From Zancudomyces culisetae HAW-14-8 (lineage: Eukaryota > Fungi > Kickxellomycota), in contig JBNJNM010000006.1 in assembly GCA_052426225.1 (NCBI GenBank), positions 2,108,001 to 2,172,000 of the forward strand: a DNA stretch of 64,000 bases, read 5' to 3'. The notes under the pieces are model-generated. The model was given only the letters and a program-made list of their open reading frames with translations. It made no database searches and had not been told where the DNA came from. Of the stretch, positions 1 through 64,000 are shown piece after piece. Both the position numbers and the translations under genes were made by a program. Within the stretch, counting starts at the first letter, position 1, and each line of letters starts with the position of its first letter.

Positions 1-1082
1 GAAAACCATGGCAATCAGTTTCACTTGATTTTATAACAGACCTGCCTAAATCTTTAGGAAATACTACTATTTTGGTTATAGTAGATCGCCTAACTAAAAT
101 GGCGCATTTTATAGCATGTAAAAAACTTCCAACATCTATAGAAACGGCTAAATTATTTATAGACAACATCTTTAGGATACACGGAATGCCTAATTCAATT
201 GTATCTGATCGTGGATCTCAGTTCGTATCACGATTCTGGAAAGACTTCTTTAAACTCTTGAATGTTAATATAAATCTTTCAACAGCATATCATCCTCAAA
301 GTGACGGGCAAACAGAGAGAATTAACTTAATATTAGAACAATACCTAAGATGTTTTATAAATTATCAACAGGATAACTGGTCACAACTGCTGACCTTTGC
401 TGAATTTGCATATAATAATTCATACCATAGTTCAACTAAATTAAGCCCGTTTTATGCTAATTACGGGCTCCATCCAAATTTAAATACAAACTCAATATCC
501 AACTCTAATTTACCTAGTGCGCAAGACCTAATTATTCAGATTAAAGAAACACAAGATGTATTAAAAAATCAACTAGAGAAAGCTAAAAATAATTATAAAT
601 ACCAAGCGGATAAAAAAAGAACAGATTATGATGAATACAAACCAGGAATGAAAGTGTGGTTATCTCAAAAACACATACATTCAACAAGACCGTCTAAGAA
701 ATTAGATAATCTATTTATGGGACCATATGAAATAATATCCATGATAAACCCTGTTGCTGCCAAATTAAAATTGCCTTATTCACTTAAAATACACCCTGTA
801 TTTCATATCTCATTACTTAAACCATATATTAAAGACTCCATAAGAAAGACTAAACTAAACCCACCACAAATTGAAATCTTAAACGGCATACCAGAATACA
901 TAGTAAACAGAATACTAGATAGTAAAAGAATACATGGTAAACTTAAATACCTAATCGATTGGGAAGGGTATCCCCCGGAAGAAAGATCATGGGAATATGA
1001 GGAAGATGTGCATGCACCTATCCTAACAAAAAGATTTTATAAACAGTACCCTAACAAACCAAAACCCACACAAACAAGTTGA
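1..1082 (+). CDS. Pol C-terminus of element A: integrase (D,D35E) + GPY/F + chromodomain (5' partial)
   Basis: Motifs IVDRLTKM, IVSDRGSQF, HPQSDGQTERIN, GPYEI, HPVFHISLLKPY and EYIVNRILD...YLIDWEGY...SWE. Confidence 0.93.
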   Translation, partial: KPWQSVSLDFITDLPKSLGNTTILVIVDRLTKMAHFIACKKLPTSIETAKLFIDNIFRIHGMPNSIVSDRGSQFVSRFWKDFFKLLNVNINLSTAYHPQSDGQTERINLILEQYLRCFINYQQDNWSQLLTFAEFAYNNSYHSSTKLSPFYANYGLHPNLNTNSISNSNLPSAQDLIIQIKETQDVLKNQLEKAKNNYKYQADKKRTDYDEYKPGMKVWLSQKHIHSTRPSKKLDNLFMGPYEIISMINPVAAKLKLPYSLKIHPVFHISLLKPYIKDSIRKTKLNPPQIEILNGIPEYIVNRILDSKRIHGKLKYLIDWEGYPPEERSWEYEEDVHAPILTKRFYKQYPNKPKPTQTS

Positions 1083-1104
1083 GAAAGTCATTAAAGGAGA
1101 GTAA

Positions 1105-1372
1105 TGTCAGAATGACATATCTCCACACTTTCCCCACATAAATAAGATTATATTTGTCTCACAATATTATGGAGTTAATTTCAGACACATAGTATTGGTT
1201 ATAAATAACCACATATAAATTATATAAGATACTACACCATTAATTGTTATAGTAAATTTCATATATAACCCTAGCTAAAAGATTTTATCGCAACTCAGCG
1301 ATAAAATCATATTTCATAGTCCATAGTAATTTAAGCTTATAATAATAAAGTTACCTTAATATATTCTTGACA
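1105..1372 (+). repeat. 3' LTR of element A (268 bp)
   Basis: Starts TGTCAGA just after the PPT and ends TTGACA. Internal hairpin GATTTTATCG/CGATAAAATC near 1281-1308. Confidence 0.75.
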
Positions 1373-1375
1373 ATT

Positions 1376-1650
1376 TGTTATAAAACTAACTATACTGGTA
1401 CGCTGCAAAAATTTGTTTATTAGCGTATCTTTATTTACTATTTTTGAGGACGCAGATTCAAATATTACTACTTAAACGTATTTAAATAAAAACTATTATG
1501 ATGAATTGCCAAGAAATCTTGACTAAAAATAATTATAGATAAGAAATAAAATTGATAACTATTGAAAACTATTCCTTATCATATTCCCAAAAACCACAAG
1601 GGGAAAAAAATGGAATACGAAACTCGTAATTTCCAATAATTCATACGACA
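1376..1650 (-). repeat. Solo LTR S1
   Basis: Reverse complement starts TGTCGTATGA and contains TTTTTCCCCTTGTGGTTTTTG; both are shared with the solo LTR at 43441. Left boundary is less certain. Confidence 0.55.
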
Positions 1651-1652
1651 TT

Positions 1653-2038
1653 TGTCGTGTGTGTTTATAATACTTACACACACGCTAAGAAAGGACCAAC
1701 GTTGAACCATTGTCCTAAAGTGGCCTTTTCACCATTGTGGTTTTTGCTACAATTAGTGGTTCAACGTTGTCTATATTTTATATTTTATTACTATGTTTAT
1801 ATATTAATACTTTCATAATAGTATAAACTATTTTAGGAAAAAACCTTTAAATACGACGAAACAAGATTCTAAGGAATCTTGTTCGAAATTCACTCAAAAT
1901 CATAGCGTTTATATATTATTAAATAAAACAATTTATACTAAAAGACTATAAAAGAGTACCGAGCCAAAATTAATATATACTCAGTCTCGTCGTACTGTAG
2001 TATATAAATTATAATAAAAGTTTTAAAAACATACGACA
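1653..2038 (+). repeat. 5' LTR of element B
   Basis: TGTCGT...ACGACA termini; direct repeat of 12114-12499. Internal inverted repeats CAACGTTGAACCA/TGGTTCAACGTTG and ACAAGATTC/GAATCTTGT. Confidence 0.95.
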
Positions 2039-2043
2039 GAATA

Positions 2044-2061
2044 TGGTGATTCAGCCAGGAC
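2044..2061 (+). promoter_or_regulatory. Primer-binding site of element B (tRNA identity unresolved)
   Basis: TGGTGATTCAGCCAGGAC, 5 nt after the LTR; its complement ends in ...CCTGGCTGAATCA-CCA like a tRNA 3' end. Confidence 0.7.
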
Positions 2062-2125
2062 TCTTTTATTAGTCTAAAGGATAAATAATAAAATAAAATA
2101 ATAGTTTAAATTACTATAACATAAT

Positions 2126-5100
2126 ATGACAATACCAGAACCCAAGGCAAAGCCTAGCATGGCTATTTCTGAAGAAAAAAAAAGTATGGACAGCATGATA
2201 TTACAGCAACTCTGTAACATGCAAAGAGTGACTATGGAGCCAGAGAAGTTTAACCCGCTCGAAGAACTTGAACCTAAAAAGTGGTTAAAAAGATATGAGA
2301 TGGCAGCAATAAACAATGGATGGAGTGATGGAAATAAGATTGAAAAGCTTGATCATTACGTAGTCGGAAAAGCAAGAACATGGTATGATAGAATGTATAC
2401 ATCCTTTGCATCATGGGAGGATACTAAGCAGAAGTTTAATGAGAAGTTCGCAGGTGAGGAAGAAGAGTACAAAGCATGGAATGAAATGCAGGAGATAAGA
2501 CAGGAGGAAGGTGAAGACGTAGAATCCTTATCTATTAGAATAGATGTAACGGCAAGACGCGCAAACATTTGTGGCGATAAAGAAAAAATTAAATATTTAA
2601 TGAAAGCAGTAGCACCTAACCAAAGAAAACTAGTAATGAAAAGTAAAGTAAAAACATATGAAGAAGCAGTCAACTTACTAATTGAGGAAGAACTCGTGGA
2701 TAACATATGCTTCGATAACAGACCCCAAACTAGTAGTAAGAAGATTGAAGACAATGGAAGGGACAGACTGAACATACAGCCTTCTGATATTGAAACTCTA
2801 ATTGACAAATTTAATCAGATTAGTTCTTTTATGTTAAAAGAAATGAACGGATCCAGATTTAGATCATCACATACTTACAACTCACAGGAGAAGCGAGAAT
2901 ACCAAAAACCTAGGCCACACTATAATGGTAAAAACAGATCTTATGGTGATAGTCATAGAAATAATAATTGGGAACCAAAGGACCAACCACAAACTGAGAT
3001 GAGCCAAGGGAATGCTAAAGGACAAGCCCGAGGTACTACAGTAGCCGAGAAAGAGATCAATTGTCTGGAAGTTGAATCGTTTAGATCTAATCCAAATAGT
3101 ATAGATAATGAGGTTTATATCACAGATATAAGAAAAATTAACAAAAATACTGACTCAATAGTTGAAGAAACAAACCGTAGGAGAAAAAGGCCAAACCAAC
3201 GAATTGAAGCAGACTTGAGCGAAGAAGCTAATGAGGTACAACCAAGTCAGACCGTTGCAGAAACAGAGCCACAACAACATTTGAATTTATCACCAGGTAC
3301 AAATAGGTTGGGACAGGAACAAAACAGAGCAAACTATTCAAATAATAATTCTGTAATTAAACCTTACTCAATAATGGAAGACCTAGCAAAAGTGAAAGCC
3401 TCAATCAGTATTCCACAGTTAATAAATATCGCCCCTATAGTACAGACACAACTGGAAAGATTCAACAATAGGATTAACAACGAAAGGACTGTTGGCACAA
3501 TATCAAATCAAAAGACTACCAATTGCAAAACAAACGTACACATATATGGAAAATCAGTACCTACGGTTATTGACACGGGTGCAGCTTGTAGTGTGCTTGC
3601 AACGGCAATGGCAGATAAGCTTGGTATTTTTCCAGATATGGATCCTAACGAATACATAATAACAGCTGATGGTAGTAGACATATGACATTAGGAAAAGTC
3701 AGTAAATTACCGATAAGACTAGCAAATGTAGAGTTTGAAACTGAGGCTCTAATAATGGACTTACCAAATAACGTTCTTATACTGGGAATGGATTGGTTGT
3801 CTAAATTTACAGCACAAGTAGATTTGAGAACAAATAGTTTAACTATAACTAAAAACAATAACAAAGTAATGTTACCCCTACTAGTTAGCAAAGAGCTAAA
3901 CGCGCAAACTTGGGACAATGAATCTGAGAACTTGGAGCTATTCGGTATAGGAAAAGAAACTAAAGTTATCAAGGAAATATCAACAAAGATTGACGAGATA
4001 TTAGAAGACGTTATACATAAATACGCGGATCAGTTAGTAGAGGAATATACTGAACTTACAGTGACTAATGTTTTAGAACATTCAATAGACACTGGAGATG
4101 CTGCACCCATCAAACTAAAACCTTATCGGATCCCTAATGCAATGAAAGAATTAGTTCGAAAAGAAATAGAGTTAATGAAAAAGAAAAACATAATTGAACC
4201 GTGTTATTCAGATTGGAGTGCTCCCGTTGTCACAGTTTGGAAAAAGAATGGATCTTTACGATTATGTTCAGACTATAGAAAGTTAAATGCAGTTACTAAA
4301 AAAGATAATTACCCATTACCAGATATAAACGATATATTTGAAGCACTCACAGGTTCAAAAATTTTCAGTACACTGGACGCACTTTCAGGATTCTGGCAAG
4401 TCAAATTAAAGGAGGGGGATAAGCATAAAACCGCGTTCAGCATTCCAGGCGAAGGTTTATACTGTTACAATGTAATGCCCTTCGGTCTTTGCAACAGCCC
4501 TCCAACCTTTCAACGGCTGATGGAACGAGTCTTAGGTCCAGTTCTATGGAAGTGTGCAGTAGTATATGTTGATGACATTATTATATACTCCAAAGATATA
4601 TACTCACATGCCAATGATCTTGCCAGAGTATTTGAACTTCTTAAAGTTAATAGAATTAAATTAAACAAGAATAAGTGCACATTCGGACAAAGAAGATTAG
4701 AATATTTAGGTCATGTCATAACTGAGGAAGGATTCTCTACAAACCCAGAAAAAGTTATCGCTATGACTAATCTTCCTAATCCTAACAATGTTAAACAACT
4801 ACAATGTTTCTTAGGGACGTTTAATTATTACAGAAAATTTATTGAGAATTACACCAAAATAACTAAACCTCTAACATACTTACTAAGAAAAGACGTAGAA
4901 TGGGCATGGACGGTTGAATGTGAACAAGCAGTAAACCTCATAAAACAAAAACTTACCACTGCACCAATATTAGTTCACCCGAATTGGGACTTACCTTTTA
5001 TTATTACTACGGATGCATCTATTACCGGGATAGGAGCTATTTTAAGTCAAGAACAAAATGGTAACGAACACCCAATAGAGTTCAGAAGTAGAGGACTATC

Positions 5101-6075
5101 TAAAAGCGAAAGAAATTATTCGATTACTCACCTTGAAGGACTGGCAGTGATCTATGCAGTCAAACAGTTTAGGAATTATGTCTGGGGACATAAGTTTAAA
5201 ATCGTTACAGACCACTCTGCTCTTATCCGTTTATTTGATTCAAAGGAAGCTACTGGGCGTCTAGCCAGATGGGCAGTTATTTTAAAGGAGTATGATTACA
5301 CCCTTGAACACCGCAAAGGCAAAGACAACCCAGCTGACCTTCTATCAAGATGTCTTCCAACAGCCGGAGTAAGCAATAGTACATTTTTATTATATAAGGA
5401 GGAAGATAATAATTTAAAAATAAATAATGCAGATATTGAAGTAAAAGAACTAGATGTAGTCAAAAGCGAAAACGAAAACGAAAACGAAAACAAAAACGAA
5501 AACAAAAACGAAAACAAAAACGAAAACGAAAACAAAAACGAAAACGAAAACGAAAATAATGACAAAGTTAAAAAGAACAACAAAATACTAATGAATAAAT
5601 ACAAAGAGAATGCTCTCTTCACAATGGATATTCTAAAATATACGGCAATCAAAAATTTACTAACAAATAATACTTATCCCAATAATGCCGACGAGTTGTT
5701 TAGAAAAAAACTACGAATGCAAGCGAATAGATACAAGTTGATAAATAACGAATTGTTTAAGTTTTCAAGTAAATTTGGAAATAGACAAGTTTTGAACGAG
5801 TTAAATTCTAAAGAAACAATCTTAAAATACCATGAAGAAGACCATCTAGGAATTAATAACACTTGGGAAAAAATAAAACAGAAATTTACTGGTCCTAATT
5901 TATTTGAAATCACGAAATTGGTCGTGAATTATTGCGATTTATGTCAAAGATACAAAGGATCATCTTCAAATAACAACTTTTTCACACCCATTATTGCAAA
6001 AAATCCATTCGAAATTTTTGGACTTGATGTTATTGGACCAATCAACCCAATTTCAAAACAAGGAAATCGATATAT
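2126..6075 (+). CDS. Gag-Pol polyprotein of element B, part 1 (Gag, protease, RT, RNase H, integrase N-terminus)
   Basis: VIDTGAA protease; RT MPFGLCNSP and YVDD; RNase H TDAS...LEGLAV...TDH; integrase HHCC and GLDVIGP. The last few residues in the ORF track come from the C LTR. Confidence 0.93.
5468..5557 (+). repeat. In-frame hexamer microsatellite (GAAAAC/AAAAAC)x15 encoding EN/KN repeats in the RNase H-integrase linker of B
   Basis: Tandem repeat is directly visible and the reading frame is preserved. Confidence 0.95.
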
Positions 6076-6353
6076 TGTTGTAATGTCAACAACAATCTAA
6101 CGATGTTTACATAAGCCGTCCTAAAAATAGATATAACTTATAGGAACTAAAGAAGCCTGATAATGACAATAAATATAGAAAGGATAAAGAGACCTAAAAA
6201 GGGAGAACGGCTTTTGGCGGGGAAATATCTTTAGCATCTTAAATATCATTTTAGTATCTATTAACAGAAATATGGTGAGGACCTAGGGTCTGGAGAAACA
6301 CATAAACAAACAGCATATATTATCATAACAACACGTGGTCATTTACCACAAAT

Positions 6354-6365
6354 TGGTAGCACCAC
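6354..6365 (+). promoter_or_regulatory. PBS of element C, initiator-Met tRNA type
   Basis: TGGTAGCACCAC, 3 nt after the LTR; resembles the Ty1/Ty3 iMet PBS TGGTAGCGCC. Confidence 0.75.
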
Positions 6366-6373
6366 ATATTAAA

Positions 6374-7189
6374 ATGGCAGTAAACATATTAAAAGAAGCC
6401 AGCAACGGCCTGGTAAATATTAAATTATTCCGCGGTGAGGAGATAAACGCAGACTTCAAAAGATGGGTAAAGACAACATCAAGAACCCTAGACGCAGCAG
6501 GTATAGAAAAAGAAGAACAGAGAGTAAAATTGATACTTACATACATGGAAGGCAAAGCCGGATTAGCTAGAGATTCATATTATGCAGAACTTGACAATGA
6601 CAACCCAAAAGTATCAGAGATAGAAACCGTAGCAGGAATGATAGAATACTTTGCACCTACATTCAAACAAGAAAATGCAGAATTAAACTTAAGACAAAGG
6701 TTGTTAGACCTAAAACAGACGGGATCACTACAAGAATACATCCAGAAGGAAGAATTAATCGTGGGTTCCTCATCATTTGAAGGAAAATGGGAAAGAGCAT
6801 TTTTATTTATAAATGGTTTAAAAAAAGAAATATTGAAAGCAGTGATAGACCGAGCGCCAAAAGATTTCGAAGACGCAAAGAAACACGCCTTAGATTACAT
6901 CACTAAGGAGGAAACAACATTTTCAATGGTGAAATCAGCACAACCGGAATACATGGATATTGACACAATCAAGGTAAAACCTATAGAGACAACGGAAAAC
7001 CTATCATATGTTAGAACAGATCAAAGACAGCAAGTACGAAGAAATATAGTATATATTACAGTTGCAGGAGAACGAATACCAGTCGATACCTACTCGGATG
7101 AAGGAAAAAAATACTTTACAGCAAACCGACTATGTTTCAAGTGCGGAAGAAGCGGTCATATGGCTAACGTCTGCCAGTCAAAAGCCTAA
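6374..7189 (+). CDS. Gag of element C
   Basis: First ATG after the PBS; MHR-like LKQTGSLQEY, MDID motif and CCHC knuckle CFKCGRSGHMANVC. Confidence 0.88.
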   Translation: MAVNILKEASNGLVNIKLFRGEEINADFKRWVKTTSRTLDAAGIEKEEQRVKLILTYMEGKAGLARDSYYAELDNDNPKVSEIETVAGMIEYFAPTFKQENAELNLRQRLLDLKQTGSLQEYIQKEELIVGSSSFEGKWERAFLFINGLKKEILKAVIDRAPKDFEDAKKHALDYITKEETTFSMVKSAQPEYMDIDTIKVKPIETTENLSYVRTDQRQQVRRNIVYITVAGERIPVDTYSDEGKKYFTANRLCFKCGRSGHMANVCQSKA

Positions 7190-10100
7190 GGTTCCCTGTC
7201 TTTGGGTCGACAAGGAACCTCTACTCTTATGCACCCGAAAAAACAATAGTAACACTTTCCGACAATGGGTATCAAAAGCTATTTGACGAAATAGAGAAAG
7301 ACGAGATCGAATCGGAACGGATAAAGGCTATTCAAAATGAAAAGGACATTTCGAATAGAAGAAAAATAATAAATAACCATTTAAAAGCTAATAGATTTAA
7401 CAATTTATATTCAAATAATAGTTATAAGGATAATACATTTTTAAACAGAAAAAACAATAATAACAAAAAAAACACAAAAGATATAGTCATTAAAAATAAT
7501 AAAAATGAAACAGAAGAAATAAAAAATAAAAAAGATATAGTCAATAAAAATATTATAAATAAAACGGAAGAAATAAAAAATAATTAAAGATAAAAGATAA
7601 TAAGTTATTCCAAAATGTTAAACAGAATATAGCTAGTAACTCCGGAAACCTAGAGTGGAGAAGAACAAAAAACAAAATACTCGAAGATGAAATCGATTCA
7701 TCAACAAGTCAATCGAGTATAGACGACAGTACAGACAACAATTGGGCCGACAAGGAGTATGAATCCGATGGTCGAGTGAACGAACTGCTCGAAAGAACGG
7801 AGAATCTGAGATTATCAGACGATGAGGATCAAAAAATGGTCGATTTCGAAGAAATATTCGAAAATATGTACGAAGTCGGCAACCAGAACACGGACAATAG
7901 ACCGATGAGTAATGGCATTATAAACAATATTGGAGTAAAAATTTTATTAGACTCCGGCGCAACAACAAGTTTTATTTCAAATGAGTTATCAAAAAAACTC
8001 GGATTAATTGAAGAACCATCAACGCCTGTCAAGGCAAGAATGGCAAACGGTGTTATAACTCATGCGATAAAATGGTCATTACTGAAATCTCATTTGGCGA
8101 AGAATAAGTCAAGTTAAGTTAATAATTATTCAAGGGTTAAATGTGGAATGTTAATAGGGATTGATTTCTGGATAGAAAATAAGATTCATTTCGATAATAG
8201 TACAAGTATTTGTATGAAGATAATGATAATAAAGCAAAATAATAACTTTATAATGGCGCACAATTTGCCAGATTCGTAACTAGTAGAAACACATTAAACA
8301 AATACTTATAAATAGACAAGTTAGCGAGGTCTGGCCTATTATTTTTAACAAAAACGAACAATCAACCCAAGATAACAACCCACCCGTAGAATTAAAAAGT
8401 ATATTGGACAAATCAAAAGCTCATTTGATACAGAGCACATTGGTGGAAACGCGACTTTAGAAAAAGGCATAAATAGTATCATGGGATGCACTCCCATTTG
8501 CCAGACAGATGGACAGACACGGAGATAAACAGCTATAAAAAAGTTAAAGAACAAATAGAGGGGCTGGTAAAAAAGGGAATGATCAGACCTTCAACATCGG
8601 CTTGGGCTAGCCCAGTACTATTAGTAAAGAAAAAAGATGGTAAATTTCGTATGTGTGTAGATTATAGGGCGTTAAATAAAGTAACAATTAAAGATAGATA
8701 TCCATTACCTTTGATGGAGGATTGTTTCGATAGGCTAGGAGGGGCAAAATACTTTTCAGCACTGGATTTAAGCAGTGGATATCACCAAATAAGGATGGAC
8801 GAAGAATCAATAGAAAAAACTGCATTTGTATCTAGATATGGTAGTTATGAATATACGGTGATGCCATTTGGCTTATGTAACGCACCAAGTACTTTTCAGA
8901 GAATAATGAATCAAATTCTGCAAGAGTTTATCGATAAATTTGTAATTGTTTATTTAGATGATATATTAATATTCTCTAAATCTTGGGAGGAACATATGGA
9001 AAATATAAGACAAGTATTAAAAGAAATTGAGAAAAACAAATTAATTCTAAACAAGGAAAAATGCATTTTTGCAGTAACAAAATTAAATTTTTTAGGTCAC
9101 TTCATAGAAGACGGAAAAATAAAACCAAATAAAGAAAAAGTAGAAACGATTAGAAAGTGGATAAAACCAGATACGATTCAAAAATTATTATCATTTTTAG
9201 GATTATGCAACTATTATAGAAGATTTATACCTGGGTTCGCAGGAATTTCAAAGCCCCTGTACGAATTAACACACGGATACAAAAGTTTAAAGGACGAAGT
9301 TAAATGGACAAACGACGCAGTAGTAGCATTCGCTACACTAAAAGAAAAAATCTCAGATACATGTTACCTATACCCTCCAAATTGGGATAAAAAATTTATT
9401 TTGGAAACCGACGCAAGCGGTACTGCAATAGGCGCTGTACTATCACAAGAACAAGAGGTAGGAAAAGTCCCACTTGCTTTTGATTCACGAATACTGTCGC
9501 CTGCAGAAAAGAATTATTCGGTGAGAGAACAGGAAATGCTAGCAATTATCAACGCGTTTAAGAAGTGGCGACATTACTGCGAAAACGGTGTCCAGATATA
9601 TACAGATCATAAGACATTAACAGGAATTTTTGAAGACCAACAACCATCACATCGAATTGCGAGGTGGCTCGAGGAATGGCAACACATTTCACCAGAGGTG
9701 ATATATATTAAAGGGAGTAAAAATACCGTGGCAGATGCACTGTCTAGAAAAGAAAATATAGCTTCTATCAATTCTACAACGAGAGAATGGCCACTTATTA
9801 TTAAGGATTATCTATTTAACCCAGACATAGTATTGACAGTAGAAGAAAAAAATCTTATAAACAAAGAATCAAAAAATTTTAAATTAATTAATAACAAACT
9901 TTTTAGAAAAAATAATAATAAAAATATACCTTACATAGCCATAGGAGATAGAGTTGAACTAATCAAAGCTTATCATGTAAGCATAGCACACTTGGGCGTA
10001 AACAATACCATGAACATAATGCGTTTACGATGTTGGTGGCCGAACATGAGAGAACTGATCAGCAATACAATAGCAAACTGCGTACAATGTCAACTATCAA

Positions 10101-11101
10101 ACAAAACAAAAGGGTCAACGGCACCACTCCACCCTTTACCTGCCGCAGAGGATATATTTACAAGATGGGGAATAGACTTCGTAGGCCCTTTACCGAAGAC
10201 AAGAAGAGGAAACAAATGGATTCTGGTAGCAGTCGACTATTTAACTAATTGGGTAGTGGCACAAGCCACGGTAGATGCGACGGCACAAACAGTAGCTAAG
10301 TTTATTTACGAAAACATTCTATTAAATTTTGGTTGCCCGAAAGAAATAATAAGCGATAGAGGGAAGCAATTCACGTCAGAAGTGCTCGAAAATTACTTAA
10401 GAATAGTGAAAGTAAATCACAAATTAACAAGTGCATACCATCCAAGAACAAATGGGAAGACAGAACGGGTAAACGGAATTCTGTCAGGAGCTATAACTAG
10501 ACTAGCATCGCACTCTCGGACAAACTGGGATATATTCTTACCACAAGCTGTATGGGCCACCAGGATAAGAACACATAGGATAACAGGAATATCTCCCTAT
10601 TTTTTAGTGTTTGGGAAGGACCCTAGTCTACCAGGGGATACAATGCCTCCTGTTGTAAATGGTGAACAACACGAAAACAGACCAGATAATGTATGGGTAA
10701 ACCAGGCCAAAAGATTGAACGACCTAAATAACAATCGAGAAAAGGTTAAAGAAAACGTTAACAAAGCAGCTCAAAAAATGAAAAGCGTTTATGATAATAA
10801 GATTAAAACAACACTTTTTCAACCAGGAGAATGGGTTTTATTAAAAAAGTTCAATAGGAAGAAACTCGAACCGTACTTTGTAGGCCCTTACCTTATAATG
10901 AAGCGTACACCGTTTCACACATATCAACTGAAAGATCCATCAGGAGAAACATTGCCTGCACTTATACATCACGACAGGTTAAAAAGAGCAAACATCGAGC
11001 ATGAAAGATTTACTAGAAGATCATGGACAAAGTTCAATAACAGAGTGGATGAAATTTTAAATAAAGAGGGAGATGATGTTGTAATGTCAACAACAATCTA
11101 A
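7168..11101 (+). CDS. Pol of element C (N/K-rich leader, protease, RT, RNase H, integrase); frameshifted between ~7580 and ~8520 as given
   Basis: The -1 frame is open from ~7168 to ~7587. LLDSGAT at ~7945. ORF 8486-11101 has YLDD, ETDAS, HHCC, GIDFVGP, SDRG and GPY. Confidence 0.85.
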
Positions 11102-11327
11102 CGATGTTTACATAAGCCGTCCTAAAAATAGATATAACTTATAGGAACTAAAGAAGCCTGATAATGACAATAAATATAGAAAGGATAAAGAGACCTAAAA
11201 AGGGAGAACGGCTTTTGGCGGGGAAATATCTTTAGCATCTTAAATATCATTTTAGTATCTATTAACAGAAATATGGTGAGGACCTAGGGTCTGGAGAAAC
11301 ACATAAATAAACAGCATATATTATAAT

Positions 11328-12104
11328 AACTTAGTATCAGAAATTGTATCACATTACGGAGTACCCAAACAACTAATTACCGACAGAGGCTCTAATTTCT
11401 TGAGTGATGTGTCTACCGAATTTTATAAGTTTTTAGGAATAAATCATACTCCAACAACTTCGTATAGACCGAAATCAAATGGACAAGTTGAACGATACAA
11501 CCAGTTGATAAAAAATGTTTTGTCTAAAATATGTAAAAATGATAAAAGGAATTGGGACAAATATTTGTGGAAGACTTTACTAATTTTGCGAACTACCAAA
11601 AATAGATCAACTAACAAATCCCCTTCTGAACTATTATATGGAACATCTTTAACTACACCCATTACTTTTAACACTATAGATACGAATGTAGATTTAGAAG
11701 AATCTATTATAGAACGAACAAAAATTACCGAAAACGAACTTCCTTACCTAAGAGATATAGCAGTCGATAAAGTTACTAAAAACAAAGAGTATGAAAAGCG
11801 TAATTACGACAAGAAGGTTGTTGAAAAGATATTCGAATCGGGGAATTTAGTTTTAAAATTTAACGAAGTAGTAAATTCAAAATTTGACGAAAGATGGAGT
11901 GGACCATATCTTATAGTACGACCAAATGGAAAGGGGACATACATAATAAAGGACACTGACGATAACTACGACATTGTCAACGGTGATCGACTAAAAATTT
12001 ATAACAACGAAAACGGAATTCCTATAGTTAGTTCTAGCAATTTACAATCTTCCATAGGCGACCAACGAGGTATGAAAAATTTGACCGGTACGATCATTCC
12101 TTGA
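11328..12104 (+). CDS. Gag-Pol of element B, part 2 (rest of integrase)
   Basis: Frame resumes LVSEIVSHYGVPKQLITDRGSNF...YRPKSNGQVER...WSGPY and ends at the PPT. Confidence 0.9.
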   Translation, partial: NLVSEIVSHYGVPKQLITDRGSNFLSDVSTEFYKFLGINHTPTTSYRPKSNGQVERYNQLIKNVLSKICKNDKRNWDKYLWKTLLILRTTKNRSTNKSPSELLYGTSLTTPITFNTIDTNVDLEESIIERTKITENELPYLRDIAVDKVTKNKEYEKRNYDKKVVEKIFESGNLVLKFNEVVNSKFDERWSGPYLIVRPNGKGTYIIKDTDDNYDIVNGDRLKIYNNENGIPIVSSSNLQSSIGDQRGMKNLTGTIIP

Positions 12105-12113
12105 GGAGGGGGT

Positions 12114-12499
12114 TGTCGTGTGTGTTTATAATACTTACACACACGCTAAGAAAGGACCAACGTTGAACCATTGTCCTAAAGTGGCCTTTTCACCATTGTG
12201 GTTTTTGCTACAATTAGTGGTTCAACGTTGTCTATATTTTATATTTTATTACTATGTTTATATATTAATACTTTCATAATAGTATAAACTATTTTAGGAA
12301 AAAACCTTTAAATACGACGAAACAAGATTCTAAGGAATCTTGTTCGAAATTCACTCAAAATCATAGCGTTTATATATTATTAAATAAAACAATTTATACT
12401 AAAAGACTATAAAAGAGTACCGAGCCAAAATTAATATATACTCAGCCTCGTCGTACTGTAGTATATAAATTATAATAAAAGTTTTAAAAACATACTACA
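12114..12499 (+). repeat. 3' LTR of element B
   Basis: Direct repeat of 1653-2038, following the PPT. Confidence 0.95.
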
Positions 12500-12722
12500 T
12501 GTTGTGTTGTATAATTACATGTTTAACGTCCTAATGAGTAATAATTACCCAGTATTATACAGGACGGGACTTTTGTAATATAATTAGTACTATAATTATT
12601 GTGGGAGTAAAAGACAATTTATTAATTAATTCAAAACTAGACTATTTAATGCATAAAATAATCTTATTAAAATAACCAATAAAATACAAGGAAATACAGG
12701 TATATAATTCCACTATATAACA
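12500..12722 (-). repeat. Solo LTR S2 (TGTTATATAGTGG family)
   Basis: Reverse complement begins TGTTATATAGTGG, identical to the LTR starts at 42974(+) and 18191(-), and ends ...CACAACA. Confidence 0.65.
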
Positions 12723-12724
12723 GT

Positions 12725-13413
12725 TGTTGTAATTTTAGATTTCAGAAAATTTCTCAGGAAATTTCCGCAACTAAACCTACAAAAAGTTCTGCTAATAGAG
12801 GGGAAACGTTACTGGAGAAAGTTATACTTTATTTTAACCAGTCGTTTCTACCTTATAGCTTTTATTTAATTTAGTTTTATGTACTTATTACTTCAATAAA
12901 TGCGATAAAACTGAGTAAAATTACGCCCAACTCCTAAAATTTGGTGTGCAAAACAATTAATTTTGGTCCAAAAATTAGACTCGGATACCTTTCTGATACC
13001 CTTTGAAAATTGTGTTACGCTTCACTACCTATGTTGTTTTTTTGGTTTTAGGTAGGTTTTTGCTCAAATCACAAATTTCAATTTTATAGAGTAAAATCAA
13101 GTATTTTAGAGCTAATTTGTATTTTATTTAATGAATAACTTTTAAAAACAAAAAGATGAAACCACCAAACTTGTGGTGGGGTTACTAGTAATATACTAGT
13201 ACCTGACTAGCTATTTTATTAGAACTTTATATAATAGAAACTTAAAATAAAACAATTAAAACTGAATATTTCTCCAACATTTGGGTAATTTATTACCCAA
13301 GAAATCCCAGATTTCTTGCTCGAACACCCGAGATAACGGTGGTTATTCGGTGTTTGAGAAGCTGTATGCTTTTCACCCAATAGTTTAGCTTGGATAGAAC
13401 TAAGCATACAACA
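12725..13413 (-). repeat. Solo LTR S3, an inverted near-identical copy of the E1 5' LTR
   Basis: 689 bp matching the reverse complement of 31667-32354 with only a few differences; TGTTGTA...TACAACA termini. Confidence 0.92.
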
Positions 13414-13626
13414 TGTTGTTAGTGTCGCAATAAGCCGAATTTTAATGTAAATTCGAATAGTGTACGAGAAATTTCGTTGTACAATCATTGCGGAATGCCA
13501 ATTTTTATATTTTATTATTGCCGTTTAATTTTATTTTAATTTTTTCGACTCAGCTTGAATATATTTTATAGCTGTGACCATTCATTAATGAGGTTCTAGT
13601 ATGATTTATTATTCATACTAACATCA
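13414..13626. repeat. Probable solo LTR S4
   Basis: Termini TGTTGTTAG / CTAACATCA (9-bp inverted repeat, 1 mismatch); abuts S3. No second copy in the window. Confidence 0.4.
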
Positions 13627-16309
13627 ATAATTCGAATGATTATGGTTTCCACAGTTAATATTCATAGCACCAATAAAGTATATATCAATCATGATATTAG
13701 TATTCTAAACAAAACTATAAACGTATAGATATTTATTATATTGTATAACTAGGTTTGACTTTAAGATTATATTTATAAATTATGTTGCAATATTGTTTAT
13801 TTCAATTGCAGGAATGTTTTTGTTTATCCCAGCTGTATAGCAAAAGTAAGGTTCGTATTGTTTAAATTATTAAAAATATTGGCCCAACTTTTTGTTAGAG
13901 TTTGTGTATTTAGTAATTTTTATACTGTAGCGATTTAAACTTGAAAGAAAATCTAACATAATGAAGACTTTTTTTAACGACTAGGTAATTGGTAAGTCAT
14001 CTATCAATCTTCGCTTTATGTATGTATTAGAGTGTTCCAATTCTTGAGTATATTTTAAGATTTTTGTAATTTTTGTTTATATAATTTTAGATTGTTTGAC
14101 CTTTAGTAAATAACCTAATAATGACATAATTAATCTAATTTACAATGAAAGTTGTCAACATTTTGGATAATTTTGAATATTGTGAAAATCAATTATTAAC
14201 TTTTCCACATATTTATATTGGAAAATAATATTAATATTTGTGATAATATTTAAAATTTCAATGTTTATAACTCTTAAGATTACGGATATCCAATATTGTG
14301 CTAAAACTAATACAGGAAAAATTATAGATACTATCATAGATTTTATATAATTGTTATTAATAGCTGTTCACTATACCAAAAGATTTTTATATTTGTATTG
14401 TTTTATAATATCACTGTTAGTCGAATACAGTGATATTATCCTTGCTAAGATGTAATTTTATTTGTATTTATTATTTATTATTGATTATTTAGTATTTAAT
14501 ATTAGTATTTATTTTCTCTTTGTAGTACTTCCTAAAAATATAATTATGGAAGGGCTCAAACTGTTAGGTTTTGTAGATTATTATAATTAAAAGTTGCCCC
14601 CTTTTCTTTTGAGTCGGTGAATACTCAATTTATATATTATATTCTTATCTTAATTTTTGTTTCTACATATTAGAAAAATTATATATTAATTATATGTTTA
14701 TAAAACTATTTGTAGAACGATAGTAATATTTATGGGATAAATAGTCTATAATTGAATTGTCTAAATAAATATTTACAAGTAAATTAACAAAGGATCTTCC
14801 GTCGTATATTCACTATACGACAGTATATGTGAAATTAAATATATAATATAAGTGTACGCGATGTAAATATAAATATAGTTGTTCTTATTGAATTGATAAT
14901 AATGTTATTAATTTAAGTTGAATTCTATACATCTATAGAAATTAAAATCTTTATTTATGATTCTTGAGATTTATATAAATAATATTAAGAATTTTTTATA
15001 TAACAAATATAAATATTATTCTATTTAAATATTATTCTAAAAATTATAAATATGTCTGTATCTAATATTGTTTTATCTAATAAGTATCTAAATCTCGATC
15101 TTTTACAACATTTAATAAATATATTAAATCTTCGTGAAAAAACTAAGATAACAAATCAATTATTATACCAAATTCGAATTCATATATATCTTTAATCATG
15201 ATAAACTTTATATAACGTTAGAATGAATATAAATAAGTTATATGTTTGTTTAAAATTTTTTTTTATCGAATTTAAACATTATGCGAAAATCTAGTTAAAC
15301 ATTAATTAGATAATATGATAAACTATACTACAATTTAACTATTGTAGATTTACATTTTGGTTTTAAATATTTTAATATTTAAATAGAAATTTGAAAAATG
15401 ATATTAATATTGATTTAATAGTACAAGTATTGTGAGCAGAGTAGTCAAAAATCTAAATTGATATTCGCATCATAATTTTATTAAAGAACATAACGATAAT
15501 TATAATTAATAATTTAATATTACCAATAAAGAATTGATATTTATAAACAAATAAAGGTGTTTCAATCAGATTATATCTATACCAAAAATTATAATTCTTA
15601 TAAATATAGAAAAAATTATAATGATTATTATGTCAAGTTTACCAAGTTTACTAGAAGATATGAGAAACAAAGTAGAAATAGACAGGAAATGAATTTATGA
15701 ACTATTAAATCAATTAAAATACATTGTAAATATCTTTTCAATACATTATTGCTAATAATCATATTTTTAAATTCCAAAATATTAATTAGATTTAATTTTA
15801 TCCACTATAATTCTAACCCATATTTTAATTTATAGGTATTAATATTATAATATTTTGGGCATTACTTAAAATATCAATCTAATTTATTAACTGTGGAGAT
15901 AATAATATTTATAAATTATATTTTAAATAATTTTAACCAAAATCTACAAGAATGATTTACAAGAAATTCATATAATGTAATACTATTTAAGACCAAGGAT
16001 TTTATTGCTTTAGGAAACTTTAGAATTAAAATACATGTCATCTCATTATTTTATTTAAATTAATCATTGTCATAGTTTATAATATATTGTACGACTTGTC
16101 ATGTCATTAAACAACAAGTTATAAATAAATTCAGAAATGATATTGGATGGAGTAAGAATAACATCAGCATTACAACTTATGTTTTATTAATTGATATTAA
16201 TTTACAGTTATCTCAAGCTCGACTGCACACATTTGGCAATCTGGACAAACTGTTATTTAATTAATCTTCAACATAATTTGGAAAATATTTCATTTAGGTG
16301 GATTTAAAT

Positions 16310-17590
16310 AAAGCCTACGCCCATATATCATTATCACAACTACTTGAAATAGCACCAGATTGCAAGTTAAAAACATTAAAAAATCTTATCAAATGGTAAA
16401 AAACTAGAAGTCAATGAAGTAACGAGTAACACAACACCAACAAACTGCAAAGCGTGTATATAAATTTATGGAGTTACTTACGTTCAGTCACGACACAGGA
16501 ACAGCATGCAGTTCTAATCACGAAACCAATGCATCAAAGATTAGGACTAAATCAAGAACCTTATCTGGAGGAAACTATTATTATAGCTGACAGTAATATA
16601 CATAAAGCTAAGGGTATAATAAAATACGTACCAGTCACAATTCAAATTCCTGAGTTTCGAGTAGAGTTCACAGTCTTAAAAATAAGAAATAACTAACTAA
16701 TCTTAGATGTAGACTGGTTAAAAAAACATAATGCAATAGTCCACTTAGGAAAAGAAAGACTTATATTACCTAGAGATAATGGAAATGTTATATTACCTTT
16801 AAATCTAGAAATCGTATAAGTAGTATGTATAGAGAAAGCAGTTTTTCACATAATCTAACTTTCAAGTACCCGATGATAAAATAATGGAAATAGTAAACAA
16901 AAATAATACATTCTAGATGAAAAAATGAACGAACTAACAAAAACAAATTTGTGAACATAAAGTCGAAATTACTAACAATTAGCCAATAAAAATTAAGTCA
17001 TACATAATACCACATTCAAAGAAAGAGAAATCAAGAGATGAAATTCAAAAAATGCAAAATAATGGAATATATCTCCTTGTAGGTCCGAATGGTGTGCACC
17101 TGTAGTGGTAGTCTCAAAGAAAAATTGGAGGTGTACGAATCTGTAGTGACTATAGCAAATTAAATCAATTAACATTAAAAAGTTACCTATCCTCTCCCAT
17201 TAATAGAAATATCTTTGAAACCCTCAGTGGTTCAAAAATTTTAGCATTCTTGATGCATTATCTGGAATCTGGCATGTAGCACTGAGAAAAGCCAAATACA
17301 TAACGACATAAATGTGGACTAATTCCTTAAAGATAAAAGTCCATAAAGATAGATCATTCAAACAACCACACTCACAAGTGCAAAAATACTAAAACTTCCG
17401 AATTGAGAAATTCCGTTCATCCTTTCGACAGACGCAGCTAATCAAGGACTCGGTGCAATCCTCTCTCAATCTGAACACAACCTCAACATCCTATAGCATT
17501 TGCAACAAAATTTTTAACGAAAGCACATTATATTACATATTACACATCTAGAGGGTTGAAGTTATTGGACTGATAATAATTAGAAATTAC
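16310..17590 (+). pseudogene. Decayed Ty3/Gypsy pol relic (B/E1-like): protease, partial RT, RNase H
   Basis: Fragments IIIADSNIHKAKG, LILDVDWLKKHNA, SEWCAPVVVVSKK, DALSGIW, FILSTDAANQGLGAILSQ; many stops and an internal RT deletion. Confidence 0.75.
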
Positions 17591-18099
17591 ATAATGTGTC
17601 ATTTAACAAAACAGGAACTGAAATCATATAATTAGTTAACAATTCAATGTAATTTCCCTTTATTTTTATAATTTGTTAATTATTAAAATTGATAATACTG
17701 AATAAGTATTTAAATCCAAAACTATTTATAAAACTTGACTATATAAAAAAAATGCTATTGTTAGCGATAATGGTTTTTTTTTCACTTTTAATTTATATTT
17801 ACTATTAAACATTTATACCTTAATATTGCTGTATAGTTAAATCATAATTGTTTATAATATTTGTAAATAGATCATAACTTAATTTAACTGATAATATTTC
17901 ATGCCAAGAAATCGTTCTAATATTATTATTTTATACTGCTCACTAATAATCCTAATTAATAAACCTATATTTATTAAACTCTTAATTTTTGCTTGGTTCT
18001 AATCATGAAAATATCCGTAGATAATAAAAACTAAACTAGAACTTTTATAATAATAAATAAAATAATAATAAACCATGAAAGATCCTACCTTTTGATACA

Positions 18100-18450
18100 C
18101 ATGAACTTGGATATCATTTATATAATTAAACTAAAATAATTTGTAGGTTAATCCTATAGGATCTAGAAGAGATCACTGCCACTATATAACAGTACCCTCC
18201 CCTTAAGCTCGGATGCCCCCATCCGGATCACGTAGTTTGATTTGTTTAAGTGTCGACAAAGCTTTGCCGTGGCCTCTGGTAAGGTACTGCTACTGGAAAT
18301 ATATTTTTTCAAGAGATCCCCATTTACCAGATCATGGTTTCCATAGTCATCTTTAATTACGTATGCGCCTTTAGTTAATACCTTACTACCCGATAAGGTC
18401 TTTCCCAACGGCTTTCCAACTTCTGTTTTTCGAGTTCGACTATTATTAGA
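18100..18450 (-). mobile_element. 3' end relic of an E2-family element (integrase tail, PPT, start of 3' LTR at 18191)
   Basis: KGAYVIKDDYGNHDLVNGDLLKKY matches the E2 tail; AAGGGGAGGG PPT, then TGTTATATAGTGG. LTR distal end not resolved. Confidence 0.75.
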
Positions 18451-20282
18451 ACTGTCGCATTTTTTCTTATTCTATTATTTTATTTTTTACTAAATAAATC
18501 ATTCTTTTTATCTAGTTTACTTTTATATTAACATAGTCATATTTAATGTATTCAATATTATTTAATAGTGATATTCTTTTATTCTTATAACTCATATTTC
18601 AAGTAAATTTTTGTTCTCATTTTGAATAATATAATTAAATTGACTTGTATTATAAAATATATATGATATAACTAGATTTAAAATATATATTAAAACTTGA
18701 TATAAGAAAAATAATAGCATAATAAACTATAAGAATATTATACACTGTTAATATCCACAACGAATTTTCTTGGGTTTATTTACTTTATTGTCAGAGATAT
18801 TATAAATATAAAACCAAGATCGCAATACCTTGTTTATAGTAGAAAAAATAATTTCATACTTCTATAAACATTCAAGGGGTTAGACCCTTGATTGGTTTAA
18901 TGAATTAAATCTGGGGTAAAGTCTAAGATTGAAAATTTTTTTCTGATGTAAATTATAACTGTTACTTGAAAATAGAATTGGTAATAAAAAAATTTTTTTT
19001 ACCAAATACAATTTATGTATCTTTTCTAAAATGGAAATTCAACTAAATAAATAATTTAACTTTAATAGAATTATAATTAACTTGATTTATTGTTATAAAG
19101 AACAAAGTTCTATCTATACAATTTTGTTTTAATCTAGAAATAAACTGTTATACATTGTTTTTAGATTTTGTTAAAAAAGGTTAATATGATATTTTATATA
19201 ATATGATTTCGATGCTTTGATCAATACCTTATGATCAAAATAACTAAAATTTTAAATTTACTTTTAGTTATATCAATAATAATATTTTATAAAATATGAA
19301 ATATAATGTAAAGTTTTTAATTTTCCAAGTTATAGTAACATGTATCAACAGTACTTTCAAAATTTTAATTGATATTGTCACTAAACGAGATCTATTGAAT
19401 ATGCAAGTTTTTCATCTTATAGTATTACAATTAAGATAATCCAAATGATTTTATAGATGATAAATTAATAATATAATTAAGATTTTATCATGTATTATTA
19501 TTATCAGTTACATGTTATATTTATTATTCATAAATTTATTACTATTATTGTTTCTTGAAAATTTAAGTACTAAGGAAGTTTATTCAATCGAATATAGTCA
19601 TTTAATTGTGTTTGACAAATAAATATAATTAGGTACTTTAAGAATACTTAATTCGAATATATTATCAATTTTACATTATATCATTCAGGAAACTAATATC
19701 TCCTAATTAATAACTATAATATGTATATTATTGTAATCATCACTATATTTACCCATAAGATTTAAAATTAATAAATATCATACTTCTTTACATTCGAATC
19801 ATAACTCGGGAACTTTTAATTCCCAAATACATTAATTTTTTACTGACTTTTTAGTTCATATGATTGAGATTTAAATTTTTGCCGATATCTTGTCAAATTA
19901 ACTAGAAATATCAAAATTTATATTATTTAATAATAATAAAATAGCTTGATATATTTATTATACAAAGTTAACAATGGTGATAATTGTTGGATTACATCAG
20001 AGAAAATATATATTTTAACATATAAAATATTATATTTTTCTAAATACTTACTTCTCACTAAATAAATATTTATCAAGCATAACTAATCCACGGTCCAAGT
20101 TATAAGCAGCTCATTGTTTATAACATAATATTTTTCTCTCACGACTCCAAAGATCCAGGCAAACTTCAACAGTAACAAGCAAGCTTTTCATAGCTGTCCA
20201 TCTACCTTACACTTATAAAAAGTGTTACCATAGTTCTCACTCTAGCATTAAGACTTACTGCAATACATTCAAGACTCCAAAC

Positions 20283-22780
20283 ATGGAAAATCAAGAGCAA
20301 GTGCCAAACCCAAATGAGGTTATTCAAACCTTAATGGGACAGATCGCCAGGCTTTCCGACGAAGTAGACTCCTTACGCCAAACAGCCAGTTTTCAAAGAG
20401 CATTTATTCCAGAGCCAAAAGTACCAACACCAGAAAAGTTTAGTGGTGGAAGAAAAGACAATGTCAAAAACTTTCTCTCCACAGTCTGAACCGTCTTCAA
20501 GTTACAGCCAAGCCGTTTCCCTACTGAACACATCAAGGTCCTGTACATCGGGACACTCCTCACAGACGGAGCACAAACATGGTTTAGGACGTTGCAGGAA
20601 GCACGTCATACCATACTTTTTCAGTTTAAAAACTTTATTAGTTTATTAGAAAGAACTTACGGCGAACCCAATTCTGTATGGGTTGCGCAGAATAAATTAA
20701 AAAATCTGCAGCAGGGTCGTTCCCGCTGTCTTGCCTACACTACACATTTTAAAAGTGTAGCGCTTGAGACAGAGTATAACGAACCCGCGCTCGTCAAGGC
20801 CTTCTACGAAGGATTAAATGACGAAATCAAAGACGCTCTCTCAACTCTGGATCACGTACCCACTACGTTTGAAGAGTTTACATCTCTCTGTATCAGAATT
20901 GATAACAGAATCTTTCAGAGAAGAGCAGAAAGGAATAAGGTCAAACCCTGGATTTCACCCATGCATTACACATCTTCTGAGATTACCAGAATCGATGTTG
21001 ACGTTGTGGGCACCCGTAGACTTACCGAACCTGAAAGAGATCACAGAAAACATAATAATCTCTGTTTTTATTGTGGTGGTTCAAACCACACTGTCCAAAA
21101 CTGTCCCAGAAAGAAGAGACATCAAGAATCATTCATGAATCCGCATTCCGTTAACCTGAAGAAAACCCGTTCAACAAGCAGAGACTCAGGGAAATCCATC
21201 ATTTCCAAGATCAAGAAGCAAACAGATTTGCAAGCAAAAAACCAGAGAACTCAGAAATTCGAGGGTATCTGAAGGATAATCATGAACCCTCAACATCCAT
21301 GGAGTTTCAAACTCACTATCTTAACAATACCAAGTTTTCAAATAATTTACTAATTAATATCAAGATCAAGTTAAAAATATAAAGATACACACCAAGGCTC
21401 TGGTAGATACCGGAGCATCAGGAAATTTTATAAGCAATAGACTTATAAATAATCACAGAATCATGATCCAAACATTGGATACACCCATAGAAATAATTCT
21501 AGCAAACAATAAACCTGCTAGTCATGGATTAATAACTAGCCACAGTACCTCTGGAAATCATGATCAACAAACATACTAGCACGACTACATTCAATGTCGT
21601 ACCGTCTCTCAGTTACCCCGTTATCTTAGGATTGCCATGGTTAAAACAACAACAACCAATTATTGATTGGGTAAAGCTGAAGCTAAACTTCAATCTGCCT
21701 ATATCAACAGCAACAAATAATTTAAAACTTAACCAAATTACCTTTTCGGAGATATCATTTGATCCATATGATGATTCAGAGTATGAGGAATCATTTGAAA
21801 ACCACCCCGAGAAACTACCCATGAAATATCAAGACTACTCAGGTGTATTTTCAAAGAAGAAAGCAGACACTTTACCAGAGCTTAGACCCTATGATTGTGA
21901 AATCCCGCTAAAAGATCCAAACGCCAAGATACCGTTCAAGCCGTTATACAACTTGTCAGGTCCAGAACTCAAGACTCTAGATGAGTATATCAAAGACAAT
22001 CTCAAAAAGGGATTTATCAGAAGTCATTCCACAGCAGGAGCCCCAATATTTTTCATAAAGAAAAAAGATGGCAGTTTAAGACCTTGTATTGATTACAGAG
22101 ACTTAAACGAGCTCACAGTAAAAGACTGGTATCCACTACCACCGATTTCCGAACTATTAGATCATCTCAATGATGCCAGAATCTTCACCAAAATAGATCT
22201 GAGAGGTGCATATAATCTAGTTCGTATGAAACCAGGTGAAGAGTGGAAAACCGCCTTTCGTTCCCGATATGGTCATTTTGAATATTTAGTTATGCCATTT
22301 GGATTAACCAACGCACCAGCTGTATTTCAAGCAATGGTGAATGACATATTCAGTGATATGCTACACATATCTGTAATAGTATATCTTGATGATATACTGG
22401 TGTTTTCTGAAAACCAAGAATCACACAACAATCATGTAAAAGAAGTCCTAGAAAGACTAAGAACTCACGGTCTCTATACTAAACTAGAGAAATGCCAATT
22501 TGACCAAACTAGTGTAGAATTTTTGGGTTACATAATTTCTGATACAGGTATCGCAATGAGCCCAGAAAAAGTCCAAACTATACTTAAATGGCAAACACCT
22601 ACCCATGTTAAAGGCGTTATGAGTTTCTTATGCTTTGCTAATTTTTACAGAAAATTTATCAAGAACTATTCCAAGATAGCCAGACCGCTCACAAATCTAA
22701 CTAAGAAAGACATTCCATTTAATTGGACTCCAGAATGCCAGGACGCATTTATATTTCTCAAGAAACCATTTAATTTGGTT
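20283..22780 (+). pseudogene. Element D: truncated chromovirus-type gag-pol (Gag, protease, RT; no RNase H or integrase)
   Basis: PEKFSG Gag with in-frame TGA at 20487; CCHC CFYCGGSNHTVQNC; LVDTGASGNF at ~21400; RT GAPIFFIKKKDG...YLDD. Homology stops at ~22770. Confidence 0.85.
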
Positions 22781-25079
22781 ACAACTAGATACGTTCATTT
22801 ATTTATATTTTAATGTCTAGATTTTTGATAATATAAAATTATTAAACTTATGTGAAATATTCTCCAACGATTCCCACATCGAATGTTGTTGGTTTAATGC
22901 TATATCGTCAGATAATACTAATAGTTCTAACAAATGTTGCAATTACTTGTTTATCGCAAAAATATTATTTTCTTCGATATTATTTTTAGCGTTTGACCCT
23001 TGATTAGATTTTCGATTTTAAATTGGATTTCGTTCATCAATCGTTGTTGAGGTACAAACTATATTACATATCTTGATATTTTTTAGTATATAATTAACGC
23101 CATGAAAATAATATAACTATTTAATAATTGAAAATTTTAATAAAATATCTATTATTAAAAGATTATAAATTTAAAAACCAATATACAAATTTACATATAA
23201 AATTAAAATTCAACATGTGTTGAGAGCCTGGTTCATAATTATACTAATAAACTTAAAATTTACTGGCTAAAATGTATAACAATGGAGTCACGTATATCGG
23301 TCAAAGTTGGTTGATGAGGTTCACAAGTTGGTAGACATGGCGTGATCAAAACTTGAGCAACATTTGAAATACCCCTACTCATTATAAAGTTCTTTAAGCA
23401 AGTGTGCTGTTTGATACCAATAATATACACACTATTATTGATATTAACTATTTAACACACAGTTAATATATAAAAAAGAATATTAATTTTACTAGTTTAA
23501 TACACATTATTTAAAACATAAAGTTATTTATATTTGTATTATTTTTATATTAGATTGAAAATCTCGATTTTATGAAAAAGTATTCAAACACCAATTTACA
23601 ATTATATTTGATTAATAATATAGTATATCATTTAATATATAATATATATTTATACTAAATGGATTATTATAATATTATAATATTATTGACACAAATGTAT
23701 CAACATTAATTTGTTTAAATTCATAGTATTAAAAATACTATACTGTTAAGATACATGTTGTAAACAAGGTGCTACTTATACCTTAAAACTATAGGTACGT
23801 TAATCTTGATTATCTATAATTAGAGAATATGTAGTATTTTAGAAAATTTTAATATTAGATGGTTTAATATTCATATATTTCTCTAACGTATCCAAACGGA
23901 ATTTCGGAGAATATATATAATTTTTTTTTCAGAGAATATTAATATTAATAAAACTTGAAGAAAATGAAATTTAGCAATAAAATTTTACTATGTAAAATTG
24001 AAATAGTATAAGGTACATGCTATAATTACACTTATCATTTCTATTTGTTAATTATATCATGGATTTTTGAATTCAATTTTTTCATGGATATTTGTTAAAT
24101 TTATATTTTGCATAATTTTTAGAATATGCTTTGTAAATTTTTCCAAAATAAATTTTTAGATTTCATGGCAATTTTGCAAACATGATTTCTATGGCGGATT
24201 AATATATTCGATATTCGAAAATGTAATAAACAATGTGTTATTCATTTGTAAGCCAACATGTAAACTAAAAATATGATCCGGGAATTGGTCATTCCTAACT
24301 CAATTAGTGAATACACAAGTTTCATAACAATAATTATATTCATACATTATTTACAACAATATGATGTTTGTATCATCTGATTCATCGTAGCGATGTTTCA
24401 TTAAATTAAAACCGTAATACATAAATATTATTAATAGTATTGACGTTACATTAGTATTTATGTGTTTACATATGTGATAATTCATTTGATATTATCTATT
24501 TATATTAACAATTGGTTTATATAGTATATTAATTGGTTATAATAGTTTTAGTTCAAACGTGATGATGCAATGGGACAGATTTATTTAATGAGAAATCAAG
24601 CTTTTCAATCTCTTAAACATTGGATTAAGTTTATTTGATTGAATATTCCAACTCTGATTGTGTTAATTAAAAAATTAATAATAACATGCTGAAGCTAACT
24701 TTGATGTATTTGTCATGAGCTTGTTTAATGTGGTGTAAATTGGAGATTATTAAGTACTGCTATAAAATATATTTATTGTTGACACTTGTCAGATAAGTTT
24801 TTCTGAAGATATAAAAAATGCTATTTAAACTAATTGTTTGTAATATATAAATTTAATATTAAAGACTAAAATGTTGCATTAATAGAAAGTAGTTAAATTT
24901 AATGAACTATTTAAAGTAAAGTTGTGTTTTGGTTAGTTTCAATATTAAACATGTTTAAAATCATAATTCTGATTAATCCAAATCATGTTTGATATTATTT
25001 GTTGATTTAAATTGAAACTGTTAAATATTAGTTTATGACAGTAGTATTGTTAATAGCAATATTATTGAGATATTTTTGT

Positions 25080-27240
25080 AACTAACACACTAAAGTTTTA
25101 ATTTGTTTTGCCATGTTTGCGAAGCCTGCAATAAATTTCCTATAATAATTGCGTAATCTTAAAAATCCTAATAGTTGTCGAATAAAATTCGGTTGTTCCC
25201 ATTAGACTATTTCTATTACTTTAGCTTTACATGGACTAATACTACCATTGTTATTTGATGTCCTATTAATATGATCTTTTTTACTCCAAGGCTACATTTT
25301 TCTAGATTTAATCAACTTGTGTTAAGATACTTGTTTAATACTAGTTTTAGATGTAATTCGTGCTCTTCCATCGTTTTTGAATAAATCAAAATATCATCTA
25401 AGTATACGAGTACGAATTGATCTAAGTATTCTCTTAAAATATTGTTCATCAGCCTTTGGAAAGTGCTCGGTGCATTACACAGTCCGAAAATCATTGCTAT
25501 ATATTCGTAACTTTCATATCTAGTTATGAATGATGTTTTTTCAACTGAATTCGTATCCATTCTAATCTGATGATATCCACTTTTCAAGTCTAACGCAGAA
25601 AAAAACCTTGCTCATGCTAGTTTGTCGAAGCTTTCATCTATTCTCGGTATTGGGTATTTGTCTTTGATAATCACCTTATTTATGCTATATAGTCGACCAC
25701 TGTAACAGCCAATAATGTTACATTATACTACCCATATTTATATTATTGTATGATATAATTATGCCATTTTGGGGAAACCCAAAATTATTTCGTTTTTGGG
25801 GGAAAAAAAACCAAAATTAAAATTAACTTGGGTAAAATCAAAATAACCACATTTTGAGAAAAAAGGAAATTATCCACATTTATGGTAAACCAAAATTGGT
25901 TCTCATTCTAACTCAATTTCCCAACCCCCAACTCATTATTAATTTAATTTAATATTGAGTTGTGCTGTTTTGTTTCATGCCTAGTTATTTATTGTAGTAA
26001 ATTATATTCGAATTTAACGCGAGTTTTAAAACTTTAAATACTTGGTAATTTTATTCTAAAGATCTATAGCAATAAAATATCAACTTTCTTTAACTATTTT
26101 TTTCGAACATAAATAAATAATAATAACACTCAGTTGTCAAGTCCTGACAAATATACATTTCTTCTTTTATATAATCATTTGTTTTATGCTTTGTTGTAAT
26201 TCCCTAAGAATTACAACCTGTTTAACCAATAAAACACGTTCTGTGAACACACATATTCATTACGTATTATCTATTTTCTTAACCATTTAACTGGATTAGC
26301 CCAAGGTGATGTTGATAGTTGGATTATCTGTTTGTTTAATAGTTTTTTTATTTTTTTTTATTTCTAATGCTTGTTATTCATTTTCCCTAATACTAGATTT
26401 GGTGACTGGAGTTTGATTTGTCGAAACTGTTTAATTTATAAACTATTTCTAGCGTTTGATTCTTCATTTATCGAATAAATCTTCAATTTGTTAACAATTC
26501 TTTTTATCTCCTCGGTACCATATTTCGAATTTGCTTCAGTTGATTCAATTAACATAATTATCGTGTATATGTCTTCTAAATGTCTTTTATATATTAGTTT
26601 TGAAACTTTGTTTTTACAAATATTATATTGTGTTTAGGATAATATATATTATATATTGTATAAATAAAGTTCCAAATATAATATACATGATTGTAGCTAA
26701 GTCTGTATCTTTCCAAAAATCAAAACCTAAAATAATGTAGAAAAAGTCTAATTTGAACACATAGCTTTTACTGGTAATAATACTCCATCCAATTGATCAG
26801 TGTTGACTATTTTCGCACTTACGTTATCTATACCGTTCTCCGTTTTATATATTCTCTTGGTTGTTAGTACTCTTGTTAATTTTAATTTTGACACTAAACT
26901 ATCATCGATAAAGCTCGTGTTACTCCTGAGTCTATTAGATAATTAAAGATTTCATTTATAACTCCCATATTATTGGTATTCTTTGTCCAATCTTACTGAA
27001 CCTAGATTAATTATGTCATCAATTTTTGTTAAGTATTGCGCTATCTGTATGTCTAGGTAGCCTAACTTGTTGGCTATAATAATGATTTTATTTTTATGTA
27101 CCTCGTAGTACGATTGAAGCCCCTCTAACACAATTTTGTATCTGCAGTTAGATTCCGAACTCTCACTGTTAGTGCTTATAATCTTTTCATTCACTCTCCA
27201 GTCATTATTCGCGGTATTGTAAATAAAATTTTTTTTTCGT
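25080..27240 (-). pseudogene. Decayed C-like Ty3/Gypsy pol relic (RT, probable protease region)
   Basis: STSPWANPV, KDKYPIPRID, DLKSGYHQI, FGLCNAPSTFQ, YLDD and FLRLRNYYRKFIAGFA fragments. Right boundary is approximate. Confidence 0.75.
25701..26249. mobile_element. Probable solo LTR inserted in the RT relic
   Basis: ~550-bp non-coding block, TGTAACAG...CTGTGAACA, that splits the RT motif CV|DY; CAC on both flanks. Confidence 0.5.
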
Positions 27241-27358
27241 TTTTAGTTTCTGGAAAAATTTATAATATTACGCTTTGAGTAAAGAAATTATATTACTCTA
27301 TGTATTTAATAATAATTTAATTTCTAGATAATATCTTATTGTGATGTTTTTTAATATT

Positions 27359-28964
27359 CAGATACTCAATTATTTGTTCAAATGGTTTTGATGTTCATTA
27401 AAAAATTAGAATATCACACGAATTCTATATCGTATCACTATAAATTTTACAATCATTATACATCCATATACCATGTATAACCTATCAAATTTTCAGACTA
27501 CTTGAACTAGCCAATCAACTGTAGTTATACTTTTTGTAATAATATTTTATTTGAACTATTTTTTTGCTAAAATTATAAAAATTTATAAACTTAATTAAAC
27601 TAGTATTTAGTATATCCACCCCTGGCTTTCAATACAGCATTAATTCTTGTTGGCATGCTACTGATTAGCGATATACACTCGTCACGTGATATATTATTCC
27701 AATCGTCTTGTACGCGGTCCCAAAGTTCGTTTATCCCTTTTGGTGCATTTTCGTGATTTGATAGCCGTCTTTTCAAGTTGACCCATAGATGTTCAGTTGG
27801 ATTTAGGTCAGGTGACTGCGCTGGCCAGTCAAGCGCCTGAATCGAGTTAGTTTGCAACCATTCTTTAGTAATTATCACGGTGTGTTTTGGATCGTTATCA
27901 TGCTGAAAAATTGTACATTCCCTGTCTAAGTCGTACCTCTCCATTGATTTTACCAGTTCGTCTTCAAGAATATCACAGTACAATTCTGCATTAAGTCCGC
28001 AATCAATTATAGTAAGATAGCCTGAGCCTTCTGATGTCATGCATCCCCATATCATGATTGAACCTCCACCATGTTTTATAGTTTTTTTAACATGGTTCGG
28101 TTTTAACTGGCTCCATTGTTTTTTCCAGCACCACATGCGCCCATCTGACGTAAATCTGTTAATTTTAGTCTCGTCAGACCATATCACACGTTTCCAGTCT
28201 TCTACAGTGCAATGCTGATATTTTTTAGCAAATGCAATTCGTTGTTAAATATGGCCTAATTTTAGCATAGGTTTTTTGACCTTAGGTTTTGCACTTAAAT
28301 CATATTTTTTCAAGCTATTCCGCACTGTTTGAGGAACCACAGATACGAGGCCATTATCCTTGAGAAATTTTGTAGAGTCTGTCGCTGTATCAAATTGTCC
28401 AGACGTAATTTTCCGAATTAATTAATGCTCATTTGCTTTGTCAATATATTTGGGCTGCCAGGTATTAAATTTTTTATTGATGGACGATCTTTTTATTTAT
28501 GTTAGATATTGTCCATTACTATTAGATAGTTTAGATTCAATTTGGTTATAAAAGTATCCATTATCCAGCAGATTTATACAATCCAAACTTTTTCATTATT
28601 GAGTTTATTCCTCGTATTTATATTGATCAAAAATTTTAATTTTATAATATAATTTATTGTTTAGATAATTGTAAGATATATCAAGTAACATATAATTTTT
28701 TTAAATGATATCTAACATTATGAAAAAGATATCATCAAAATTGATAAATTTAATATAAAACCAAATAATTGTTCAATTATAATAATTAAAAAATTATAAC
28801 TACAGTTGACTGGCTGGTTTAAGTATTCTAAAAATTAATATGTTATACATGGTATATGGATGTATAATATTTGTAAAATTTATAGGGATACGATATAGTA
28901 TTCGTCAGATATAATAATTTTATAATGAACATCAAAAACTTTTGAACAATTTTTTGAGTCACTG
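27359..28964 (-). mobile_element. Tc1/mariner (DD34E) DNA transposon with ~170-bp diverged TIRs
   Basis: TIRs at 27359-27529 and 28795-28964; the right end is CACTG followed by TA. It abuts the protease region of element G. Confidence 0.88.
27600..28617 (-). pseudogene. Tc1 transposase: catalytic domain intact (27600-28187), N-terminal HTH region disrupted
   Basis: WSDETK, FQHDNDPKH and SPDLNPTEHLW, with 34 residues between the second D and E; GGYTKY end. Stops and frameshifts upstream. Confidence 0.88.
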
Positions 28965-28966
28965 TA

Positions 28967-31237
28967 TCTAGTGATTCCTTCCATTATTAATAGACCCGTA
29001 AGGTATGGGTGTCCATGAATATAGATGCGAAGTTTGTAGACGTTTCCTAACGCTTTGTGCTTTGTACCATCTGCAGTTATGTTAACTTCCTTGGCTCCTT
29101 TGGTGAAACGTATCCCCAATTCCTTTACCAGATGTTTCGATAAACGCAAACCGCAGCCCCTGTATCGACTACAGCATCTAGGGTTTTGCCCTTAATCAAG
29201 ACTGAAATGTTACAATTGGCCATCTGCTCCTGCTCAAGTGTATTAACTGTGTGGCTTGATGATGGCGGTGTCAACATCCCAATTAGTTCCCTTTTTATGG
29301 ATGGTGCTGTTTTTAGAAGCTGTTCGAAAGTGATGTTAGGTCTCCATTTCAGTATGTCTTCCTTTATCCAATAAGTGATTGGCTTCACTGCATTAGCTGT
29401 ATAAGCCGCATTGAAAATATCACCATTGTTTTTGGGTATCTTGTTATTTCCATTGTGGCTTTCCAATATTTTTCTCTTCTCTATAACTTAAGTAGTTTCC
29501 ATTCTCCTTCGATGTCCTCATTACTCTCTTTTTCAATTTCATTGTGTTTATTTGTTTATAATCAATATTGTATTTGATTTCTGTCTTGCAGTTATGTCAT
29601 GAACTGATTCTAGAATGTTCGAAAACGTTCTAGAATCATCTGATTTTATTCCGCAGTAATGTTTAGAATGTTGGGGAACATTCTAGAACATTACCGAAAA
29701 TTCACATTATTTATTAATTTTTCTTACGTAATAATTTTCACATGTTTAATTTTATTAGCATTCGAGTTTGATTTTTGTTTGATTACTAATCCAATTTGAT
29801 TAGTAATCAAACACGTTTTACTTTAACTTGCATTTTTAGCCATTCCGCAGTTTTCATAGTGATTTTGTTCAAAAACCAAGGCTGTAAAAAAGTATAAAAA
29901 GAGTACAATTTTCCTGTCTTGGATTCAGTATCTAGTATCTTGTATACATTCATACAATAAACTTTAATAATAATAAATATAACTCTCCTGACTCCAGATC
30001 TTGACAAGTTACTTGCATAATGTCCGATGTTATTGCATTTATAACATTTTACTTCCTCGTTGAACGCATCTTTTGGTTTTTGTTTAGTTTCGGTTTCCGC
30101 AAACTTGTATAATAAGGCGTCAAAGCTTTTGGAGAGAGATCTCATTTCTTCTTACATTTTCAATAGTTTTTGATCCCTTTGATTGATTGAAATAGTTTCG
30201 TCATTTTCAGCTATTATTCCATATCTTTGATTTATCTGTTCGCGCTTCAATGCGATTTCAACTGCTTCGTCATAGGTTTCTGATCCACTTCTTAATATTA
30301 GCTTTTGATAAGTAGGTAAAATAGATGTTAAGAGGCATTTGAGCTGAACTGCCTCATCGTTTGTTTGTGATTTCTGGAATAGTCTTTCTAGCCTAGGTAG
30401 GAATTCATCAAGTTCTTCATTTTTCTTTGTGTAGTCTTTAAAAGCTCTTGCCAGTATTTTAAATCAGATTCTGCATTGTCAAATTTATCTATAAAACTTT
30501 CTTTGATCTCCTGCCAAGTTGTCCATGTGTCCTAGTTTCTTATAAACCAACTTAGTGCTCTGTTATCTAGATATAACTCTAGAAAATCTGATCTGTCCTC
30601 TTCCTCCCAACCCAGACTTTTGGCGTACAGCTCATATCTTCTGATGAATTGTGCTGCATCCTGTGATCCTGCTCCTGTGCACGTCTGTAGTTCTTTTGCT
30701 TTGCCGATGGTACGGCTTGCTCCGATTATAAGAATATAAATATGTAAGATATATTTTATATAGTTTTTTGTGTATCCCCCGCTTTGGGCTCCAATTTTGT
30801 CATGCTAGATATAAAAGCTGACACTTTTGATCATGAATGGGTAGATGATGATTTTATTTATGTCCGTTTTTCGGACAGTTTATATATAAATTCTTACTTC
30901 AATCCTAAAAGTAAATCTTAATAACGATATAATAAATATGTAAATATATCCAAAGCTTGCTTACTAATTCGAAACGTAAGATTACTAATTTAGATAACTA
31001 ATGAGTAATATAGATAAATAATGACTAACATAGTTAACTAATTACTAAATTAGATAACTATTGACTAATAGAATATTAAGAATGAATGTGAAACTAGATG
31101 AGATGGTCATCGAGTTTCACATCGATAAATTTCGATATAATAATTGAAGAATTTACTTCATTATTTTATCGAAATATGTCGAACTTATTCTCTTGTAAAA
31201 CCCAGTGGGAAAAATTCATAGAATCACATTCACGACA
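28967..31237 (-). mobile_element. Element G: 5' part of a decayed Ty3/Gypsy element (LTR, PBS, gag, protease)
   Basis: LTR 30798-31237 (TGTCGTG...CATGACA on minus). Gag FIRRYELYAKSLGW from ~30726, CYKCNNIGHYASN, protease VVDTGAA. Confidence 0.8.
30777..30793 (-). promoter_or_regulatory. PBS of element G, tRNA-Lys type
   Basis: TGGAGCCCAAAGCGGGG, 4 nt after the LTR; TGGAGCCC is complementary to the ...GGGCT-CCA end of yeast-type tRNA-Lys(CUU). Confidence 0.6.
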
Positions 31238-31239
31238 AA

Positions 31240-31663
31240 TATCATATAGTGGGCAGAAGAGCATGATGACAAATTAATTAGTCATCATGCAAACAGTCAA
31301 ATTATTAGTTTGCGATAACTAATGAGGATCAGTTTTTTTCACTATCGATGAAAATAACAACATCTAGTTTTTTCTGATGACTCATAGTGTCGCAATACAA
31401 ACGTTTGTTAGTCATATAATTTTAATAGTAATTTATTGTTTTAGTTTAAAGAAGTTTAGTTTCAGTATCTTATTTTAAATTGTTTTTTACTTAGAAAGAA
31501 AAAAAGTATAAAAAAGGGAAATATTTGACAAAATAAAGATAACATATACAGAAAATAATCAGTTAAAAATATAATTACCTTGTTATAGTTAATAACAATA
31601 ACTTAAAGAAATATTATAGAACAATTATAGTAAATACATATATTTTATAAATAAAATATAACA
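31240..31663 (+). repeat. Solo LTR S5 (TGTTATATAGTGG family, decayed start)
   Basis: Starts TATCATATAGTGG (2 transitions from the family start) and ends AAATAAAATATAACA like the E2 3' LTR. Hairpin GCATGATGAC/GTCATCATGC at 31261-31290. Confidence 0.55.
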
Positions 31664-32355
31664 CAAAGTTGTATGCTTAGTTCTATCCAAGCTAAACTAT
31701 TGGGTGAACAGCATACAGCTTCTCAAACACCGAATAACCACCGTTATCTCGGGTGTTCGAGCAAGAAATCTGGGATTTCTTGGGTAATAAATTACCCAAA
31801 TGTTGGAGAAATATTCAGTTTTAATTGTTTTATTTTAAGTTTCTATTATATAAAGTTCTAATAAAATAGCTAGTCAGGTACTAGTATATTACTAGTAACC
31901 CCACCACAAGTTTGGTGGTTTCATCTTTTTGTTTTTAAAAGTTATTCATTAAATAAAATTAAATTAGCTCTAAAATACTTGATTTTACTCTATAATATTG
32001 AAATTTGTGATTTGAGCAAAAACCTACCTAAAACCAAAAAAACAACATAGGTAGTGAAGCGTAACACAATTTTCAAAGGGTATCAGAAAGGTATCAGAGT
32101 CTAATTTTTGGACCAAAATTAATTGTTTTGCACACCAAATTTTAGGAGTTGGGCGTAATTTTACTCAGTTTTATCGCATTTATTGAAGTAATAAGTACAT
32201 AAAACTAAATTAAATAAAAGCTATAAGGTAGAAACGACTGGTTAAAATAAAGTATAACTTTCTCCAGTAACGTTTCCCCTCTATTAGCAGAACTTTTTGT
32301 AGGTTTAGTTGCGGAAATTTCCTGAGAAATTTTCTGCAATCTAAAATTACAACAG

Positions 32356-32371
32356 TGGGGGCTCTGCCGGG
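32356..32371 (+). promoter_or_regulatory. PBS of element E1, tRNA-Pro type
   Basis: TGGGGGCTCTGCCGGG, close to the classical Pro PBS TGGGGGCTCGTCCGGG. Confidence 0.8.
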
Positions 32372-32772
32372 AAACTACCAAAACACTTGGGAAGTCCCGC
32401 AATAACCACTCTAGTCAGCAATTAAGCTGCTAAAGGATTATTTTATAATTATTAAAATATATCTGGAGAATTCTGGGTGAAATACCACAGTTTCTCGGGT
32501 GCGAAAGGTAACTAGTCTGCGACTAAAGTTACCGAAAAAATTATATTAATTAAAAGTTTCACCAGGAGTTTTTCCTGCAGGAAACATTAATTTTGGGTAG
32601 TTATACCTCAGAAAAATTAGCAGAAGGCTAGGAATAATAGTAAATTGGTACTATTATTTTTGCGGAGATATTTTTCCGAGAAAACTCCCAATTTAAAATA
32701 TAAAAAGTTAAAAGTTCCGAACAAGTTACGGGAAGAACTATTATTAAAGTAGTTAGTTTATACTACTAAAAA

Positions 32773-35354
32773 ATGGTTGGGAACACTGGTATAAAAGTGA
32801 TATCTAACCGCGGGGGTCCAGAAATTTCTCCGTTTGATAGCGCAAACTGTCCCGATGTTGAAGACTGGTTGCATACTTACGGTTTAATTTCATATATGTA
32901 TGGGTGGAATGATGCAGAAAAACTCAAGTATCTTGAGCTGTACCTATCCGGGGAAGACAAGAAGTGGTTTAAAAGGCAATTGTCAACTTTGACAACCTGG
33001 GAAGCCGCTTCCAAGAAATTCCTGGAGCAGTTCGGTACTCAAGAAACTGAGTTAACGGCATTGGAAACCCTGATAGATTTGCGGCAAGCAAACTTTAAAA
33101 ACTTTGAGCTTTTCGAAGCCGAGTTTGATAGTTTGGCTAATGCTGCGGGTATTAAGGAGGATTCGAAGACTTGGATGAATCTCTTTCGGAGAGCACTCAC
33201 CCAAAGGAATCAAGTCCTTCTTTCTAAGGCTGGGATTACCAAGGTAAAGGAAGCTAAGGAGAAACTCCTCGAGGAAGAAAAACTCGAGAAGGCTCTGAAT
33301 CTTTCGGCACCAAAGAAAACCAGAGCACCCGCAAAGGTAGAAAAGAAAGAGCAAAGTCCTCCAAAAGCGGATACTTGCTGAAGGAAAACTTTGCTGGGGA
33401 ATTACAGAGAACGTTGAAGTATATGCAAGGTTTGCAACTCAACATTCTCGACAGGATGGAAAAGCTTGAGGCCAAATCTCATGGGGAAAACAATAGGAAA
33501 CCCCAGAGAGACTTCAAGCCAAGAATCCTGGAGTGCTTCAAGTGTAAAAAGCCTGGGCACCATGGGACACAATGTCCTGAAGCAGCTGGAGGGTCGAAAG
33601 ACTTAGGCTGTATTGAGCTATGCTCTGAGATGTCCGACTCAGAGGCGGAAGCGTTGTTTGGAGTGGAGAAAAGGCCCAGAAGCCCCTCCCCAACAGACAA
33701 CGGCCCTGTAAGGGGTAGAGTTAGGACAGGAGAAAATCCTCCGGGACAGGTTACCGGAGAGATTAGGGAGGTTGGTATGGAGGTCGAAAAAGACCAAAAT
33801 CCACCTCAGGCAATACGAGTGGTTCCGAGAAACCCTGCAAAAGACAGGTTCTCTTTCCAGACGGAAACCAACTCTAAAACAAAACGCTACTTTGCTGATA
33901 AAGCTGCTATAGTACGCGAGAGAGGTGCGGCGACTGGGAAAACTCGCCAGACACCTGGGGACAAGGAAGAACTCCCAATAAAGGAGTTTTCCATTGAGGA
34001 AGAGTTTAACAGGATTCAACCAAAGTTAAACTATGCCCACCTCCTCAAGGTTTCCCCAATGGTTAGGAAGAGGATGTTAACATACATCCAAAAGTTGGAG
34101 GAGCAAGAGTTGGGAGCCATTGAAGATGAAGGTAGTCGCTATACAAACTGTAAAGCGTACATCGACGTCTTTGGTGAATACCACGTTGCTATCCTAGATA
34201 CTGGAGCAGCCTGCTCAGTAGTCACCAACGACTTCCTAAAAATGCTGGGTTTGGAAATAGACACTATGGATACGCCCACTATAGTGACAGCAGATGGGGC
34301 GAAACATTCCACACTTGGAATAGTTTCGGGTGTACCTTTCAGAATCGCTGGGTACATCTTTACTGGAGATCTGTTGGTCATGGAGCGGGGTATTAATCAG
34401 CTAGTCTTAGGCATGGACTGGTTGACTAAACATGGTGCTATGGTTGACTTGGGCGGTAAAGAATTAATATTACCCAAGGGCGACAAGGAGATTGCTTTGA
34501 CACTCTTTACGAGCAAGAAAAGCAACCTCGTAGATTATTCGGGGTACGAACTCTACGGGATAGCAAAGGAGGTGTCAACTTCAACATCTGAAGTGGCACC
34601 AGAAGTACCCCAGGGGCTCCTGAATGTGCTGGAAAAGAATAAGGATCTGTTTGTGACTGATCTTATGGATCTAGAACAGACCGATGTTTTGGACCACCGC
34701 ATTGAGGTTGGAGACGCCAATCCGGTGAAGGTTCGCCCTTACAGGATTCCGCACCATCTACGGGAGCAGGTGCGAGGGGAACTGGAGGTAATGGCAGAGA
34801 AAGGCATAATTGAGCCCTGCCAGTCCGATTGGTGCGCCCCAGTAGTGGTGGTAACTAAGAAAAACGGGAAGTTGAGAATTTGCTCAGATTACCGTAAACT
34901 TAACTTAGTTACCCGCAAGGATCTGTACCCATTGCCAATAATTGATGAATCTTTGCGGCATTTGGGAATGCAGGGGTTTTTAGCGTAATGGACGCTATGA
35001 GCGGGTTTTGGCAGGTCAAAATGAATCCCGCAGATAAACACAAAACAGCATTCGCTCTACCAGGAGATGGAATGTACTGTTACAACGTTATGCCTTTTGG
35101 ACTTTGCAACAGTCCCGCTACATTCCAGAAACTGATGGAGAAAGTGTTGGCAAACGTTTTATGGCGTTGTGCGATTGTGTTTATCGACGACATAATTGTG
35201 TACTCCAAGACCTGGGAGGAACACAAGGGACATTTAGAAGAAGTTTTTGAATGTCTCAGGAAGGGTAAAGTGCAATTGCACAAAGATAAGTGCGAATTCG
35301 GCAAGACCGAGATTCGTTACTTGGGGCATACCATTGGTAAGAATGGTATAAGTA
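32773..35354 (+). CDS. Gag-Pol of E1 (two 1-nt frameshifts at ~33375 and ~34950; cut at element F)
   Basis: CCHC CFKCKKPGHHGTQC, ILDTGAA, RT WCAPVVVV, MPFGLCNSP, FIDD and YLGH. Confidence 0.88.
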
Positions 35355-35477
35355 TGTCAGAATCGCATTATTTACCCATAAGTTTTAATATTTATTTTTA
35401 ATCATATTTAATTACCTTTGAATCCTAACTTGGGAACATTAAGTTTCCCAACTTAAATAAATTAGTTTCCTGACATT

Positions 35478-35488
35478 TTGGGAAACTT
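35478..35488 (+). promoter_or_regulatory. Self-priming PBS of element F
   Basis: TTGGGAAACTT is the exact complement of AAGTTTCCCAA at 35441-35451 inside the LTR. Confidence 0.8.
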
Positions 35489-35510
35489 CTAATTATTGGT
35501 TGAAGAGTTA

Positions 35511-36464
35511 ATGATGGTCCACCAATTAGATGAGATCGCAAAATTAGCTATGCAACAAGCTTTGCAAGAAAGTCAAGCTCAAGCCCAGGCTCAAGCCCAG
35601 ACACCCGCCCAAGTCCCCAGTCAGTTGCAGAATTTACCTGCACCAAATCCGCAGCCAAGGATTGATGGTATCAGAATACCAGAAATCCAGAAATACTCAG
35701 GAGAATCAGGAAGGTTCCGAGCCTTCACCGCCGAGATCAAGCGCCAGTTCTGGGCCAGACCAGACGTGTTCCAGAGTGACCATAACAAGATATGGTTCAT
35801 CAGTTCTCACCTTGCCGGTCATGCTGCCCTGTGGTTCGATAACCTTATCGATACCCAATCACCGTTGCTCTCAGATTTCAAAGGGTTTGAGAATGAATTT
35901 CAAAAGAGATTCTCAGATCCTGGCCACCAAGCCCGAGCTATCACCCAGCTTCATAGTTGCCGCCAGTCCCAGCGTTCCGTCCTGGAATTTGCAACCGAGT
36001 TCAGAAACCTCGCCTCTCTCAGTGGATTCAACGAGCCAGCCAAAATTCACCTGTTTTACATCGGATTGGATACTAGCCTTGTCCAGCGCCTTGCCACTGA
36101 ACCGCTACCAAACACCTTGGACCAGCTCATTGATCAGGTGATTGAGCTTGAGAACAGAATCAATGCCCGCAGTGCCTACCTGCCCAAGAGAAGCGTCCCA
36201 TTCCGCAACTGGAGTACTCCGGCTCCACCGGTCTTCCCCCGTCCAGCCATGCCTGTCCCAGATCACCAGGCTCCTGAACCAATGGACGTTGATGCCGTCA
36301 CCTCCCGTCCAAGAGCACCGCTAGATACAGCCGAACGTCAGAGAAGATTAGCCAATAATCTTTGTCTATACTGTAGTCAGCCGAACCACATTCTCCGTAA
36401 CTGTCCGCTCCGCAGGCCAAGACACCCTATATCTGGGGTGCCAAAAGACAGTGCTCAGATGTAG
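35511..36464 (+). CDS. Gag of element F
   Basis: IPEIQKYSG, CRQSQRSVLEFATEF, PEPMDVD and CCHC CLYCSQPNHILRNC. The exact start ATG is uncertain. Confidence 0.88.
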   Translation: MMVHQLDEIAKLAMQQALQESQAQAQAQAQTPAQVPSQLQNLPAPNPQPRIDGIRIPEIQKYSGESGRFRAFTAEIKRQFWARPDVFQSDHNKIWFISSHLAGHAALWFDNLIDTQSPLLSDFKGFENEFQKRFSDPGHQARAITQLHSCRQSQRSVLEFATEFRNLASLSGFNEPAKIHLFYIGLDTSLVQRLATEPLPNTLDQLIDQVIELENRINARSAYLPKRSVPFRNWSTPAPPVFPRPAMPVPDHQAPEPMDVDAVTSRPRAPLDTAERQRRLANNLCLYCSQPNHILRNCPLRRPRHPISGVPKDSAQM

Positions 36465-39400
36465 TCCGGGAGTTACTCCTGAGCGTAGCTAATAATTCTA
36501 ATATTTCTAGTAATAAATTTCATATTAAAGTTGTTTTAAATAATCTATACGAACTTGTTGCATTAGTGGACTCCGGTGCTTCAGCCAACTTTATTCGTCA
36601 AGATTTATTAGAAAAACTAAACCTCCCAACCAAAGAAGCAGAAAAAACCATCGTCCTAGAAAGTGTTGATGGTCACCAGATATACCCAGGGGGCATAAAT
36701 GTCAAGGTTGATAATGCCCATATCAAGTCCGGTCCTAACCACTCTGAACACCTAGACCTTATCCCGATTCCAACCAATCACGCTGACATTATTTTTGGAT
36801 TACCCTGGTTACGCAAACACAATCCTAGTATAACTTGGCCAGACCTCCAGATCCACTTCGACTCTGACTTTTGCAGTACAAATTGTGTTGATACCCACTC
36901 CATCCAGGCCGTGTTCAAGTCACCTGATGAACCAGATCCAGATCCAGTAGAACAAAATATTAGCCAGAATACGTCCACAAACCCAACTATCCTCCAAAGG
37001 GTGTTGAATAGATTATCAACTACCCTGCTTCCACACAGTGCCAAGTTGCTCGAATCGGTCAAGTTGGACGATTCAAACACTGAAAATCAAAGATTTTCAC
37101 CGCCTCCGTCTCCTGATCTCCCCAGCCCAGCTCCGTCAAATCCATACGCCAGAATTGAAGAGATTCTTCCTGTACCTGTTCCTGCACCAGTCCAATCAGT
37201 CACTCCAGAACCTGAAACCCAAAGTTTGCCCAAACCCGCAGCTATTGAGAACCCAGTAGATAACCATGTTGTCAAGCGAATTCCTGAGCCCCGTCGTCCA
37301 GTAACCCCTGTGCCAAAAGTACCACTCAGACCTGAACTTCCCAAAGCAATCCTGAAGAAAATTGAGCCAAGAGAACCAGTCGTCAGATCCCGGCCATTTC
37401 ATAAAAATACCCCAGTCACCACCCCCGAGCCAGAATATTCCTTGGATCCAGATCCTGTAACTTTTGCCGTTTCTGAGTCCCCGCTAGAGTACTTGGAAGA
37501 ATTTCCGCAACTTCCAGTAATATACTCTGAATTCAAGGAAGTGTTCAATCCCAAGTCTGCCGTTTCACTTCCTCCTCACCGCCGTTATGACTGTCCTGTC
37601 AACACCAAAGAGGGTTACACCCCATACTGGGGGCCAATATACCCGCTATCGGAAGTAGAGTTAGAGTCTCTAAGAGGTTACATCCGCGAAAACCTCACCA
37701 ATGGCTTCATCAGACGCTCTGTCTCCCCTGCTGGTGCACCAATCATGTTTGTAAAGAAGAAGTCTGGTGACTTGCGCCTTTGTGTTGACTACCGCCGATT
37801 GAACGAAGCTACCATCAAGAATAGGTACCCATTACCTAGGATTGATGAGGCGTTCGATCGGCTGCGTACAGCCAAGGTCTTTACAAAATTGGATCTCAAA
37901 GGTGCCTACAACTTAGTGCGGATCAAGGAAGGTGACGAGTGGAAAACTGCATTTAGGTGCAGATATGGCCACTTTGAGTACCAGGTCATGCCATTTGGCT
38001 TGACAAATGCTCCCGCCACCTTTCAGCACTTTATCAATGATGTGTTACGAGATGTATTGGATCTCTATGCAATTGCATACCTTGACGACATCTTGATATT
38101 TTCCAATGACACTGACACTCACATCTCTCACGTGAAATCTGTTCTGAAAAAGCTGCTTGAAAATGGTCTGTACTGTAACGCCGAAAAATGTCACTTCCAT
38201 ATCAGGGAAGTTGAATTTCTAGGCCATGTTGTGTCTTCAGATGGAATAGCCACCGATCCTGCTAAAGTCAAGTGTGTAAAAGAATGGCTACCACCCACCA
38301 ATGTTAAGGAGGTCCAGAAGTTTCTCGGTTTTGCCAATTACTACCGAAAGTTTATCCCATACTTCTCGCTGAAAGCCCTGCCAATCACAAGACTTCTGAA
38401 AAAGGATACACCGTTCGTTTGGAGTAAGGAGGCAGGTGAAGCCTTTAATACTCTTATCCAGGATCTCACCACTTCCCCCGTTCTCAGATACCCTGACCCA
38501 GGAAAACAGTTTATTCTGGAAACTGACGCCTCAGACTACGCCATTGGGGCTGCTCTGTCCCAAGAAGATGAAAACGGTGATCTCCGTCCTTGTGCCTACT
38601 ATTCTTACAAACTCAACACTGCCGAATCCAACTATAATATCTATGACAAGGAACTCTTGGCAATCATCAAGGCTCTCAAAGAATGGCGACATCATCTGGA
38701 AGGCTCCTCCATCCCGTTCAAGATTCTTACTGACCATAAGAATTTGGAGACCTTTAAAAATCTGAAGTCACTCAACAGAAGACACGCAAGATGGTCTCTT
38801 GATCTCAGTAGATTCAGCTTCATCATAACCTACAGGCCTGGATCTCAAGGAGGCAAACCTGACGCTCTTTCTCGTTTGCCCAATCACACACCTGATAAGG
38901 TCGCCAACAACAACATCATAGGCGAAGACCACTTCATAGACATTATCAGCATAGTGGACAGTGATTTTGCTCAAGAAATCGCCAAATCCAGCAAAGCCCA
39001 TCTAGAAGGATTATTGGATGCCGCAAGATACCAGAGCAGCCATAAGTCTAACGAGCCAGTAGAAGTTGAAGATGGGATTGTAATGCTTGGAAACCGTGTT
39101 GTCGTCCCCGACAAAATGAAGCCGCAAGTTGTAAGTTCTAGACATGACAGTGGCCCAGCCGGCCATTTTGGCGCTAAAAAGACATTGGAGCTCGTGGAAC
39201 GAGACTTTTGGTTTCCAGGAATGCGCAAATTTATTAAAGAGTTTGTTCAAACCTGTGATACATGCAATAGATCAAAGGACAGAAGACACAAAGTTTACGG
39301 TAACTACTTCCGCTACCCGCTCCCTCAGGCCCATGGAAATCTATCACCATGGATTTCATAACTGATCTTCCTCCATCCAACAAGCACACTACTATTATGG

Positions 39401-40392
39401 TAGTTGTAGACAGGTTCACTAAAATGAGCCATTTCATCCCGCTTAAGAAGCTGCCATCCTCAGAAGAAACTGCCTCCGCCTTTTTCACACATGTATTCAA
39501 GCTTCATGGACTTCCAGACGTCATAATCTCAGACCGTGGAACCCAATTCTCGTCCAAATTTTGGAGTTCACTATTCAAACTGCTCAAAGTTGATACTAGA
39601 ATGTCTACAGCCTTCCATCCAGAGACAGACGGTCAAACGGAGCGGGTGAATCAAACATTGGAACAGTATCTACGCTGTTTCATCAACTATCAGCAAGATA
39701 ATTGGTTTGAACTGCTCCCAATTGCCGAATTTGCTTATAACAACACTCTCCACTCCAGCACTAATACTTCTCCTTTCTTTGCTCTATATGGTTACCATCC
39801 AAGATTTGATCCTCAAATCACTAAAAACGTTCACGTCCCCAGCGCTTCTGATAGGATAAAACAACTCAAAGAACTTCAATCAGCCCTCACATCCATACTT
39901 AACAAGAAATCTCAGGAATATAAAAAGTATGCTGATGTAAACCGATCTGAACATCCAAAGTATAAACTAGGTGACAAGGTTTGGCTATCCAGCCAAAATA
40001 TCAAAACTCAAAGGCCTTCTAAAAAGCTTGACCATAGACTTCTAGGCCCATTCACTATTTCAAAAATTATCAATCCTGTTTCTGTCCGTTTAGACCTCCC
40101 GCCATCAATGAAAATCCATAACACTTTTCATGTCTCGTTATTGGAACCGTATATCGAACCCAGCAGTAACCGCAGATTAATAAACAGTCCTCCTCCACCT
40201 CTAATCATAAATGGAAATAAAGAATATGAAGTTAAGGCTATTTTGGATTCTAAGCTTGTACGGGGTAAAAAATATTGCTTGGTTGATTGGAAAGGCTTTG
40301 ACATAAGTGAAAGAAGCTGGGAGCCGATTGAAAACATAAACGCGCCTCAACTATTGAAAAAATACTATAAGACATATCCCAACAAACCATAA
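36440..40392 (+). CDS. Pol of element F (PR, Pro-rich linker, RT, RH, IN, chromodomain), -1 frame to gag, with one 1-nt frameshift at ~39302
   Basis: LVDSGAS, YLDD, ETDASDYAIGA, HHCC, MDFITDLP, SDRG, GPF, EYEVKAILD...VDWKGF...SWEP. Confidence 0.9.
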
Positions 40393-40507
40393 GAGCAACA
40401 TTATATTACATTATTTAACCAATATTATACCTAAATACTTATCAAAAAAAACTATAAAAACAACCTAAAAACAACTAAAAAGCATAAAAAATTATAAAAG
40501 AAAAAAT

Positions 40508-40774
40508 AAAAAAGAATGAACTTAGGAGGGCGCTAACGTCTTGGGCCACACAATCACGTGATTCGAATTAACTGCTCGAGATCCCGAAGGAGTTATCGGA
40601 GAGGTGAAACGGTCCGGTACTAGTCCCGAAAGACGTTATCGCGCACATTGGCCCCGTGAAACATCACATCCACTCTACAGCTAATTACTTCCCAATTACG
40701 GTCTTACAGCGAAGGATCGAACCAGGGTCCTGCAGAATACAAGTTCGACGCCTTAGCCACTCGACTATAAGCTC
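40508..40774 (-). ncRNA. Candidate Pol III transcript inside the F 3' UTR: degenerate tRNA-like head + structured body + T6 terminator
   Basis: A box TAGTCGAGTGG (40767-40757) at tRNA position 8, D-stem GTC/GGC, B box GGTTCGATCC (40723-40714), partial acceptor pairing CTTA/TAAG. No T4 run until TTTTTT at 40513-40508. Confidence 0.6.
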
Positions 40775-40954
40775 ACATTTTTGTCCAAGATATTATTTTT
40801 ATATATTTAAAATATTCTTTGAAGGGGGGATAATGTCAGAATCGCATTATTTACCCATAAGTTTTAATATATATTTTTAATCATATTTAATTACCTTTGA
40901 ATCCTAACTTGGGAACATTAAGTTTCCCAACTTAAATAAATTAGTTTCCTGACA

Positions 40955-43299
40955 ACTGGAATATCTAGGACACACTATTTCCCAAGACGGTATTGGTACT
41001 AGTCCAACCAAGATAGAATCTGTAAAAAAGATTCAAGTACCTAGTAACGTAAAAGAACTGCAATCGGTTCTTGGTCTCACCGGTTACTATCGTAAATATA
41101 TACCTGGATATTCGAAAATTGCTAGCCCACTTACGACTCTATTACGGAAAAATAATCGCTTCGCATGGGGTCCGGAACAAACTTCAGCACTAAACGAGTT
41201 AAAAAATAAGCTTATTACTGCTCCAGTATTGGGTTTTCCTATATGGGATAAAGAGTTTGTACTTACTACGGATGCTTCTGTGGTAGGACTCGGTGCAGTA
41301 TTATCACAAATTATTGATGGACAAGAACGGGTGATTGAGTATGCTAGCCGTACAACAAACAAGGCCGAAAAAAACTATAGTATTAGCCATTTGGAGGCTT
41401 TAGCAGTTATTTGGTCAGTAAAAAAGTTTAAGTATTACTTATGGGGACGTAAGTTTAAGATACGTACAGACCATAAGTCATTATTACAAATATTTAATGG
41501 CACGGAACTTACTGGTAGAATTGCCCGCTGGGCAATGATACTGCGTAACTACGATTATTATATTGAGCACCTTCCTGGGAAAAATAATCCTGCTGATACA
41601 TTGTCTAGAAATAAAGAAGATTTTAATATGAAAGAAAATATCGAATTGGATATACTTTCAATGGATTTAGTTGATTATATAGATATAATACAGTACCTTA
41701 CAACAATGCAGTATCCTAAAGGAGCTTCAGCCAAAGAAAGAGAGAAAATACGTAACCGTTCTAGACAGGTCATTTAAATCAAGGAAAGTTATTTAAAAAA
41801 GTAAATAAAGAATTAAAAGAAGTTCTACATGAAAGGAATTTTAAGGAAATTGTCACAAATATTCATAATGAAGGGCATGAAGGAATTGAAAACACTTGGA
41901 ATAGAGTTTCAAGTAAATACACTGGAAAAAATTTATATCAAGATGTTGTGGATATTGTAAAATCGTGTCACATTTGTCAACTTCACAAAGGTGGAAAAAC
42001 GAAAAAAAATAAATTAGTGCCAATTGTTTCTTCAAGACCGTTTGAAATTTTTGGAATAGATGCTATTGGACCAATTGCACCAATTACAAAAAATGGGAAT
42101 CGTTATATTTTGACAGCAATTGATTATTTCACTAAATGGCCAATTGCCATTCCAGTTTCTAATTTGCTAAGCGAAACAATTATAAATTTTATTATTAACG
42201 AAATTATCGCAAATTATGGAGTCCCTCAACAAATAATTAGCGACCGTGGTTCAAGTTTTGTTTCGGACAATACAACAAATGTTTTTAAATGGTTGGGACT
42301 GAAACATAGTCCTACAACATCCTATAGGCCACAAAGCAATGGCCAGGTCGAACGATTTAACAGAACATTAGTAAACATACTTATTAAACAATGTAAAAGC
42401 GATAAGGAAAATTGGGATGCATATATTTGGAAGACTCTTATGGTGGTAAGATCACTAAAAAATAAATCTACAGGTTATACGCCTTCTGAGTTGTTATATG
42501 GAGTAAATATTTGTTTACCTTCTACTTGGACTTACAATGGCGAGATTGAAAATGTGGAAGAAAATATTTTGAGTAGAATAAAAAGTTTTAAAATAGATAT
42601 TCCTGAACTACGTGAACTTGCGTTCAAAAACTCGATAATTGCGAAACGATCGATGGAAGAAAGGTATAACCGCGATGTTCAACATTTTAAATTTCGAATC
42701 GGCGACACGGTATTGAAACGAGTAGAAATGGAAAGAAGCAAATTCGAAAGTTATTGGGAAGGCCCCTATACGGTTCAAAGAGTATTCTCAAAAGGAGCTT
42801 ATATTATTAACGATCATCAAGGTAACCGTGAATTAGTAAACGGTGATATGTTAAAAATGTACTTCACAAATAAGAACATGATACCCGAAGTAACAACTAC
42901 GCTTAAATCCAAACTAAAAAGGTTTAAAAATAGAGAGCGGGATGAGGGCATCCACGCTTAAGGGAGGAGGTTCTGTTATATAGTGGCTAGAGCTACCTCT
43001 AGACATTATTAATTATAACTTACCAATTACATATTTATTTCTATATATTAATATTTAGGTTTATCAATTAATATAAGTTAATATTTATTATAGGTTATTT
43101 AGTATATTATGTGTTGCCTAGTTTTTTTTATCCTTCTGGATTTTTTCTACAGCAACATTCTGGTTTATTATTAATATTTAGTTTATGTTTTAAGTTTAAG
43201 TATATATTTAGTTTTCAAGTATATAATAGTCATTTAATTATAAGTATAAATAGGGCTAGGAAACTAGCTATGAAAACATCATCAAATAAAAATATAACA
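40955..43299 (+). mobile_element. Element E2: 3' half of a Ty3/Gypsy element of a different family from E1 (end of RT, RNase H, integrase, PPT, 3' LTR 42974-43299)
   Basis: LEYLGHTISQDGI, TTDAS, GIDAIGP, SDRG, WEGPY; PPT AAGGGAGGAGG; LTR TGTTATAT...ATATAACA unrelated to the E1 LTR. Confidence 0.88.
40956..42961 (+). CDS. Pol C-terminal half of E2 (one 1-nt frameshift at ~41773)
   Basis: ORFs 41229-41777 and 41948-42961 plus their open upstream extensions give continuous RT-RH-IN homology. Confidence 0.85.
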
Positions 43300-43440
43300 A
43301 AAGGTTTGGTCTATATTCAATAAGTGTATAACTTTTATTTTGAAAACTACAAAGAATAGCACATAGGATAGTTAGTTATAATTAGAATATATTTACAAAA
43401 GCAATACGAAAATAGTGAACCTGAATTTTCGTCAACAAAC

Positions 43441-43773
43441 TGTCGTATGAGAATACGACGATAGTTATTTTTAATTTAAATTATTGAGTTTTATTAATAT
43501 TCGTATAGTTAGCTGAGATTGTACCTTTTTCCCCTTGTGGTTTTTGTCAATCAATATTTTTAGTCATTAAGTAGAATAACATTTAGTTTTATTATCGAAG
43601 ATAATTCAGGGTATAGGAGAATGCCCTCAACAAAAAATGAATAAAAAAATCTTTTAAACACATAATATAATAATAAGTTATAATAGTATTAAACAAATAA
43701 GAAAATACACAAACCATACTTATAAAAAAGATAAATAATAAACAAACATTAGACTTTTATAGATTCTACAACA
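43441..43773 (+). repeat. Solo LTR S7, immediately upstream of tRNA-Gly
   Basis: TGTCGTA...TACAACA termini, AAAC on both flanks (43437-43440 and 43774-43777), motifs shared with S1. Confidence 0.65.
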
Positions 43774-43782
43774 AAACCACAA

Positions 43783-43853
43783 GCGTTAGTAGTATAGCGG
43801 TAGAATAGTTGCCTTCCAAGCAATTGGCCCGGGTTCGACTCCCGGCTGACGCA
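43783..43853 (+). tRNA. tRNA-Gly (anticodon TCC)
   Basis: Acceptor GCGTTAG/CTGACGC, anticodon arm GTTGC-CT-TCC-AA-GCAAT, T arm CCGGG-TTCGACT-CCCGG, TTTTT terminator at 43858-43862. Confidence 0.96.
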
Positions 43854-46007
43854 ATCCTTTTTATTAAATTACTATTTTCTTTTATTGTAATATATTGTAG
43901 ATGTCATAAGTTATCTTTATATTTTTCAGCTAATGTGATGGCTGAGTTTCGTATAGCACTGATTAAGTCAGTTATACTCAGTTATCCGATCACTTCATTA
44001 TTCATGTTTGCCGTATGAAGAATGTTTTATATACCTTTTATTATTGATTAAACTAATGTAACACTAAGTAAACTATATCAGTAAGGTGCTATTTTCAATT
44101 ATTAAGTATATAAAAACGTATATGTAAAGTATGTTCTTGTTAGAAAAGCTAAAGATGCTATTTTCGTTGTCCGCTCTTGTTTTATTCGGTTTGTTATTCA
44201 CTTTACTATCTTAGATCATTTTTACTATTTATTCTGCTAGCTATCAATGGTAGTTATCTTCTACTAAGGAATCGCAATTGATTCGCTAACAAAAAGTATG
44301 TATCCGTTGTACTACATTATATCATATTTTTCATCTATTTGTATCTTAATATCATTCTTCTAGATAATTTATATCAATTGGAGATTCCTCAATTTTAATA
44401 TAGACAATTAGGATAGAAATGTAGCATATTGATCAGCGAATAAAATATTGAGGGTATTGCAATAGTATATTGTAGTTTATCAGCTACATACTGTTAGGTA
44501 GTGAATTTACTGATTTCTTTAGTGGTATATAATTTATAATGAAAGCAAGAAAAATTTTTAGGAAAAAACGATCTAGGATAGTATATTGAAGAGCAAAGAA
44601 CATATATCGAGAGTCGGCCAACTAAAAGAAAAATCTTTAGCCTTTTTATCTGAATTTATTTATATACGTTTTTTATACATACTAATATTGCTAGTGTTTA
44701 AAGACGAGTTTATTTACAATTGATTTTATTATTATTCTAACAAAATAAATAAAATTGAATTATACGTTTAACGGCAATCAAAACTTGTGATGATATCCGG
44801 GACTTGAGTATAGCTGACATCATCTTGTGATATACCTTAACTCAGCAATCATATAATTTGAAAAATATATCAATTAATGTTGAGGTTGGTTTTTCTTGTG
44901 ATTGACTTTGTTTACTTGATCCCGACATATCAAAATATGGGTACGTTTATAAAATTCTGTTACAGTCTTTTTCTTTTGTTTAAAACTATTTATAGAATAA
45001 TTTTTTTGTCGACATCCTAAAGTATTTTAATAATTATACCAGATGTATTTTTTTACGTATAGGATGTGAGAAACCATGTATTGAGAGAGGGGACACGTTA
45101 ATTATTTTACAGCTTTATTTTAAAGGCAATATTACATTTTGTTATAGAAACCATTCAAAGAAATTACCATATTTTAAAGAGAACAAGTTGATACTAATTT
45201 GATAAAAATGATACCTGTTAAGCTTTTAATAAACCCATAGAAACTGTACTTTATAGTATACTATCTAGTGTTTAATATTATATGATTTATAATAACAGCA
45301 ATTTTAACATTCAATACGGCAATTAGAACTAGATACGTGGCCCGAGACCTGAGCATAACCGTTATAATCAGTGCTATACTTACCTCAGCCATTCACCTTA
45401 ACAGAAAAATATTTCTGATAAATAATAACATGTACATTATATTACTTTATAATATTGATAATCCTTTTGTTGGTGAATTGACCACGACTCAATTCATAAT
45501 GCTACTGCGATTGAGAGCAATGTCTTGAATAATTAATAAGAACCTCACTTTTCACACCATGTGTAATGTAGAACTAGAATAAAATGTATGTGAGTGTGAA
45601 CAGAAAAACGCGGAAATGTTAGTCTCTTTTTTAAAGCATATATTTTAGCTTGTAATTACATACAATTTTATCAACTGTTAAATACTCAAAAACAAACATA
45701 ATTACAAGTTATCTCGACCAGAGTAATCTTGCTGAATATGTGATATTTCAAATTCACAAGCAACATGTCTGAAAAATATAAAGTTGATTAAAACTACACA
45801 TCAATCCTGAAATTTTTAACTAGTTTAATAACGCACTTTAGTTTTTTAAAAACGGATTTTTGCTAAATAACACTTTTAATATATTACATTCTTACTAGTG
45901 TTATCCCAACTAATATATAAACGAGATTGGAGGTATTTATTTTTGAGTAAACAGTAATAAAAGTTAATCAAAAAAAAAAAACATATTAATTTTTTAAAGA
46001 GAAAAGT

Positions 46008-46876
46008 TTAGACGAGTTTTTTAGCCTCAAAGAATCTCCTGAGGTGCTTGAGTTGCCAATAACAAACAAGTCCAATTAGGATAACCTGAATCAAGGCCCA
46101 CACGTATACTCTCTTGTTGATAGATTTTACAGTCTCGTTGAACTGAGCTTCTCGTTCTTTTTGGTACTTTTGTTCGTCTCTGATTCCAAGAATTCTGTTG
46201 TTAAGGATTCTGATGTTGGCTTGAAGTTCGGAAACCTTTTCTCCGGTCTTTTTGCCGTCGACATCTTCCTCATTACTGAAAATGTCAAATTCGACTTTTA
46301 GTTTGTTTGGTGGGGCAATGTTAGGGTTTGGTGTGTTGGGGGTAAAGCAGATGTTTTGACGGCCGCTAGTGACTACAGAAAAGGAAAATTTTCCTTGCTG
46401 TCCGCCCTTCTGATCCATAATCCGTTTGTTTGTTTGTATATCCTAATTTCATGTTTGGGTAAATTTGGTTATATTTTGAAAATATGGATAAATTAATCAT
46501 CCAACGATCATTATCCGTTAAAATGAAAAGTTGAAATTAAATATTTATAAATAGATGATCTTGTGGGTATTGAAATATAAATACTACAAGATAGATAATG
46601 AAATTAAAAATGTTCTGAATTTCTCTTTCAAAATTTGTTATTACACACTAAGAACAAAATAAAGGTACTTACATCTACAGTAATGTGAATATTTAGATTC
46701 TGGTTTTCTACAGTTCGTTTTTGAGCTGTATAGTACTCGTAAATGCTGTATTTGCCCCTCACGACGTATTTAGCTGGGGCCTCCTGGATAAAACATTCTC
46801 GGTGAGCAGGGTTGGCGTAAAAGTAGATTGCGCTGGTCACGGATGAAAAAAGTAGAATGTTGGTTATTAGATTCAT
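46008..46876 (-). CDS. p24/emp24/gp25L-family cargo receptor, alpha type (Erp1/TMED9-like); exons 46876-46673 and 46442-46008
   Basis: Signal peptide, GOLD domain (RECFIQE...NICF), EQKYQKEREAQF coiled coil, TM helix and FFEAKKLV tail. Phase-0 GTAAGT...TAG intron. Confidence 0.9.
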
Positions 46877-47484
46877 CTTTGCTGTAGTCAAATGTATACA
46901 CTAGAATTATATATAAATGTATAGTAGATGATATAAAGTTTCAAACTCCCTATTCCGTTTTTAGATTTTTAATAATAAAATACTTCATTTATGTTATGGA
47001 AAAAATATTGAACAATGGAAATGAAAATGAAAATTCAAAATTGTTAAAAAAAACAATGATGTCAATTTGTAATAGGGTAGATTTTCGAATAAACCTTTTG
47101 GAGCTGGATTTTAATGGCTTTGTTCACGTAATCTCAGCTTTTTTGTATTTGAAAATTAAACTAAAGGTGTGTGTGGTTTTTACAGTTTGTAAAATTCTCA
47201 ATTCTGATTGTTATTGTATACTTCTAATGTGATAATAAACTCTGGGTGACCCAAAGTATATATTATAGTCGCTACAAGAGAATAGACAGCAAGCTAGTCT
47301 GCCCGCTGTAATATCCTGTATAAACATGAATATTAAAGTAAAATAATAGTATTTGACAATTATCAGTTATATACACATTTGTTATTTAAATAGAATAAAT
47401 AGAGTGCCAGAGAAAATAAATTTAATGTCAGAAGCAGTAAAAAGAATATAAAAGCTATTTTAGCAAACGAATCAAGAGGGAAAA

Positions 47485-50260
47485 CTACTTTCTACGCTTG
47501 TTTTTGGATTTTGATTTTTGATTGCGAAGGTCCTTTCTGAGTCTGGAGTCAACCATCTTGTATTTGCCCTTAACACCCTTAGGTCTTCCCTTAACCCTCT
47601 TGTTAGAACCTTTAGCAACGACAACCTTGGCTTTGTTTTTGCGAGATTTTGCGTTGGCAGAAGCAATTCCCTTTCTCATCATTGACTGGATGGATTTGGC
47701 TTTCTCAGCCTCAGTCATATCAGTACTTTCATTCATATCATTAGCTTTAGCCTTTAGTTTCTCTAGTTTCTTCAAAAACTTGTTCTTCTTTCTTGCCTTG
47801 GCTTCCATAACCTTCTTTATAGGTCTGGAGTTGATTTTTTCCGAGGATGCCTTCAAAGACTTCATAGCGTCTTCGGAGATGGGAATAACTGGTTTGTTGA
47901 ACTTTCTTTCGTTGTCCAAATACCAGGATGGAAGATCTTGAATATCGTTGTGAGCGTATCTATTATAGTAGTTGTCAATAAGCTTTTCCTTGGTAATATT
48001 CCCATTTAGCAAGTCGTGGGCTAGGGTGAGAGCCTCTGGAGTATTCAATATTGAATAGTCAAGATCATCATCATCCTCCTCAAGAGCCTCCTCTTTAAGT
48101 TCAGCATTTTTTTTTTGTTGAGTTTTCTTAGAAGGTAAAACAGTAGGAACATCCTCATTAGTGACTTTGACTTTATCATTGGCTTTGGCTTTGGCTTTGG
48201 CTTTGGTTTTGTCTTTGGATTTAGTTTTGGTGTTGGTATTAGCTTCGGCTTTAGATGAAACAGTGGTAGAGGAAGGAGCTGAAGTGGTTGATTGAGTATC
48301 ATCAAGTTCAATAGAATCAGGTGCAATAGGAATATCCTTGAATAAAGGTTGGTCAAACCAAAGTGCTGCCTGTTTGGAGAGTTGGATGGATTCAGAGTCT
48401 TCAACTTTTTGTTTTTTAAGCGATCTTTTCATTTCGGAAATGGCTTCTTCATCGTCCGAATCAGGTGAAGCACCACTGCGAGACTGACCTGGTCTCTTTC
48501 TCTTGGTGCTCATATCATCATCACTGTCACTTTCGCTACCAGTGTCGTCTTCAGCCAATGCCTTATCTCTATAAGTATCTTTATCCATATCACCATAGCT
48601 TTCTATGCTTTCAAGATCGCTATCAAATCCACGAAACTCTTTTTTGTCATTATTTTCAGGTCTAGTTTTAGTCGATGACTTTTCCAAGTATTGAGAATAC
48701 TGTCTGTCAAGCTCTCTGTTCATCATTAGAGCTCTTTTGCGGTCATGTCCCGATTTTGCAATGTCATCACCCGAATCAAAGTCGCTACCTTCATCTTCAG
48801 AGTGCGAATAGCCAAACTCCTCTTCAATGTCTGAATCAGGGTCTAGTTCATTGGCATCGTCTATATCAATCTGTCCTACCACTTTTCTAATAGTTTTGGC
48901 CTTTGATTTAACACCTGAGGATGAGATAGTGAACAGAGATTCGTCACCTTGATCCATTCCAATATCAGCTGGTGTTGTCATGTTAAGTTGAAGCTTTACA
49001 AGTTGCTTTTTACGTCGTTCGTTGACCTTTCTCCGCTCCTTTCGCAGTCTTTTTTTGTCTGCCTCTGCAACCAACTCCAGCTCATCTGCACTCTCCAATT
49101 CTTCCTCCCCCTCTCCTTCTTTTTTATCAGCTTGCTGTTGCTGCTGCTGTTTAGCGTCTAGCTGCAGTCTCTCTCTGATGCTTGCGCGCCATTTCATCAG
49201 TTTCCTAAAATCCTTTTTACCCAAAACTTTCAAATCAGCACATGCCAAAAGAATGTCTTGATCTGTCTCTGGGTATTTTGCAAGCTCTTTATCTTCTGTT
49301 TCAACAAATTCCAACACGTTATTTGTGGCCAATACCACCGCTGGCTCCTTGCTATTTATAAAATCCATTGCTCTCTGCTTTTTGAACAACACATTTAATC
49401 CTTCCTCGTACCCCTCACGGTGCCGTTTCTTTTGCTTTTTCTCTGGTGCAAAAATATCCTCAACATTATTCTGCTTACCAGTTAGATCCAATTCTTCAAA
49501 TACATATCTACTATCTAAAAACTTGCTATCAATCTTCTTTGGTGCTTTGAAGCCCTGACACACCACAAATATTTCCGCTGATACGTTTCTGGATGATGGT
49601 GGTTTGGTTGCCTCCACCTTTTCGAAAAGCTGATTAAACACCCACAACAAGCTATTATAATCGCGTGATCTAAACACCTTGGTAACAAAAACACCTCCCT
49701 TTTTCAAAAACTCGGTTGCCAGACTCAATGATTTCAATACCAGCTCTGCCTGTGTAAACGCATCATGTTCCCATGCCGCACCCACATTTGGTGCACCGTC
49801 ATGTAATACTCTATTACCATTTTGTTTCAATTAGTGACAATCCTTAAAAATTTATGTTAAAAAATGTAGTTTTTCTTTAATTTTGCTGCTTTAATACTAC
49901 AGTAGTAACACTGAACACTTACACGTCAGCCTTCCAGGTTTTTAGTGTTTGACTCAAGCTGTTTCTACATTTATCCGTTGTAATATCTTCCACAAGCGTA
50001 ATAACCTTGGGTATTGGTTTAATCGGCACCAAATCCACTCCTACTATTACACTTGAGCTAGGCATATATTTCTGTGCAACTTGCAGCCAACCTCCTGGTG
50101 CAGCACAAAGATCGATTAGAGCCCTAGCAGATCCCAAGAAATTGTATTTTTTGTTCAATTGAATCAACTTGAACGCCGAACGGGCTCTGTAGCCCTGCTC
50201 CTTCGCCAAGTGGTAGTACTTGTCCAACCGTCCCTTTCCTGTTTTCTTTTTAAAACCCAT
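47485..50260 (-). CDS. SPB1: AdoMet-dependent 27S pre-rRNA 2'-O-methyltransferase Spb1/FTSJ3; exons 50260-49923 and 49810-47485
   Basis: [37 protein letters not shown], spliced [28 protein letters not shown]-terminal [16 protein letters not shown]. Confidence 0.96.
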
Positions 50261-51483
50261 TTTCCTTGTTGTCTAGTATATGCCTGTTTTCTATACAATT
50301 TTCATGCAAAGTATTCGGGTTGTATTTCTGGTTAACTAGGCTCAATCGTATTTTTTTCAATGAAAAATTTTTTTTTTTTAAAAAATATTGTAACTTACCA
50401 CAGCAAGAAAACCTGTTGAAAAAAATTTTCATCAAATTGGAAAAAAATACTGACCTTTTTCCAAATCACGTTGATACATTTTTATAGGCTAAATCAAAAT
50501 TAATGCTATGTGATATTTTGAAATCAAGGTCATGGCTCGAACTTCAATTTTGATCTTAAAGTGTCGAGTTCAAATAACATTTTGAAAAACATGAAATGAC
50601 TACATATGCTATTTGAATTTATATACGGACCAAGTATACTGTTTGTTCCATACTATTTGTTTTTGGTTTGGCACATTTTTTTTGGAAAGAGTTTAACTAC
50701 AAAACACTTTTACCATTGCAGCAAGTGAATACACATATTTTTGTTGTATGGTACAAACACCTTATACAGTAGATATAAACACCCCAGTATATACACTCAT
50801 TTATATTTGATATACGGTGATGTTTGTGACATATCTAAAATATATAGCCATTTAATCCTTTTGAAATTTTATTCTCTCGACAACTAATTAAACACAAAAA
50901 TCAAAACCCATTGACACTGTACTTGTTTAAATCATTGTAAAAGTATTATATATAGCAACACGATAGCTTCACCGCGTTTCAGAATAGTCACCTATTTATT
51001 TGATTGCCTATATACGTTGAACACAGATACAGGCACAGGCACAGACACAGACACAGATGTTATTTACTTCTTGTGCGCCATTTTGGCATTAGTCAAAATG
51101 GGTCGTATATCAAACTGTCTATGTTGCATTTCATACAGTCAGCAGTTCTAAGCCAAGCAATAGATTTTATAACTTGTTGGCTTACTTTTGTTTTCTAGAA
51201 CCATTTTGTTTTCCCTTATTTATTTTGATTCGTCGTATTGATACTATCCGCTAAAAAAAAATTTTTTTTTCGAATTAAAAGTCACTGATAACTTTTTTTT
51301 GATTAAGGCCATGCTAACAACTGTGGAAAAAAAATAATAATCAATGTATGGGAATAATTTGGGATTGTTTTTGATTAACTGGAATTTAAGAATCAACTGA
51401 ATATCAACTATTTCTACCAGACTTTTAAAGGTATAATATAGAATCACTACGAAAATAAAAACAGCAGTTTAGTTTTTGCGGAA

Positions 51484-53087
51484 ATGTTGACTTCAAGAGT
51501 GCAGGGATTGAAACAAGCCGTGTTCAAGGCAAACTTCAAGGGTGCTGTGAGCCAATGTGCAAGAAATTTGAGAGTATCTCAAATCAAAAACTACTCCATG
51601 GCAACAACTAGAGTAGCTCCACTCAGAAATGAGCACATCGCCAGAATGTCAGCTGGAATGAACGCTCAAGGTAAGTACCCTTTTTTTTCTTTTGTGTTAG
51701 GACAAGCCGCTCTTGGTGTTTTTATAGTGATTCTAGTTAGTATTTTTTTTTATTTAGAATGAAATCTAAATTTTGAAACCACACCGATTCTCCACCATGA
51801 TTTGATGACTTTTAGTTTAATAACAACTAAAAATACGTTGTAACAATATAAATTTAAATAGGCTCATTCAAAAGATTCATGGCCACCGACGGAAAAACCT
51901 ATGAACGTTCAAAGCCACACGTAAATATTGGAACTATCGGTCACGTAGATCACGGAAAGACAACACTCACAGCCGCAATCACAAAGGTATTGGCTGAGAC
52001 CACAGGTGGAGCCAAGTTTTGCGATTATAACCAGATCGATAAGGCACCAGAAGAAAAGGCAAGAGGAATTACTATTTCCACCTCTCACGTAGAATACGAA
52101 ACCGGAAACAGACACTACTCGCACGTTGACTGTCCAGGGCACGCTGATTACATCAAAAACATGATTACAGGTGCAGCACAGATGGACGGTGCTATTATTG
52201 TCGTTTCAGCTACAGATGGACAGATGCCACAAACTAGAGAACACATTCTTCTTGCTAAGCAAGTTGGTGTTAAGAGCATTGTTGTCTATGTCAACAAGGT
52301 TGATCAAATCGAAGACAAGGAATTGTTGGAATTTGTAGATATGGAAATGAGAGAACTGCTCAACCACTATGGATATGATGGAGACAACACTCCTATTGTA
52401 TTTGGATCAGCTTTGTGTGCTCTTGAGGGCCGTGAACCCGAGATTGGATCCAAGTCCATCCTTGACTTGATGAGCAAGGTTGATGAGTGGATTCCTACTC
52501 CAGTTAGAGATCTCGAAAAACCATTCTTGATGCCAGTAGAAGACGTATTCTCCATTGCCGGAAGAGGAACAGTGGTTACAGGAAGAGTCGAGCGTGGATT
52601 GATAACAAAGGGCCAGGAAATTGAAATTGTTGGTTTTGGACCTTCAACAAAAACCACACTAACTGGAATTGAAATGTTCCATAAGGAGCTTGAACGTGGT
52701 GAGGCTGGTGACAACATGGGTGCTCTTCTACGTGGTATCAAACGTGAACAAATCAAGCGTGGAATGATTTTGGCTGCTCCAAACTCTGTAAAATCACACA
52801 AATCATTCGTTGCCCAGCTTTACATTTTGAAGAAGGAAGAAGGTGGTCGTCACACTCCATTCCATAACAACTACAAGCCACAGATGTTTATTAGAACCTG
52901 TGATGTCACTGCCATTTTGACCCATCCAACCAAGGAGGCCGAAGATACCATGGTTATGCCTGGTGACAATGTCGAAATGCGCTGCGACTTGATCCACGAT
53001 GTTCCTGTCGAAGAGGGTTTGCGCTTCACAATCCGTGAAGGTGGTCGTACTGTAGGTACTGGTGTTGTTACAAAGATCATCGAGTAA
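51484..53087 (+). CDS. TUF1: Mitochondrial elongation factor Tu; exons 51484-51670 and 51862-53087
   Basis: Arg-rich presequence in exon 1, phase-1 GTAAGT...TAG intron, [39 protein letters not shown]. Confidence 0.96.
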
Positions 53088-54312
53088 TTTCTTTTTTTTT
53101 CCCCTTCACATTTGTCACTTTTTTTTTGTTTTTTTCTGGTCCAATGGTCTATTTAGTGGTAACCTTTTTTTATGACCCTAATAATAGACACTTTTTTTTC
53201 ATACTAGCTCTATATTCTACTCTTATAGTATAGCTTTTCACTCTATAAATATATCACCTATAACATATCCTGCTATGGTTTAATGCGTTTGCTAAAAGCA
53301 ACATTGAATTTTAATTCGCATCTGCCATGTTCTCAATTAACCAGATGTCCCCTCCATCCATTATTGGTTTGAAGCCACAGGTTCGTGTTGTACAGGTCAT
53401 ATTAGCCTCTTCTTCTCCCTCTTCTCCCTCTTCTCCCCCTCTTCTCCCCGCCTTTTCTGAAAATTAGTTGGACTATTTATCTTTTAAGTTTCACTTTGTA
53501 TCAAAAATTGGCTTTGAGGCTATTTTTCAGAGTATTTTAAAAGGATCTATTTTTGTACACCTTTAGTCTACAAGATATAAATTTTTCCCGTGCCCAAGTT
53601 CGAATTTCTGCTATCAGAAATATAACATCAACCGAAATTAAATGTCTATTGGTGTTAAAGCTTTTATTTGCCAATTAATTATTATTTACGAGGCATTTGA
53701 AACAAGAATGTTATTTTACATTCACTACAAATCGTCTCCAAATTCCCAATTGAAGAACAGAGTAATGATAAAAAGGATTACTATGCATTTCAAAGTGGCT
53801 GCTTGGGACGAGCAAAAACTAAAAGATGCATAAGAAAATCATACACTTGCTGAACCTCTTGAGATTGGCAAGCACGAGAGTTTGAGCTTTAATGATTTTG
53901 GATATCGTCCAAGTTTGCAATATTATCTCTTGTTCCAATGAGGTAATAATCCTATGATTGAGAGACTTTTGTTTGAAAACAAATATCTGTTATAGCGACA
54001 GTGTAAAGTACAAGACAAAATAATACCGAATAAAAAATAAAGACACATAATTCGATTCTAAAATATCTAGGTGACTTTGAGTATTATCCCTTTCCTACAA
54101 GCAATTTCAATAAAGTATCGCCTTTTGCTCTGACCTTTATATTCTCAACTATACCGTCTTTTACTTTTTTTTTAATACCTTAAAGCGTCTAAAATATCAT
54201 TGATATATATCTCTTTGTCCCGAGTAAACAATTTTATTAGTGAATTAAATAATTATATACATATAAATAAATAAAAAAATAAATATCTCAAAACGGTAGT
54301 AAAACTCCGAGT

Positions 54313-55698
54313 ATGCTTACACGAACGCTTACAATATTGCTGTTGGTTGCAGCTACAAATAAAGGAAGTACAATAGGCCACTCTGCTACCAAGGAGAAGG
54401 TTAGATATCTTGGTGTATCTGGCTCCGATAATGATGGAGGAGATCCCAACCAGATAAAACTTAAACCTGTTATGGTACAACCAGGATATAATGGGGGTAC
54501 AGGGCCTGGGTCTGGAAATGGAAATGGTGGAATGGATATTGGGTATGGTTCTGGAAGTGGAAATGGAAATGGAGGTGGTTCTGGCACTGGAGGAGGCGGT
54601 GTTGGATATAGTTCTGGAAATGGAGGTGGAAATGGAAGTGGAAATGGTGGTGGAAATGGGGGATCGGGTGTTGGATATAGTTCTGGTAATGGAGGTGGAG
54701 GTGGAATAAATATTGGGTATGGTTCTGGAAGTGGAAATGGAGGTGGTTCTGGCACTGGAGGAGGCGGTGTTGGATACAGTTCTGGAAATGGAGGTGGAAA
54801 TGGGGGATCGGGTGTTGGATATAGTTCTGGAAATGGTTCTGGAAGTGGGAATGGTAATGGTAATGGTAATGGTGGATCAGGTATTGGATATATTGCTGGT
54901 TCTGGTACAGGATCTGGCGGTGGTTCTGGAGCTGGTGGAATAGGTTTTGGATATAGTTCTGGAAATGGAAATGGAAATGGTAACGGAGGTGGAGGAGCAG
55001 GCATTGGATATAATTCTGGAAATGGAGGTGGAGGTGGAAATGGAAATGGAAATGGAGGAGCAGGCATTGGATACGATCCTGGTTTCGGTTTTGGTAATGG
55101 TAATGGAGGAGGTGTTGGAGGAGGAGGTATTGGATATGGTTCTGGTATTGGTATTGGACCTGGATTTGGACCAAAGATAAGAAATCCCAATGGACCCATT
55201 TATGAAGAAAAAGTATACTTATCAAAAATCAACGACTATACAGTTAATGGATGTGTAAAAACCAAATATGTTGATGTAACCATATACGCATGCGTCGGAA
55301 GTGAAAGTGCAACATGTGAAAACGAAGGTAGGTGCATTACCCAGTTGGTGTTTTATAACTTTATACAAAATTATTTCTAAAACCATTTCAATGAAATTGA
55401 AGCTTTCATTATACAATCTAAATCGTTATTTAAAAAAATAGCAACGCTGGAAAGCACCGAGTTACTAATGGGAGACTTAGTCACTGAAACGTCTACAGAG
55501 TTTGTAGAAGAAACTCAGTTTGTGTCTGATGGGGATTTTACGGAAGATCTTACTGAAATTTTTACAGAAGTCGCCACGGACACAATTACACTGATTACAG
55601 AATTCCAAACATCCACCCAAAACCTGGTTGTAATTCCAGGAAGCGGAACAGTGGACTTGGCTACAATCACCGACTTTTTACCCGAAATAACACCATAA
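54313..55698 (+). CDS. Putative secreted Gly/Tyr/Asn-repeat structural protein; predicted exons 54313-55327 and 55442-55698 (~423 aa)
   Basis: Hydrophobic N-terminus, repeats of GG(V/I)GY(S/G)SGNG, a Cys-containing segment. G|GTAGGT donor and ATAG acceptor join in frame to a Thr/Glu-rich ORF. Confidence 0.72.
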
Positions 55699-55946
55699 TT
55701 ACTTATGGCCTCCAATCTATTATTAATATCGATAACTAGATCTCGATTGTACAATGCTGTAGTACGGGTTTTCTTTTAATGCCATCAATTATTACTTATT
55801 ATAAAATATATGCTCATATAAGGAATAAATAAAACGCAAAATAAACGGATATATAAAAGTACAATGATGTGACCCTTGCAATATTATGCCGTTTTTTTTT
55901 GTTGGGCGAATAATTACAACATAATAAACTCTAGAGTCTTAAAGTC

Positions 55947-58223
55947 CTAAAATCCCAAAACGTTCAAAAACAGTGGTAGTTGTTTTAGCCGCGACTTCAT
56001 AAAAGAGGGTAATTCTAAACCCATTTTTGCAGTGGTACAATGGTTGTCAGGGTCATGATAAACAATTATATCAGTAGCAGAGTCCACTTGAAGCCTTGAA
56101 CCATCGTTAAACAAAATGGTAAAAAGATATCTATCGTCATCAGCAGAGGACAGGTTAGGTGGCAAAGAATGTGCTATACACCAACCAATTTTGGGGATGT
56201 GGCAGTAATTATATCTTTTATCGCTTTCTTTGTCCACAATGCTCCTTGCACCATTGATATTAGATAAGCTAACAGCCTTATGAGGAAATGATGGTATCTC
56301 GGGTTTATAGGATGAGTGGTGACCATTAACGGTAAATGTAGAATTGGAAGCGGAGAGAGATGTTGATGTAATTGGTTTGGAAAAAGCAGAAAGCAGTTTC
56401 TTTGACAGAGAGGGGGGTACAAACGTGTCCAGGTTAACATTAGATGAAACTACAATTGGATAGGTGACGGATCCAGTATAGTCATAACATCTTGGATCTG
56501 TTTTTTGCTCAAAACCCAAAGCGATGTTTTCAACCGATTGGCAGATAGAATAAAGTTTTTTAACATGTGCAACCACTGCAGAAAGCTTTGAAGGTACGTT
56601 TTCAGGAAACTTCAAAGATTTGGTTCCAGAAAGGGACGAAGATGAGGCAGAAAGAGGTAAGCGGTGGAGTTCATCAGGAAGATCGGATGTTGACGGGATT
56701 TTAATTTCCAATATTTTTTTGGTTGCAGAGTAGGTAACTTTGATTTTGTTGAAAAAATCTACAACAAGATCAGCAACTGGTTCATTCATCATAAACATTG
56801 CCTTGGCCTTTGAGCTTTTTACTACAATTTTGGATGTTTTTGATAGAACTAACTCCACAAACCTATATACATATCGGACCTGCCTCTCAGTAGTAGCCGA
56901 GTTTATGTACGAATATCCTAGCCTCATGCGAGCCAAGGCCTTATCTAAAGTTAAAATGGCTGTTCCAGCCGGGTATATGTACAATAGCGCGGCTATCGGA
57001 TCGATCAGCAATAGTTTTTTATCATCATGAAACTCCGCTTTTATTTTCTTGTCTGAAATAATCTCAATTGTTGCATATTTGGTTTTTTGTTTGAATGGCG
57101 CCAAATACTTGGTATTAAATACTATCAATTCATCCTTAGTAGGTCCTAGCCGAGCTGAAGATTTATTTATATCCAAATTTTTGATTTTGCTGACAATATC
57201 ACTACCACTACCGCTTCTATTACCATTACCTCTGGCTCGTGTTACATTTTCGGCAATATCAATAAAATCCGTATCGCCTCTGATTGTGCTATACTGAGGC
57301 CGTTTTTCTACAGCGTATCCGCTTTTTTTCGAGGACAATCGCTTCAGATTTCGCGTACCCAGAATCGGTTTTAAAAATGGATGATTGAATAGATTAGAAA
57401 TGCTTATTCTACTGTTTGGGTCGCGCACAAGTAGGCGTTTGGTCAAATCTACTGCTTCATCGCTGATCCCCAGCCTTTTTAAACCGCTGACAATTCTACC
57501 TTCATCATTCAACTCCTTCTCACTAGGCTGCTTTCCCCTTAAAAACGTAACCATTAAACATCCCAATGCCCACATATCCGCCGCCAATCCATAGGGTTTA
57601 CGCTCCATTACTTCTGGCGATATATAGTTTTGCGTTCCACAAAACGTTATTGGTTCGTTGTTTAGCTGCGTTGCCAGTCCGAAATCTATAATCTTCACTT
57701 CCATTTCGTTGTTTATCACCAGGTTTTTCAGTTTCAAATCCCGGTGAATGATCTTGAGTTTGTGTAAATATGCTATCCCACGCCCTAATTGTAACATTAT
57801 CCCTCTAATCTCCTCTTCGCTCAGCCCTGCCCTTCCCTCCAGTTCGTTTCGCTTTTTTAAATACTCGTACATATCGCCTTGTTCGCAAAGCTCCATAATC
57901 AAATATACCTGTTTTTCATCTTCAAAAAAGTCGTACAGCTTTACAATCGATTCGTGGTGTAACTGGCTATGAATCCCCACTTCTGCCGCTAGACGTGCCC
58001 TTAGAGCTTCGTTTTTTAATCGACTTTTTTCTGTTATTTTTATTGCCACTTGCTTGACACCCTCGCCGAATCTACCACCGTCCAATACTGATGCTCGATA
58101 TACTTTTCCAAAGCCACCAGAGCCTATTTCCGATTCTAGCTCAAAATCCTATGTTTACATTTTTAGTGTTATTTTTTTTACACACATCTTTTAAATTGAC
58201 GCTTGATTACAACCTACCTCCAT
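55947..58223 (-). CDS. PLK4: Polo-like kinase of PLK4/SAK type; predicted coding exons 58223-58218 (ME) and 58148-55947
   Basis: IGSGGFGKVY, VAIK, HRDLK, DFGLA, FCGTQNYISPE. Cryptic polo box start FNTKYLAPFKQKTKYATIEI; PB3-like IGWC...LFNDGSRLQV. Confidence 0.78.
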
Positions 58224-59805
58224 TTTTCTGTGATTTATTACTTGTGGTAGTACATGAGAAGGATCAAGTCATATGCCTCAAATTGTAATAGTTTCGTTAA
58301 ATTGGTTACAAAAGCGTTTTCATAACTCTGTAGACCAACTCTAGTATGTTATTGGACTATATACCCTTTCCTTTCCTTTTCTTTGTCTTTTATTCTTTTT
58401 TAAATAGCCACCAAGGAAGACTTTTTTATTCAAGAAATATTTTTGCTATTTCTTTTTTTCAACTCGATTTTTTTAAACAATAAATCCATCGTTTTCAATT
58501 TGCAGTAATATTTTTTTACACCTTTTGTTTTTGTTTTGGACTTGAATGAAAATAGGCGTTGCTGAATTTTTCAGTAAATACGAGCATCCAATTGAAGGGC
58601 GATAAATTGGAGTGGTAAAATTATACACTCGCACTAGCAAATGGACAATCGAATATGAGTCTTTTTTCTTTTTACAAAGGACAACAAACTAGATGTATTT
58701 TTTCAATTAAATTAATCGTTGTATTCTGAATAACACGTAAACATTCACAAAAATTCAAATGTGCTGTGCTCAAGACGATTTGATGGAGCAGAAATAAAGT
58801 CAGCCAACTTAGTTCACTTTGCCGCAAATTAAAAGAAATAGTCAAAGATTTTGTTATTAATGTATTAAATGGGATGTGGGCAAAGTTCTTCCAAGATCAA
58901 TGATGTCAAATCCATCCCAAGAGAAAGAAACAACGACCATGGCTTTTTAATTGCCCATAAGAACACCTTCTCGCGCCCATTTGCAGTATACCGAAGCATA
59001 CTCCAAATGAATACAAGTACAGGTCCTTATAATGATATGTGCATGGTCCGTTCATATCAGTTCAACTTTAGCTTTTCAGCAAACAGATAAGGCTGGCGTT
59101 AAAGCCAACAACATGCATCGAGATTTCCAATTTCGTTGGATCGGATTCGATCTTTTATTACAAAAATTTTGACTCATTTATATTATAAATTATGGGGATT
59201 TAATTTTATCATTTTTTGAAGGTAAAAATCCATTCTGAAAAGAAAGCAAATGAACTTTGCACAATGAGCTTTTAAAGCGGAGCCAATAAGTTTTAGGTTC
59301 AAATATAAAGCTGATCAGTCAGCTACATAAACGTGCGTATGGAATAAAGCGAGTAATTTACATATAGCTCCATATAAACATATTTCAATCAATGAAATGT
59401 TGACTGTAGATGAATAAAAAAAGCCTGACTGCTCTTCCTCCCCCTCCAAAGAACACAGTAGTTTCTATTATAAAGATAGAAAAGCTTATTTACCTAGTCA
59501 ACCCACCACATAAATCCTACAGAGTTCAAAACAGGACAAAAAGGAAGGAAGCATAGCATTGGTTTGTAAGTAATTTATTTTGAATAAAAACTCTAATCTT
59601 GTTATACAAATCGAGCACATTTTATTTTACCCATTTTACAGCTATAAATTTTGGGGTGATGTTGAAGAACGCGGATCAAAGTGTATACTTGAGCAATAAA
59701 CCACACATCCTAGTAACTTTAATGATGGAAATGTGAATAATATTTTACTACTGAAATAAACACTCAATAGATAAGAGATAAAGAAGAACAACAGAGAGCA
59801 AGTAA

Positions 59806-62800
59806 ATGGATATTCGAGAGAGGAATTATTTCAACCCGGGAAGGTTCACAAACTATTCACATGAAAAAAGCGCTGATAAAGTAGCCGTTGCAGATGAAGA
59901 ATATGTAGACGCTGCTATGGACATAGACGAATCACAACAGGGTTTTTACGAGGCTGAAAACGAAGTGAACGATGCGAACGATGCGGAATTTTCACTGACA
60001 AATCCACGCGAATATCAGAAAAAGTTGTTCGATGAAACACGAGGAAAGAGCGCAATAGTGGTATTGGAAACGGGTGCAGGAAAAACACTCATCGCCTGTA
60101 TGCTGATCAAATATATGAAACAGCTAGAGGTAGAAAACAGTAGAATTGAGCAGGTCAGGAACAGTGATTTAAATAGAAATGTGAGAAAAGGCAAAATATT
60201 TGCATATCTATGTAACACTACAGTTTTGGTGGAGCAACAGGGTCCAAACATAAAAAGAGAAACGTGTTTAAGCGTCAGAATCTACACAGGAGGAGGTAAT
60301 CATGTTGGGTACAAGAAGAAAGAATGGGAAGCTAGCTGGGCGAGCGCCGATGTCCATGTGATGACGGGGCAAATACTGCTGAACTGTTTGAGAAGCGGAT
60401 ACATAAGGATTTCAGATCTTGGGCTGTTGGTATTTGATGAGTGTCATCATAGCCGAAAAAGCTCACCGTATAGTTTGATTATGAGAGAGTTTTATGATTT
60501 GGCAGAGGAAAATGATCGACCCAGAGTTTATGGTATGACGGCATCTCCAGCAAACTCAAACGAAGCAATCATGGATTCTATACAGAGGATTGAGCAAAGT
60601 CTTAGAGCGGATATATATGGAACAGACTTATCTCAATCGTTAGATTTTTGCAAGAAAAACTTAAAGTACTTGATACTGGATTATACGGTAGACTCAAAAG
60701 ATTATAGTCACTGGGTGGGGCATACAGTTTTCGAAATTATTAGAGATATAAAAGGGTTCAAGTTTATACAAAACAGTGCGCTTTATACTATACATGAGCT
60801 TGGTGAACATTTAGGAAATATGTTTATAGTGTCTCTATGTGACTACTGGCTAAAGTCCATGAGGATAAAAAGAGATCTTGAATATGAACTCGGGACTGGA
60901 TTTGGAAGGAACCCCTATAACACGTTAAAGGGGACATTGGTATACTCAGAAGTTATAGAATTGGATGAACCAGATACGGAATTCGATGATTCTTATATTA
61001 AATATACAGAGGCAATCAAACTCGTCGAAAATACTGAAATATGGAGGAAAATGTTACTGGCAAATAGTATAAATGAACAAATGAACTATGAGATGCAAGC
61101 TAGGGCTAAAGAGCTGGGCATTGATATCGACATCGATATCAGCTCCCATGCAAATACGACTTTCACCAATAATGGAGATATTCACGATGACTGCGATGGT
61201 TCAGCCGGGCACAAATACAAGTGGAGCGAGATTAAAAAAGACCTAAGCCCAAAGGTTAATAAACTATTGGAATATCTCATTAAATACAGAGTGGAAGTGG
61301 ACGGCAAAGCAATTGGTATGACACAAAATGGAGAAATTTTAGGCGGAATAGTGTTTGTGAATAGGAGAACCACGGCAATGTTGTTGGCACACTTGATAAA
61401 AAGCATAGCTGACTTTGACTTTATAGCATGTGATTCGTTTATCGGGATATCTGCAGATATAAAAAGGGATGATCTGCGGGCGATAAAAAGTTTTGGAGAT
61501 AGAAATAGGAAATTTTCTCAAAACAATCAAAACCAGGTGCTAGAAAAATTTAGGAGTGGCGAAATAAACCTATTGGTAGCTACATCTGTAGCAGAAGAAG
61601 GGCTTGATATCACCAGGTGTAACGTGGTCGTCAGGTTCGACCCGGCACATACCTTGACTAGCTTTGTTCAGGCTAGGGGGCGGGCCAGGCATGTGGACGC
61701 AGAATACGTATTGATGGTTTCAAGGGAGAATTTTATAGTGGATGTTTATGGAGATGGTCTTGGGTACACTGAGGATGCGCAGGGGAATATAGTTGTAAGT
61801 GCAAAAAGAAAAATAGACAAGCCTAGCCATGCGACAAGAGCACACTATGATAAGCTGATTAGCATGGAAGAAACGCTGAAGCAATGGTGCACAACACCCA
61901 TTGATGAACACAGAAGGCTGCTGGACAGCACTCATACAAAAAACCTGGTTGTGGGTAGTTTATCGGTTCAGGTAAACAGTTCAGGTGTACCAGAAGCCAG
62001 TCAGGACTTGCTTGATGGTGAAATGCAATACGAATCAGACTTTGAGCTAGACGCTAGCATAAGAGATAGACTTCGAGAAGTGGCCATCAGTATAAATCAC
62101 TTTTCAAAGGACAATAACTCCTGTAAAGGCATTTACTATAAAATTGAAGAAACTGAGGCGCAGCTGACACTTAATTCGGCAAGCGCAACCCTGATCCAAT
62201 ATATACAAAGTCTACCAAGAGACGATTACATCAAGCCAATTCCCAATTACACGCTGGAACAAGATAGTCGCTTAGGACATAGAACAGTGGTTTCGCTTCC
62301 TTCCAATGCCGCAGTCAGGATGATAGCTGGGCCATGGACAACACTTGGACAGAAACTTTCAAAGAGGTTGGCACAGTTTTACTCTGTTATAGTTTTGTAC
62401 TATTATGGCGCGTTAAATGATTACCTTGGTTGCATCGAAGTCAAAAAGGCGCCAGAAACACAAGTAACATCGGGGAGTATTTTGGAAAATGCATTTGAAG
62501 AGCTTTTAAACATTCTTAACGGCGAGTATGTTTTCAACTCTTTTAATCCGCCCAAACTCCTAGGATGCACTACATCCTCTAACGAGAATGTTTCCGATGC
62601 TGGCACAAATATTGGTAATTCCAATAATGGGAGCTTGGTATGTGCGGAGGAAGAAAGTCTGAATTCTAGCACCCACGATAACGATAGCTGCAGCACTAAA
62701 CTTAACAGTAACGGCGATGCTAGCATCAATAACAAGGAAAATGACAACTGTGAGAAGAATGGTGCTACCACCAGGAACGCCAAACCAAAGTTTAAATATG

Positions 62801-64000
62801 AAAATGGCGCGGTAGTGTATATGGTTGCTGAGCCAGTCACTTGGCAAATAACTCCGCTTAATACAGGAAATAGACGAGCACCACATATTAAAAATATTAG
62901 TGACTTTGTTTCGGTGTATGTATACATTGTAGACCTCGAATACCCGGTTAAAGCGTATACTAATGATGACTATTTGAATCCGACATATTTTAAAGTACAA
63001 CCCTTCGAAGAAGCTGAACAAAATGACGAATTAACGCAACTGCTAGTGTTTTGTAGAAACCCTTTACCACCGGATGTTTTGATACCTTTGTACATCAACA
63101 TGATTTCCACTCCAATCTTTTACAAGTTTGATCCGCTTCCTGTGAACCAGATCCAAGCGGGCACAGGCGGAGCTTTGTTTGAACAAGAGTCTTGTTATTT
63201 AGATAACAAAGTGACGCTATCCCGCATGGAGTGGGAGACATCAGTGATATTTACAAGTGCCATATTTTCACTCCTCTTTTCTACTGAGATGCGATACTCG
63301 CCAAGTTCGGCAAGCTATTCATTTGGATATCCCACGAAAGAGTTTATGCAAAAAACAAATCGTATATTCAAAAGTAGAATGATGAACGTGTTTGCAGCCG
63401 CATGTACAAAACCAGACACATGTGTATCTACACACAAAGAATTCTTACAAAAAACTACAAAAATGCCTTTCTTTACCAACAAAGATATTGACTGGATGTT
63501 GATGATCAGAATCAATGAAAAACCAATGAAACTTTCCGACTACCCAGTCGAACAATGGGAAGAGCTGGCTGAAAAATATGCAGTTATATCGGAGACAGAC
63601 GGATATTCAATCCACAAACTTCAGGCTGTGCTGCATGACGTCACTGTCACAAGCTCCGTTTTAGATATTGCAAAGGCGGCAGAGAAAGTAGCAGATGGTA
63701 ACCGGTATGATAAGTCAGCGAATGCCAGTCCCGATATGTCTGTAGACACCTCTGCTGATCCACAAGTGGAAAGAGTATCGTATTACAATGGTGAGTTTAT
63801 CCGGGGAATCAAAAAGCTGATAAAAAGCATTGGTCCAAATGCCCGAGAAATCCGCTTACTAGATCACCTGAACCACCGGCAACTACTGTACAGAGACCTT
63901 GAATATTATCTTCTTGCAAATACACCGCTAGTGTATGCACCCACTATAAACGTTTCATTAGATTACTTTCGCAGTGCAGCGTTTATAGATGATATGAAAT
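59806..64000 (+). CDS. Dicer-like protein, 3' partial (DExD helicase, helicase C, DUF283); absent from the ORF track because no stop lies in the window
   Basis: PREYQ, LETGAGKTLIA, FDECHH, GMTASP, LLVATSVAEEGLDI, FVQARGRAR, then DUF283-like AQLTLNSASATLIQYIQSLPRDDY. RNase III domains are not reached. Confidence 0.88.
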   Translation, partial: MDIRERNYFNPGRFTNYSHEKSADKVAVADEEYVDAAMDIDESQQGFYEAENEVNDANDAEFSLTNPREYQKKLFDETRGKSAIVVLETGAGKTLIACMLIKYMKQLEVENSRIEQVRNSDLNRNVRKGKIFAYLCNTTVLVEQQGPNIKRETCLSVRIYTGGGNHVGYKKKEWEASWASADVHVMTGQILLNCLRSGYIRISDLGLLVFDECHHSRKSSPYSLIMREFYDLAEENDRPRVYGMTASPANSNEAIMDSIQRIEQSLRADIYGTDLSQSLDFCKKNLKYLILDYTVDSKDYSHWVGHTVFEIIRDIKGFKFIQNSALYTIHELGEHLGNMFIVSLCDYWLKSMRIKRDLEYELGTGFGRNPYNTLKGTLVYSEVIELDEPDTEFDDSYIKYTEAIKLVENTEIWRKMLLANSINEQMNYEMQARAKELGIDIDIDISSHANTTFTNNGDIHDDCDGSAGHKYKWSEIKKDLSPKVNKLLEYLIKYRVEVDGKAIGMTQNGEILGGIVFVNRRTTAMLLAHLIKSIADFDFIACDSFIGISADIKRDDLRAIKSFGDRNRKFSQNNQNQVLEKFRSGEINLLVATSVAEEGLDITRCNVVVRFDPAHTLTSFVQARGRARHVDAEYVLMVSRENFIVDVYGDGLGYTEDAQGNIVVSAKRKIDKPSHATRAHYDKLISMEETLKQWCTTPIDEHRRLLDSTHTKNLVVGSLSVQVNSSGVPEASQDLLDGEMQYESDFELDASIRDRLREVAISINHFSKDNNSCKGIYYKIEETEAQLTLNSASATLIQYIQSLPRDDYIKPIPNYTLEQDSRLGHRTVVSLPSNAAVRMIAGPWTTLGQKLSKRLAQFYSVIVLYYYGALNDYLGCIEVKKAPETQVTSGSILENAFEELLNILNGEYVFNSFNPPKLLGCTTSSNENVSDAGTNIGNSNNGSLVCAEEESLNSSTHDNDSCSTKLNSNGDASINNKENDNCEKNGATTRNAKPKFKYENGAVVYMVAEPVTWQITPLNTGNRRAPHIKNISDFVSVYVYIVDLEYPVKAYTNDDYLNPTYFKVQPFEEAEQNDELTQLLVFCRNPLPPDVLIPLYINMISTPIFYKFDPLPVNQIQAGTGGALFEQESCYLDNKVTLSRMEWETSVIFTSAIFSLLFSTEMRYSPSSASYSFGYPTKEFMQKTNRIFKSRMMNVFAAACTKPDTCVSTHKEFLQKTTKMPFFTNKDIDWMLMIRINEKPMKLSDYPVEQWEELAEKYAVISETDGYSIHKLQAVLHDVTVTSSVLDIAKAAEKVADGNRYDKSANASPDMSVDTSADPQVERVSYYNGEFIRGIKKLIKSIGPNAREIRLLDHLNHRQLLYRDLEYYLLANTPLVYAPTINVSLDYFRSAAFIDDMK

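What the first reader, a model, noticed from the sequence alone, without database searches (positions are those of the whole stretch)
40508..40805. Antisense tRNA-headed, pseudoknot-capable Pol III unit carried in the 3' UTR of chromovirus F
Seen: a GC-richer island lies between the F chromodomain stop (40392) and the PPT. On the minus strand it has a TATATAAA 24-31 nt upstream and a tRNA-like head (40774-40700). The head has correctly placed A and B boxes but degenerate anticodon and T stems. A ~185-nt body free of T4 runs follows, then a T6 terminator. The body has crossing helices: TAACGTCTT (40534-40542) with AAGACGTTA (40630-40638), extended by GCGC/GCGC, and GGGCCA (40543-40548) with TGGCCC (40649-40654). 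This is a pseudoknot topology on either strand. The related chromovirus A has no such region, so it is accessory cargo. Known: tRNA-derived SINE heads keep A/B boxes while losing the cloverleaf, and Cassandra elements carry 5S-derived Pol III promoters. Inference: an autonomous LTR element may encode its own ~260-nt antisense RNA. Possible roles are a copy-number brake or Dicer substrate, a ribozyme or packaging structure, or a TFIIIC-bound insulator. The RNA also contains UUGGGAA, a 7-nt match to the F PBS, which may be chance.
Basis: partly seen in the sequence, partly recalled or inferred. Interest (0 to 1): 0.82.

Follow-up and report, generated by a model that had tools for sequence, protein, structure and literature searches.

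The report
Fungal retrotransposon carries antisense tRNA-like promoter
A jumping gene of an insect-gut fungus carries, backwards in its tail, a tRNA-like promoter with a stop signal 260 bases further on, and related jumping genes carry similar backwards promoters at their ends, so these elements likely borrow the host's tRNA-gene machinery, possibly to shield themselves from silencing.

Summary
The anatomy is real. On the minus strand of the 3' UTR of chromovirus F lie a TATA, perfect A and B boxes at tRNA spacing (0 of 20,000 shuffles), a T4-free body and a T6 stop. The host matches Zancudomyces culisetae. Four other sequencing runs hold 95-99% identical pieces of the unit. One contig joins it to the chromodomain, so it is family cargo rather than a one-off insertion; free copies could not be tested because no genome is held. 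No target-site duplication was found. The pseudoknot is weak: crossing helices occur in 60 of 3,000 shuffles, folding energy is ordinary, and the one variant in the long helix breaks a pair on the antisense strand. No ribozyme or Rfam match. New: 7 of 111 related chromovirus loci (4 families) keep an antisense A/B-box pair at the LTR edge with no conserved transcript, and a second clade keeps a B box there. Best reading: a captured tRNA-derived promoter, likely kept as a TFIIIC/TFIIIB docking site or barrier. Neutral SINE passenger and antisense-RNA regulator remain rivals. Transcription is untested. Closest known: Helenus/Cassandra TRIMs, SINEs, BLV Pol III cluster.

The parts
35355..35475 (+). 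5' LTR of chromovirus F (TG...CA), 1 difference in 121 nt from the 3' LTR
35478..35488 (+). Primer-binding site, complementary over 11 nt to LTR 35441-35451 (self-priming of Tf1 type, inferred)
35493..36464 (+). gag
36401..39361 (+). pol: protease, RT, RNase H, integrase zinc finger; the frame ends there
39304..40392 (+). Integrase core, SH3 and chromodomain, in another frame than the rest of pol (this copy is broken at this point)
40393..40507 (+). A-rich linker (T-rich on the minus strand)
40508..40513 (-). T6, first Pol III terminator-type run after the head
40514..40699 (-). Body, 186 nt, no T4 run, no Rfam match
40530..40542 (.). GCGC plus one arm of the 9-bp helix
40543..40548 (.). One arm of the 6-bp helix
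40552..40563 (.). 12-bp perfect palindrome around CACGTG; the inner 10 bp are kept in run X5
40582..40591 (-). Possible UUCG tetraloop hairpin B
40623..40634 (-). Possible UUCG tetraloop hairpin A; overlaps and excludes the 9-bp helix; perfected by the variant at 40631
40630..40644 (.). Other arm of the 9-bp helix, bulge and GCGC
40649..40654 (.). Other arm of the 6-bp helix
40700..40774 (-). tRNA-like head without an intact cloverleaf
40714..40723 (-). B box, 0 mismatches to the consensus used (consensus recalled)
40757..40767 (-). A box, 0 mismatches to the consensus used (consensus recalled)
40798..40805 (-). TATA-like element upstream of the head
40821..40830 (+). Polypurine tract
40834..40954 (+). 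3' LTR

Best explanation
The region is a tRNA-derived promoter unit (TATA, A box, B box, T6 stop) that sits antisense in the 3' UTR of chromovirus F and occurs in other copies of the family; it was likely captured from a SINE-like element and is likely kept because it would dock TFIIIC/TFIIIB next to the polypurine tract and LTR edge, where it would act as a barrier against silencing chromatin. Shown: the sequence anatomy, its presence in other runs, its linkage to the chromodomain, the lack of a TSD, and antisense A/B boxes at the LTR edge of other chromovirus families. Inferred: the SINE-like origin, selection on the boxes, factor binding, the barrier role, and synthesis of a 262-267-nt antisense RNA as by-product or second function. 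Being internal, the unit is copied with every round of reverse transcription (established LTR biology).
For: Perfect boxes at tRNA spacing, 0 of 20,000 shuffles. Pieces in 4 of 7 runs laid (X1, X2, X3, X5). X2 contig 40365-40581 joins chromodomain end and unit; X5 covers most of the B box unchanged; X6 keeps the TATA region beside PPT and LTR. No shared flank repeat longer than 7 AT-rich letters. 7 of 111 related loci with at least 150 nt past the stop carry an antisense A/B pair, all 18-42 nt inside the LTR. They form 4 families whose integrases are only 66-75% identical in DNA, and the boxes are among the best-kept U3 blocks, while the distance to the first T4 varies from 15 to 1,029 nt; that points to selection on the promoter, not on a product. 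A second clade (L056, L094, more decayed L075) has a B-box/T-arm-like block at LTR +40 to +47. Well-supported branches force at least 3 gains or losses of the trait. Barrier activity of tRNA genes and TFIIIC sites is recalled knowledge, not tested here.
Against: In F the unit lies outside the LTR, so it is not beside the 5' LTR promoter that a barrier should protect. A profile of the 7 LTR heads does not find the F head at E up to 10, so these are analogues, not shown homologues. The X6 contig, about 97% identical over PPT and LTR, diverges where the A box begins (30 of 91 loose letters shown). Element A and most relatives have no such unit. A promoter-only role does not explain the apparently constrained body. 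Pooled variant sites do not separate linker from unit (p 0.13-0.77). The relaxed scan has a high minus-strand background (27 hits in 177,908 coding bases).
Confidence: 0.4

Rival explanations
1. A neutral passenger: an ordinary tRNA-headed SINE (or Pol III gene fragment) inserted once into an ancestral F copy and has since been copied along without benefit.
For: Head-body-T-rich-tail layout under 300 nt fits a SINE (definition in PMC3531059, passages). The known copies are only 1-4% apart, too young for boxes to have decayed. X6 shows a changed head start and X3 a contig that leaves the unit at 40556 for unrelated DNA, which could be a truncated free copy. Folding energy is ordinary.
Against: No TSD. 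No second copy in 64 kb. The body differs at 2 of 175 sites against 7 of 93 synonymous sites in run X1 (p=0.0095; different contigs, possibly different copies). Other chromovirus families keep boxes at one place and orientation across 25-34% integrase divergence.
Confidence: 0.3
2. The product matters: Pol III makes a 262-267-nt structured RNA, wholly complementary to the F 3' UTR, that pairs with genomic RNA (copy-number brake, small-RNA source) or acts as a VA-RNA-like decoy of the silencing machinery.
For: Closed unit with a clean T6 and no internal T4. Two UUCG-loop hairpins on the minus strand and none on the plus strand (3 of 5,000 shuffles reach two; chosen after the fact). The variant at 40631, seen in two runs of different studies, strengthens hairpin A from -2.7 to -5.6 kcal/mol. 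Apparent constraint on the body. A retrovirus with Pol III units exists (BLV; abstract of PMC12498455).
Against: In the predicted ensemble both UUCG hairpins have probability 0.04 or less on the minus strand. No excess stability. No family match. The LTR-edge units of relatives have no common transcript length.
Confidence: 0.2
3. The constrained part works on the plus strand, as a packaging, dimerisation or reverse-transcription signal in the genomic RNA (long helix, palindrome, possible switch or pseudoknot); the head is a remnant.
For: The 9-bp helix has probability 0.87-0.95 on the plus strand against 0.01 or less on the minus strand. The 40631 variant is a tolerated G-U pair on the plus strand. 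A 12-bp self-complementary palindrome lies at 40552-63, and its inner 10 bp are kept in X5.
Against: With the variant, the full-length plus strand is predicted to drop the 9-bp helix (0.05). Element A manages with about 20 nt of UTR. This reading does not explain perfect boxes, TATA and terminator.
Confidence: 0.1

Closest known systems
Helenus TRIMs (TRIMp3; Kojima 2024, PMC10886601, parts 1-4 of 6 read) and Cassandra
   Same: An LTR element carrying a tRNA-derived sequence whose A and B boxes are conserved while the cloverleaf is not; proposed origin by SINE insertion.
   Different: Helenus and Cassandra are short non-coding TRIMs with the promoter inside both LTRs, proposed (shown for Cassandra) to transcribe the element itself. 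F is a 5.6-kb coding chromovirus; its unit is internal, antisense and closed by its own terminator. The paper notes that 'not a few LTRs' resemble tRNA but followed up only TRIMs, and argues autonomous partners must use Pol II promoters.
tRNA-derived SINEs (SINE2; definitions in PMC3531059, passages)
   Same: Head with A/B boxes, unrelated body, simple-sequence tail, under 700 nt.
   Different: No TSD, no dispersed copies seen (not testable genome-wide), no LINE-derived tail identified; it moves as part of an LTR element.
Pol III units inside retroviruses: BLV miRNA cluster (abstract of PMC12498455); foamy-virus Pol III miRNAs, adenovirus VA RNA and MHV68 TMERs (recalled)
   Same: A Pol II retroelement or virus genome housing a type-2 Pol III unit.
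   Different: Those make proven RNAs with miRNA-type hairpins or decoy folds; here no RNA is shown, no long hairpin is predicted, and the unit is antisense to the genomic RNA.
tRNA-gene-targeting LTR elements (Ty3, DGLT-A, Skipper-2; PMC5006619, passages)
   Same: Ty3/gypsy elements, including chromoviruses, that end up beside Pol III promoters.
   Different: Those insert next to host tRNA genes; F carries the promoter inside, upstream of its PPT.
Antisense cargo between pol and the 3' LTR (Retand, Grande; PMC11963269, passages)
   Same: Family-wide antisense cargo at the same position.
   Different: That cargo is protein-coding, in plant non-chromoviruses.

Membership tests
SINE (SINEBase definition) | Short (<1 kb) with head, body and tail and internal A/B boxes | tested here: met
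SINE (SINEBase definition) | At least 60% identity to a tRNA over at least 60 nt | tested here: inconclusive
   38 of 71 (54%) to the only host tRNA on hand, tRNA-Gly, which need not be the source; no Rfam tRNA hit
SINE (SINEBase definition) | Interspersed, about 100 or more copies per genome | not testable with these tools
   No genome held; one copy in the 64-kb window
SINE (SINEBase definition) | Insertion by LINE machinery (TSD at the insertion, LINE-like tail) | tested here: inconclusive
   Longest shared flank words are 7 AT-rich letters, but an old TSD can decay; no partner LINE sought
Helenus / TRIMp3 | tRNA-derived sequence inside the LTRs | tested here: not met
   The unit lies upstream of the PPT; the LTRs are 35355-35475 and 40834-40954
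Helenus / TRIMp3 | Short non-coding element (about 0.3-1.3 kb) | tested here: not met
   F is 5.6 kb with gag, pol and chromodomain
Functional tRNA gene | Cloverleaf recognised by tRNA finders | tested here: not met
   ARAGORN default, 95 and 90% negative; Rfam negative
Known self-cleaving ribozymes (hammerhead, HDV-like, twister, pistol) | Match to the family's covariance model | tested here: not met
   No hit in the unit at E up to 10 in three Rfam scans
Chromovirus (Ty3/gypsy, Tf1/sushi type) for the carrier | LTRs, gag, PR-RT-RH-IN order and C-terminal chromodomain | tested here: met
Chromovirus (Ty3/gypsy, Tf1/sushi type) for the carrier | Self-priming: PBS complementary to the LTR | tested here: met
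   11-nt complement; the mechanism itself is inferred
TFIIIC barrier / extra-TFIIIC site | TFIIIC occupancy and blocking of heterochromatin spread | not testable with these tools
   Needs ChIP and reporter assays
Pseudoknotted RNA | Covariation in both crossing helices | tested here: inconclusive
   One variant site in the helices among the laid contigs, not compensated; too few sequences

The most novel reading that the evidence does not exclude
Coding chromoviruses have repeatedly captured tRNA-derived Pol III promoters and kept them antisense at their 3' end or U3 edge as self-carried anti-silencing devices: a TFIIIC barrier for elements that insert into heterochromatin, which in F has grown into a terminated, structured antisense RNA gene, a retrotransposon counterpart of viral Pol III RNAs.
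Probability: 0.3. Interest if true: 0.78.

Novelty: new variant of a known kind. Interest (0 to 1): 0.52.

Why it matters
Chromoviruses are thought to aim at heterochromatin through their chromodomain, which raises the question of how they stay transcribable there. A built-in tRNA-type promoter at the LTR edge, found here in several lineages and in one orientation, offers a concrete and testable answer (mutate one B box). It would also extend Pol III promoter capture from non-autonomous TRIMs to coding LTR elements. If the F unit is transcribed, it would be a rare case of a retrotransposon with its own small antisense RNA gene. If it is only a SINE passenger, it is an ordinary nested insertion.

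Tried and rejected
Own-genome search: no genome held, so copy number and free copies stay open. Rfam: nothing in the unit at E up to 10, and no tRNA hit in 8 related loci at E up to 1. Exact patterns from the unit: 0 matches in metagenome contigs and viral contigs. BLASTN of the unit against 142 fetched loci: one hit at E 0.44, nothing significant. Sequencing runs: no RNA holder listed; X5 is probably DNA, so there is no evidence on expression either way. The head 40722-40793 is not covered by any laid contig, which proves nothing. X4 and X7 gave no piece of the unit. A short motif from the loose end of X3 has no match in the window. Viral-contig scans with the C-terminal alignment and with L046 found no relatives. 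The records behind the metagenome loci are not held, so their 5' LTRs could not be read. Earlier scan findings: three look-ups, nothing. One search used a wrong count of synonymous changes (9, should be 7); its p-values are discarded and redone. mis-indexed two helices; redone. The careful tree did not finish; only the quick tree is used (97 rows, loci under 40% identity or short matches left out, L075 not labelled). Considered and rejected by inspection against recalled motifs: HDV-like fold (no P4 between the 3' strands), hammerhead (no CUGAUGA core), RNase P/MRP, telomerase template, group I intron. The 7-nt PBS match is treated as probable chance.

Full report
Context. The window is fungal: its mitochondrial EF-Tu is 100% identical to a protein named Zancudomyces culisetae, with other Harpellales next at 79-82%. 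No genome is held for it. Element F spans 35355-40954 with LTRs differing at 1 of 121 nt and with gag, protease, RT, RNase H, integrase, SH3 and chromodomain. Its PBS is complementary over 11 nt to its own LTR, as in self-priming Tf1-type elements (recalled). This copy is not intact. Integrase is split over two frames near 39304-39361. The 5-bp flanks differ, and the two flanks are RT fragments of two different elements that overlap in the same motif, which suggests recombination between two F insertions or an assembly join.

Observation. The promoter is well beyond chance: perfect A and B boxes at tRNA spacing arose in 0 of 20,000 shuffles of the UTR, and a strict scan of the window finds only this unit and the true tRNA-Gly. 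The box consensus used is recalled. The head is not a tRNA: ARAGORN needs an 85% threshold, at which it also makes 66 calls in the 142 loci, and Rfam finds nothing. Element A has about 20 nt between stop and LTR, as stated.

Structure. The helices are only moderately unusual (108, 60 and 13 of 3,000 shuffles for a 9-bp helix, a crossing pair and an abutting pair), and overall folding is ordinary on both strands. The ensemble prefers the 9-bp helix on the plus strand (0.87) and the 6-bp helix on the minus strand (0.88); pseudoknots are outside this model. The only variant inside the helices, at 40631 in runs X1 and X5, is G-U on the plus strand and A-C on the minus strand, uncompensated. Forcing the 9-bp helix on the minus strand then costs 7.6 instead of 3.4 kcal/mol. 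The same variant perfects a competing UUCG hairpin on the minus strand (-2.7 to -5.6 kcal/mol). Two such hairpins occur there, reached by 3 of 5,000 shuffles, a test chosen after the fact. Against this, both hairpins have ensemble probability of 0.04 or less. So the pseudoknot is unproven, and no single fold is established. No ribozyme or other Rfam family matches.

Family cargo or one-off insertion. Of 7 runs laid, 4 hold pieces of the unit at 95-99% identity. These are X1 (40531-40705, 2 other letters), X2 (40365-40581, joining the chromodomain end to the unit, its listed changes all before 40450), X3 (40466-40556, then unrelated DNA) and X5 (40572-40721, 3 changes, plus a varied 27-letter end). 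X6 holds TATA, PPT and LTR at about 97% and then diverges where the A box begins. All are contigs at low depth, and none spans the whole unit. No TSD is visible. In X1 the integrase piece shows 7 synonymous changes in 93 sites and 3 replacement changes in 333, while the body shows 2 in 175 (Fisher p=0.0095). The two pieces are separate contigs and may come from different copies, and pooled linker-versus-unit tests are not significant (p 0.13-0.77). The unit therefore travels with the family, with weak to moderate signs of constraint. Whether free copies exist is open.

Relatives. The nearest integrases found are 59% identical or less. Of 142 loci fetched, 137 include the chromodomain end and none has sequence similarity to the unit. 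But 7 of the 111 with at least 150 nt past the stop carry an antisense A/B pair with 0-1 mismatches (L022, L035, L041, L045, L046, L048, L084). Five further relaxed hits are scattered, and the coding background of that scan is 3 plus- and 27 minus-strand hits in 177,908 bases. The stricter scan gave 4 hits in 134,165 bases against 2 in 202,725. All seven lie 18-42 nt inside the 3' LTR and form four families with 66-75% integrase DNA identity. The boxes, the TATA and the block behind it are the conserved parts of U3, and the distance from B box to first T4 ranges from 15 to 1,029 nt. A profile of the seven finds L056 and L094 (E 0.0025, 0.004) at the same LTR position, where a B box with T-arm context but no proper A box remains; L075 is a more decayed case seen by eye. 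The profile does not find the F head. On a quick tree of 97 rows the trait needs 5 changes, at least 3 forced by well-supported branches; direction and origin were not tested. The hosts of these loci are unknown (no close named relative).

Mechanism. The shared elements across these lineages are orientation (antisense), position (at the PPT/U3 edge) and retention of the boxes without a cloverleaf or a common transcript. That fits selection for TFIIIC/TFIIIB docking. Such sites act as chromatin barriers in yeasts (recalled), which would suit elements whose chromodomain is thought to direct them to heterochromatin (PMC5006619, passages). I give this 0.4. In F the unit is outside the LTR and has a closed body, so a neutral SINE passenger (0.3), a functional antisense RNA (0.2) and a plus-strand cis signal (0.1) remain. 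None of the binding, transcription or barrier steps is shown.

What is known. Helenus and Cassandra show Pol III promoter capture in LTRs of non-autonomous TRIMs (PMC10886601, parts 1-4 of 6 read; supplements not seen). F fails both of their defining features. SINE membership is undecided (criteria from PMC3531059, passages). BLV holds Pol III units (PMC12498455, abstract only). Passages of PMC2864245 on Tcn1-like chromoviruses mention no tRNA-like LTR sequence. Passages of PMC12611240 on the host's assemblies report retroelements as the main repeat class and do not contain the word SINE. Eight literature searches, read as listings only, showed no paper on antisense tRNA-derived promoters in coding chromoviruses. 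The library lacks most subscription journals, Repbase could not be searched, and Kojima notes that many Repbase LTRs resemble tRNA, so prior annotation is possible.

Verdict. The feature is real and is a new variant of a known kind. Interest 0.52, raised by the recurrence in other chromovirus lineages and limited by the lack of expression data and of a genome.

Noticed in passing
L022:3585-3665, L035:3367-3450, L041:3585-3669, L045:2615-2699, L046:3546-3627, L048:3564-3647, L084:488-571 (minus strand): Antisense tRNA-like A/B-box unit at the very start of the LTR in four chromovirus families of unknown host; arguably a cleaner case than the finding itself.
   Followed up: partly
L056:110-140, L094:2453-2479, L075 about 1120-1150 (minus strand): B box with tRNA T-arm context but no proper A box at LTR +40 to +47 in a second clade; these elements also seem to have a dUTPase-like frame after the chromodomain (motif recalled, not scanned).
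   Followed up: partly
L048:346-420 (minus strand): A further tRNA-like stretch about 3.1 kb upstream of the integrase stop, within the element.
   Followed up: no
window 35165-35353 and 40956-41135: The two flanks of F are RT fragments of two different Ty3 elements (47% and 34% GC regions) that overlap in the YLGH motif; no TSD. Two F insertions at nearly the same RT position followed by recombination, or an assembly join.
   Followed up: partly
window 40552-40563: 12-bp palindrome with a CACGTG core (bHLH/Cbf1-type site on DNA or dimerisation site on RNA, both recalled); inner 10 bp kept in run X5.
   Followed up: partly
window 12725-13421 and 31659-32354: 697-bp inverted repeats, 98.7% identical, 18 kb apart, enclosing decayed retroelements and a TIR element.
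   Followed up: no
window 1652-12499: Ty3 element (387-nt LTRs, 99.5%) with a second Ty3 element (254-nt LTRs at 6076-6329 and 11077-11330) nested in its integrase.
   Followed up: no
window 43783-43853 and 43887-45445: tRNA-Gly(TCC) gene followed about 35 nt later by an element with roughly 190-nt terminal inverted repeats.
   Followed up: no
window 19723-22813: Chromovirus relative with an LTR 75% like that of F, truncated after RT; it has no 3' end here to compare.
   Followed up: partly
window 55947-58148 (minus strand): Kinase with a Plk4 polo-box 2 match (E 3.5e-10) in a fungus without flagella (recalled).
   Followed up: no
window 54283-55380: Gly/Ser/Asn-rich tandem-repeat reading frame of 365 codons.
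   Followed up: no
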